NCBI GenBank assembly: GCA_035221665.1
Contig: CM069140.1
Location: 54,870,001 to 54,934,000, forward strand
Reading direction: 5' to 3'
Length of the DNA: 64,000 nt
DNA from: Okamejei kenojei
Lineage: Eukaryota
The notes beneath the pieces were generated by a model that was not told where the DNA came from, searched no databases, and saw nothing but the letters and a program-made list of their open reading frames with translations. The position numbers and the translations under genes were made by a program. This document shows, in pieces, positions 1 through 64,000 of this stretch. The first letter of the stretch is position 1, and each line of letters starts with the position of its first letter.

Positions 1-125
1 TGAGGGAGAGTTCTAGTGACCTCATAGGACCTCCTAGGATCACGTATTGACCATGCTGCGAGTTTGAATCGAGGGCAAGTTCTTCTAAACTCGCAGATTA
101 GGTCACCGCAGTGGGACAGCCCCTT
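1..125. mobile_element. Right end of a putative non-autonomous DNA transposon (PIF/Harbinger-like MITE), cut by the window edge
   Basis: Ends ...GCAGTGGGACAGCCCCT followed by TTA, like a TIR end with a TWA target. The other TIR is outside the window, so the call is by resemblance only. Confidence 0.35.
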
Positions 126-336
126 TACCCTTCAGATTCCTATTAATTTTTTCCCCCTTCACCTTAAACCTATGGCTTCTGGTTCTCTGTGCGTCTACCC
201 GATCTATTCCTCTGATGATTTCATACACCTATAAGATCACCTCTCATCCTCCTGCGCTCCAAGGAATAGAGTCCCAGCCTGCTCAACCTCTCCCTGTAGC
301 TCAGACCCTGGAGTCCTGGCAACATGCTCATAAATC
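126..336 (-). mobile_element. CR1 LINE ORF2 3' fragment
   Basis: Reverse complement resembles the C-terminal RT region of the CR1 copies elsewhere in the window (LSYRERLSRLGLYSLERRRMRGDL). Confidence 0.75.
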
Positions 337-337
337 T

Positions 338-955
338 TCACTGTTTAAGAAGGAACTGCAGATACAGGAAAATCAAAGGTAGATAAAAGTGCTGGAGAAA
401 CTCAGCGTCTACGGAGCTGACGGAGTTGGGAGTAAGGGAGCCAGAGTTGATGAAGTCAGTGATGATGCTAGAGATAGTGGCCTGGTGCTCGTCTGTGGGG
501 TCATGGTCCAAGGATAAGTAGGAGGAGGTGTCTGAGAGTTGGCGGGTGGCCTCAGCATTGTAGAGATCAGCATGCCAGACTACCACGGCATCTCCCTTGT
601 CGGCGGGTTTGATAACCCAATCTGGGTTGTTGCGGAGTGAGTGGATGGCAGTACTTTCAGGGGGGGAGAGATTAGAGTGAGACAGGGGAGTGGACAAGTT
701 GAGGCGGTTGATGTCCCGCCGGCAGTTTAAAATAAAAAGGTCTAAAACCGGAAGATGGCTATGAGGGGATGTCAAAGAGGAGGGGGTCCGTTGGAGACGG
801 GAAAAGGGATCACCAATGGGGGGCGAGGACTCCTTCCCATGGAAGAACGCTGTGAGGCGGAGGTGACGGGAGAAGAGTTCCAAATCGTGGCGGGCGCGGA
901 ACTCATTGAGGTGGGGACGGAGGGGGACAAAGGTGAGGCCTCTGCTGAGGACAGA
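338..955 (-). mobile_element. Penelope-like element remnant: N-terminal RT region joined to the terminal-repeat (pLTR) 3' end
   Basis: ORF 338..1027(-) contains LSRGLTFVP, NLSPPE and VIKPADKGDAVVVW (Penelope DKG motif). 340-410 matches the GCTGAGTTWCTCCAGCAC...CTGCAGTTCCTTC tail of the mini-elements. Confidence 0.85.
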
Positions 956-1730
956 CTGTAAATCTTCTCTGTACCCTTTCCAACATGACAACAGCAGGGT
1001 TACACTGAAACTAATTAAACCTTTCAACTTATCAAAGCTTACTTATACAGCAGGACTGTATCTGACAGTTGGACTGCAATGGAAAGGGTGTCCAACAACC
1101 CTTGTAATAGAAATATATGGTTTTAATTATTGAAAAGAACTTAAGGTTCTTGTGAAGCCAGAAAAATTTAAAACACTCATACAAGCAAATTAATATTTTT
1201 GATATGAAGTGTACACTAAAGGAAGGTTCGTGCAACATCTTTGAAGCTTTTTAATGAGCCTTTGCATTGTCTAGTATTTGCTTTATCAATGTAGGGTTTT
1301 CCCTGCATTTCCGTAGATAATTGTGAATTGATTGTGTACATATAGTGTACAAAGCACCGTGGTTAGAAGCTGATTGTATATATTAATTATTTGCACAATT
1401 TGTTGACTAGAAGTTTCCTTCTTCATGTATTTTAAAATGTTGCAATAATTTTTTTTTTTAATTAGTTTTGGCCTGGCTACAAATAGCTTTGATCCATATC
1501 TCTATGTTATAAACTAACTTCTCAGAATACAATTATCTAAAATATGTATCTTACAGACAAAGAACAGAAATGAAATACTGCCTGGAAAGTACAGAAATCC
1601 TTACAGTTCTCACAGATAATGCGAGATAATGCAGGCTTGTTCATGAGTAATACAACCTGCTGATAATCTGAGCCATCTGTTTAATGTTTACATTTTTGTT
1701 GTGTCACATGTTCAATCTAGGATTCAGGTT

Positions 1731-2036
1731 AGAAACAGAAACATAGAAAATAGTTGCAGGAGTAGGCCATTCGGCCCATCAAGCCAACGGGTTGATGGCC
1801 GAACGGTTGATGGGCCAACATTCAATATGATCATGGCTGATCATCCAAAATCAGTACCCCGTTCCTGCTTGCTCCCCCATATCCATTGATTCCGTCAGCC
1901 GTTCAAGCTGTATGTATCTCGCTCTTGAAAACATCCAGTGAATTGGCCTCCACTGCCTTTTGTGGAAGAGAATTCCACAGATTCACAACTCTCTGGGTGA
2001 AAAGAGAATTCCACAGATTCACAACTCTCTGGGTGA
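1731..2036 (-). mobile_element. CR1 LINE 3' end fragment with small internal duplications
   Basis: Minus-strand tail (TTTCTATG-like), 3'UTR hairpin GGCCGAATGGCCTACTCC and FTQRVVNLWNSL encoded twice (1967-2036). Confidence 0.85.
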
Positions 2037-4920
2037 GGTGGAGGATAAATGCGTGGCTGAGGGACTGGTGCAGTGGACAGGGATTCAAGTTTCTTGATCA
2101 CTGGGACCTCTTTTGGGGAAGGCATGATCTGTACACAAAGGACGGGTTGCACTTGAACCCGAGGGGGACCAATATCCTGGCAGGGAGATTTGCAAAGGCT
2201 ACTGGGGAGACTTTAAACTAGAAAGGCTGGGGGGAGGGACTCGGGTAGAGGGGGCTAGGGGTCAGGCAAGAGGCAGAGAAGGGAAGCACTCGGACCCAAA
2301 ATGTAGGCGAGAAAGATGAAAAAGATAATAGACAGAGAATAAGGGACGGTGGGTTTCTAAAATGTGTATATTTTAATGCTAGGAGCATTGTAAGTAAGGT
2401 GGATGAACTTAGAGCCTGGATTGGCACCTGGAAATATGATGTTGTGGCAATCAGTGAAACATGGTTGCAGGAGGGCTGTGATTGGAAACTAAATATTCCA
2501 GGATTTCGTTGCTTCAGGTGTGATAGAATTGGAGGGACCAGAGGGGAAGGTGTTGCATTGCTTGTCAGAGAAGATATTACAGCAGTGCTTTGGCAGGATA
2601 GATTAGAGGACTCGTCTAGGGAGGCTATTTGGGTGGAACTGAGAAGTGGGAACGGTGTAGCAACACTTTTAGGGGTGTATTATAGACCGCCAAATGGGGA
2701 GCGAGAATTGGAAGAGCAAATATGTAAGGAGATAGCAGATATTACTAGTAAGCACAAGGTAGTGATTGTGGGAGATTTCAATTTTCCAAAAATAGACTGG
2801 GAAACACATTCTGTAAATGGGCTGGATGGTTTGGAGTTTGTAAAATGTGTGCAGGATAGTTTTTTGCAGCAGAACATAGAGGTATCGACCAGAGAAGGGG
2901 CAGTGCTGGACCTCCTGTTAGGAAATGAGGCAGGTCAGGTGACGGAGGTATGTGTTGGTGAGCACTTCGGAACCAGTGATCACAATACCATTAGTTTCAA
3001 TATAATGTAAAAAGAATCTTAAGAAAGAAATTAGGAAGGCTAAAAGAAGATATGAGGTTGCTTTGGCAAGAAAGGTGAAAGTAAATCCAAAGGGTTTCTA
3101 AAGCTATATTAATAGCAAAAGGATAACGAGGGATAAAATTGGACCATTAGAGAACCAGAATGGACAGCTATCTGCAGAGCCAAAAGAGATGGGGGAGATA
3201 TTGAACAATTTATTTTCTTCGGTATTCACCAAGGAGAAGGATATTGAACTCTGTGAGGTAAGGGAAAAAAGTAGAGTAGCTATGGAAACTATGAGATTCA
3301 AAGAGGAGGAAGTACTGACACTTTTGAAAAATATAAAGGTGGATAAGTCTCCAGGTCCTGACAGGATATTCCCTAGGACATTGAGGGAAGTTAGTGTAGA
3401 AATAGCAGGAGCTATGACAGAAATATTTCAAATGTCATTAGAAACGGGAATAGTGCCGGAGGATTGGCGTACTGCGCATGTTGTTCCATTGTTTAAAAAG
3501 GGTTCAAAGAATAAACCTAGCAATTATAGACCTATTAGTTTGACGTCAGTGGTGGGCAAATTAATGGAAAGGATACTTAGAGATAATATATATAAGCATC
3601 TGGATAAACAGGGTCTGATCAGGAACAGTCAACATGGATTTGTGCCTGGAAGGTCATGTTTGACAAACCTTCTTGAATTTTTTGAAGCGGTAACTAGGGA
3701 TATTGATGAGGGTAAAGCAGTGGATGTTGTCTATATGGATTTCAGTAAGGCCTTTGACAAGGTTCCCCATGGAAGGTTGGTTCAGAAGGTTCAATCTTTG
3801 GGTGTTAATGGCGGAGTAGCAAGATGGATTCAACAGTGGCTGAATGGGAGATGTCAGAGAGTAATGGTGGATGGCTGTTTGTCAGGTTGGAAGCCGGTGA
3901 CCAGTGGGGTGCCTCAGGGATCTGTGTTGGGTCCACTGTTGTTTGTCATGTACATCAATGATCTGGATGATGGGGTGGAAAATTGGATAAGTAAGTATGC
4001 AGATGATACTAAGATAGGTGGTATTGTGTATAATGAAGTATATTCTCAAAGTCTACAGAGAGATTTGGGCCATTTGGAAAAGTGGGCTGAAAGATGGCAG
4101 ATGGAGTTTAATGCTGATAAGTGTGAAGTGCTACATCTTGGCAGGACAAATCAAAATAGGACGTACATGGTAAATGGTAGGGAATTGAGGAATGCTGTGG
4201 AACAGAGGGATCTAGGAATAACTGTGCATAGTTCCCTGAAGGTGGAATCGCATGTAGATAGGGTGGTAAAGAAAGCCTTTGGTGTGCTGGCCTTTATAAA
4301 TCAGAGCATTGAATATAGGAGTAGGGAAGTAATGTTAAAATTGTACAAGGCATTGGTAAGATCAATTCTGGAGTATGGTGTACAATTTTGGTCGCCTTAT
4401 TATAGGAAGGATGTCAACAAAATAGAGAGAGTACAGAGGAGATTTATTAGAATGTTGCCAGGGTTCCAGCAACTATGTTACACAGAAAGGTTGAACAAGT
4501 TAGGTCTTTATTCTTTGAAGCGCAGAAGGTTAAGGGGGGACTTGATTGAGGTCTTTAAAATGATGAAAGGGATAGACAGAGTTGACGTGGATACGTTTTT
4601 CCCATTGAGGGTAGGGAAGATTCAAACAAGAGGGCATGACATGAGAATTAAGGGACAGAGGTTTAGGGGTAACGTGAGGGGGAACCTCTTTACTCAGAGG
4701 GTGGTGGCTGTGTGGAATGAGCTTCCAGCAGAAGTGGTTGAGGCAGGATCGATTTTAACATTTAAAAGTAAAGTGGATAGGTATATGGACGTGAAGGGAA
4801 TGGAGGGGTATGGGCTGAGTGCAGGTAGATGGGACTAGGGGAAAACAAATGGTTGGCACGGACTGGAAGGGCCGAGAGGGCCTGTTTCCGTGCTGTAATT
4901 GTTATATGGTTATATGGTTT
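2037..4920 (+). mobile_element. CR1 LINE copy A, 5'-truncated: end of ORF1 (SGNH esterase), APE endonuclease, internal deletion, RT, 3'UTR and tail
   Basis: ORF1 end DGLHLN (..2221); APE motifs YFNARSI, ISETWL, GDFNF, SDH (2350-3010); RT 3189..4838 with GVPQGSVLGP and YADD; tail GTTATATGGTTATATGGTT at 4901-4919. Confidence 0.95.
3189..4838 (+). CDS. CR1 ORF2 reverse transcriptase domain, uninterrupted 549-aa frame (remnant of a broken ORF2)
   Basis: KSPGPD, YRPISLTS, QHGF, DFSKAFDKV, PQGSVLGP and YADD motifs in one frame. Disconnected from the endonuclease by stops and a deletion near 3008. Confidence 0.85.
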   Translation: MGEILNNLFSSVFTKEKDIELCEVREKSRVAMETMRFKEEEVLTLLKNIKVDKSPGPDRIFPRTLREVSVEIAGAMTEIFQMSLETGIVPEDWRTAHVVPLFKKGSKNKPSNYRPISLTSVVGKLMERILRDNIYKHLDKQGLIRNSQHGFVPGRSCLTNLLEFFEAVTRDIDEGKAVDVVYMDFSKAFDKVPHGRLVQKVQSLGVNGGVARWIQQWLNGRCQRVMVDGCLSGWKPVTSGVPQGSVLGPLLFVMYINDLDDGVENWISKYADDTKIGGIVYNEVYSQSLQRDLGHLEKWAERWQMEFNADKCEVLHLGRTNQNRTYMVNGRELRNAVEQRDLGITVHSSLKVESHVDRVVKKAFGVLAFINQSIEYRSREVMLKLYKALVRSILEYGVQFWSPYYRKDVNKIERVQRRFIRMLPGFQQLCYTERLNKLGLYSLKRRRLRGDLIEVFKMMKGIDRVDVDTFFPLRVGKIQTRGHDMRIKGQRFRGNVRGNLFTQRVVAVWNELPAEVVEAGSILTFKSKVDRYMDVKGMEGYGLSAGRWD

Positions 4921-5234
4921 CTAAACCAGAGTCAATGACATTCTAATCTTCCATCTTTCTCCCTCAAGAGAAGGGGGGTGGAGGAGATAATGGCAGGGAA
5001 TGGTTATGATCGTGAGACTGAAACATTGGCAAATTGCTTCAGTGTGTTGTACAGATGGGGCACAGTATGTTGGAGTTTTGGAGAAGGTAGCTTAAAGGTG
5101 ATTGCTAACAAACATTCTTCTGGGCAATGTCCAACATTTTGAGTGTATGTAAATGCCTTCAATTATCCAATCATGTAGAAGGTTTTTCTTCCCATCATGG
5201 GATGCGGATATGATTAGCAAGATCATAATTTATA

Positions 5235-6267
5235 TTTAGCCAGAAAAAGCAGCCTACCAGAGGACTGGAAGAAATTTAGAGTCCAGCAGAGGAGGACACA
5301 GGGCTTAATTAGGAAAGGGAAAATAGATTATGAAAGAAAACTGGCAGGGAACATAAAAATTGACTGCAAATGTTTCTATAGATATGTGAAGAGAAAGAGA
5401 TTAGTTAAAACAAATGTAGGTCCCTTGCAGTCAGAAACAGGTGAATTGATCACGGAGAACAAGGACATGGCAGACCAATTGAATACCTATTTGGTTCTGT
5501 CTTCACTAAGGAAGACATAAATAATCTGCCGGAAATAGCAGGGGACCAGGGGTCAAATAAGGTGAAGAAACTGAGTGAAATCCAGGTTAGCCGGGAAATG
5601 GTGTTGGGTAAATTGAATGGATTAAAGGCCGATAAATCCCCAGGGCCAGATAGTCTGCATCCCAGAGTACTCAAGGAAGTAGCCACAGAAATAGTGGATG
5701 CATTAGTGATAATTTTTCAAAACTCCTTAGATTCTGGAGTAGTTCCTGAGGATTGGAGGGTAGCTAATGTAACCCCACTTTTTAAAAAAGGACGGAGAGA
5801 GAAAACGGGGAATTACAGACCAGTTAGTCTAACATCGGTAGTGGGGAAACTGCTAGAGTCAGTTATTAAAGATGAAATAGCTGTACATTTGGAAAGTGGT
5901 GAAATCATTGGACAAAGTCAGCATGGATTTACGAAAAGGTAAATCATGTCTGACGAATCTTATATAATTTTTCGAGGATGTAACTAGTAGAGTGGATAAG
6001 GGGGAACCAGTGGATGTGTTATATCTAGACTTTCAGAAGGCTTTCGACAAGGTCCCACATAAGAGATTTGTAAACAAACTTAAAGCACACGGTATTGGGG
6101 GTTCAGCATTGATGTGGATAGAGAACTGGCTGGCAGACAGAAAGCAAAGGGTAGGAGTAAACGGGTCCTTTTCAGAATGGCAGGCAGTGACTAGTGGGGT
6201 ACTGCAAGGCTCAGTGCTGGGACCGCAGCTATTTACAATATATATTAATTATTTGGACGAGGGAATT
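5235..6267 (+). mobile_element. CR1 LINE copy B, 5' part (RT), interrupted by copy C
   Basis: ORFs 5562..5942 and 5992..6285 carry RT motifs up to YINYLDEGI, then the sequence switches abruptly. Confidence 0.9.
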
Positions 6268-9200
6268 AAGACGTTAAAACACTGAGTGGCGGACTGGCTT
6301 GTGAAGCAAAAAGGGCTGTTGAGCCAAAACCAAAGAGGCCAACATCGGGCAACGCCATTGTAGTTGGAGACTCCATTGTGAGAGGTACAGACAGGGGTTT
6401 CTGCGGCAACAGACAGGATTCGAGGATGGTGTGCTGCCTTCCTGGTGCCAGGATCCAGGATGTCACGGACAGAGTGCAGAAAATCCTCAAGGGCGAAGGT
6501 GAACAGCCGGAAGTGGTAGTGCATGTCAGCACAAACGATGTCGGAAAGAAGGGGATGAATATTCTGCAGCGTGACTTTAGAAAGCTCGGAAAAATGCTGA
6601 AAAGCAGGACCTCCAGGGTTGTTATCGCTGGTTTGCTTCCAGTTCCTCATGCTGGCGAGAGCAGGAACAGGGAGATACGGGACCTGAATGTGTGGCTGAG
6701 GAACTGATGCAGGGGGCAGGGATTTAGATTCTTAGATCACTGGGATCTGTTTTGGAGTAAGGGGGAACTGTACAAAAGGGACAGATTGCATCTTCTGGTG
6801 GGGGACCAGTTTTCTGGCAGGCAGGTTTGCCACTGCTACACGGGTGGTTTTAAACTGAATAAGGGGGGTGGGGTATCAAATGGGATAGTCGACGATGGAG
6901 TTAAAGGAAAGAGAGTAAAGGGATGGTTAATGACCCCAGAATTAACGGGAAAGGAAGCTCACAAAGGGATAGGAGAGTATGGCCAAGTGTAATAGTGATC
7001 GATGTGAAAGGTGAGATGCGTAAGGAATTAAAAGTATTGTATATAAATGCGCGAAGTATAAGAAGTAAAGTAGATGAGCTTGAGGCTCAGTTAGCGGTTG
7101 GTAGATATGACATTGTGGGGATTACTGAGACGTGGCTGCAGGAGGATCAGGCCTGGGAACTTAATATTCAGGGTTATACATCCTATAGAAAGGACAGGCA
7201 GGTGGGCAGAGGAGGAGGGGTAGCTCTGCTGATGAGGGATGGAATTCAGTCCCTTACGAGGGAAGACATACAGACTGATGAGGTAGAGTCACTGTGGATT
7301 GAGTTGAGGAATTGTAAAGGCAAGAAGACACTAATTGGTGTTATTTACAGATCCCCAAATAGTAGCCCGGATGTAGGGTGTAAGTTGCAACAGGAGGCAA
7401 CTGGCATGTAACAAAGGTAATGCTACTGTGGTGATGGGGGATTTCAATATGCAGGTAGACTGGGAAAATCAGGTTGGTTCAGGACCCCAAGAAAGAGAGT
7501 TTGTAGAATGCCTCTGAGATGATTCTTAGAGCAGCTTGTAATGGAGCTGACCAGAGAAAAGGCAATTCTGGATTTAGTGTTGTCCAATGAACCAGATATG
7601 ATAAGAGAACTCGAGGTAAAGGAACCGCTTCGAGGTAGTGATCATAATATGATTAGTTTTAATCTGCAATTTGAGAAGGAGAACGTTAAATTGGAAGTGG
7701 CAGTGATGCAGTTGAACAAAGGGGACTATGAAGGCATGAGAGGGGAGCTGGCCAAAGTAGACTGGAAAGGGATCCTAGCAGGAATGACGGTGGAACAGCA
7801 ATGGCAGGAATTTCTGGGCATAATCTGGAAGACGGTGGATCATTTCATTCCAAAAAGGAAGAAAGATTCTAAGGGGAGTAGGAGGCAACCGTGGCTGACA
7901 GGAGAAGTTAGGGATAGAATAAAACTAAAAGAAAAGATGTATAACACAGCAAAGAGTAGCCGGAAGCCAGAGGATTGGGAAACTTTCATAGGACAACAGA
8001 AGGAAACAAAAGTGCAATATGAGCTGAAAAGATGAAGTATCGGGGGCAACTGGTCAGGAATTTAAAGAAGGACAGTAAAAGCTTCTTTAGATATGTTAAG
8101 GAAAAAAAAGTAGCAAAGTCAAATGTGGGTCCCTTGATGGCAGACACGGGTGAAATTATTATGGGCAACAAGGAAATGGCAGAAGAGTTGAAAAGGTACT
8201 TTGGATCTGTCTTCACTAAGGAGGACACAAACAATCTCCCAGATGTACTGGGGGACAGAAGATCTAAGGGGGTAGAGGAACTGAAAGAAATTGTAATTAG
8301 GCGAGAAATAGTATTGGGTAGGCTAATGGGACTGAAGGATGATAAATCCCCTGCGCCTGATGGTCTGCATCCCAGGGTCCTCAGGGAGGTGGCTCTAGAA
8401 ATAGTGGACGCATTGGTGATCATTTTCCAATGTTCAATAGATTCAGGATCAGTTCCTGTGGATTGGAGGATAGCTAATGTTATCCCACTTTTCAAGAAAG
8501 GAACGAGAGAGAAAACGGGGAATTACAGACCAGTTAGCCTGACTTCGGTGGTGGGAAAGATGCTGGAGTCAATTATTAAAGAGGTAACAACGCAGCATTT
8601 GGATAGCAGTAAAAGGATTAGTCCAAGTCAACATGGATTTATGAAAGGGAAGTCATGCTTGACTAATCTTCTGGAATTTTTTGAGGATGTGACAAGTAAA
8701 ATGGATGAAGGGGAGCCACTGGATGTAGTGTATCTAGTCTTTTAGAAAGCCTTTGATAAGGTCCCGCACGGGAGACTGGTGACTAAAATTAGAGCACATG
8801 GTATTGGGGGTAGGGTGTTGACATGGATAGAAAATTAGTTGGCAGACTGGAAGCAAAGAGTAGGAGTGAACGGGTCCTTTTCAGAATGGCAGGCAGTGGC
8901 AAGTGGAGTGCCGCAAGGCTCGGTGTTGGGGCCGCAACTGTTTACCATATATATTAATGATTTGGAAGAGGGAATTAGGAGCAACACTAGCAAGTTTGCA
9001 GATGACACAAAGCTGGGTGGCAGTGTGAACTGTGAAGAGGATGTTAGGAGGTTGCAGGGGGACTTGGACAGGTTGAGTGAGTGGGCAGATGCGTGGCAGA
9101 TGCAGTATAATATAGATAAATGTGAGGTTATCCACTTTGGTGGCAAAAACAAGGGGGCAGATTATTATCTCAATGGGGTTAGGTTAGGTAAAGGGGAGGT

Positions 9201-9932
9201 ACAGCGAGACCTGGGTGTCCTTGTACACCAGTCACTGAAAGTTGGCGTGCAGGTACAGCAGGCAGTGAAGAAAGCTAATGGAATGTTGGCCTTCATAACA
9301 AGAAGATTTCAGTACAGGAGTAAAGAGGTTCTTCTGCAGTTGTATAGGGCTCTGGTGAGACCACATCTGGAGTATTGTGTACAGTTTTGGTCTCCTAATT
9401 TGAGGAAGGACATCCTTGTGATTGAGGCAGTGCAGCGTAGGTTCAGGAGATTGATCCCTGGGATCGCGGGACTGTCATATGAGGAAAGATTGAAAAGACT
9501 AGGCTTGTATTCACTGGAGTTTAGAAGGATGAGGGGGAATCTTATAGAAATATATAAAATTATAAAAGGACTGGACAAGCTAGATGCAGGAAAAATGTTC
9601 CCAATGTTGGGTGAGTCCAGAACCAGGGGCCACAGCCTTAGAAAAAAGGGGAGGTCATTTAAGACTGAGCTGAGAAAAAAACGTTTTTACCCAGAGAGTT
9701 GTGAGTTCATGGAATTCCCTGCCACAGAGGGAAGTGGAGGCCAAATCACTGGATGGATTTAAGAGAGGGTTGGATAGACCTCTAGGGGCTAGTGGAGTCA
9801 AGGGATATGTGGAGAAGGCAGGCACGGGTTATTGATAGCGGACGATCAGCCATGATCACAATGAATGGCGGTGCTGGCTCAAAGGGCCGAATGGCCTCCT
9901 CCTGCACCTATTTTCTATGTTTCTATGTTTCT
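6268..9932 (+). mobile_element. CR1 LINE copy C (ORF1 esterase, APE, RT; stops and frameshifts) nested in copy B
   Basis: ORF1 AIVVGDSIVR...PGARIQDV; APE YINARSI, ITETWL, SDH; RT FADD in 8839..9762; tail (TTTCTATG)n to 9932; AATT duplicated at 6264-6267 and 9933-9936. Confidence 0.95.
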
Positions 9933-10887
9933 AATTGATTGCAACATCTCCAAGTTTGCAGATGACACTAAGCTGGGGGGTAGTGTTAGGTATGAGGAGG
10001 ATGCTAGGAGGCTGCAAGGTGACATGGATAGGATGGGTGAGTGGGCAATTGCATGGCAGATGCAGTATAATGTGGATAAATGTGAGGTTATCCATTTTGA
10101 TGGCAAAAACAGGAGGGTAGACCATTCAGATAATGGTGGCAGATTAGGAAAAGGGGAGAGAGATGCAACGAGGCCTGGGTGTCATGGTACACCAATCATT
10201 GAAAGTAGGCATGCAGGTGCAACAGGCAGTGAAGAAAGCAAATGGTATGTTAGCATTCATAGCGAATGGATTTGAGTATAGGAGCAAGGAGGTTTTACTG
10301 CAGTTGTACAGGGTTTTGGTGAGACCACACCTGGAGTATTGTGTACAGTTTTGGTCTCCTGATCTGAGGAAAGACATTCTTGCCATAGAGGGAGTACAGA
10401 GAAGGTTCACCAGACTGATTCCTGGGATGTCAGGATTTTCATATGAGGAAAGACTGGATAGACTTGGCTTGTACTCGCTAGAATTTAGAAGACTGAGGGG
10501 GGATTTTATAGAAACTTACAAAATTCTTAAGGGGTTGGATAGGCTAGATGCAGGAAGATTGTTGGGGAAGTCCAGAACAAGAGGTCACAGTCTTAGGATA
10601 AGGGGGAATTCCTTTACGACCGAGATGAGGAAAATATGTTTCACACAGAGAGTGGTGAGTCTCTGGAATTCTCTGCCACAGAAGATAGTTGAGGCCAGTT
10701 CCTTGGCTATATTTAAGAGGGAGTTAGATGTGGCCCTTGTGGCTAAAGGGATCGGGGGTATGGAGAGGAGGCAGGTACAGGATACTGAGTTGGATGATCA
10801 GCCATGATCATATTGAACGGCGGTGCAGGCTCGAAGGGCCGAATGGCCTACTCCTGCACCTATTTTCTATGTTTTTTATGTTTCTAT
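9933..10887 (+). mobile_element. CR1 LINE copy B, 3' part
   Basis: Resumes with IDCNISKFADDTKLGG, continuing the YINYLDEGI broken at 6267. ORF 10163..10807 is the RT C-terminus; tail at 10861-10887. Confidence 0.9.
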
Positions 10888-11559
10888 AATTTATGTTGCT
10901 GGTCCCTAAACTCCTTTGGGAAAGTTGAGGTAAACTGCTTTTCAGATTCCCTACAGCCAAGTAGCTCCTGTGGGGTTGGTGGAGAGGCAGTCCAAGGAAG
11001 AAGCCTCACCGATAAGGTAGGACGAGAGAGATATTTCAAAGTTGGTTGGCGTGTAACTTTATAGAATCTTTGAATCGTGTAGCACAGAAATCAACCCTTT
11101 TGACCCACCTCGTCCCTGCCGACTTTGATGCCAATCCACACTAATCCTGTTTCCTACATTATGCCTATTTCTCTTTAAGCCTTTTCTATCTAAGAAACTT
11201 TTCAAAAGCCTTTTAATAATTGTAAGGAGCTTGTAACTCAGAGAAATGTTATAACTTGGAGAGGGATTTGCAGATCGTGATGGTGCCTTATCCTCCCAAA
11301 TGGCACATGTCACACAATTCAGTAATGCTGCTGAAAATGTCTTGGTGTCTTGGTGAGTTTCTACAGTGCACTTTGCAAATTGTGCACATTGTCTTTAGGC
11401 TGGTGAAGATAGTAAATGTTTAAGGTGGCATTTGAAGTGCTAATCAAGCAATTGCTTCATTCCGAATAGCATTTGGCTTTTCAAAATTAGTTGAAGCAGT
11501 GTTCATCTAGGCAAGTAGAAAATATTCCATCACCCCCAACACCGATGCCTTGTAGATGT

Positions 11560-12206
11560 TGGAAGGAGTCAGGGAATTCCGGTTTGTTTATGTGGGGGGA
11601 GGGGTGGGGGGTCGGGGGAAACTTTTTATTCAGTTTCTTACCTTGCCGGAGATGCGATTATTTTCCGGATCGCATTCTCTGGTCGCTCTGCAGCCAACCA
11701 TCGATGGAGCTGGAGGCCTCCATGGACTGACCTTGAGCCCCACCGCGGGCGTGGACTTAACATCGGAGCCGATCCCTTGCCTGGGATCGCTCCAACTATT
11801 GCCTGCGGACTTTAACATCGCAAGCTCGCAGTCTTGGGAGAGGCTAATCGGGAGCTCCAATTTCGCGGAAGGTTCGACCGGCCCCGACCCGGGGATCCAA
11901 TCACTGGCGCGGGGAAGCTAACATCCCCCCAATGCAGGAGTTGATCGACCCGATACGAAGGGCCCAAACGTCGCCGGCTACTGGAGTCAAGATCGTCCCG
12001 TGTACGGAGGGCTCGACGCCTGACTGTGGGAGAGCTAAAGAAGAGATTTGAATTTCCATCACTGTGAAGAATGTGGACGAATCACTGTGGTGGATGTTTA
12101 TGTTAAAATGTGTTTTGTTGCTTTTTATTGTATGACTGACTTGGCAAATGAAATTCCTCATATGTTGCAAAACATACTTGGCTAATAACGTATTATTGTG
12201 ACTGTG
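11560..12206 (+). mobile_element. GC/CpG-rich non-coding element, probably a non-autonomous retroelement
   Basis: CpG-rich body followed by an AT-rich tail ending AAATTCCTC...GGCTAATAACGTATTATTGTGACTGTGA, similar to the Rex/Babar-type 3' ends here. No credible ORF. Confidence 0.5.
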
Positions 12207-12221
12207 AAATAAAGAGCTGAA

Positions 12222-12443
12222 GATAGACATAAAAAGCTGGAGTAACTCAGCGGGACAGGCAGCATCTCTGGAGAGAAGGAATGGGTGGTGTTTCAGCTCG
12301 ACACCCTTCTTTAGACTGAAGAAAGGTCTCAACCCGAAAAGTAACCCATTCCTTCTCTCCAGAGATGCTGCCTATCCTTTTGAGTTACTCCAGCTTTTTG
12401 TGTCTGTCTTCAGTTTAAACCAGCATATGCAGTTCCTTCCTAC
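12222..12443 (+). mobile_element. Palindromic Penelope-derived mini-element with hammerhead-like core
   Basis: About 95-bp inverted arms centred near 12315; exact 15-bp TSD AAATAAAGAGCTGAA at 12207-12221 and 12444-12458; CTGAAGA-AAGGTCTCAACCC-GAAA at about 12316-12339. Confidence 0.85.
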
Positions 12444-12974
12444 AAATAAAGAGCTGAATGGCATTCAGCAGAACGCCCAGCATCTGACCTGCCAATGCAG
12501 CCGGTACATTGATGGTGGAAAATGTCTATGTTCTCTTTTGTTGAATATGAGCATTGTCTGATAGTTGTGCATAATAAATGTAACTTGCCACTTATCAGCT
12601 CAAGCCAGAATGTGCTGACAGTCTTGCTGATTGTAGATAATGACTGTTTTGTTATCAGAACAAGTTTTACTTGGAAATTAATTTTGTGCAATCACCAGTA
12701 AAGGCCTGATGTCATCAATGTGGTTGTAGATAGACCTAAGACACCATGTTGTGGTACAGCCGTATCAATACATTGGTAATAAGGCTCAGAATTAATATTT
12801 AGCATTGGGGTCAGTCCTGAGGCACATGTCAAATGATCTTTAAATGAGCTAGAGGAATTGTGGCTGTGTTCTAACTTAATGATTAGACTAAAACAACAGT
12901 CTATCCACATACCCACTGAGTTTCTCCAGCATTTTTTGTCTACCCACATTTATTGTTGCTCTATTTTAACATAT

Positions 12975-13262
12975 AACATAGAGAAGTACAGCACAGTAAC
13001 AGACCCTTCGACCCACAATGTCTGTGCCGAACGTGACACCAAGTTAAACTAAACCCCTCACCCTGCACATGATCCATATCTCTCAATTTTCTGCATAACT
13101 GTGTGCCTATCTAAAAGGTTTTTAACCACCACTATCGCATCTGCCTCCACCATCACCCCTTACAGGCTCCCACACCCTTTGTGTAAAAAGCTTGCCCCAC
13201 AAATCTCATTTAAACTCTGAATCTCTCAGCTATGCTCTCTAGTCTTTGACATTTCCAACCTG
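12975..13262 (-). mobile_element. Degraded CR1 3' fragment
   Basis: Matches other minus-strand CR1 3'UTRs (CCCTTCGACCCACAATG, CACATGATCCATATC). Confidence 0.65.
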
Positions 13263-13904
13263 AGAATTTATTTTGCTTTAATTGAATGAAAATAGTAAAT
13301 GTTTAAGGTGGCACGTTAAGCAACAATTGATTTTTTTTCCTTGAAATGCATTAGTGAGCCACCTGGGTTTCATGATAATCCACAAGCTTCATAGTTTCTG
13401 ATACTTAAAACGAAATTGAAAATTCTAAACAGTTACAGTCGTGTTCTTTGAATCAGTTATAGAGTCGAACAGCATAGAAACAGGCCCTTTGGCACATTGT
13501 ATCTATGGCAACCAGCAGGGATCTATCTGTACAGTATAGGTCATTAGAACTTGAATCAATAGATCAGCCACATAGCCAGTAAACATTGGGATAAATTTTG
13601 CACCAGTTTATAAAACGCAGAAATATTCCCATTTTCTATCACGCTTTGTTTTACAGGCGTTGGGCATACGTGAAGGTCACATTGAGTGAAATAGCTATTT
13701 ACAGCCAGTATGGAGAAGAATGGGTCATTTCACAGTCAATCAAGTCTCCACAGAAGATAGTTTCCTATGGGACTCATCAAATGCCAATCTCCACCCACAG
13801 CCCTTCGCCACCTCAAATTCCCTGGCTGCCACAATGTTGTCAACACTTAACATCGTTACGCTTAACAAAGGTCCTACTACAAATATGGTATTCTTTCATC
13901 ATTT

Positions 13905-14005
13905 AGTAGTGATTGGGGATGAACAGCCATGATCACATTGAATGGCGGTGTTGGCTCAAAGGGCCGAATGGCCTACTCCTGCACCTATTGTCTTTTATCT
14001 ATTGA
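13905..14005 (+). mobile_element. Short CR1 3'UTR fragment
   Basis: CAGCCATGATCACATTGAATGGCGG...GGGCCGAATGGCCTACTCCTGCACCTATTG, as in copies B and C. Confidence 0.8.
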
Positions 14006-14846
14006 AGGAAAAAAAAATCATATTGAAAGGCATAGGAAACATCTTGAACTGCCAGTCATTATAGTATGGCTCAAAAATCCTCTTTTTAAGAGTTGCACCT
14101 GATCTAAACACGTGGACCAGATTGCATGTCATAGTTGTTTTCTGATTTCGAAGGTAAGTAAAATTCTGCCATTGCATTCTAAGTAAGTTGACAGTGTATT
14201 TAAGAATATGCCCTACACATTCATACATTGTCAGAGACATCTTCAAATTAGGACATGGACGCTGAAGCAAATATTAAGCAAGGGGCCATTTACTAATAGC
14301 AATAGCATCCTACACCATTTTAATTTGGGAATCTTTTATTGCAATTACTGCATTAATAATAGTTTATGGACAATAATAGATTAATACTGTCACCTCAGGA
14401 ATACTATATGTGACTATGTGCTAGATACATCTAGTGCTACAACTATGATGATGAATGTTTCAGAATGATACTGTTTTGAAACAAAATTTGCAAAGATTGC
14501 TATGGGCTTCGTGAGATGTTCTATGAATAAAGTACCGTTGTCAATTATTAATATTGCCAACTATTTCCTGTAGCTTGGAGACTAAATATGGGAGATATTT
14601 TCCAACTGCAACCACCGAAAATCTAGATAAGGATACCCCAAAATACTTATATCAAAAAAGTAGAAAACTACCTTAGATACTGTAGAATTCTTTGCCACAG
14701 AAGCTGTGAAAGCCAAGTCAATGGATATTTTAAAAAGAGATAGAAAGATTCTTGATTATTACGGGTATCAGGGGTTATGGGGAGAGGCAGAAGATGGGGT
14801 TAGGAGGGCGAGATAGATGAGCCGTGATTAAATGGCGGAGTAAACA

Positions 14847-14847
<1 letters not shown>

Positions 14848-14913
<66 letters not shown>

Positions 14914-14921
14914 TAATAATA
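14848..14921. repeat. (AAT)n microsatellite, tail of the adjacent Rex/Babar LINE
   Basis: Over 20 AAT units; on the minus strand they follow GACAATAAAATATAC. Confidence 0.95.
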
Positions 14922-15420
14922 GTATATTTTATTGTCATTACACATAAGTGCAACGAGATTTGGTTTGCAACTCCATCCGATGTCATAACTTAAACGATTA
15001 ATAAAATTTAGTTTTAGAAACCCCGAGAACAAGGTTTGTGAAAAGAACATTAGAACAGTAAAACAGTCAAAACCAAAATAGACTAAAGTGCAGATGTGTC
15101 TGTGCGACGTGACCATCTGAGGGAGACAGTCCATGGGGGTGTGGGGCACTCAGCAGGGCCGGTCCAGAGCCGCTATAGCTCTGGGAATTAATCTGTTCCT
15201 GAGTCTGGAGGTGCGGGCGTAGAAGGCGTTGTAGCGTCTGCCAGAAGGGAGTAGTTCGAACAGTCCATTACAAGGGTGAGAGGAGTCTTTATGGATGCTG
15301 AAGGACTTCCTAAGGCACCGTGTGTGGTAGATGCCATCCAAGGCTGGTAGCGGTATCCCAATAATCTTTTGCGTTCTGTGGACGACGCGCTGAAGAGCTC
15401 TCCTCTCCACCTCCGTGCAA
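14848..15420 (-). mobile_element. Rex1/Babar-type LINE 3' end inserted into a CR1 3'UTR (14685-14847 and 15421-15472)
   Basis: ERRALQRVV...IYHTRCLRK...SHPCNGLFELLPSGRRY...RTSRLRN, typical of the Rex/Babar ORF end. CR1 3'UTR continues on both sides. Confidence 0.85.
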
Positions 15421-17009
15421 ATGACCAAAGGGCCAAATGGCCTAATTCTGCTCCTATCACTCATGACCTTATGCAATACTATTATGCACCAATTTGCTAA
15501 ACAAAATCTACTGTTTAAAGTTGGCCAAAGGAACAAATAGTTTATATTGTATTGAATTCTATTCTAGAAATTCTGTCATACTCTAAATAAATTGCCACAC
15601 TATTTAAGGAAATGCCTACATATTGATGTGCCATGAAGGACCTCTCCAAATTTAGGATATAATTATGTAGCGAACATTAATCACGACCTTCTTCCAAGCA
15701 AAAAGCAGTTTACATTTCAATTTTGCAAACTTAGCTCAAAATAGTCAATTATTATAATTATCCTATTTTATTTTTGGTAAATCCAGCATGTCTAACAAGT
15801 ACATTCAAGTTATTTCATATTTCAGTTTCAGGATTAATACAGGCATTTAATAAAGATAAAATTCAAAGTTTATTTTTCATCAAATTCAAAGACACGCTGT
15901 GAAACATGTGTTGTTATTGTTTATATTGTTTAAAAAAAAAATGACAGCCAGTGAATATAAATAAAATATAGCATGATTTAACATTTAATATTGTTCAATA
16001 AATGGCCCATACTTATTGTCATATATGATGCACCAGATTAAGTGATATTGCGTGATTGCACCTCTGATATTGCGTGAGTGTCATCTGATTGCACGGAGCG
16101 TTGGTAACTTCAGTAACTTCTCTACATCATTTATCAAAGGGGTTGAAGTTAATTTCACTGTTCATCTCTCTTTCCTGAGTTGAACATGGACACGCATTGA
16201 TAGTGTTGGGAAAGTCCACAGTCAGCTTTCTCGCAGTCAATCTGATGAAGAGATTAGTGCGGGCTAACTTTGAAGACAAGAAAATAAGGAAACGTTGTTA
16301 TCCAAATAATGCCAAAGTGAACTTCCTGTTCCAAACTGTTTACCAATTCACAGTTGACCAATTGGAGAAATTGGTTTAATTCACACAATTTTGAGTACAG
16401 AGTGAAATAATTTAAAAAAATTGATTTCCCTCATTCTTGTTAGTCATTGAATTAAGCAAGAAGGAGATTTTGTTGGATCGTATGAGTACTCAGTTAAAAA
16501 TTCTGATTGAAACTGATGATTATATCCACAGTTATTTAAATTAGTTTATGTTTCTGCCAGTTACAGCAATCATAAGTGAAACTCACGCATTTGGTCAACA
16601 ATATTGAAACAACGGGAATTTCCTCCTCCCCCCCATCCTTCCTCCAATATACTTCCAACTAATTGCTCAAGAACAAGCTTGAGGAGCTTAGCTAGACTCT
16701 ACTGTTTTAAAGTGATATCAAGGAGTGCTGTGTTCTTTGTTTCACTGAAACATGGCTCATCCCTGGGCCATGGTGTACAACCTGAGGTTTTCTCCATTTA
16801 TCTTATGGACCAGACAACATCCTTAGGCAAGGGGAAAGGTGACAGTGTCTGTAATTTGGTCAATGCTTCGTCAAGCACTGAAGCGACGTCTTAGCTCAGT
16901 TCTGCTATTCTGACCGGGAATACCAGTCCACAAAGTGCTGTCCCTTTTACCTACTTTGGGAATGTAGCTTGTCAGCAGTCTACACACACCAAAGTGGCAC
17001 TGATGAATT

Positions 17010-17260
17010 ACATTTGATCTTCAACTCTCTTGAAATGACAAACCCTCATGCCCTGTTCATCATCCCTGGTGACATTAATCCAGCTAACTTCATGGACGTA
17101 CTTCCCAAATACCTTCAGCATGCCTCCTGCCTCACATGAGGCCTTAACGCTCAAGACCACTGCGACACCACCGTCAACCTTCTTGGCATCCATATCGCCA
17201 GCAACCCAGTCTGATCCCTTCACACTGACCCGATGATCAAAAGAACACATCAGCATATCC
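17010..17260 (+). pseudogene. Old Rex/Babar-type endonuclease fragment
   Basis: Translates as NPHALFIIPGDINPANFMDVLPKYLQHASCLT*GLNAQDHC, resembling the APE GDFN...LDHCY region. Confidence 0.6.
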
Positions 17261-17797
17261 TACCAAATATTCATGACTGAATCTCAGCTATATCACCTTT
17301 GGCATTGTGACAGTAGTTTAAATTCTTAACTCAGGAGATTTCCTTGTGGCATCCACGACCTGACAGATCATAGAAAAAAAAAACAAATTATCTTGGAAGA
17401 AATTAGTTTACTGTAGAGTCAGTGTGGGCTAGAATATGGTTGAAATAGCAGAAATGCTATTTGAAACTCGGCAATGCTCATACAGTCTACAGCAAAAAAA
17501 GGGGTCTTCTACCCACAGAGCCCACACAACCATCAATCATCCAGCTGCATTGATCTCATTATTTTTCTCTGCACATTATCATCAACTCCCTTCAGATTCT
17601 ACCACTCGCTAGGGGCAATTTGCAGTGGGGCAATTTACAGTGGCCAAATGAACCAGCAATTCACATGTTTATAAGACGTGCAAGCGTAATAGAGTACGCA
17701 AAGAAAACGCATATGATCACAGAGAGAACATGGACATTACAAACAGACAACTACCAAGTTCACGATTGAACCTGTGTCTGATGTTGTGAGGCAGTAG

Positions 17798-18207
17798 TTC
17801 ATAAGATTATGTGATAGGAGTAGAATTAGGCCATTTAGCCCATCAAGTCTACTCCGCTATTCAATCATGGCTGATCTATCTCTCCCTCCTAACCCCATTC
17901 CCCTGCCTACTCCCCATAACCTCTGACATCCATACTAATTAAGAAGCTATCTATTCCTGCCTTAAATATATCCACTGACTGCCTCCACAGCCTTCTGTGG
18001 CAAAGAATTCCACAGATTACCACTCTCTACCTATAGAAATTCCTCCTTATCTCCTTCCTAAAAGAATGTTATTTAATTCTGAGGCTATGACCTCCAGTTC
18101 TAGACTCTCCCACTAGTAGAAACATCCTCTCCACATCCATTCTATCCAAGCCTTTCACTACTCTGATGGTTTCAATGAGGTCCCCCTCATTCTTCGAAAC
18201 TCCAGCG
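17798..18207 (-). mobile_element. CR1 3' fragment
   Basis: RT C-terminal and 3'UTR match (GAATTCCACAGA, CTAGACTCTCCCACTAG). Confidence 0.8.
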
Positions 18208-18345
18208 AAACTCGCCACTGCCATCGGGAAGAAGGTACAGGAGCCTGAAAACTGTAACGCCCAGGTTCAGGAACAGCTTCTCCCCTACAGCCACCAGGTT
18301 ATTAAACACTACAACTTCATATAAGCTCTGAACTACAATAGACTA

Positions 18346-19177
18346 TCTATATAATTAAAAGTCTAAACTTGACCACTTCTTGTTTGCACTGTATATTGAT
18401 TTTTGAAAAAACACGATCACTTATCGCTGTGATTTTTGGCCACCTTACTCAGAGTCCCCCTCCAGCTATCAGGGCCAGAGGATTTTTCCCATCAATAAAA
18501 AATAAAAGACTTATTAATGTTTAAAATATGTTGAGATTCTCTCTCCTGTCAATCAAGCCATGAAGGCCACACCCCGTTCGGTGGGTTGTGGGGAAGAGCA
18601 AGAAAACCCGGAAGTGTGGGCGTGGCTCAGTCTCTGCAAGATGGGGAAGGGAGAGGGTCACGACTCTCAGTCTGAGCTGGAAATCTACAGAACACTGAGA
18701 ATACTGACCTGTGAGTGCTCTTTATGTGTTTTTAAACTGTGCCTTGCAACTGTGCCTATTGAAATATGTGCCTTTTGCGACAGTGTGCTTTTTGAAAAAG
18801 ATGAAAATGTCTAAAATTGATTTCCACCCTCTCCCCCTTCTCTCTCGCAGTCTCTCACCTGTTTTTGGCAGAATTTCTGGCAGTTTCTGAGCTGCCAGCC
18901 TGTCAGGCCTGAGTTACTGAGCTGCCAGGCCTGAGTTACTGAGCTGCCAGGCCTGAGTGACTGAGCTGCCAGCCAAGAATTAATTTGTCCCACAATGGCC
19001 ATACTAGCCCTCTGGAAACTAATCCCTTTGGCCCACAACACCCATGCTAATGCTCCAGGAACACCCCCCCCCCCCCCCCCCACCACACTGTCCAGCAATC
19101 TTGGAATTGGTAGAGAGGTGGACTATTGCGTTGGGGGTCCAGCCCTCCCATGTGAACATGGGTCCCACTTAATGTAG
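18346..19177 (+). mobile_element. Non-autonomous Helitron copy 1
   Basis: Starts A|TCTATATAATTAAAAG and ends GGGTCCCACTTAATGTAG|T (degenerate CTAG, hairpin partly deleted). No TSD. Homologous to copy 2. Confidence 0.75.
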
Positions 19178-19180
19178 TTA

Positions 19181-19964
19181 TCTAGATAATTAAAAGCCTA
19201 ATCTTAACCACTTCCTGTTTTCGCTGTATATTGATTTTAGAAGAAATGCTACCACTTCCGGTTGTGATTTTTGGCCTTGTGATCTTACTCAGAGTACCCC
19301 TCTGCTCATCAGGGCCAGATGATTTTTCACATCGATGAAAAATGAAAGACATATTAATGTTTAAAAACGGTTGAGATTCTCTCTCCTGTCAATCATGCCA
19401 TGAAGACCATGCCCCTTCCGGTGGGAGGGGAGAGGGACTATTAAACACGGAAGAGTGGACGTGGCTCAGTATTTGCAAGATGGAGGAGGGAGAGGTCATG
19501 ACTGAGTCTGAGCTGTGAATAAACTAAACACACTGAATGTCTACTGAACTGTGAGTGTGTTTCATGGTATGAAACTGCACTTGAATTTGGTGGCCTTGCA
19601 CCCTGCTTGAAATGGTATGAAACTGAATTTGAATTTGGTGGCCTTGCACCCTGCTTGAAGTGGTATGAAACTGCACTTGAATTTGGTGGCCTTGCACCCT
19701 GCTTGAAGTGGTAGGAAACTGCACTTGAATTTGGTGGCCTTGAGTGACTGAGCTGCCAGCCCAAGAATCCACTCGGCCCACAATGTCCATATTAGCCCTC
19801 TGGAAACCAGTCCCTTCAGCCCACAATACCCACTCTAACACTCCAGAAAGCCGCCCCACCCTCACTGGCCACCAATATTGGAATTGTTGGAGAGGTGGAA
19901 TATTGTGTTGGGGGACCAGCCCTCCCGTGTGAACATGGGACCCAACGGTTCCCACTTAGTCTAG
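19181..19964 (+). mobile_element. Non-autonomous Helitron copy 2
   Basis: 5' A|TC, 3' CTAG|T and subterminal hairpin TGGGACCCAACGGTTCCCA (19936-19954): canonical Helitron hallmarks. Confidence 0.85.
19566..19742. repeat. 48-bp minisatellite (~3.7 copies) inside Helitron copy 2
   Basis: Unit TGGTATGAAACTGCACTTGAATTTGGTGGCCTTGCACCCTGCTTGAAR; it produces the 16-aa repeats in the overlapping ORFs. Confidence 0.95.
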
Positions 19965-20440
19965 TTATTATTATTATTGTACTATTATGGTTTTTTTTGA
20001 GCATGTGTGTATGTGTATATATACACACTGAACTTTTATTTTCTCACTCTCGTTTATCATATCATACTATGTTTACATATTCTGTTGAGCTGCAGCAAGT
20101 AAGAATTTCATTGTTCTATCTGGCACAAATGACAATAAAACACTCTTGACTCTAGAATATAGACCCAGTGCCATCAAAAGCTATTTAACTGCTCGATTAC
20201 CTGCACCTCTGTTACCTGTGCAGATTTCCCTGCTGGCACAGCTATCTCCTTCCAGCATCCATATCAGTAGTATCAGTGCTAGATTGAAACTACAAAACCA
20301 TCTTTAGCATTCTAGGTCCGTTGAATTCTGTGCCTGATTTTGTACATTCCTGCAAGCCTTGACCTCTCACCTTCCAGTTTTAGGTGAGGGACTGCCTGAT
20401 TAATTTAAATGAGGTTACCTTCAGCATCTTGGCCACAGAT

Positions 20441-20710
20441 TATATAACCATATAACCATATAACAATTACAGCACGGAAACAGGCCCTCTCGGCCCTTCC
20501 AGTCCGTGCCGACCATTTGTTTTCCCCTAGTCCCATCTACCTGCACTCAGACCATACCCCTCCATTCCCTTCACGTCCATACCTATCCACTTTACTCTTA
20601 AATGTTAAAATCGATCCTGCCTCCACCACTTCTGCTGGAAGCTGATTCCACACAGCCACCACCCTCTGAGTAAAAAAGTTCCCCCTCACGTTACCCCGAA
20701 ACCTCTGTCC
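20441..20710 (-). mobile_element. CR1 3' fragment of the same young subfamily as copy A
   Basis: Near-identical reverse complement of about 4653-4919, including the (GTTATATG)n tail. Confidence 0.9.
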
Positions 20711-22261
20711 CATTACATTGCCCTTTAACAGTGAACCCAATGAATCCCATTGCATGGATCGACAGACTGTGGGCTTTCTAATAGGAAGGAAAGACCTCTT
20801 CAGATCATTAGTTGTACCAAAATGATGATTCCAATTTCAGTTCTGCCATAAACATTCAACAGTGAAATATTTGACCTTCTAGATCTAACTACATTTCAGT
20901 TGCTTGATTGTTGGAACCGAATGATATCAATTCACGATCAAACATTTCCTGTCTGTGATAACAAAAAGCTACTGATAAATATCCATAACCATAATTTCTA
21001 TGTTTGTGAGTAGCAAACATAACAGATTGATAAGATTACTGTATTAAATAAGTTTGGCCTGTTTATTTTAAATGAATAATTGCCTTCAATGAAATAGAGG
21101 GCAAACTAAGATTCACCTTTTAGTATTTCTATCCCATACAATGCCCAAATCTGCTTTCTGAGTTTCCTAAATGTAAAGGTAGGAGAATGTAACATGGTGT
21201 GACTGATCTCAATGGTCTGTAGCTCACATAGGAAAGTCATTACAATATTGAGCCAGCAATACTCTATTGATATCACATTTTTACCTTAATTTCCCCAAAT
21301 GTGTTTTTTTTAAAGACTTATTCAGTTTTATAGAACCAGGTTAAGAAATCAACCCCTTAATAAAGTGTAGAGTAACACAATAGTTATGTTACTGCACGAG
21401 TAATCTTTCAGTGATGATTCCATTATAATTTAAATGTCATTTTGGCAACCAGGTGTTCAAATTCAATTAATGAAATAAATCTATTATAAAAAGCTGGTAT
21501 CGATAAGGGTGACTATGAAATCATCATATCAGTAAAATAACAATTAAACAGTTTGGAATGAAACTTCCTTGGTACGCGTCACAACAACAGATTCCCAGAC
21601 TTGCACCAAATAGTTTAGCAAAATCACCAATTTGAAGGGTAGAATGAGCTAATGTTTGGTAACTCAAATTTCACTGTACCTTAACTGGTACATGTGACAA
21701 TAAACTGACCTTGAAACCTTGAAACATCTTGTGAGTGAATAAAACAAAATAGTAAGATTAAACGAGAACTTACCAGTTTGAAGTTTGATCTTGATTTTGT
21801 GAGGAGTTACGTTGGTGATTACGTGAAGAAGACCCGTCAGGCCGCATGCGCGTCAATCTTCAAAGCAGCGGTATGAAATCACAAATAACAACACCGAAGT
21901 GACATAGTAAGATGCGTGACTCGAGAACTGCCAGATGATCCTTTATGAGAGAGGGTTGGGCGTGGCGGGCACGTAATCACCAACGTAACTACTCATAAAA
22001 TCAAGATCAAACTTCAAACTGGTAAGTTCTCGTTTAACCTTACTATTTTACTTCGGAATCACGTGAGTGATTCTGTGAAGAGTTCAAAGCTTTGTGATTT
22101 CATGCCGCAGATTACAAATCCCGGCATCCCACTGCATTGATTGACTTGAATGAGAAATTAATGCATTAGTAGTAACATTGCATTTAATGCAGTAATAAGG
22201 TTTATTTAAAAATATAAACAAACAACAGTACCCCTCTATCCCAGGGCACTTTAAACAGAAC

Positions 22262-23188
22262 TTAAACAGAACTTAAAATAGCATTGGCAAACAGCCCTGG
22301 ATCGGCAATCGGCCGATGATAGAAATTCTGAGACATCAGCTCATTTGCCCATCCGGCGGCCGCCAAAATGTGGTCGACGGGGATGTCCCTCGCCTTGGCC
22401 GCCGATGTAGCTGCTGCTCTGGTGGAATGAGATGTGAACACATCAGTGTTAATACCTGCATCAATCAAGACTTGTTTCAGCCATCTCGAAATAGTATTAA
22501 CTGACACTCTCTTATGTGTGTTTTTTTATAACTGATAAACAATCCTGTCTCCATGTTACATAAACCCTCTGTAGCTGCAATGTATTGCATCAAATGTGTT
22601 TTTACGCATAAGGATGGATCCGTGGGATATGCTGAAAACACTATTTAAAACCCTGTGACACCTGGCCTGCTTTGTTTGAGGAGGTCGTAAATGTAAAACG
22701 TAACATTGTCTGCAGCAGTTTCCATTCTATCTAGCTGTGATTTTTGTAACGTCTGAACTCTTTGTGCTGAAACCAATGCCATAAGCATGGCCACCTTCAT
22801 GGTGATTTTGGTCAAAAACAAAGACGAGACAGGAACCCACTCACGCACTAAGGACCATACTCACATCCCAAATTGCCATTTATCTAGGTTTGGGAGGTCT
22901 GGAATTAAAAATCCCTTTCATTAACCGAACAACGAGAGGGTGAGATCCAATAGAATGTTTGTCTGACTTCATCACTAAATACGATGATAAAACACTTCTC
23001 GCTGTATAGATTGCACTATAACTTAGTCCTTCATCATAGTAGAGGGTTGACAGAAACTCTAGAACATGCGAAATACGTGCTGTACAATAGTCAATATTAT
23101 TTTGTACACAGTAAGCTTCCCATTTTTTTACATAACAAATATACTGCTTTTGAGTACTCGATCTCCAAGATGCAGTAAGCATGTCCAC
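22262..23188 (-). pseudogene. DIRS tyrosine recombinase, frameshifted
   Basis: N-terminal WRSSTQKQY...LEFLSTLYYDEGLSYSAIYTARSVLS; box I SAQRVQTL; box II HSTRAAATS...AAGW...FY, split over three ORFs. Confidence 0.9.
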
Positions 23189-23276
23189 AGTTCAACTCGA
23201 CAATCCATGCCCCAGATATGGCCTTCTTAAAATCTGCAAATTAACAAATCAATACGGTCATACAACGGATGGCCAC

Positions 23277-23528
23277 TTACCGGATGCACCAATAAATCCC
23301 TTTGTTGGGAACAGCCATCAGGGGTTGTGTCATCAGCTGCAAGATCAAAGGGTGCCATGGCTGGGTAGGCCTGTCGGGTATCACCAGTACCCCTGAAGCA
23401 TCATCCTGCTGGATTTTAAGCAGACAATGATTTATGATACAGAACGGTGGAAATGCATATATATACATACCACCACAATGCAGTGAGAAAGCGTCAATCA
23501 CTACTGCCCCAGGATCTGGTTCCCAATT
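23277..23528 (-). pseudogene. DIRS pol C-terminal DNA N6-adenine methyltransferase-like domain fragment
   Basis: WEPDPGAVVIDAF...YAFPPF...VLVIPDRPTQPW, the DAF/FPPF/PxWPxQPW pattern of DIRS MT domains. Confidence 0.8.
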
Positions 23529-23574
23529 ACTCACGTGACTCCGACGTAAAATCTATCCATTAGAGTCTTTAAGC

Positions 23575-23910
23575 AACACAGTGGAACAGCAGCAGCACAT
23601 CCAAATTCCAGTGTCCGAGGTTTGATCTTGACCTCTGGTGCCATCTGAGTGCAATTTGCATGTCTTCCCTGTGCCTGTGTAGGTTTCCTTCAAATGCTAC
23701 AGTCTGTACTCACATCCCAAAGACACACAGGTTGATATGGTAATTGTTCATTTTTACTTCCTGGTGGGTGATCAGATCTGGATGTTATTAATTAGGATGT
23801 GGAGAGAATAAATTACAAGGAATAGATTGCAGTGTAAATGGAATGCTCTGAGTGCCAGCATAAATTGGATGGGCCAAATAGCCACATTCATTGTTATGAG
23901 GAAATATGGA
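23575..23910 (+). mobile_element. Old V-type SINE
   Basis: Degenerate tRNA head (GGTTTGATC B box) and core CACATCCCAAAGACACACAGG. Confidence 0.6.
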
Positions 23911-24739
23911 CTTACTCAATGAGTTATTACATTTTTCTTGACCTTATTTTTCATCTTTATCTCTTATTTTCCTCCTGGTCTTTTTTCCGTTCCACTTCCC
24001 TTTCGTTTACCCTCCTACCTGGCTCTTTCCACTGCATGGCAGCTAAACCTCACCATTTTGTCATCTACCTGCAATTCCCAGGGAAAGTATTCTCTGGCAA
24101 ATGCTCTAAAAATGGGCATGAAACATGGCATTGCAATGGTTTACAGATTAACTTCTGAAGAGGAAATAGATCATTAAGGGGATTAAAGATTTAGTTTGTC
24201 CAATTACTTTTTGAAACTATTGCGAAAATAAAATCTTATGAGGACAAAATTGCAGTGCTTATTCATCGCAATTTTCTGCATGTGTAAACCTGCAGTTATC
24301 AACCATCACAGATGCTATCATGTTATTACTCAGACTTTATAAATCTCAAACTGTGAATCATCTAATGTTTCACATGATGAGGAAAATGTTTGGTTCTTTA
24401 ATTATTTCTCTGTAGGTTTCCATACAGTTCCAACACATCCGAAGCTCAAATGTCCAACTGCAAACCGAGAACTTAAAAAAAATATTTTTCTAATTCATGT
24501 AATTCCATCATGGAGAAGAAAAATTAAGGGATGGACTCTGGTCGACTTAGGAAGCTTGGTTCATGACAAATCCTCTGTCAAAAACTGCAATTGGAACAAA
24601 CTTTCTGGTGAATCTTGTTCTGGCACCAATGCAGAGTCATTTTTAATGCGATTTAAACACAGAATGACTCCTGGCAGGATTACAAAATGCTGACCAAGTT
24701 ATTATAATTATCCAGCAGTACAACACAATTATAGAAGCA

Positions 24740-24893
24740 CGGAAAGGAGAAGGGCTCTTCTTTCAGTCTGAAGAAAGGTCTCGACCTGAAACATCACTCA
24801 TCCTTTTTCTTCAGAGATGCTGCCTGTCCCTCTGAGTTACACCGGCACTTTGTGTCCATCTTCAGTATATACGAGCATCTGCAGTTCCTCTTT
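24740..24893 (+). mobile_element. Penelope-derived mini-element (single arm) with hammerhead-like core
   Basis: Imperfect TSD ACACAATTATAGAAGCA (24723-24739) and ACACAATATAAAAGCA (24894-24909); same body as 12222..12443. Confidence 0.8.
24765..24798 (+). ncRNA. Putative minimal type I hammerhead ribozyme motif (likely decayed)
   Basis: AGT-CTGAAGA-A-AGGTC(TC)GACCT-GAAA-CA-TC-ACT: CUGANGA, stem II, GAAA, UC cleavage-site position and a 3-bp stem I. Confidence 0.55.
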
Positions 24894-26119
24894 ACACAAT
24901 ATAAAAGCATCAAACCTCAACGATGCATCACTGGAAAGTAGGGTCACTACAGAAATAAAGGCCAGTAACGTAAAACATCCTCAACATGTCAGATAACAGC
25001 CATGGAGGCAGAAATACAGTTAAAGTTTCCGATTAGGAATAAAACAAGCCTTAAAACACTGAGGCTATGGCGGAAAGAATGCAAGGTCTGTGATAGTGTG
25101 GAAGGCAGCAGAAAGTAGAGGCAACATCAAATTTGGCATCTAAACATGAGGGAACACATCATCCACTTATGATGCTCATCTCTACATATTTTGTTCCATT
25201 GAAGTTAGGTTCATGTTCACCTTGCCGAGGTGTTATTATAAAAAACTGAAATTTTTAAAAAAAAAGTTATAATTATATAAAAATAATTATAATGCAAGGA
25301 CAAAATTATGTTTTTCACAGTAATTTTTCCCAATCTGCTTGGTACTTCATTGACTGAAAAATATCCTACAAATAGCTTAGTTATTCAAATATATCCAAAG
25401 TAAGATCTTATTTTTAGATGATTATAAGCTATATCTACCACAGGTAGAAAATCATTGGATTGCTTAACTCTACCATTGCAAAATCCCACATCTATAACAT
25501 CACACATAAATAAACCTCATATTTATAGCTTTGAGATGATTGTCACACAAGCTACCTTGTAAATGCCAAAACACCCCACATTATATCAAAACCACAATTC
25601 AACACATTCTTTCTCTGTAATTATTCTTCAGTGAATTATGGCTTTGCATTCCTGCTTAAGAAGACTGATAACCATTGCAGTTAATTTCAGAAAACTATCA
25701 AAAATCTCCACCCTTGTAGCTCTGAGTGAATCTCTAGTGCACACTAAATGTTTTACAATGCTCATTTAGCTGAACAATTGTCTGTCACTCTAGAAAATAA
25801 CTATTACAATATCATCTATGTTCCCTGAAAATGAAAGGATTATCAAGGGAGTACAGATAAACAGGAGGAACTGTAAAAGCAGAGCTAGAGTAATTAAGTT
25901 ATGACATCTGGCCATTGAAATTGGTTTCTACATGGAAACCCTGGTTTAGAAATTTGATAAGGCTGGCAAATGTGTACATGGTCACAATTGATAGTGTTTG
26001 ATGCTCAAGCGGACATTTATGCACATCTTATACAATGATTAAAGTAGTTATAAAGCATTAATCATACTATACACATGATACACAAGAAGATAAAATAAAT
26101 AGTTCCAGGAGTTCTTAAC

Positions 26120-26245
26120 ACCATTACAGATGAAATCCTACATGACTGCTTTGAGTACATGGATGGATCTTTATTCAAGGACTCTGCAGCCGAGCTAAAT
26201 AAATAAGTCACTGCCATCATAGTCTTCATGAGTTTGCATGCCAAA
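26120..26245 (+). pseudogene. Rex/Babar ORF fragment (linker region)
   Basis: TDEILHDCFEYMDGSLFKDSAAELNK*VTAI resembles the DCFExxDWxxF motif. Confidence 0.55.
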
Positions 26246-26319
26246 GTCGATAATTGGAGTGTTCCTTAACTGGAAAGTATGGATGAATTATGAGATCCAC
26301 TCAATATTGAATTGATCGA

Positions 26320-26600
26320 AAGATACGGGTCGGCAACCGGCGACTCTTCCGCACACTGAGTCCAAACAGACCATCGATCACCAATTCATACTGGTTCTAT
26401 TTTATCTTTCCACTCCCTACACATTAGGGGCAATTTACAGAAGCAAATTAACCAACAAATCCACACACCTTTGGGATGTGGGAGGAAAGCGGAGCACCTA
26501 GAGAAAACCCACGCAATCACAGGGTGAACGAGAAAACTCCACTTAGGCAGCACCCATGGTCAGGAACAAACCCAGGTCTCTGGCGCAGTGCCGTCCCCAC
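26320..26600 (-). mobile_element. V-type (HE1-like) SINE
   Basis: Reverse complement has core TTTCCTCCCACATCCCAAAGG and a CR1-like 3' tail. Confidence 0.7.
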
Positions 26601-26689
26601 TGAAAACTAAGTCGGAGGTGTTCAAATCGGGTGATCCCAACCTGTCAGAAATCTAGATATATTGTTGGCAAAATGATCAGGGGTGGCCA

Positions 26690-27030
26690 GAGTCAATTCC
26701 TAGGGGTAAATATCTTGGTCTTGTCTTAGCCTTGGTCTAATCATATTAATGGTATGACAAGGAAATACAGCAATGCCTCTACTTCCTCGAAAGACTGAGG
26801 AAATTTGGCACGTCAATATATTCTTACCAATTTCTATAGATGCACTATTGGAAGCATCCTATTGAGAAGCATCACAGTTTGGTTTGCCAATTGCTCTGCT
26901 CAAAATCGTAAGAAGTTGCAGAGTTGTGGATGCAGCCCAGTACATGCCCGAACCAGTCTCACTGACTACATCTATACATCACACTGCCTTGGGAAAGCTG
27001 CAAACATAATCAAGGACCATTCACACCCTA
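26690..27030 (+). mobile_element. Rex/Babar RT C-terminal fragment, followed by a CR1 3' fragment (27030-27280)
   Basis: ILTNFYRCTIGSILLRSITVWFANCSAQNRKKLQ...IYTSHCLGKAANIIKDHSHP. Confidence 0.75.
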
Positions 27031-27404
27031 ATTCTAGAAAGCATAGATTTAATGTGAGAGGGGGAAAAGCTTAAAGGAGATGTGTGGGCAAATCTTTTTA
27101 CACAGAGGGTGGTGGGTGCCTGGAACATGCTTCAGAGGAGGTGGGTAAGGCAGATATGACAGTTGGAATTAAGATACTTTTGGGTAGGCATATGGATGAA
27201 TGCATGGATATGGATTGTGTGCAGGCAGATAAGAGTTGGTCTTAACACCATGTTTGGCACAGACATTGTGGGCAAAGGGTTTATTCAAGGTGGAACCTGC
27301 ATGGAGTGTTGGGACCACATTCTTCCTGAGACTTACTTTAGTAACCTACAATTCACCAATGAACTAACAGCGGACTTAAAGCTTAAGGTTCTGTAATGTT
27401 TATT

Positions 27405-27714
27405 TGTTAAGTTTTAGTTTTAGCTTTAGTTTTTTTAGAGATACAGCATGGAAACAGGCCCTTCGCCCTACCGAGTCCATAACGACCAACGAGTACACTA
27501 GATCAATCCTACACACTATGGATGATTTACAAAAGCCAATTAACCTACAAACCTGCATGTCTTTGGTATGTTATAGAAAAAAACAGAATATCCGGAAAAA
27601 GCCATGATCATGGATAATGTACAAACTCCATACAGATAGCACCCATAGTCAGGATCAAACCCAGGTCTCTTCCACTGTAAGGCAGCAGCTCTACCAGTGC
27701 ACACTGTGCCGCCC
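27405..27714 (-). mobile_element. V-type (HE1-like) SINE
   Basis: tRNA head GGGCGGCACAGTG...GGTTTGATCC, core CCAAAGACATGCAGG and (AAACT)n tail. Confidence 0.8.
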
Positions 27715-29982
27715 AATGATGGGACTGTTCTGCAATTCATTGTGATGCTTCTCATCACTCTACCATCATTTACGCAGCCTTTAACTCACATCAGCCCTGC
27801 CAGTGCACCCTTACTCATCAGATGACTTATATGTAGAATAACTAGCATCACATTTTCCAAAAGGTACTTCCTTCTTCCTCAATCATCAATAAGTTAAACA
27901 TCACATGTTTAAAATTAAATATTAGTACCAATGGCAGAACAGTGGTGAGTCAAGCTGCCATCTTCCATATACTGAATACCAGAAGAGTCAAACATTGCCT
28001 AATATTTTTTTTAAGAGACATCTGGACAAACGTTTGAATCAGCAAGACTACAGTCAAAATACATATTAATGGGACTAGTACAATTTTCAGCAAGGACAAG
28101 GTGGGCCATAGAGCCTGTTATTATACCGTATGACTATATTCCATGACTCTATACTAATTATGCAGGTCGAACAATGCATTGCATTTTAAATTGTTGTTCT
28201 GAAATTATTTTGCTCAGCTTTGATAAATTTAGTCAATTTACAAATAGCACAGTTGGCTTCCAAGCATCAGTTTCGAATAAAACTATTATTTTTTCTTCTC
28301 ACAGAAAAAAAAAACCTTCCATAGTGTGAGCCTGCTTTATGTATTTAAATGACTCCATGCTTTGCACTGTCTAGATCTGATGAAAATTTGTGCAACAAGT
28401 GCAGGAAGAATAGCAAATCCAATCCAAAAACAAATCAATTATTTCCACCGATCAGAAAGGTGAAGTGTTGCACCCCAAGGATGGGGTTGTGCAAAAATAG
28501 ATGGCAATGTCTCACTGTTATCATCACAACTCAACTTCTTTCTTCATTCTGGCAACTCTAACTCAGAATGTAATTGGTTCTTGGTTAGGTCAAAGGGAAG
28601 GTTAATAATGATGATGAATTATCTCATTATTTAAGCTACATACTATGTTGCAATATAGGTTTTAATAATTCATAAAAAATGCAATGACGTGAAGTCCTTT
28701 AATGCAATAAGATATGCACTTACTCTTTTTCCTACTTTTGATTTGATTTACCAAACTTTAAATGAATATAGATTACAATAATCCTTCAATTTCTCCTATA
28801 AACGACAAATAGAACATATTTAACTTTCGGTTGAAATACCAGAAGGTGTGATAGGTCATAGAATTCATCTCCATAAAAGGAATAACCTTTTTCTTTCTTT
28901 CATAAGGCTGTACCTACACATTTTCATAAAACGCAATGACCACAAAGATATTTTCCGCAATGAAAAATATTGTCACTTATTCCATAAATGCTGAGAAAGA
29001 CATGTGGGTTTGTAGGTTAATTGGCTTCTGTTAGTTGTCTGTAGTGTAGGATAAAACCAGTGTGCTGGTGATCATTGGTTGGCGTGATCTTGGTGGGCCA
29101 AAGGTCCTCTTTCCACGTATATCTAAAAAAAGACTCAGCGGGTCAATCAGGGCTTGTGGAGGGAATAAGCAGATGACATTTCGGGTTGGGAACATTTTTC
29201 TATTGGCATATTGTTTTTTTGCCGAAAATTCTGGAAAATTCCAGGACCGCATTCATTACTTATGTCTCATCAACTGAGTATACCTGACTGATCTCTAACT
29301 TCAATTGAAAATGATAGTCCATTACTAATGAATACACCAGGATAATCATCATTTATAAAAGCTGCTTGATATTAGTTTATGAATTAACTGACAGCTGAAT
29401 AATGCCTAAGGGAGGTAAGGAATTATTGTCCCACAGACTATTTCCTCAGTTTAATCCAAATTGCTTACAACTTGCAAAAATAACCTGTCTTGAACTGATA
29501 TGAAGCAATAAACAAGGGTAAGAAAAACCATGGTGCGCTTTAATGTTAATCTACTTTGACATTCATCTTGAAGGGCAATTTCATGGATGCATTTAAGAGT
29601 GTTTTCAAGGACAATGTGCTCTAGATAAATTCACTGATGTTAGTACCAGAAGTGAAAATTTTGAAGTAGATTTGAAAATTAGATCAAATGATATGATGAC
29701 AGACAAATATTTTGAAACATCATTATGTCAGTCAATATCCATTCAATCCTACCATTAACATGATGCCACACATTTTATTTTTACATCCCCTTTCTGTATT
29801 TTGCAGTGAACACACCCTCACAACACCCTGATCCACACCACAGTCATTGCCAAATCTCCTCCCATGCCTTCCATTGTATTGTCCCAAATTCTAGACTTAT
29901 TTATTTTACCTCCTCTCTTCCCATTATCACGAGCCTTGGACACTCCATTTAGATCTACATACATTTTTTTTCATGCATTTCC

Positions 29983-30527
29983 AGTCTGAACTAAGGTCGC
30001 GACCCGAAACTGGGGTTTAGAAGAATGAGGGAGGTCCTAATTGAAACGTACAGAATAGTGAAAGGCTTGGATAGAGTGGATGTGGGGAGGGAGGGTGTTT
30101 CCACTGGTGGGAGAGTCTAGGACTAGAGGTCATAGCCTCAGAATTAAAGGACGTTCTTTTATGAAGGAGATGAGGAATATAGTCAGAGGGTGGTGAATTT
30201 GTGGAATTCTTTGCCACGGAGGCTGTGGAGGCCAAGTCAATGCATATTTTTTAAAGCAGAGATAGATAGATTCTTGATTAGTACAGGTGTTAGAGATTAT
30301 GGGGAGAAAGCAGGAGAATGGGGTCAGGAGGGAGAGATAGATCAGCTATGATTGAATGGCAGACTAGACTTGATGGGCTGAATTGTCTAATTCTGTTCCT
30401 ATCACTTATGATCTTATGAAACATCATCTATCCATGTTCTACAGAGAGGCTGCCTGATCCGTCGAGTTACTTCAGCACTTTGTGTTCATTTGTGTATTAA
30501 CCAGTGTCTGCAGTTCTTTGTTTCTAC
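29983..30527 (+). mobile_element. Penelope-derived mini-element split by a CR1 3' fragment (30011-30417)
   Basis: GTCTGAACTAAGGTCGCGACCCGAAAC | CR1 | GAAACATCATCTATCC...CTGCAGTTC; GAAAC is duplicated at both junctions. Confidence 0.75.
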
Positions 30528-30889
30528 ATTTTGCTTTATCTATGCACATCTTACAGTGAAGTCCCTTCTTTATTTTTGTGGGGATCCAAGGTCAGTTTTG
30601 TAATCCATTTTCTGAACATGTCTATTAAGTTAGTAAATGTAAACCCTGAAGATTTCCTCACTTACCATCTCAGTGCTTAGCCATAACCCTAATCCCACCT
30701 CTCTATCCTTAATATACTCACTGTGCTGGGGTGTTGCCTGAGGACCACAAAGCTACATGTTTTATATTCTTGTTCAATGCAGTAATATCATACCAGATTG
30801 TTGAACCACACTTAAAGGAGAATGTTCTAGAAACATTGATTAGGGGGGGGGGGGTGACACTGCCTTACATTTGGAAAAAATATGAATTG

Positions 30890-31115
30890 ATTCACACAAA
30901 GAGTGGTGGGTGTAGGGAACAAGCTGCCAGAGGAGGTAATTGAGGCTAGGAATATCCCAACATTTAAGAAACAGTGAGACATGTACATGGATAGGACAAG
31001 TTTGGAGGGATATGGACCAAGTGCAGGCAGGTGGGACTAGTGTAGCTGGGACAGGTTGCCCGGGCAAGTTGGGCCGAAGGGCCTGTTTCCCCACTGTATC
31101 ACTCCATGACTCTAT
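30890..31115 (+). mobile_element. CR1 3' fragment
   Basis: TTCACACAAAGAGTGGTGGG...GGGCCGAAGGGCCTGTTTCC...CTCCATGACTCTAT. Confidence 0.75.
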
Positions 31116-32039
31116 AATTAGAGACAAAGCCAGCAGTGTTTCATTGAATGATGGAGATTGTTGATGCAGTGACAGAAAAGATCAACAAAGTACTGTAAAT
31201 GCAACTGATGATGTCTATGGCCTATAATCCACAACAGCCTCACTCAGCTGTCTGGAGTTTTCTGACTTCATTTGTCCCTGGTCCATCAAGTGCTTCATCC
31301 TTGTGCATAAATCTATGTGCAGCCTCACCTGCCCTATCTTTGTAACTTTCTAAAATTTGAAAAGCCGCAGATGCTGAAAATATGAATAAAAAAGGAAAAT
31401 CTGCTAATTTGTGCATCACTGTTCCGTTGCTCACTAGGAACCAAGCCTAACATCATTATGAAACCTGCCAACAAGGTGGCATTGCTATAGACAGGCAAAT
31501 TTAACTTCTATTTCACGTAATGCCAAACTGCAGCCTCCCACCTTCATCCTGAAAAAATATAATTTGCCCTCATATTTTGTTTTCGGGCACAAACCTCACT
31601 AGAATTCTACCAAACATCCTTACATTTAAACCCTGCTTTTAATGCCTCTCCAGAAAGCACATCTCATTGACAAATTATGCAAGCTCAAGCATTCTGCTAC
31701 CAATCATAAAATATAATTATTTAACAGATTGTCCATGTAATTCTCATTACATCTACGAGAAATCCTTCGGAATATTTTTACATTTTAAATGATTTACTAT
31801 GTTCATGCTTCCATTTGAGATATTGATCCAATGTCTCTCCTTGAACTTCAAGTGTGTTTCTTTTCTTCTGTTATTCCCTACTATTTTGGAGAACTGGATG
31901 CCATTTTGATAGTCTTGGTCTCCATCAGGACAATTGCTATGGTGCATCCATTACAAGGATGTCAATGACCCACCTAACTATTTGGAATGTGGTTGTTATT
32001 CCTTGATGTCAATTAATTAGGTAATATGAGGCAGAAGAT

Positions 32040-32643
32040 CTCAGATCGCCACACGCGATGGTAGAAGTTCCAAAGGTGAAGTGACCTACAGATGGGTAGC
32101 CACTGAGCCAATCCCCCGCAGCTGAACACAAGACACAACAGACCGCGGCTACAGGTGGTAGGCGGCGAGCAAGTCCACTGCATCCGAACGCAAGACCCAG
32201 CGGAATGCGGCATACAGGGTTTTTTTGCCTAGCTAGTCCCTGCTAGAAGAGCCCGGCGGACCACGGCCTGGAAGGGGGAGCCCGCAGAGCCAACGGGAGG
32301 ATTGGGCCGGCGGCAGCGCTGGACGTGACCAGCAAGGAGTGAGGTTGGTAGGAGAGGAGAGGGAAAAGGGGTCTGGCCGGGGAACAAAGGTGGACAGGCA
32401 TGGAGAGGACGTTGGTTCGCAGGTTGACTCCCACGTCCAATGAAGGCGATGGCTGGAGCCCTACAGCAGCCTGGGGCTTGCCTGGAACGAGCTCCGCTCA
32501 TAATAACTAGAGCATAGACTGGACTTTGAAAATGGCACCAAAACATGGCACCTCTTGTACACACTAGACTATTTTTGTACAATCTCCTAAATAGAGGTGT
32601 GTTTTGGAATGGCAACATGCAATAAAAGCATCATTGAACCATT
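32040..32643 (+). mobile_element. GC-rich non-coding element, related to 57000..57620
   Basis: Shares CTTTSAAAATGGCACCAAAACWTGGC (32524-32549 and 57431-57456) and an AATAAA + (ACCATTG)-like tail. Confidence 0.55.
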
Positions 32644-34226
32644 TTGCCAAACCTACATCAGCAGAGAATACACCTTGAGTATTTTTAATAGCTGCAGCTA
32701 GTTAAAACCCAACCAGTTACGATTCTAGGTTTAGTTCTTGCAATTCCTAAACCATCCTGAATTCCAACCTGAATTGCCTTTTTAATTGCCTCATGGCACA
32801 TTCTGCTTATTGGGAACTTGTAAAATATAAAACTTGTAATTATACAGCAAAAGCAGACTATTAGAGAAACTCAGCGTGTCAGGTAGAAGTTTCAAATTAA
32901 GATCTTTCTTTATACTGTATCTGTATCTACTTTGCCTAGTCCAGTAGGATCAGATTAGCTGATCCTTTTTTTGTGGGACAATTCAATGGAATTGCAGCAA
33001 AGTGAAGAGATTGACTATAATGGGGATGATTTGTTGGGGAACTGTGCTGGTGAACAGACCACAGAATTTGTTATTGTAGCAGTGAGCTTAAACGGTGAAT
33101 GGAAGCTAACCATGCTGTATTTCACAGCTGATCTATTTCTGCTTTCATCCGATGCTCATTTAGAAAATCCAGCTCTAGTTTTCCTAAGTTAAAAATGGGA
33201 CATGTATGTTCATAAATCATAGAAGCAAAATTAGGCCGTTCGGCCCCTCCCATCTACGCCATTCAATCATGGCTGATCTTTCCCTCTCAACCCCATTCTC
33301 CTGCCTTCTCCCCACAACCTTTGTCAGCTGTGTGACTTCTGATCATTATCGTGTCTGAATGTGTGTGAACTCCTGGCGAGGATTGGAATTGGACAGACCA
33401 TAAAAGTCTATTATGTCTAAATGATTATCTTGTCAATAACTGTCTGTATTAAAGACTGCTGCACCCAAGAAATGGAACCCCACAATACATTTGTATAACA
33501 GAAAGTGAATGTGGGGTGGGGGGAATAAAATGTTGACCTTTGTTTTGTTTGCCTCTGCAAGCAATTTTACCAGCTTATTAAGACAATTTACAGTTTAAAA
33601 AAAATGTGATCCTTATTCTCACCTGAAAAATCTGCATGATAAATATTTTTACGTACCTTTATGTCATAGTTTTCTACTTTAGAAAGGCTATACGAGCACA
33701 TATGACTGGTCTCATGTTCCTGTATCTGGCATCTATAACTGTCTACAAGAAAAGTGTCTACAAATCAAAGATGTGTAAAGAGAATGTCAATTTTAACTGT
33801 TAACATGACCTCAATTGGAATGCTATTGGACAAGTTATTGGACCAGTTTTGTGAATATGTTCTCTATCTGAAGGCAGTAATAAATTCTCTCACTGTTAGT
33901 CATCATTTGCTGCCATCACAAACTGTACCTTATCAGTCTGCCCAGTCACATACATGGATAATGAAAATAACCAGTTACTGATTTTATAAGAGAGCAAGAA
34001 AAGTCATGCAGTTTGTGTGAAACCAATATTAACCAATTATTTTCAATGTAAGTAAGTAAGTAAGTAAGTTTATTGGCCAAGTATTCACATACAAGGAATT
34101 TGCCTTGGTGCTATCGGTATCAATATAATTTTTTTTAATGGTTTAGGAGGAAAAACAAAATATCTTTGGAATTTCAATGGCAAAATCTCATATAACCATT
34201 GGGAAACTTATTTGTGAAATACAAAA

Positions 34227-34552
34227 GGTGGGCATGGTGGCGCAGCTGTAGATTTGCTGCCTAAAGACGCCAGATACCCGGGTTCGATCCTGAGTAGGGG
34301 TGCTTGTCTGTACGGAGTTTGTACGTTCTCCCCGTGGCCTGCATGGGTTTTCTCTAGGATCTCCGGTTTCCTCCCACACTCCAAAGACATACAGGTTTGT
34401 TGGACAATTGGCTTGGTATAATTGTAAATTGTCCCTAGTATGTATAGGATAGTGTTGTTATGCGGGGATTGCTGGTTGGCAAGGACTCGGTGGGCTGAAG
34501 GGCCAGCTTATGCACTGTATCTCAAAACTAAAACTAAAATCTAATCTAGACT
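34227..34552 (+). mobile_element. Full-length V-type (HE1-like) SINE
   Basis: A box TGGCGCAGCTG, B box GGTTCGATCC, core GGTTTCCTCCCACACTCCAAAGACATACAGG, CR1-like 3' hairpin and (AAACT)n tail. Confidence 0.9.
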
Positions 34553-35145
34553 AAGCCCTAAAATTTGCAAAACATACAGCTATAGAAAGTAGTAATTATT
34601 TTAAATCTCTGATCAATTAAATTTTAAATCAATGACTCTATACTCTTCCTTTGACCAGTTGTAATGCCCAGCCAATACATGCATAGTTATTTTGTCTTAT
34701 TTTTATTTAGGTGGTATTGGTTTATTTTGATTGCCAGATGTATCAAGATACCGTAAACAACTCATAAAATATTTTATTAAAAATACTTTTATTATTAAAA
34801 ATATATACAAGAAGTACAAACAGAAATGTGCATGGCTTTCCTTACATTCTTGGTGTTGTCTGGTCTATACATTCTCAGTGTTATAAGGTTTGTGCACATT
34901 TGTACTGTTGGTACATTTAATGTACAAGGTACCATTGTATTCTCGTGATCATAGTCTCGTGACCGTATTCTTTGGACAATATGCATTTCAAGTGTTTCAA
35001 CTGGATCCTCTGGATCCACCCTCTCGTTGTCGATTGGCAGAAGGAGCTTAGACTGCAGTCCTTCTCCACAAAGCCTTTGCATTGGCTGCATCAACCTTCA
35101 TTTTGCCCCTGTAGTGTTGGATGTGCCAGATGACAATGTTCTCTT

Positions 35146-35318
35146 GTGGACAATGGATATTTTTAAGGCAGAGATTGATAGATTCTCGACTGGTACGGGT
35201 ATCAGGGGTTATGGGGAGGAGGCAGGAGAATGGGGTTAGGATGGAAAGATAGATCAGCCATGGTGGTGTAGACTTGATGGGCCAAATGGCCTAATTCTAC
35301 TATCACTTATGAACATGA
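35146..35318 (+). mobile_element. CR1 3' fragment
   Basis: MDIFKAEIDRF...IRGYGEEAGEWG followed by the 3'UTR. Confidence 0.8.
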
Positions 35319-35599
35319 CATCTCATTGTACTGGAAAGCCAATAAACTTTAGCAAGTCTAAAGAACATCTTTCACTGAGTTAATGCTCTGCTTGCAGCAC
35401 TTGATGTTTGTCTACTAATTACTCATCCCCTTGCTCATCCTACAAGGAAGCCAGGAGCAGCAAAACTGGGTGAAACCCAACATGTTCAAATTCCCCTTTC
35501 GGTAATACAGGACAACACACCATCATCATTCTTGTTGTTGTACCGAGGAAACATTCTGTAATTCTCCATGTGCCACCATCACAGAACAGAAGTCACATC

Positions 35600-35940
35600 A
35601 GATGGCATTGATAGGGTAGACAGCCAGAACTTTTTCTCCAGGGTGGAAATGTCAAAGACCAGGGAACATAGATTCAAGGTGAGAGGGGCAAAGTTTAAAG
35701 AAGACGTGCAGGGCAATTTTTTGTTTATAACGCAGAAGGTGGTGAGAAGGGCCTGCATTGCTCTGCCAGGGGTGGTGGTGAAGGCAGATACTATGGTGGT
35801 GTATAAGAGGCTTTTAGATAGGCACATGGATACGCAGGGAATGTAGCAATATGGATCTTGTGCAGGTGGATGAGATTAGTTTATCTTTGCACCATGTTCA
35901 ACACAGACATTGTGGGCTGAAGGGCCTGTTCCTGATCAGT
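35600..35940 (+). mobile_element. CR1 3' fragment (older subfamily)
   Basis: GIDRVDSQNFFSRVEMSKTREHRFKVRG...RLLDRHMD. Confidence 0.8.
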
Positions 35941-35944
35941 ATTA

Positions 35945-36228
35945 TTAGATGTTTAGTTTAGAGATACAGCGCAGAAACAGGCCCTTTGGCCCACTGATCC
36001 CCGCACATTAACACTATCCTACACACACTAAGGACAATTTACACAAACACCAAGCCAATTAACCTACAAATCTTCTTTGGAATATGAGAGGATAACGAAG
36101 ATCTCAGAAAAAAAGCCACATGGTCACAAGCAGAAGGTACAAGCGCCGTGGAGGCAGCACCCGTAGTCATGATTGAACCCGGGTCTCCAGCACCGTAAGG
36201 CAGGAACTCCACTGCTGCGCACCCATGC
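35945..36228 (-). mobile_element. V-type SINE
   Basis: Same family as 34227..34552, reverse strand. Confidence 0.8.
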
Positions 36229-36379
36229 CCCTGTTCTGTTATATCCTGATTTCATTTTGAGAAATAACCCGTCATACATACTACCAAAAAAAGGTAAATG
36301 TTTAAGGGCCAGGAGGAACAGAAATGCCCAGCTGAAATAATGTAGGCTCCTGTCATCAGGGGATTCTTGTTTCACTATT

Positions 36380-37197
36380 GTTTTATTTTTTATTTTTTAT
36401 TATTTTTATTAGAAGCAATTGTACAAGAATAAAACGTTCTGCATGTAAAATTATACAATTATTGTAGAGCTTCAATTTTGACCTTTTAACCTGAAAATGA
36501 GGGAAAAGAAGAGGGAAAAAGTGAAAAGTGAAAAAATAGACCCCCTAGACTACCAAAGTAGTGTGGCCAAAGAGTGAATAAAGATATAAGAGAGGAAAAG
36601 AAAAAGAGAGAAAATAAATAAAGAAATAAACAAACAAATAAATAAAGTGGAGATATACCTGCCCCTCACCCCCCTCACCCAACCCATAATTGGATTAAAT
36701 CCAAATTTGTGTTGCGCCGTACTGTCCTTATAAGAATTCAGTAAAGGGTGTCCATGTCCTGAAAAATTGATCTGGTTTTCTGCCAAGACAAGCCTAATAT
36801 TTTCCAGATGTAGTTTCTCGGACATGTTTGTAATCCACATCTTTACAGTAGGGACTAATGTATGTTTCCAAAATTTAAGTATTAGTTTTTTTGCCGTTAT
36901 CAGGCCACAGTTAAGGAAACATCTTTGAAATAATGTTAGCTCAGAACAGGCTTCTGATGTACCTAGAGTAATCAATTCTGTGTCAGGGTCAAATTTTATT
37001 TTAAGTATTTTAGAAAAAATTTCAAAAATTCCCCTCCAGAAATTATGTAACTTTATACAGGAGGCAAAAGAATGAGTTATGGTTGCTTCCTCAAGGAGAC
37101 CTTTATCACAAATAGGTGAAACATTTGCAAAGATCTTATTCAGTTTAGACTTTGAATAATAAAGTCTATGCAGTATTTTAAATTATATTAACGAATG
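36380..37197 (-). mobile_element. L1-clade LINE 3' end
   Basis: SPICDK...ITHSFASC zinc-knuckle remnant, then GLITAKKLILKFWK...WITNMSEKLHLE, and an A-rich tail (T-rich on + at 36380-36410). Confidence 0.75.
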
Positions 37198-37199
37198 CC

Positions 37200-37640
37200 T
37201 AACATAGAAACAAAGAAAATATGTGCAGGAGTAGGCCATTCGGCCCTTCAAGCCTGCACCACCATTCAATATGATCATGGCTAAACTCAGTATCCCGTAC
37301 CTGCCTCTCTCCATACCCCCTGATCCCCTTAGCCACAAGGGCCATATCTAACTCCCTCTTAAATATAGCCAATGAACTGGCCTCAACTACCGACTGTGGC
37401 AGAAAATTCCAGAGTTTCACCACTCTCTGTGTGAAAAATGTTTTTCTCATCTCGGTCCTAAAAGACTTCCTCCTTATCCTTAAACTGTGACCCCTTGTTC
37501 TGGACTTCCCCAACATCGGGAACAATCTTCCTGCATCTATTCCTGTCCAACCCCTTAAGAATTTTGTAAGTTTCTACAAGATCCCCCCTCAATCTTCTAA
37601 ATTCTAGCGAGTACAAGCCGAGTCTATCCAGTCTTTCATT
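37200..37640 (-). mobile_element. CR1 3' fragment (copy B subfamily)
   Basis: ERLDRLGLYSLEFRRLRGDL...FTQRVVKLWN. Confidence 0.9.
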
Positions 37641-37889
37641 AATGCCATCATTCCACCCACTCACCTATCATAGAGTAGAAGAGACATACTGCGTGGAAAC
37701 AGGCCCTTCTGCCCAACTTGCCCATGCCGACCAACATGCGCCATCTACAATGGTCCCACCTGCCTGCTTTTGGCCCACATCCCTCTAAACCTATCCATTT
37801 ACCCGTCTAAACATTTCTTAAACATTGCGATTGTACCTGCCATCCGTTTGTCTCACTTTGTTGCTACCAAACAAACCACCACAGCTTGT

Positions 37890-38080
37890 GCGGAGGCATT
37901 GTGACTCAGCGGTAGAGTTGCTGCCTTACAGCGCCAGAGGACCGGGTTCGATCCCGACTACGGGTGCTGTCTGTATGGAGTTTGTACATTCTCCCTGCGA
38001 CGGCGTGGGTTTTCTCTTGGTTCTCCGGTTTCCTCACACATCCAAAGATGTACAGGTTTGTAGGTTAATTGGCTTCTGTA
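37890..38080 (+). mobile_element. V-type SINE, 3'-truncated
   Basis: TGACTCAGCGGTAGAG A box, GGTTCGATCCC B box and V core. Confidence 0.85.
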
Positions 38081-38339
38081 TAAAGCTTGATCAAACACAA
38101 TGGATTGAAATAAATATATATTGAGTATATAGGTTCAGTGTATATTATGCTCTTCTAGCTCAAAAAAAGGGAATGTTTATGAGACTCAACTTTCAGGCAT
38201 TCCCAATTCAAGCAATGTTAAAGAATTGAACTGACTTTGCATTACAGTTCAATGTAAGGTCTTATCAGTTGAGTGCAGACACACATCGCCTGCTTGACAT
38301 GGACTCAGAGAAATGTGTTGCAGAGAAACAGGCACCTTT

Positions 38340-39790
38340 GGCACCATGTCAATGTCTACTTTTTTAGCTCATTCACAGTAATCCCATTTGATCGCACTAG
38401 GTTGGTATTCTTCTGTGCTTCAAAATGTATTTTAAATGCATTGATTATATCCAAGTTTATCACTTCCTCTGGCAGCGAGTTCCAGATATCACACACTCTC
38501 TCAGCTTAAATTACCTACCCCTCAAATCCCCATTGAAAAATTATTTATCTTACCTTAAACCTATGTCTTCTTGTTTTTGATACCCCAATTAGGGGGAAAT
38601 GATTCTGACTATCTATCCTGTCAATGCATCTTATAATTTTACATACCTCTTACAGGTCACCTTTTCTCCAGGTTAAACAAATGTAGTTTATCCAAACTCT
38701 CCCCATAAGTAAAGTTCTCTGATCCAGGCAACGTCCTGGCTAATCTCCTCCCCACTTCTTCCAGTTCCATCACGTCATTCTTATCATGGAAGAGCCAGAA
38801 CTGCAAACAATTCCTTCAGTGCAGTCTAACCAGTGTTTTGTAAAGTTGCAACTTAAGTCCCCACTTGATATTATATGCCCTGACCTATGAAGGCCTGATC
38901 TATGCAATATGCCTACTTTATCACCCCATAAGTGTTGCCAGATTGAGGAAACTATGATCTTGAACCCCAAGGCCATTCTGTTCATTAATATGCCATACCC
39001 TAGCATGTCTTAAAATTCTTCAGGGGTTGGACAGGCTAGATGCAGGAAGATTGTTCCCGATGTTGGGGAAGTCCAGGACAAGGGGTCACAGTTAAAGGAT
39101 AAGGGGGAAGTCTTTTAGGACCGAGATGAGAAAATCGTTTTTCACACAGAGAGTGGTGAATCTGTGGAATTCTCTGCCAGAGAAGGTAGTTGAGGCCAGT
39201 TCGTTGGCCATATTTAAGAGGGAGTTGGATGTGGTCCTTGTGGCTGAAGGGATCAGGGGGCATGGAGAGAAGGCAGGTACAGGATATTGAGTTGGATGAT
39301 CAGCCATAATCATATTGAATGGCGGTGCAGGCTCGAAGGGCCGAATGGCCTGCTCCTGCACCTAATTTCTATGTTTCTATGTTTCTATGTCTCTCCTACC
39401 CATTCTACAGTATATTCCTCATGAGAGTTACTTGATTTTATTTGCCAATGTCTCTTTTTCTTTTATGGCCAATATTCTTCGTCAATCAAGGTTGCCTAAT
39501 CTTGGCATCTTTGCCTTTCACCCTCACCAGAACATCCTGGTCTAGAACTCTTACTAACCCTTTTATAAAATACTCCAACTTGTCAGCTGTTCTTTTGCTC
39601 ACAACCGTTAGCTCCCAATCTACTTTCACCAGGTCCTCTCTTAAGTGATTAAAATCAGCTTTTCCCCCAATTCAAGATTGTAACTTGAGGATCAATCTTA
39701 TCCTTTCCAAAAGGACCTTGAAACTTACATAATTATGGGCACTGTTCCCAAAGAGTTCTACCTCCCACTACCTACTTAGTTTCATTTTCT
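38340..39790 (-). mobile_element. Old CR1 remnant interrupted by a younger plus-strand CR1 3' piece (39005-39390)
   Basis: Degraded minus-strand RT end. The insert has FTQRVVNLWNSL and a (TTTCTATG)n tail. Confidence 0.7.
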
Positions 39791-40233
39791 TAGATAAGGT
39801 TGATTACTTCTTGTCTCTAATAGGACTCTCTACATATGTATCACGTTAGTATTCACTTTATTTTCTTACCTTAGTCTGCAAATATGCACACAGTCATATT
39901 GAAAATATTAGGTTATTTCCAATGAAATTACCCAACAAATACAGCCAACATGTCACTCCCAGAATCTGGTTAGGTTAGGATCCACCCCGAAAATACGCAT
40001 TCAGTGCTCAATAATTTCAAGTATTGTTCTACTTCCCAAATAACAATACAAAAAAATATCAATTGACCTTTGATGCAGAATCAAAATACTACAGATGCTG
40101 AAAACTGAATATGGTGAAATAGTCAACTGCCTAGGTAGCAGCTGTTGAGAAAGAAACAATTGTGTCCTTTGATGTTATGTATCAGCTGCTCTCATCCACA
40201 TTTGTGAATCTAAAATCCAACCACAACAATATA

Positions 40234-41765
40234 CAGTGCATTTAGAAAGTATTCGGCCCCTTTCACTTTTTCCACATTTTGTTACATTACAGCCTAATTT
40301 TAAAATTAATTAAATTCATTTTTTAAATCATCAATCTACACACCACACCCCATAATAAAAAAACGGAAATATCACGTTTACATAAGTATTCAGAACTTTT
40401 ACTCAGTATTTTGTTGAGGCACTTTTGGCAGCGATTACAGCCTCAAGTCTTCTCGGGTATGATGCTATAAGCTTGGCACACCTGCATTTGGGTAACTTCT
40501 CCCATTCTTCTCTGCAGATCCTCTCAAGCTCTGACAGGTTGGATGGGGAGCGTCGATGCACAGCTATTTTCAGGTCCCTCCAGAGATGTTCGATCAGGTT
40601 CAAGTCTGGGCTCTGGCTGGACCACTCAAGGACATTCACAAACTCATCACGAAACTACTCCTGTGTTGTCTTGGCTGTGTGCTTAGGGTCATTGTCCTGT
40701 TGGAAGGTGAACCTCCGCCCTAGTCTGAGGTCCAGAATGCTCTGGAGCAGATTTTCATCAAGGATCTCTTTGTACTTTGCTCCATTCATCTTTCCCTCAA
40801 TCCTGACTAGTTTCCCAGTTCCTGCTGCTGAAAAACATCCCCACAGCTTTATGTTGCCACCACCATTTTTCACCATAGGTATGGTATTATTCAGGTGATA
40901 AGCAGTGCCTGGTTTCCTCCAGATATAATGCTTGGCATTCAGCCAAAGAGTTCAATCTTGCTTTCATTAGACCAGAGAATCTTGTTTCCCAGGCCTTTTG
41001 GCAAACTCCAAGCGAGTTGTCACTTGCCTTTTACTGAGGAGTGGCTTCCGTCTGGCCACTCTACCATAAAGGCCTGATTGGTGAAGTGTGGCACATATAG
41101 TTGTCCTTCTGGAAGGTTCTCCAATCTCCAAGGAGGAACTCTGGAGCACTGTCAGAGTGACCATGAGGTTCTGGGTCACCTCTCCCTTGATTGCTCAGTT
41201 TGGCCGGGCACCCAGCTCTATGAAAGGTCCTGGCATTTCCAAAGTTCTTCCATTTAAGAATGACGGAGGCCACTGTGCTTTGGGACCTGCACTGCTGCAA
41301 ACATTGTTTTATACCCTGTGTCTCAACACAGTCCTGTCTCGGAGGTCCACAGCCAATTCCTTCATCTTCATGGTTTGTTTTTTGCTCTGAGATGCACTGT
41401 CAACTGTGGGACCTTATATAGACAGGTGTGTGCCTTTCCAAATCATGTCCAATCAATTTAATTTACCACTGGTGGACTCCAATCAAGTTGTAGAAACATC
41501 TCAAGGATAATCAATGGAAACAGGATCAACGTAAGCTCAATATTGAGTGTCATAGCAAAGGGTCTGAATACTTATGTAAATGCGATATTTCAGTTATTTA
41601 TTTTTAATTACTTTGCAAAAATTTCTAATTACCTGTTTTCGCTTCTTCATTCTGGGGTATTGTGTGTAGATTCATGATTTAAAAAATGAATTAAATCCAT
41701 TTTAAATAAGGCTGTAACGTAACAAAATATGGAAAAAGGGGTCTGAATACTTTCTGAATGCACTG
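40234..41765 (-). mobile_element. Full-length Tc1-family DNA transposon, inactivated
   Basis: TA|CAGTGCATTTAGAAAGTATTC ... GAATACTTTCTGAATGCACTG|TA. Long TIRs with internal direct repeats (40378-40396 and 41562-41580). Confidence 0.95.
40403..41372 (-). pseudogene. Tc1 DD34E transposase with stops and frameshifts
   Basis: [28 protein letters not shown] and QQDNDPKH...SPDLNLIEHLW, with 34 residues between the second D and E (one in-frame stop). Confidence 0.9.
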
Positions 41766-41973
41766 TAAGGTCTTAAAGTCATAAGGTCATAAGGAATAGG
41801 AGTAGAATTAGGCCATTTGGCCCATCAAGTTTACACCGCCATTCAATCATGGCTGATCTATCTCTCCCTCCTAACCCCATTCTCCTGCCTTCTCCCCATA
41901 ATCTCTGACACCTGCACATAACCTGCACCAGGCTTTTACACCTGTATACCAATTGTACAATAGGTAAATTATG

Positions 41974-42131
41974 ACAGAAATAAAGGGCTGCAGATGCTGG
42001 TTTACAATCGAAGACTCAAAGTACTGGAGTAACTCAATGGGTCAGGCAGCATCTCTGGAGACCACAGATAGTTGACATTAGTTCAGGTTGGGACTCTAAA
42101 GAGGGATCTTGACCTCAAACATGACCTATGC
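41974..42131 (-). mobile_element. Degraded Penelope-derived mini-element with a short inverted arm
   Basis: CTGCAGATGCTGG...GGAGTAACTCA...GGCAGCATCTCTGGAG; flanking duplication AGGTAAATTATG (41962-41973) and AGGTAATTATG (42132-42142). Confidence 0.65.
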
Positions 42132-44402
42132 AGGTAATTATGGCCACAGGTTTGATACAAATTTGCAAGATGGAGCATGTATTGTCTTTCTGCTGACTGT
42201 ATAGTAGGCAACAAAAGTTTTTCACTATACCGCGGTACACATGGCAATAAACTAAACTGTAGCTGTATCTGGATCAATGGCTATTTAAAACAACCACTCT
42301 TTTCTCTTTAATTGGATTACTGCTTTAGAAAGCAATTTTGTTGCTTTTAGTCCCAATCACCGTTCCTTTTGTGCATTAAGCCTTCAGACAAAAAAAAAAT
42401 GATAGAAATATCTTGGGAACTTTCTTTCAATTTCTTAAACTGTATTGTTTAGGTTATTTGTGCCTGCTTCCCCAGCAAATTATTTTATTTCATTTAATCT
42501 TCAGGTATAACTTCTTCAGGTGTGAGTCAAGTTCCTGTTCAAAAATCTTCCTTGTAATAATGCAAGCAGGCATTATTGCAATAATCATATTTTTGTTGTA
42601 TTTAAAGAGTGATAACCTTGCCACTTCCTAATGAGTGACCTACACTTCTCATATACATTTATCATTTTCTTGTTCTCTCTCCAATAGAGCTGGTTCCAAT
42701 AAAGAGTCTTCATTTAAAACATTTGCTATCTTCCTTCAGATGCTGCCTGACCAGCTGTGTGTTTCCAGCTTTTTAAAGTTTCATTTTTCAGCATCTGCAG
42801 TTTTTTCTTCCTGCTTTTTATTTACTGAGTGAAAGATTTTGTCAGATGTGCTGAAAAATTAGTAACTGGTGACTAATATTGCACATGTCCACGTGTACTC
42901 TTTGCTAACATGCCATTAATATGTCTTAACATGTTGAGTGAATCAGCAAACACAACATCAAATGAGACTGGCGGGATCCTGAAGGAATGGCAGAAATTGT
43001 AATTACAAACTTTTTCGGCAATACCTTGGAAGCAGCACAAAGCTCATAAACGATACTGCAGCAAATCTGGAGAATCCCTGTTTAAATTTCAGTGCATTGC
43101 ATTTTGTGCATTTCATACTGCGCTGCATGTCTTTTGAGCCAGAACTTTTTTTGGATGCCACGGGGTTTAGTGTGAGGGCAGAAATATCATCGAAGCAGAT
43201 ATTTTACTTAATGTACAGTGCTCTGCTGGGACCTGGGCAGCTTAATTTCTGTTTGAACATGAAAGATAAACTCTTCTAAGCAAAGTAACACCAATTCTCA
43301 TACAAAAAATAATCAGTTAGAGCATGCTAGACATGAAGAAGCAGAAGTGAACCTTAAAATAATATTGCATTTTTCGTTACTCACCAAACACTTTAAAAAT
43401 CAGAGGAAACCACAACAAACAATAATAACTCTGTTTCCAATGTTATAAATATAAGCATCCTCTCCGGTTTATGCCCAACCTTCTTTCTATTAGTTTACAC
43501 GAATAGAAAGGAAATATCAATTTGTAATGAAACAGCATTTTTAACTTAGGGAAATGTCTGATGCATTTCACAAAAAATTAATTCGAGAATGGACTGCAGC
43601 TGAGCCAAACCTTGGTCAAATAGAAGGACTTAAATGGACTTAAGGCAGGCTCTTAAAAGGAGGAGGAAATGGAGAGGTAAACAGATTGAGGCAAGGCTTT
43701 GGTGTGTGCAGAAGAGAAGTATGAAGGAAAGGTCAGCAAAAGTAGATCAAAACAAGGAGTTGTGTAAGAGAAGGCAGAACAAGAGGAGGATTTAGTAAGG
43801 CTGCAATAAGAAATCTGAAATATCATGGAGGAATTGTCCCAAAGAGGAACTGAAAATATGGCACAGTAATCAATGGGAATGACATCTTGTAGGTTGGTTA
43901 TGAGTTGTAGAGTTTTATATGACTTCATATTTACAGAAGATTTGACCTGATGTAACTCTTTTTTGACATTTTTTAGGCTTTGCTGTATCTAGTAAGTGTA
44001 CAGGAGAAGCTGTCATATCATGAAGCTGCTAGTTATCTGGATTTTTACACCAAATTATAGAGTGTTTGGAGAAGTCATTTGGATTGTTGAATGTGACACA
44101 TTTTCAAGTGGTGATAAACCACTGATTGTATGCATGTAGCTAACAATACTGGATGACGATTTAGCAGCCATAAGAGTCATTATCTATAAAATAATCTAAC
44201 GCAATCCCACTCTAGTTTATTGTAATATTACAAGCCATGCACTACAGGAAACACAGCCCTCAGAGAGTGCATCTCTGTGCCTGGTGACGTTTCTAGGTGT
44301 GTGGGGGGGGGGGGGGGGGGGATACAAGGATATTGAGAATTCTGTGCTATAATTGAGTCTAATGGACTAGACATGGTTGATTTCACTGACAACTGCAGGT
44401 GC

Positions 44403-44787
44403 AGGGGACCTCATTGAAACTTACAGAATAATGAAAGGCATAGATAGAGTGGATGTGGAGAGGATGTTTCCACTGGTGGGAGAGTCTAGGACTAGAGGTC
44501 ATAGCCTCAGAATTAAAGGGCCCTCTTTTAGAAAGGAGGTGAGGAGGAATTTTTTTTAGTCAGAGGGTAGTTAATCTGTGAAACTCATTGCCACACAAAG
44601 CTGTGGATGTCGTCAGTGGATTTTCTTAAGGCAGAGATAGATAAATTCTTCATTAGAACGAGTGTCAACGGTTATTGGGAGAATGCAGGAAAATGGGATT
44701 TGGAGGCAGAGAGCATCCATGTTTGAATGGCGGAGTGGATTCGATGGGCTGAATGGTCTAATTATATTCCTATAACTTGTGAACTTA
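44403..44787 (+). mobile_element. CR1 3' fragment
   Basis: GDLIETYRIMKGIDRVDVERMFPLVGESRTRGHSLRIKG. Confidence 0.85.
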
Positions 44788-45419
44788 TTGTGTCTTCAAA
44801 ATAAATGACAGGGCAGCCTCTTTATGCCACTGTTACCTGGGAACCTGACCCATGGACTCAATAATCCCAGAATCCTGAGAGAATATTCATTATCTGCAGA
44901 CGTGCCAAAGACAACACGCCCCACTCATCTGTGTATTCATCTAAAGGAGCTGTGGATCTCATTTGATGGACAGGCATAACAACTTCGATTTGTGTGACCA
45001 GGAAGAACATCTTAAACAGCATGACAGTAAAAATAGGAATGCAAGCCAAGGAAGAGGACATTGGCAGATAACAAAATGCTTTTAATTAAAGAATGGATTT
45101 AAAGAGGGATCAAGAAGAAACAAAGGGAGGTGGAAATGCAAACTGGTGAGAAAGAAAACCCAGAGCCTATGTAGTTAAAAATAGGGTAAATGCATTGTTG
45201 CTATTTTATTACATTATTTAACATTTCTGTGAGATTCCTCAAAGCCTCAGTTTTTATCTAAATCACAAACTGGTTTGAAACAAATGGATCAATATTTTTC
45301 TCAAGAGCCCAACCAGTGTACTAGAAGTAATACCAGAGAATTTCAAATCACACCATGGCACACATTTGGTAACAGTGGGATGTTTCCTGAACTAAAAGCG
45401 AATGCTCTATTAATTTTTT

Positions 45420-45707
45420 GTTTTAAAGATATTGGGCGGAAGCAGGCCCTTCGGCCCACCGAGTCCGCACTGACCAGCAGTCCCCGCATATTAACACTAT
45501 CCTACACACACTAGGGACAATTTACATTCATGCCAAACTAATTATCCTACAAACCTGTATATCTTTGGAGTGTGGGAGGAAACCCACGCGGTCACAGGGA
45601 GAACGTACAAACTCCGTACAGACAGCACCATAGTTGGGATCGAACCTCGGTCTCTGGTGTTCTAAACACTGTAAGGCAGCAACTCTACCTCTGCGATACC
45701 GTCGCGC
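45420..45707 (-). mobile_element. V-type SINE
   Basis: B box GGTTCGATCCC and V core on the minus strand. Confidence 0.85.
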
Positions 45708-46859
45708 CATCATAATTGTCATAAGATAATAAAAATCCTGGATATTTTTTTATCTATGCACGGTGTGATGTATGATTTTGCTGTTTAACAAACTCCTTGG
45801 ATCAAGTTTCATTCAACTATGAGATTTAGAACAACTCGCACAAAATTTTATCTAGCTACAAAAACTCTGAAATAAATAAGCACTGCAATCTTGTGCCTAA
45901 TGTTGCAGTTGCAGGACCCCGAGTCTTACATTAAAAAAAGATCTATTATTATGGAAACTGTGTTTCTGATGCAATGAAGCAAGAAATCTAGCACGTACTA
46001 TGTATAGTAACAAACAGCTTTGAAATGCCAGATTTACTGGTAATGGATTGTTTCAGTGGAAACATTTTTAGTTCTTTTCCATATAATAACTCATTTGTGG
46101 ATCAGGATCTCGAGATAATCATAATAATGACTTCCTGTTTGAGTTGATGTTGATGTCCTGCTATAGGTGGTTTATTCTGTCCCAGAGCTAATTTTCCGAT
46201 GCACGACGCTGCTACGATTTATGGGTTTCATCACCAAAGTACAAACTAGGTTATCAGTTTGCTTTTTAACGTATGCCTGCAATTTATCTTTGAACCAGTA
46301 TATTTATTTTCAATTTGCAGCTACTATGTGAGAATCAATGCCACACAATATTGTTTAGGCATCTCTTCCATAATTGAGATAGTAGTCAGATAGTTATAAC
46401 CATCCCATAACTCATCTAGTGCTGTCCAAATGAAAAATACGAACTGGATGAGGGATAGTTTTTCAGAGCTAGTTTTTCACCCCACTTCATATTTGAGTCA
46501 CTGAAATAAATTGACTCTTTGATTAATGTTGCTGATTGCCTCTGAACCAGAGGCCATTTTTAGGCTTCCTGTAAAGGCATCCAAATAACTCAGGCAGTTC
46601 TGCCAGTCCAAATTGACAAACATCCTGCAATGTATCCAGACATTTGCTGTTAGAAAGGTCTTATTAGGCTGCAGCCTGCTCTGAATATTCTTCCCCTGGC
46701 CACCGCTCCTCTAAATATTGTTGTATTGCAGATCAAAACATTATTGAATATACAATCAGATATTGGTTGATAGATTTAAAAAAATTACAGATATCAAAGA
46801 TTAGGGGTTAGCGCTGGGAAGTAGGATAGATGTGAAAGGTCAACCATGATTTTAATGAA

Positions 46860-47055
46860 GATAGGCACAAAGTGCTGGAGTAAATCAGCAGCGCCAACAA
46901 CAACCCTGAATGGTTGATGTTTTGGGTCGAGAATAAGGCTCTCAACCCAATACATCACCAATGCCTTCTCTCCAGAGATGCCCTGTCCCGCTGAGTTACT
47001 CCAGCACTTTGTGTCTATCTTCAGTTTAACCCAGCATCTGCTGTTCCTTCCTACA
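46860..47055 (+). mobile_element. Palindromic Penelope-derived mini-element in a CR1 3'UTR
   Basis: Inverted arms; TSD CATGATTTTAATGAA just before the element and CATGATCTTAATGAA at 47056-47070. Confidence 0.8.
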
Positions 47056-47102
47056 CATGATCTTAATGAATGTTGGAGCTGGCATAAGTGGCTGAATTGT
47101 CC

Positions 47103-50100
47103 ATTTTACTTCAGAGTCACGTGAGTGACTACGTGAAGAAGCCCCGCCTGGCGCTGGAACGGCATTACGTCGACGCTGACGGCAGAGCAAGAGCTGCAGA
47201 GGCAGCTCCTCGACAGCGGTAGGTACGGGCCCGCAGGTAAGTGCAGGGGAAAAACACTTTCAGGGTCTAAAAAACTCCATGGCTGGTATTGAATACCAGA
47301 ATTTAAAACTAATTTAAAAGTAAAAAATAAGTTGAAAAACAACGGAGTTTTAAAAAGAACGTCCTACGGGGGGAGCAATCGGAACGGGAGATTATGGAGC
47401 CGAGTTCCGATTACCGGTGGCCGTCAAAATTTACGTTAGAAAGATTTTTAGTTGCTCCACAAACTTTTGGCACGGGGGGGGGGGGGATCATTTTTATAAA
47501 GTCAGAAAGAGCCATAATTTAAAAAATTCAATAAAAGGCCTTCAGATACTAAACAAGCTTTATGGCTTGAAAAAAAATAAAAAAAAATTCCAAAAAATAA
47601 AAATAAAGTAAATAAAGAATTCAAGCCAAAAAGGGTTAAAAAGGCCCAAAAAAAACATTCCCTTAACCTACCCTAAAGGGATTTCATTATATTAATATAT
47701 ATTGATGAAATATGGTGGGAATATCTACCTCAGATATATTTGAAGGTAGTCTCCTTGAGGAAAAACTCAGGAGTAACAAGGGCAGTAAAATAAAATGGAA
47801 AACTGACACCATACAAACCATCATTTTATATTTACACTTTCACAGTGTAAGAACATTTTATTAAAATGGAACATCTTCAACATTGAAATATAGTTGTTAT
47901 TAACAAAGTGTTAATCAAATATTACAGGTGTTTGAAATTAATTAAAATGGGTCAAGCGGTGCAAGTTAAATCATTGTCTAAAGGATTAAGCCCAGTTTAA
48001 GGCTGTTAAACAGAATACTGGAAGAACAATTGCACTGAGAAAAGATCAGCACTTGCACTAATGAGGACATGGTCATGGTTTATCTTGATCACATTTAAAT
48101 TAGAGTCAGCTGCAAATTAGTGCTGCAATTACAAGCCTGTTGAAAGGCAAGGACCTGACCCATCACATAAAGCTTAGGCATTCATAAAATATTCATAAAT
48201 TACTATTCTGGATTTAGGAGTAATTCAGCACCATAAGAGGGGGAAAATTGTTCCATGATACAAATATGTCTCATTGCTTTGTTGACATACTTTGTCCCTC
48301 CATTAGAAAAGGAGCCTAGGTAAAGAGTAAATAAAGCTCCAAAAGAAGGAATACAGAAGCTTATAAGAAAATGTATGCCTTTGTGAGAGGCTTATGCAAA
48401 TACCAAATGATACATTATCATTATTAAAGTAATGGATTAAAAAAAAAAATTCACAAGCTGCTTCAGCTATAAGCTTAGCAGCTGTTGCAAGCTGAAGCAA
48501 GTATTAACAGATGATGGACAGCGTCTGTGAATATTTGGGTAAGATAATATTATCTATTCTTATAAAAATAATTGATACGTCTCTTGTTGGGACTACGGAC
48601 AATAATACCAGGTAATTGCAAATGGATTGTCCTAAGAAATTTCTCCAAACATTTGTATTAATTATTGAAGTATAAGGAGTTATGGATTAAATATTGATTG
48701 TTCTATTATGGAAGTGTACATGTCATATCAAGGTGAACAATACCACGGCTGTGGCATATATTAAATCACACAAGATAAGTAAAATAATAATCATGGGATT
48801 ATCTGAGTAAACAGATGTGGCATATTCTAAAATGTTTTAGTCCAGCTGTTTAACTCTAAGAAAGAGACAATGTTATCGGAGAGAACAAATAAGGGGGGGA
48901 AATACATTTGTCATTAATATGGATTACTTACGATTAATCTGGTTGTATACAGATTAAATCACCGATCTTTCAAATGTTCTCGTGGGTAAACCAAGAACAG
49001 GAAAGGTGGATGCTTTTCTCTCAATTACATGAGGAAAGATGTTCTTTTATGTTCCTCATTTTTGTCTGATAGGGCAGTGTCTGTTGAAAATGTAGCAGGA
49101 CACTGCCAGAGGCATTTTGGTGGCCCAAAACGGATCCTTCATGGTTTCATAAATATTGAGTGATGTTGAACCACTTGTGATGATTCATAGTTGCAGTAAT
49201 TTATTGGTGTACAAAGGCATCCATGATATGAAAATATGAATTTGACTACCTGCAGGTTGACCAGACCATTACAACAGTTTGATGGTCAAAGAAGTCTATG
49301 AATGTTTAACTAATATAACAACATAAATATAAAATAATTATGTATAAAGAAGTGTTATACCTGTAATTTGCAGAAAAAAACAAAAACAATATTTTATAAT
49401 AAATTGGAAGTCTGTGTATACAGTAAAGTTATTTGTCATATTAGATATATGTGAGTTCCTTGTGGATTGCATTTTTTCTGAGTATCTAATTGATAGAGCC
49501 AATGATAGGGCTCAGAGTGTTTATCGTCCTATTTACGGACAATATACTAACCAAGAAGTTATTGGGTTCATTCGTAATATCCCGATATGAAAAGGGATNN
49601 NNNNNNNNNNNNNNNNNNNNNNNNNNNNNNNNNNNNNNNNNNNNNNNNNNNNNNNNNNNNNNNNNNNNNNNNNNNNNNNNNNNNNNNNNNNNNNNNNNNN
49701 NNNNNNNNNNNNNNNNNNNNNNNNNNNNNNNNNNNNNNNNNNNNNNNNNNNNNNNNNNNNNNNNNNNNNNNNNNNNNNNNNNNNNNATAAGTCTGGAGAT
49801 CAATATAGTCCCGAATTGCCTTAGGCAATGGACTCCAATTCTATTAATGATTCAAAAAAGTTAACATTGAAAGTAATAATGCTGATGATTTTAGTATCAA
49901 GATAAGAGTGCAAACATTGCAAATATTACATTATAATTGTATGTGGATACAGATTACATTATCATATATGTTTATGAATTTACCAAACAAAGCAGACCAA
50001 GAAGAGTTGAAACCAAGGTAAACCTATAAGCATATCGTGTCGGCCTTAAATTGTGTGTGTGTGTGTGAACATTGATGAAATATGTTGAAGTAAGTAAGAG

Positions 50101-50980
50101 TCTCTGTGGTAATGAGAATTGCAACTACTTACTACACACAAAAAACCACATTAGGTTTCAGTAAAACTGATGGTTCTAGAGAAATGTATTCTAGATGGTT
50201 AAACATTGAATAACACTCAGTGGAACTAGACAGTGAAATGTGGAAAATCACTCTGTTAAGGAGGTAGATACATTCACAGGAATGGCACAGGATGAGCCGC
50301 TCGAGCAAAGATGCAAGGCCACAGGAGGGTGTAAAATAAATATTAAATTAAATGAAATCAGTCATTGTGTCACGATTGGACATGGAGTGTTGGGTTCTCT
50401 ATAATTGTTGCTTTGTTCATACCGTCAAATTATATATATCAATTGATATTTTGTGATAAACTTGCCTTTCAATGGAAAGGGCATTACTTTTATTCTTTTA
50501 TAATGTGAAATAATTTATCACATAACTTGAGGCAATGTTTGGGGGAAAAAATGTGTTATTTTGCTCATTACTGTGTTGTGTGAGCCAGAGTGTCGTATGG
50601 AATGAGTCTACGACATAAAAAACACAGAAAGCTTCAAAATCTTCACGTAGTCACTCACGTGACTCGGAAGTAAAATAGTAAGATTAAACTAGAATTTACC
50701 AGTTCAAAGTTTGATTGTTATTTTATGAGGAGTAACGATGAGGGATTACGTACCCTCCACTCCCGACCCTCATAAAATAAATGATCAGCTGGTAGTTCTA
50801 AATCTATGTTGAGCCTTACTATCTTACTCCGGCTATTATGTTCTGTGTTTTTCATGCCGCTGCTTTGAAGTATGCCGTTCCAGCGCCAGGCGGGGCTTCT
50901 TCACGTAATCACTCATCTTTACTCCTCATAAAATAACGATCAAACTTCGAACTGGTAAGTTCTCGTTTAATCTTACTATT
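47103..50980 (+). mobile_element. DIRS1-type retrotransposon with intact termini and a decayed interior
   Basis: Left ITR 47122-47165 vs right ITR 50872-50915 are 43/44 complementary. ICR 50641-50751 is complementary to both extremities. Relics: VMVYLDHI* (~48070-48100, RT), NNTTAVAYI (~48735, RNase H), DAF...CLIGQCLLK (~49010-49090, MT). Confidence 0.9.
49599..49786. other. Assembly gap
   Basis: Run of 188 N. Confidence 1.
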
Positions 50981-51289
50981 CTTCTTTCTAGTTCTTAAGT
51001 TCTTATCAATGTCCCAATTGCCTAACTGCACCAATGTATGATTTGACATGACCTCCATACTTTCACAGCAGAATTGTGTGCACATTTTTCCTGAACTGAA
51101 GTAAATTTAAACAAAACAGTTTTGGTTAAATTGGAACAAATATAGGCTCCAGGCCATTTTTTTCAGAGTGATGTTAGCCTTGCAAATGGGAGGGTGATGG
51201 TTTGGAAAGAACGTGTTGGGGGAGCAACTGGATAGAGTGGAGACCAGGAATGTTTATGCAGTGAAAATCAGATTTGTGAAAGGAATAGT

Positions 51290-52090
51290 GTGACTAGGAC
51301 AGAAAAATAGAGGAGGGTACAAAAAAGACACAAAATGATGGAGTACCAAACATGGAGTACATGGATAGGTGATGTTTTCGGATCGAGACCCTTCTTCAGA
51401 TTGATAAATAATTTTATTGGCCAAGTAGGTACACATACAAGGATTGTGGTGGGGGGGAAGAAAGCTGATAGAAAGGTGGAGTCGGACAAAGCTTGGCATA
51501 TGATAGATGGATACAGGGGTGGGGGGGGGGGGGGGGGGGGGGTAATTGACAGATGACTGGACAAAGACCAGAGGTGAAAAGGCAAAAGGTGTGAGATAAT
51601 GAAATCAGGATATAGAAGGCATGAATTGTGAAGCAGAGGAATAGGAAGGAACAAAAGTGGATGTGGAAAGGGGTAGCTGGACAGGGAGACAAAGGTGATA
51701 CTCCAAGTGGGGCAGGGAGAAGCGAGGGGAGAAGGAGTGGGAATGGAGAAAGGAGATTTTGTTTATTGGTTAGTTTGCTAAAATTGGAGACTTCTGTGTT
51801 CATACTGTTAGGTTGTAAGGTACCCAAGCAATATATGAGGTGCTGTTCCTATAGGTTGCTCACGACCTCACTCTGGCAATGAAGGAGACCAAGGACATAA
51901 AAGTCAGAATGGGAACGGGAAGGAGAGCTAAAATGTTAGCAACCAGGAGATCCAGCAGGCCTTGGCAGACCGAGTACGTGCTCGGCAACACAGTCGTCTA
52001 GTCTGCTCTTGGCCTTGTCGATGTGAAGGGGGGAACACCAAATGCAGTGGATGAGGTTAGGGGAGGGTAGATAAACCACCAATTGGAAGG
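51290..52090 (-). mobile_element. Penelope-like element 3' part: GIY-YIG endonuclease relic, pyrimidine-rich UTR, hammerhead-like core
   Basis: NLIHCIWCS..HIDKAKSRLDDCVAEH and GTLQPNSMNTEVSNF resemble the Penelope GIY-YIG region; CTGAAGAAGGGTCTCGATCCGAAAACATC at 51399-51371(-). Confidence 0.8.
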
Positions 52091-52829
52091 GTGGGTGGAA
52101 CCATGAAAGATCATGTGGTAATAAGTGTGAGAGGAAGGCAGGCTGAATTAGCATTTGGGGGAGAGAAAGGGGACAAGGAGCAAATGCAATCTGGAGTATG
52201 TGGGTGAAACAGCAAGAAACTTGTATGAAGAATGGGTGGATCTGGCCCACAGACCACGTTAGTTATTTATCTGCTGGATCCAGCTGCTCTGCTGACTTCA
52301 GTTGCCAGGTGGCAGATTCCTGGAGAACCCTGCTGCTGATTGATAAATTTAAACTGAACTCTCGATTAGAATAGGGGAAGTTAACTTCTTTATTCGTTTG
52401 CAGGATGTGAGCATTGCAGATAAGGTCATTATTTGGTGCCTCTCCCTAATTTCCCTTCACATAATGGCAGTGAGCCACCTCTTGAACTGCGGCGGTCTTT
52501 GTGGGATGAAGTTATGATCACAGTGCAGTTACACAGGCAGTTGCAGGATTTTGACGCAGTGGAGTGGCCAAAAAACAAAATGGCAATGTATTTCCAAGTG
52601 ACAAAGATGTGTGGCATGGAGAGGATCCTCCGGGGGTAGAATTCCAATTCACGTATTACATGTTACTCTCGTCTTTCTCGGAGTGAAATGGTCTACTCCG
52701 CATTATTGAGGATGTTTTGCGAACAGAGCATCTTGTAGATTATGTACACAGCAGCCGCAGTGCGCATCCGGTTGTTTAAGATTGTACACGTGTTGCTTTG
52801 TTCCGGGTAAATTGGAGTTGGAGTGAATC

Positions 52830-53317
52830 AATAGACAATTGACAATAGGTGGAGAAGTAGGCCATTCGGCCCTTCGAGCCAGCACCACCATTCAATGTGA
52901 TCATGGCTAATCATCCCCAATCAGTACCCCGTTCCTGCCTGCTCCCCATATCCCCTGACTGCTATCTTTAAGAGCCCGATCTAGCTCTCCCTTGAAAGTA
53001 TCTAGAGAACCGGCCTCCAACACCCCCTGAGGCAGAGAACTTTTTCACACAGACTCACAACTCTCTGTGAAAAAGTGTTTCCTTATCTCCGTTCTAAATG
53101 GCTTACCCCTTATTCTTAAACAGTGGGCCCTGGTTCTGGACTCCCCCAACATCGGGATCATGTTTCCTGCCTCTAGCGTGTTCAAACCCTAAATAATCTT
53201 ATTTGTTTCAATAAGATCTCCTCTCATCCTTCTAAACTCCAGAGTATAAAAGCCGAGCCGCTCCATTCTCTCAGCATATGACAATCCCGCCATCCCGGGA
53301 ATTAACCTTGTGAACCT
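52830..53317 (-). mobile_element. CR1 3' fragment
   Basis: RFTRLIPGMAGLSYAERMERLGFYTLEFRRMRGDL and a (CTATTGT)-type tail. Confidence 0.9.
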
Positions 53318-54911
53318 GTAGCATGGAGAGGATTGTACATGTGTTGCTTTGCTCTGCCAAAATTGGAGTTGGAGTGAATCCTGGAACCCAGACATGAACT
53401 TAAATACTATGAAGAGATCACCTGCATCTCAAAAGTGGAATCCTCTTAAGGCCAAAACCCACCAACTTTAAAATGGCATGCTAATAATCAGGCAATGTTT
53501 TTAGGATTGGTTATCCATTTAAAAAAAATTAACTCCCCATCCAATTGTTACCAATATTCTCTGATCGTACATGGTATTTTAATATTCCTTTATCACTTTT
53601 TTCTTTTGAGATCTTGTTCTTTCATATGAAGCATAACTTTTGGCATTGGCTTCCTTATTCTAGATGTTTTACTAAATCCATCATGTTCTTTCTCACTCTC
53701 ACTTGGGCTTTGGACTTTGTTCTCCGATCTTCTCTACTTTTCACTTTTTCATCATTTCTTTAAATGTCTGTGTGTCCAACTTCAGAAAGTTCTCAGAACT
53801 TTGTTTCTTTTGCATTGACATATGTGCACTTAATGCTATGGAGCAAATGTTGACACACATATCCCCAAACTATTCTTATATAGTTGTTTGGCCGATTATT
53901 CAATGGAGTGGGAGGGAGCCATACCTATGATTATCTCTGCACTCCCAATGCATACATTCCCATTTTATATTTACACCGGGTTACTTCTTTCAATTTAATC
54001 TGCTTTTCCTGATTCCTTCTGCTTCCACTTACTTAATATACACAGCGCTCTCTTCCCTGAGCATGTACAGGCACATACCATTGAGATCACACTGAATTAT
54101 ATCACTGGCAGTAAAACAAAACAGAAACAATCCACCTCCTTGCAAAATGTAAGCATAAGAATAAACGTTAAAAACATTTCAGGCAAAGCTGTGTGAATAA
54201 AAACATGATACATTTTAGGAAATGGTCCTTTATGGTAAATTGGTGATCAACATTTATGATAAAAGAGACATAATTTGCTTATGCCAATGAAGCTTAGAGT
54301 TTTGCACAAACAATATTAACCTATTATTTTTCTAGAGCATCAAACATAGAAAAATCCAGCACAAGATTAGGCCCTTTTGCCCATAATATCTGTGTTGAAT
54401 ACAATGTCAAGATAAACTAATCTTACCTGCCTGCACATGATCCATATCCCTCCATTCCCTGTATATCCACATGCCTTTCTGAAAGCCTTTTAAACGTCAG
54501 AATTCCTTTATTCCCATCCAACAGTTTGACATGATAAATGGTATTTAAGTAATGACTTTAAAGGTGCTTTCAGCAAGCAAGTTGGTTGATAATACAAGGT
54601 ACTGTAGATTCTGTTTTGCAAAAAAAACATAAAGTGCTGAAGTAATTCAATGGTTCAGAGGTGCTGCCTGAGCCACTGAATTACTCCAACACATGGTAAA
54701 CATTTTTACGTGGTTGTGTGACTCTATTTTTAGAAAACCATTAACTATTAATGACTATTGGCCTTAGAAGATTTAGCAAGTAAAGCTGAAGCATTTATGA
54801 GGTAATGCCTTATGAGGTATGAGAATTCACTCGGTAAGAGGCCTCATGGCACTTCTTGAAGCTCAGAAGGTGTAAGACAGCAGTGCTTTCCATTTATTCT
54901 GCTTCCTATGT

Positions 54912-55220
54912 CTAGTTTAGTTTAGTTTAGAGATACAGTGTGGAACAGGCCCTTCGCCCCATCGAGTGAGCACCGACCAACGATTCCCATACATTAAAAT
55001 TATCCTGCACAGGGGCAATTTACAATTTTTACCAAAACCAAATTAAGCTACAAACCTCTACGTTCTTTGGAGTGTGAGGGGGAAACCAGAGCACCCGGCG
55101 AAAACACACGCGGGTCACAAGGAGAGTGTACAAATTCCATACAGACAGCACCCGTTGCCAGGATCGGACCCTGGACTTTGGCGCTGTAAGGCAGCATCCT
55201 ACCGCTGTGCCACTGTGCTG
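54912..55220 (-). mobile_element. V-type SINE
   Basis: (AAACT)n tail, V core and tRNA head on the minus strand. Confidence 0.8.
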
Positions 55221-56200
55221 TCCCAGATAATCAGCAAAGCAGACTTGCCTTAGGCTTAAGCTTCCCTGCACCAGCTTCAACTCTGGAGATTCATGAGCAT
55301 GGGGCAATAGTACATATACCACACATTGCAGAAGGGGGCCATTTTAAGGCAACACTCACCGTGTGACAAAAGCCACACTTTGGGAAGATACCTAATTTTA
55401 AACGAAATTTGTGTTCTTGTGATATTCATAGACCTCCAATTGCTTTTGATGAACATTGGTGATGGAGAATACTAAATCCTCTTTGGTTTGTTCTACAAGT
55501 GATAGAACCAAAGAGGCCCAACAAAAGTTAAAATACACAAAGTGCTGAGTAACTCAGTGGGTCAGGCAGCACCTTTAGAGAAAATGGCTCCCCCATTCCA
55601 AGCCAGCGGTTGGCCCGGGCCAACGAGCAGGGGACTGGCTCGGCAGGCTCCTACTGAAGCTGCAATCTGCCAGGTCTTCCATTCGGCCGCGGGCGACCGG
55701 CTTGGTGGGCTCCCTTGAAACCGTGATCCGCCGAACTGGGGCTTGGGTTCGGCCGTGCAAGGGCCTCGTTCAGCTGTGTGCTTCCGACACGTGCCATGGG
55801 GGATAAACAGCCTGAGCACTGTGCCAGAACCAGGCACTATTAAGCCTATACCAGGCAATAAAATATTCCACTCAGCTGCATGCTGAGCGAGCATGAAGAA
55901 ACAGACGGAATGGGTGTTAATGAAATCAGCTGCAACCTGTTTCCTGAGGAAAGTGATACTCCACCTATAGTCCAGGGCAGTTGTTCCTTCATATAACGTG
56001 GATTTGTTGATGCCAAATTTTCCAGTTGATATTAACAGATGTATTCGTGGACACAGGCAAAGTTTAAGCAATTGAAGTTTTCATATTTCTGCTGTCTGTA
56101 CAGAACCTCACCTGTTTTAGAAGAATACTTTGCACTTGCCAGCACAGCTACATACAGTGAAGCAGAACCCCACCTGCCCGACTGTGAGAGTCCAAAGGAA

Positions 56201-56414
56201 GATAGACACAAAAAGCCGGAGTAACTCAGCAGGACAGGCAGCATCTCTGGAGAGAAGGAATAGGTGACATTTCGGGCCGAGACCCTTCTTCAGACGTCTT
56301 GACCCGAAACGTCACCCATTCTTTCTCTCCAGAGATGCTGTCTGTCCCGCTGAGTTACTCCAGCTTTTTGTGTCTATCTTCGGTTTAAACCAGAGTCTGC
56401 AGTTCCTTCTTACA
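56201..56414 (+). mobile_element. Palindromic Penelope-derived mini-element, best-preserved copy
   Basis: About 85-bp inverted arms. The minus arm reads CTGAAGAAGGGTCTCGGCCCGAAATGTC and the plus arm GACCCGAAACGTCACC. Possible degenerate 15-bp TSD (11/15). Confidence 0.85.
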
Positions 56415-56999
56415 CAGAGACTAAGGGAAAATGGCCGGTCTTACGGAAGTGCTATTTCTGACCGGTGGGTTCACAAAATGTTGAGGAAGATCTGTAGGCT
56501 TTGTCATATGATGGGTACAATTACAGTGTTTAAAAGACATTTGGATGAGTGCACGAATAGGACACATTTAGAGAGATGAACCAAGCACAGGCACATGGGA
56601 AAAGCTCAGTTAGACAATTTGGTCAGCATGGATGAGCTGAGCCAAAGGGCATGTTTCAGTATTTTTTAACGATGATTTTATGGATAAAGATAAGAATCTA
56701 GGTATCCTTTGGTGATGAATTCTGGGACCTCGATGTCTTTACACATCCATTGAGGCACAGGTCAGAACACAAGGAAACACTATCTACTTGCCTAATGAGT
56801 AGATTTCTCACTATGGCCCCAAATGGATGGGATCCATTGTGCAACTTGAGATCAACTTTTCAGTCGCAATGGAGAGGTCATTGAAGCGGACTTTTGACTG
56901 TGTCAAACAGTGAGGAGAATCTCCTCTCTGGTCATGGTTAATGCTCATCTCTAAGGTCTGCTATTAAATCCTCCACTCCTTATATTGGTAGTGATGCTC

Positions 57000-57620
57000 G
57001 CGCATTGCAGGACTCATGTGTAGACACCACCTGATCACAGGGAAAGATTCATCACACTGTTGTTCAGTCGGCGGCAGCACACAAGAGCAAAGGACAGGTA
57101 AGAGAAACTGGGGTTGTACCTTCTGCGCCCTTAAGGTTAGTTGTCAGAGGCGCCCTGGAACACCAAGGCTGAATGGTGGCAGGGCGAGGAGAGGAATGAT
57201 AGTTTGCTGACAGATCTGGATGGAAGTGATGGCTGGAGGCCATCCAGCAACCTGGGGCTCGACTGGATCGGGTGACGCTGCATGTGACCGAGCGTGTGGA
57301 CCAGACTTGGCCTGAAGGTGCACAGAGTGGTGCAGCAGCAGTGCAGGAAGCCTATCGCTTTGCTTGGCTAAACCAACCCTGCAATGCTGCCTGCACCATG
57401 GGCTATTATGGCCAGCTGCTCCTAAAGCAACTTTCAAAATGGCACCAAAACTTGGCGAGAATATGATTTCAATGGACTATTTCAATACACTTTGTACTTA
57501 ATTGGGGATTGTACGTATGTATAGTAATACTTTACTGAACTGTATGCAAAAGAAAAATTCACTGCAGCTCTGTCCATGTGATAATAAATGTAACCATTGA
57601 CCATTGAGCCATTGGACCAT
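57000..57620 (+). mobile_element. GC-rich non-coding element with Rex/Babar-like 3' end
   Basis: Shared motif with 32040..32643; ends AATTCACTGCAG...CATGTGATAATAAA followed by (ACCATTG)n. Confidence 0.55.
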
Positions 57621-57634
57621 TCAGTATTCACCGC

Positions 57635-59975
57635 AATAATCCCCTCCAAACTTATCACCGAGTTCCAACATCGGGGCCGATGTACATCCTCTTGCTCAAC
57701 GTCAACAAAACCAAGGAACTAATCATTGACATCACTAAGGGGAAGTCAGAAGGCGACTTACCTGTTTTCATTGCGGTGGAAAGAGTCACCTGCTTCAAAT
57801 TTGTGGTTGTTAACATCTTAGGTGTCTTGGCTTGGGCCCAGCACAATGATGTAATCATGAAGAAGACATGTCAGCGCTTCTACTCTCTCAGAAACGAAAG
57901 AGACTTGCAACCGGATCCTTACCTTTCTTTTCGACAGAAATCAATCGGTGTGGATAACAACATCTCCTCCTCACTGACCATCAACACAGGTGCACCACAG
58001 AACTGCGTGCTTAGACCCTCTGCTCTACTCACTTTACACCCGTGACTGTGTGGCTAAGTAAAGCTACAATGCCATCTATAAATTTGCCAATGACATCATT
58101 GTTGTTGGCCGGAACATAACACCATAGGATCATGTACAGAGCAGAAGTGGGCCCTTCTGCCCACAATGTTTGTGCTGAACATGATGGCGAGTTAAACTGA
58201 TCTCATGTGCCTGTACATGATCCATATCACTCTATTCCCTGCACTTCCATGTGCCTACACACTACCTCCATCACTACCTCTGGCAATGCGTTCCAAGCCG
58301 CAGTACTCTCTGCGTAAAAAACTTGCTCCGTATATCTCCATTAAACTTTCTCCTGTCACATTATAGCCATGGGCTCTAGTTTTGGACATTTTCATCTGGG
58401 AAAAAGGTTCTGATCCTATCTATGCCTCTCAAAGTTTTATATACTTCTATCATGTCTGCCCTCAACCTCAGATGTTCCAGAGAAAACAATCCAAATCTAT
58501 CCAACCTCTCTCTGTGGCTGAAACCCCCTAATCCAGGCAGCATTCTGGTAAACCTCCTCAGCTGTCTCACCATAGCCTCCACATCTTTGTTGACATGAGG
58601 TGACCAGAACTGCATACAAAACTTCAGATGTGGCCTAGCCAAAGTCCTATAGATGATGATGAGTCAGCATACAGGAGAGAGCTAGACCACCCGGTTGAGT
58701 GGCGCCACAACAATCTCTTGCTCAATGTCAACAAAACCAAGGAGCTATTCATTGAATTCCGAAAGAGTAAGTCATGAGACTGCTTGTCAGTTTTCATTGC
58801 AGTGGGGAGAGTCACCAGCTTCAAATTCCTGGGTGTTAACATCTCAGATGGCTTGCCCTGGACCCAGTACTTTGATATCATTACGAAGAAGACATGTCAG
58901 CACTTCTACTTTCTCTGAATTTGGCATGCCGACAAACACTCTAACAAACGTCTACGGATACACTGTAGACTGGTTGCATCGTGGACTGGTACGGAAATTC
59001 CAATGCGCAAGAATGCAAGAGGCTGCAGAGAATGATGAGCTCAGCCTGCCACATCAAGGACACTGCCCTCCCTGCCAGTTAAAGCATCTACATGAAAACC
59101 TGTTTCAAAAAAGCAACATATTTCAGCAAGGGTCCTCACTATCTGGGCCATGTCCTCTTTTTGCTGCTACCATCAAGCAGGAGGTACAGAAGCCTGATGT
59201 CCCACCCCAGCATGCTCAGAATCAGCTACTTTCTTACACCAATCAGGTTCTTGAACTGATCCTCCCTTAGCATATCATATGCATATCTTAGACTGTCATA
59301 TGCTGAGAGAATGGAGCAGCTGGCCTTGTGCACTTTGGAGTTTAGAAGGATGAGAGGATATCTCATTGAAACATATAGGATTGTTAAGGGCTTGGACACA
59401 TTAGAGGCAGGAAACATGGTCCCGATGTTGGGGGAGTCCAGAACCAGGGGCCACAGTTTAAGAATAAGGAGTAAACCATTTAGAACGGAGACGAGGAAAC
59501 ACTTTTTCTCACAGAGAGTGGTGAGTCTGTGGAATTCTCTGCCTCAGAGGGCTTGGAGGCAGGTTCTCTGGATGCTTTCAAGAGAGAGCTAGATAGGGCT
59601 CTTAAAAATAGCGGAGTCAGGGGATATGGGGAGAAGGCAGGTACGGGGTACTGATTGGGGATGATCACCCATGATCATATTGAATGGCGGTGCTGGCTCG
59701 AAGGTCCAAATGGCTACTCCTGCACCTATTTTCTATTGTCTATTAGCAACATAACACCATGCACTGCTACAAACCTGTTTTCAAATTCTGGTTATGAACT
59801 AATTATATTTTAATTACTAATTAAGGTGTTCTTTTTCCTGCCTTGGATAATTTATCCATGATTTACATTCTTATGCCACACCTTATTCTACATGCCCGAG
59901 ATATCTTCTGCATGCAAGATTTTCATTCTACCTGTACATCTCTGTACTTGTGCATATGACAATAAATATTCAACT
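57635..59975 (+). mobile_element. Degraded Rex/Babar LINE (RT to 3' end) carrying two nested CR1 fragments (58120-58650 minus; 59290-59745 plus)
   Basis: SSSLTINTGAPQNCVL, YKFAND, LLNVNKTKEL motifs and a 3' end ATATGACAATAAA near 59955. Confidence 0.75.
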
Positions 59976-62267
59976 ACTTGATGTGCACACACTTTACTTC
60001 AAGAAGTTGAGAAGGTAACGGTGATGGCGATGGAGAAGCCCGCGGAGTGATTTGAAAACAATCACGGAAATTTTGAGTCTCAGGATTGTTTAATCAAGAG
60101 AAGTGTAAAGTGGTGATGGGTCAACAATGTTAAAATTATTTCCATAATTTTATTAAATATATTCTCATAGATCATTTAAAGCAGAGCAAATTGGGGAAAG
60201 TACACGAGAGGCAAAAGTAGATTAGCCATCACAGCTGTTTGTGAACTGCAGTGCTGTGAAACCTCTTGGTAACAAATGCATGTTGGGGTGTGATCAAATG
60301 TAGAGTTCAGAGGAGGCCAGGTTTGTGTCTCATTTAAATGCCAAGCACATTCAGAACTTTACCCAGATAAAATTTTGCAATCTTGGTTGATGGTCTGCAC
60401 ATATTTTTAGCCACAGACTGAGTTGTTATTGTTGAGCTCAACAATGTTTCATTAAGGCAGGTTGCTGAAGATGCATCTATCTTTGAAATATAATTTCCGT
60501 TTGATTTGCAGAACATTACAGCTTTTGTACCCTAATTGTTGTGTTAACAAATGTTGCTTCCCTGCGTTCGTTTTCAATGCACAAACAATATGTTTCTTTC
60601 ATGATATTTCCTTTTACGGCTGCTTTGATTCACATTGCTCTGTTGGATGAGTGAGACTTGCTCGGTAGAGCAAAGGGAAGGGGAATATGCAGAGTTACAT
60701 CATATATCTTAGTGAATGACAGAAATTACTCTTGGACCTAAATGTCTTCCTTCTTGAATGATGGCATGGACTATGATAATGCTAATTCAGTCGTCTTCAC
60801 TTGAATGGAAACACTGTTTTCAAATACTATGACCAGATATACAATATGGCAGCTGTCCTGCAAATTAGTTAGGGGTGTTGTCTGGGCAGCAGGACTTTGT
60901 TAGTTTTGGCTCATATCGGCAAAGGTTTTTTTGATGCTGATATACATTTTGGCTCAACACCAATTCTGCCCCCCACCCCCAACCACATCTCTCGTGACCC
61001 CTGACCATCCATAGTCCACGTGTAATCACGTTATTGTTAAATACTTGTTCTTATCTTTTTGCAATTAGATATTGCTTAGAACTTTTTAAGTCCATCCCTC
61101 AACTGTTGGGTTTTCCTGTCTACGTCTGTTAGCTTTGGCACTTTCTATACAACCACACCTGTTATTAAAAGCAGAATAATATACAGTATAGGGCTCACCA
61201 GCTGGGAATTAGATATTAGGTGTAGTTTAATGAAAATGACAACCACCTACAAAATGCATGTTGAGTCTTAGTCTACTTGTCTTTTTCTAATAATGTGAAT
61301 GATTCGGTATTTAACAAAATTAAATCAGATCAAACTTGAGACGAGATCTTTGACACAGTTTGAATGTTGGCCAAAAATAGAACGACAAATTGTCGAGCAT
61401 CAATTTACAGCAGTGAAGCCTAATCATGTTCAGTCAGAGTTGCATGGGCTAAACCAACAATATTACAATTTTCCAATTATGTTTCTTAATGTTATGGGAT
61501 TCAAGCTTTATAGTATAACTTCCAAATCATTTAACAAAAAACTGAGAAGTAATATTTCATTCTTTAGTTGTGGTAAATGTATCTCATAATCACCGAATGT
61601 CTGTCACCTCCATTATCAGGCATCTTCATTCAGATGAAAAAGATTCTCACTGTTACACACTTTTGAAATAATTTACTTTAATTTTAGCAATAGGAAGCTT
61701 TCTGAACCAAATTCTTAGATTTTACATCAAACTCACAATCAGTAATAATACAGTATGCGGCATGTCCATTAGATTATGATGTCCATAACAATGTCAATAT
61801 TGTTTGCCCTTAATGTTCAAAGAGACCTTTGATCTCAGACCAGTTTGGTTCATTGATTTAATGAATAGTTAGTTCCTTTGATCAAAAAATATGTTTATTA
61901 CAATTCTGAAGACTTGCATATGTGAATTGTGTTCATAGCTCCACAAAAAAAAAGTACATTTCCTCTTTCTGCATGTGGTGAGATTTGTCTGATATGTTTA
62001 ATTGCTCAAAGCATGATGTGATTTATTTTGTTGTAGCTATCTACTACACTAATCGGCAGTCACATGATATGCTGTCTGATGTGATCTGGGAAAGAGAACA
62101 CAATAATTGTAGGTTTTGACATCTATGGAGTTGAAGGCTGGGAGAGTTCCTGAAAACTTGTGAAATTCTCATCTCTTAGAGCTGAAGTTAGAATTTACTC
62201 TGAAATTCTCTTCAAATTTGGTTATTTAAATCCCTCTGAACTAGACTAGAGTTAAATTCAGTTTATT

Positions 62268-62700
62268 GTCACGTGCACTATGTTACAGTGAAAAGCTTTT
62301 TTTTTGCGTGCTATCCAGTTACAATATACACAATCAAGCAGAATCAGGGTAAAGGGAATAATGTTTAGTTCAAGGTCAAGTCCAGAAAAATCCAATTAAA
62401 GATAGTCCGATGGACATCAATAAGGTAGATGGTAGATCAGTACCACTATCAACTGCCACCGCAGTCCCTGAATCTGAAGTCTGCACTTCTCTACCTCTTG
62501 CCTGAAGGGAGATGAGGAGGAGTGTTTCGGGTCGACTCGTCCCTGATTTTGCCCTTCTGAAGTGTAGATGGAGTCAATGGAAGGGAGGTTGGTTTGCGTG
62601 ATTGTCTGGACTGTGTCCACAATTCTCTGCAATTTCTTGCTGTCTTGGATGGAGCAGTTCCCAAACCATGCTGTGATGCATCCCGATAAAATGTTTTAAC
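62268..62700 (-). mobile_element. Rex/Babar 3' fragment
   Basis: LQRIVDTVQTITQTNLPSIDSIYTS...LPSGKR; 3' end GTGACAATAAACTGAA. Confidence 0.75.
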
Positions 62701-63200
62701 CAAGGCGCCTGCCCGTATGCCCATCAATAATTATTGTCTAAGCAATAATTTGCAGTATTCAATGAACCCACTAGTACGTTTGGAATGTAGGTGGAAAGCA
62801 AACCACCAGGGAAAATCCACATGGCCCCAAAGAGAAGTGGCAAACTCCACATGTAAGTTTAACATTGTGACACCTGAAGTGAACCTGCTCAAAAGGTTAG
62901 AAAGATATCTTTCTAATGGATTTTTTTTCAGACAAGATAAATAGTCGTTAATAATTTTATATCAACAATAAAAAAATATCATGCTCTGGGTTTCAACTTG
63001 ACATACACCTTCTTTGCCCTGTAAGTACTTCCAGTCAGACCCTAGCTCTGATCAATATATATTCAGGACAAAACATTAACACTTGACATCAAAGAACCAG
63101 GATCATTGCTTCCATTCCCGTAGAATGACACATATCCATATTCTATTCTACTAAATAGTGTCAGAAAGCTTCATTCACAACTTTTGCATTTTAATTTTAA

Positions 63201-64000
63201 CTAGACTAAGTGCAGACCCGTTAGGTCAGCTCCCCAACACAATATTCTACCACTCACCCATTCCCCCAACGCAACCCGTTCCCACAATACAATATTCCAC
63301 CATTCATGCATAGCCCCCAACATGGCTCATTTCCCCTCATCCCCCAGCACTCCCACCCCTTCCTCTTCACCCTCCCTCTTCTTTCCCCTCTCCTTCTCCC
63401 CTAATCCCTCTCTCACCTCTCCCTCCCTCCCTCCATAACTCTTCTTCCCTCCCTACCCCATTCATATCCCTCTATCCCCCACTCCTCACCTCTCCTATTC
63501 CCTCACTATCCCTCCTGACCTCCCCCACTGCCCTCCTGTCCCTCTATTCCCCACTCCCTACCTACCCCACTCCCCCTCCTCTCCCTCTATTCCCCCTCCT
63601 CCCCCACTCTGTCTCCTCACCTCCCCCACTTTCCCCCTCTCCCTCACTACCCCCCTCCTCTCACTCAATACCCCACTCAGCCTCTTCACCTCCCCATGAT
63701 CTTTCCCCTCTCCTCCTCCCTCCCCCAATCCCTCCCTCACCTCTCCCTTCCTCTCCTTTCCCCTACCCTCAGTCACTACCTCTCTCTCTCCATCCATAAA
63801 AAGCCGTATCCACAGTTCCTTCCTCCACAGGTCATTCATTGTTAGCTGTGGTTTAGATCCCATTGACTTGACGATTGGACCAGTTTGCATCGTTTGTGTG
63901 TGTGTGCGAGTTACTCAAAGTCCGTGCAAACTGCTCATCCATCCTGCAACCCAACTCTCCCTCCTTCCCTCTGCCCACTCCAGCTCAGCCGCAGCTCCCC
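63201..64000 (-). mobile_element. 3' end of a non-autonomous Helitron (same 3' end family as 19181..19964), probably running out of the window
   Basis: Minus strand ends GACCTAACGGGTCTGCACTTAGTCTAG|T; GGTRGAATATTGTGTTGGGG matches 19894-19913. Confidence 0.75.
63340..63795. repeat. C/T-rich low-complexity tract
   Basis: Nearly G-free polypyrimidine run of short CCCT/CTC units. Confidence 0.9.

Follow-up and report, generated by a model that had tools for sequence, protein, structure and literature searches.

The window, by which we mean the whole 64,000-nt stretch of Okamejei kenojei DNA analysed here, is repeat-rich animal DNA. At positions 12207-12458 it holds a fold-back palindrome, the focal copy, whose two head-to-head arms (12217-12314 and 12316-12413) are 84% complementary and have a folding energy of -140 kcal/mol (z -17). 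The earlier note had described this copy as one unit of a repeat family, with a hammerhead ribozyme motif and a target-site duplication (TSD). These three elements are present, but the fold-back structure had been overlooked. The TSD is exact, as had been claimed, with AAATAAAGAGCTGAA at both 12207-12221 and 12444-12458 (15/15). The parts of the copy are listed below, with the arms named after the pseudo-LTR (pLTR) of a Penelope-like element (PLE), their almost certain source.

12207-12221 (+): left TSD, 15 bp; its last 5 nt (CTGAA) also serve as the outer end of the inverted arm
12217-12314 (-): inverted pLTR arm, 98 nt, no tail, decayed hammerhead core (self-alignment, HMM)
12313-12317 (no strand): fold-back centre AG-A-CT, with a 1-nt loop at 12315
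12316-12346 (+): minimal type I hammerhead motif, mutated; 12324, 12340 and 12343 deviate from the family majority (architecture as in the accessible text of PMC4209133)
12316-12413 (+): direct pLTR arm, 98 nt (self-alignment, HMM)
12414-12444 (+): PLE "tail", 31 nt, on one arm only, with a sharp family-wide end at 12444
12444-12458 (+): right TSD, exact, a direct match to the left TSD

A scrap of arm lies nearby at 12911-12946 (+; arm HMM). A different high-copy repeat (12054-12207), which we take to resemble the 3' end of a LINE, ends right at the left TSD, and pieces similar to it, 39 nt each, occur at 51403-51441 and 34061-34097.

Copies in the window and abundance of the family

The family was searched for with a profile HMM built from eight arms of the window, which therefore match by construction, at a cut-off of E ≤ 1. 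The search returned 20 matches, as against 2, 1, 1, 0 and 1 in five shuffled windows, where the best E was 0.005. With the match at 32862-32886 (E 0.69) dropped as chance-level, the remaining 19 represent 13 insertions covering 1,619 bp, or 2.5% of the window. The six main units and five scraps named earlier were all recovered, the eight model arms among them by construction, and the 3' end motif quoted for the family has six matches at up to three mismatches (0.08 expected), one of which, at 63810, is without any arm-HMM match. Eleven of the 13 insertions carry no ORF remnant and two are joined to PLE coding remnants; five consist of opposite-strand arm pairs. Several visibly different subfamilies are represented among the stubs. 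Besides the focal copy and those joined to coding remnants, the copies are:

56197-56414 (+): second long fold-back, arms 91% complementary, direct arm without about 9 nt at the centre, degenerate 14-bp TSD
46849-47055 (+): fold-back with an internally deleted inverted arm, TSD 14/15
24745-24896 (+): direct arm, tail and short inverted stub, centre AG-T-CT, TSD of about 16 bp
41974-42131 (-): member of a different subfamily, inverted arm of 37 nt, TSD of about 12 bp
29983-30528 (+): single-arm copy beginning CAGT-CTGA, interrupted by an insert of about 400 nt at 30011-30416
54595-54696 (-): old fold-back with its centre inside the arm and no hammerhead remaining (self-alignment, HMM)
42702-42812 (+): single arm with tail, old and diverged; search for a TSD negative
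29133-29200 (-): arm scrap with a decayed core (HMM)
55533-55587 (-): arm scrap (HMM)

The unit previously placed at 29983 is real, but only a 28-nt core lies there and the rest resumes at 30417, past an insert of another repeat, a LINE piece (30011-30416) that splits the copy.

With element ends set by eye, TSD-like repeats beat 95% of 4,964 random pairs in six of the eight copies tested, which supports the flanking duplications of 12-17 bp reported earlier. The identities are 15/15 at 12222, 14/15 at 46860, 15/17 at 24740, 11/12 at 41974 and 11/14 at 56201, and the split copy (29983 with 30417) also passes; at 42735 and 54600, the other two of the eight, no such repeat was found. The length of the inverted arm varies across copies (about 98, 96, 93 with a deletion, 37, about 12 and 0 nt). 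The one-sided tail layout of the focal copy is repeated at 46860 and 56201. In all three of these long fold-backs the direct arm ends at the end of the tail and the inverted arm at its inner boundary. The last three letters of each TSD are GAA, in agreement with the arm end, and TSD and arm overlap by 5, 4 and 3 nt (GAA background 2.1%).

Our family-level evidence consists of the window and of contigs from four public runs aligned to 11900-12800 at 80% likeness. Three of the runs are DNA, and the fourth (X15), taken as an RNA candidate, is flagged as probably DNA as well. Between 208 and 229 thousand contigs per DNA run align on this 901-nt stretch, their depth concentrated on the element and partly on two neighbouring repeats, and neither the number of contigs nor their summed depth is a copy number. 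If the density of 13 insertions per 64 kb is typical, the genome would hold some 10^5 copies. The abundance of the family is very high.

An exact-pattern scan for the 28-nt core found 0 loci in metagenome contigs and 0 in viral contigs. A 21-nt arm pattern gave two metagenome, three prokaryote-genome and no viral loci, all attributed to chance: four of the five align over 19-29 nt and the fifth (L002) has no blastn match. Among contigs of the runs examined, no empty site was seen at the focal locus. In organisms B and C, and in a second sample of the same organism, contigs link the unique right flank to 23-28 nt of tail; this is under our 31-nt bridging rule and gives a weak hint that the insertion is shared. 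Judged by titles and abstract openings, no description of this repeat family in cartilaginous fish was found in the literature; a repeat this abundant is probably already held in automated repeat libraries.

Other repeats share the window. Stacked LINE remnants with endonuclease- and RT-like frames, presumably CR1-like, occupy 1800-10900, 30011-30416, 37200-37640 and 59290-59745, and those of the first 10 kb account for its strong GC skew. A separate MITE-like family is present at 21746-22049 and 50662-50992, with terminal inverted repeats of 80-90 nt whose complementarity is 96% and 89%; likeness between these copies is 78.5% over 312 nt, and a scrap lies at 47114-47152. An ORF remnant at 22880-23191 (-) has a weak Phage_int_SAM_4 match (E 0.004, below the cut-off) and possibly derives from a DIRS-type tyrosine-recombinase retroelement. 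By eye, frames at 40386-41399 resemble a decayed Tc1/mariner transposase. A run of 188 N at 49.5-49.8 kb marks an assembly gap.

Penelope-like origin and the hammerhead motif

Two copies of the repeat are joined to coding sequence:

346-407 (-): 3' portion of the arm with tail, directly joined to the RT remnant (3' motif, HMM)
380-967 (-): PLE ORF remnant lying N-terminal of the RT core, with 60% identity to an RT protein from bamboo shark (E 4e-65 to P0001)
51321-51402 (-): arm with hammerhead, still in its original position at a PLE 3' end (HMM)
51403-51776 (-): pyrimidine-rich 3' UTR of the GIY-YIG-bearing PLE; 39 nt of foreign sequence are inserted immediately ahead of the hammerhead
51777-52064 (-): broken C-terminus of a GIY-YIG endonuclease with two stops (E 5e-7 to P0005)

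Because one copy adjoins an RT remnant and the other a GIY-YIG remnant, the repeat unit is almost certainly, to judge from these sequences, the 3' pLTR end of a PLE. The evidence comes from two separate remnants, no whole element lying within the window, and it agrees with the earlier proposal that the family is Penelope reduced to its ribozyme-bearing terminal repeat. The best named relatives of the PLE fragment are from Chiloscyllium and Mobula (59-65% identity), which points to a cartilaginous-fish host, and full-length relatives show both RVT_1 and GIY-YIG matches. A Pfam search with five window fragments gave no RT or GIY-YIG match, so that the remnants on their own are without an informative one. 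The 39-nt foreign insert (51403-51441) is flanked by CAATC on both sides.

Features of endonuclease-bearing (EN+) PLEs are present: arm or tail beside RT and GIY-YIG remnants, a 31-nt tail at one end, where such elements have one of 30-40 bp, an inverted truncated copy, a palindromic junction and a TSD. A CX2-5CxxC linker, a trait of Neptune and Nematis PLEs according to the accessible text of PMC8557442, occurs in the full-length relatives P0003, P0005 and P0010, takes a variant form in P0008 and P0012, and is absent from P0013. In the window this part of the protein does not survive, and the closest shark proteins stop short of the linker. On this basis we infer that the window PLE may belong to the Neptune/Nematis clade.

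The unit comprises a hammerhead core, a 98-nt arm and a 31-nt tail, about 130 bases in all. The hammerhead core quoted earlier is the family majority in contigs but is not intact in any window copy (0 of 9 arms). CUGANGA is kept in four of the nine arms examined, GAAACGUH in one and both in none; the exact CTGANGA..GAAACGT pattern has no match in the window, and the quoted 28-nt core has only two, at 2-3 mismatches. In the focal copy the core is mutated to GAAAAGTA. Across the three DNA runs, by contrast with the focal copy, position 12340 is C in 67-70% of the depth, 12343 is C in 95-98% and 12324 is G in 64-86%. The resulting majority fits the minimal PLE hammerhead: CUGANGA, an extra base, helix II with G10.1-C11.1, GAAA, a palindromic 15.2-16.2 and UH. 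Such hammerheads are described, in the accessible text of PMC4209133, as mostly single motifs from truncated PLEs, with no more than weak activity as dimers.

A check against Rfam, which the earlier note had suggested, gave no hammerhead match at E ≤ 1 in the window, whose copies are decayed versions of a minimal motif. Two chance-level Rfam matches were discarded; that of MIR831 (E 0.087) on the 46860 hairpin is far under the gathering score. Helix II has predicted pairing probabilities of 0.00-0.03 in fold-backs and 0.03-0.10 in single arms, so prediction favours the ribozyme fold in neither. Covariation in the helices of six arms (82.5% of cells paired, one double change) was equalled or exceeded in 392 of 500 shuffles. 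The hammerhead is predicted to be inactive in the window copies, buried by the hairpin, and it is probably a passenger in these stubs. Cleavage is predicted after 12343, at the end of GAAACGUC, and the DNA unit begins about 31 nt upstream of this site. It follows that the template RNA was uncleaved and that the unit could form at most 2 bp of helix I.

Boundaries, centre and formation of the fold-backs

The tail ends sharply at 12444, where 1,096-1,471 contigs per DNA run diverge into unrelated AT-rich sequence. The preferred 5' boundary lies at AG(T/A)CT, just before CUGAAGA. Since the arm HMM cannot extend past its trimmed boundary, this 5' boundary rests on direct inspection and on loose ends of contigs, and both show a preferred position, not the random 5' truncation that the earlier note had held up as a counter-explanation. 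Run X5 contributes 1,073 contigs whose loose ends fall before 12316 and whose consensus closes with AATCAGT. The PLE 3' UTR lies upstream of only one of the nine copies inspected. Loose ends at 12219/12220 were not counted for the boundary of the inverted arm, because there the consensus continues as the reverse tail.

The same AG(A/T)CT motif is the turning point in four of five fold-backs and in the 24740 stub, across different subfamilies, and the 29983 copy starts there. Among the 32 contig pieces listed, eight, from all four runs, span the centre with at least 31 nt on each side and carry 19-27 differences, so that other loci must share it. An undeleted centre remains in two copies only, with A at 12222 and T at 24740. 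When the two best fold-backs are compared over 86 columns, none holds a shared arm-specific state and none a copy-specific one; with 18 of the 20 variable columns being singletons, the comparison has little power. Joints from 12273/12274 to 12444 on opposite strands, and from 12441-12444 back to 12219-12236, are each backed by between a few and about 25 contigs in any one run; these tail-to-partial-arm joints represent stubs in partial tandem, an arrangement known from PLEs.

The units are likely short reverse transcripts of the PLE's uncleaved RNA, made by its own RT/GIY-YIG protein. For how they form we favour a scheme of double priming, short cDNAs and joining at the centre, which as a whole we hold to be fairly probable. 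The RNA would start within the pLTR at an initiator-like TCAGTCT, which we take to fit the 7-nt initiator consensus YYANWYY. The endonuclease would nick both strands of AT-rich DNA about 15 nt apart. One 3'-OH would prime at the end of the tail and the other 31 nt further upstream, aided by a 3-5-nt GAA/UUC match, and both cDNAs would reach the same RNA 5' end after 100-130 nt. They could then join through the near-palindromic AG-A-CT, leaving A or T at the centre; the A of 12222 and the T of 24740 would fit either resolution of the central mismatch. Priming on one side only would yield a single arm. With a pLTR at both the front and the back of the transcript, priming in the front copy would yield stubs, which would then greatly outnumber ORF-bearing copies. 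These steps are drawn from three to six old copies in one window.

Published work, in its accessible text, describes several of the ingredients. Rotifer PLEs show an inverted pLTR with a palindrome at the junction, a 31-bp tail confined to one of the arms, and TSDs of 8-10 bp (PMC3846280); in vitro, the protein of an Anolis PLE cleaves both DNA strands and extends them, begins reverse transcription at two positions that flank the tail, and works from uncleaved RNA (PMC11167929); and Drosophila Penelope has a start site and promoter inside its pLTR (PMC2377424). Against the microhomology step, the Anolis study reports no homology between the DNA that is cut and the site where reverse transcription starts (PMC11167929).

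A possible but rather improbable alternative to double priming on the parent RNA is that the stubs are a non-autonomous family in the manner of SINEs or MITEs, ORF-less units transcribed from a pLTR-internal promoter and re-copied in trans by the PLE protein. Fixed boundaries, several subfamilies and the 11 of 13 insertions that lack an ORF remnant speak for it, as do the 208-229 thousand contigs that align in each DNA run and the concentration of their depth on the element. In Drosophila Penelope the promoter is located downstream of the transcription start (PMC2377424), so a 130-nt stub could keep it, and pLTRs suffice in trans in rotifers (PMC3846280), as far as the accessible text of both reports goes. 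The variable inverted-arm length fits 5' truncation, and would equally fit that of a palindromic master RNA. Against it stand the stub subfamily motif ACCTATCCATGT, which also occurs on the ORF-derived copy at 51400, and the 98-bp RNA duplex (-140 kcal/mol), an unlikely template. The lack of inherited left/right asymmetry (0 of 86 columns) counts weakly against it as well, although a perfectly palindromic master would give the same result.

Snap-back self-priming, in which the tail-primed cDNA folds on TCA-GAC-TGA and copies itself, or primes on an antisense template, seems unlikely to us. It would account for the self-complementary motif at the centre and for both arms of a copy belonging to the same subfamily, and self-priming is the published reading of palindromic junctions (PMC3846280, accessible text). 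However, it predicts a T centre on the tail strand, where 12222 has A, and an inverted arm with nothing extra, while the inverted arms at 56201 and 41974 hold 9-10 nt absent from the direct arm; later deletions at the tip could explain these extra nucleotides. A non-LTR retrozyme, whose hammerhead cuts RNA into unit-length monomers or circles that are then reverse-transcribed, is very improbable, and the earlier label "retrozyme-like" fits poorly. No tandem array of the unit appears among the 17 TRF rows of the window, the cut site lies 31 nt inside the unit, and in a fold-back the ribozyme is predicted to be masked. Helix I could reach no more than 2 bp at the boundary, and fewer in A-centred fold-backs; the helix II probabilities and the lack of covariation above shuffles given above also count against it. 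In its favour, the hammerhead motif is conserved in the family majority, and in run X5, among the listed joints, 40 contigs run from the tail end into the left arm, so that some adjacent copies exist. Large TSDs are noted for retrozymes (PMC7229834), which derive from PLE pLTRs and in one chondrichthyan are tandem, with a mean length of 363 bp (bioRxiv 10.64898/2026.07.22.740005), according to the accessible parts of these sources. That the element is a DNA-transposon MITE, with inverted repeats serving as transposase binding sites, is scarcely conceivable: short, palindromic and numerous it is, but it has an asymmetric tail, a variable 12-17-bp TSD, inverted arms of variable length and single-arm copies, and it is directly continuous with PLE RT and GIY-YIG remnants.

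Double priming could be taken further, in a reading that we offer as speculative and would not bet on. The dominant product of retrotransposition would be a fixed-length ORF-less stub in hundreds of thousands of copies, and the fold-backs would record double target-primed reverse transcription on separate RNA templates, from two starts flanking the tail, with the cDNAs annealing at the 5' end of the transcript; some stubs would be their own masters. If true, this would be a PLE-driven equivalent of a SINE or MITE that also strews the genome with double-stranded RNA hairpins of about 100 bp.

Comparison with known systems

The repeats fit the published insertion signature of PLEs and are not a new class of element. 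As annotation they are ordinary, PLE terminal-repeat debris, and their value is as test material: abundance and a fixed centre allow a computational choice between double priming, snap-back and a palindromic master, which would count centre letters, arm phylogenies and junction microhomologies. In L1 twin priming, the second target strand primes internally by microhomology and leaves a 5' inversion inside the TSD. The inverted piece there represents upstream, non-overlapping RNA, whereas here both arms copy the same segment, so that two templates or two passes are needed.

The closest parallels, on the accessible text of PMC3846280 and PMC8557442, are Pen2 and Pen2a of Adineta, which share the head-to-head inverted pLTR, the junction palindrome, the 31-bp tail on one arm, a TSD around the insert and solo pLTRs; self-priming on an antisense template was proposed for the inverted pLTR in 2013 (PMC3846280). 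In contrast to Pen2/Pen2a, the usual insert here consists of the pLTR alone and has arms that enclose no ORF, and its junction is found repeatedly at a single site immediately ahead of the hammerhead core. TSDs are longer, about 12-17 bp against 8-10 bp, and the family is far more abundant.

The motif agrees with the minimal metazoan PLE hammerheads of Cervera and de la Pena 2014 (PMC4209133) in the extra base before helix II, G10.1-C11.1 and the palindromic 15.2-16.2. The accessible text of that study, in which cartilaginous fish do not appear by name, places such hammerheads in the fish elements Xena, Poseidon and Neptune and reports opposite-strand pairs, though about 100-700 bp apart, whereas the pairs here abut.

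With PAc, the Poseidon of Anolis carolinensis (Frangieh et al. 2024, PMC11167929), the family would share cutting and extension of both strands, AT-rich targets and uncleaved RNA. RT starts flank the tail about 110-120 nt past helix II in PAc, and lie at about 90 and 121 nt here. PAc differs in clade (Poseidon, against a putative Neptune here) and in its ORF, which begins in helix II, and fold-back stubs are not the subject of that report in its accessible text.

Non-LTR retrozymes resemble the stubs in being non-coding and pLTR-related, with a type I hammerhead, large TSDs and dispersed monomers (PMC7229834; bioRxiv 10.64898/2026.07.22.740005; accessible text). They are, however, head-to-tail tandems with a hammerhead in each unit, and those of PMC7229834 have canonical hammerheads and circular RNA, whereas here the arms are inverted, the motif is minimal and the boundary lies off the cut site. 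The structure of the stubs speaks against ribozyme cleavage as what delimits the integrated unit.
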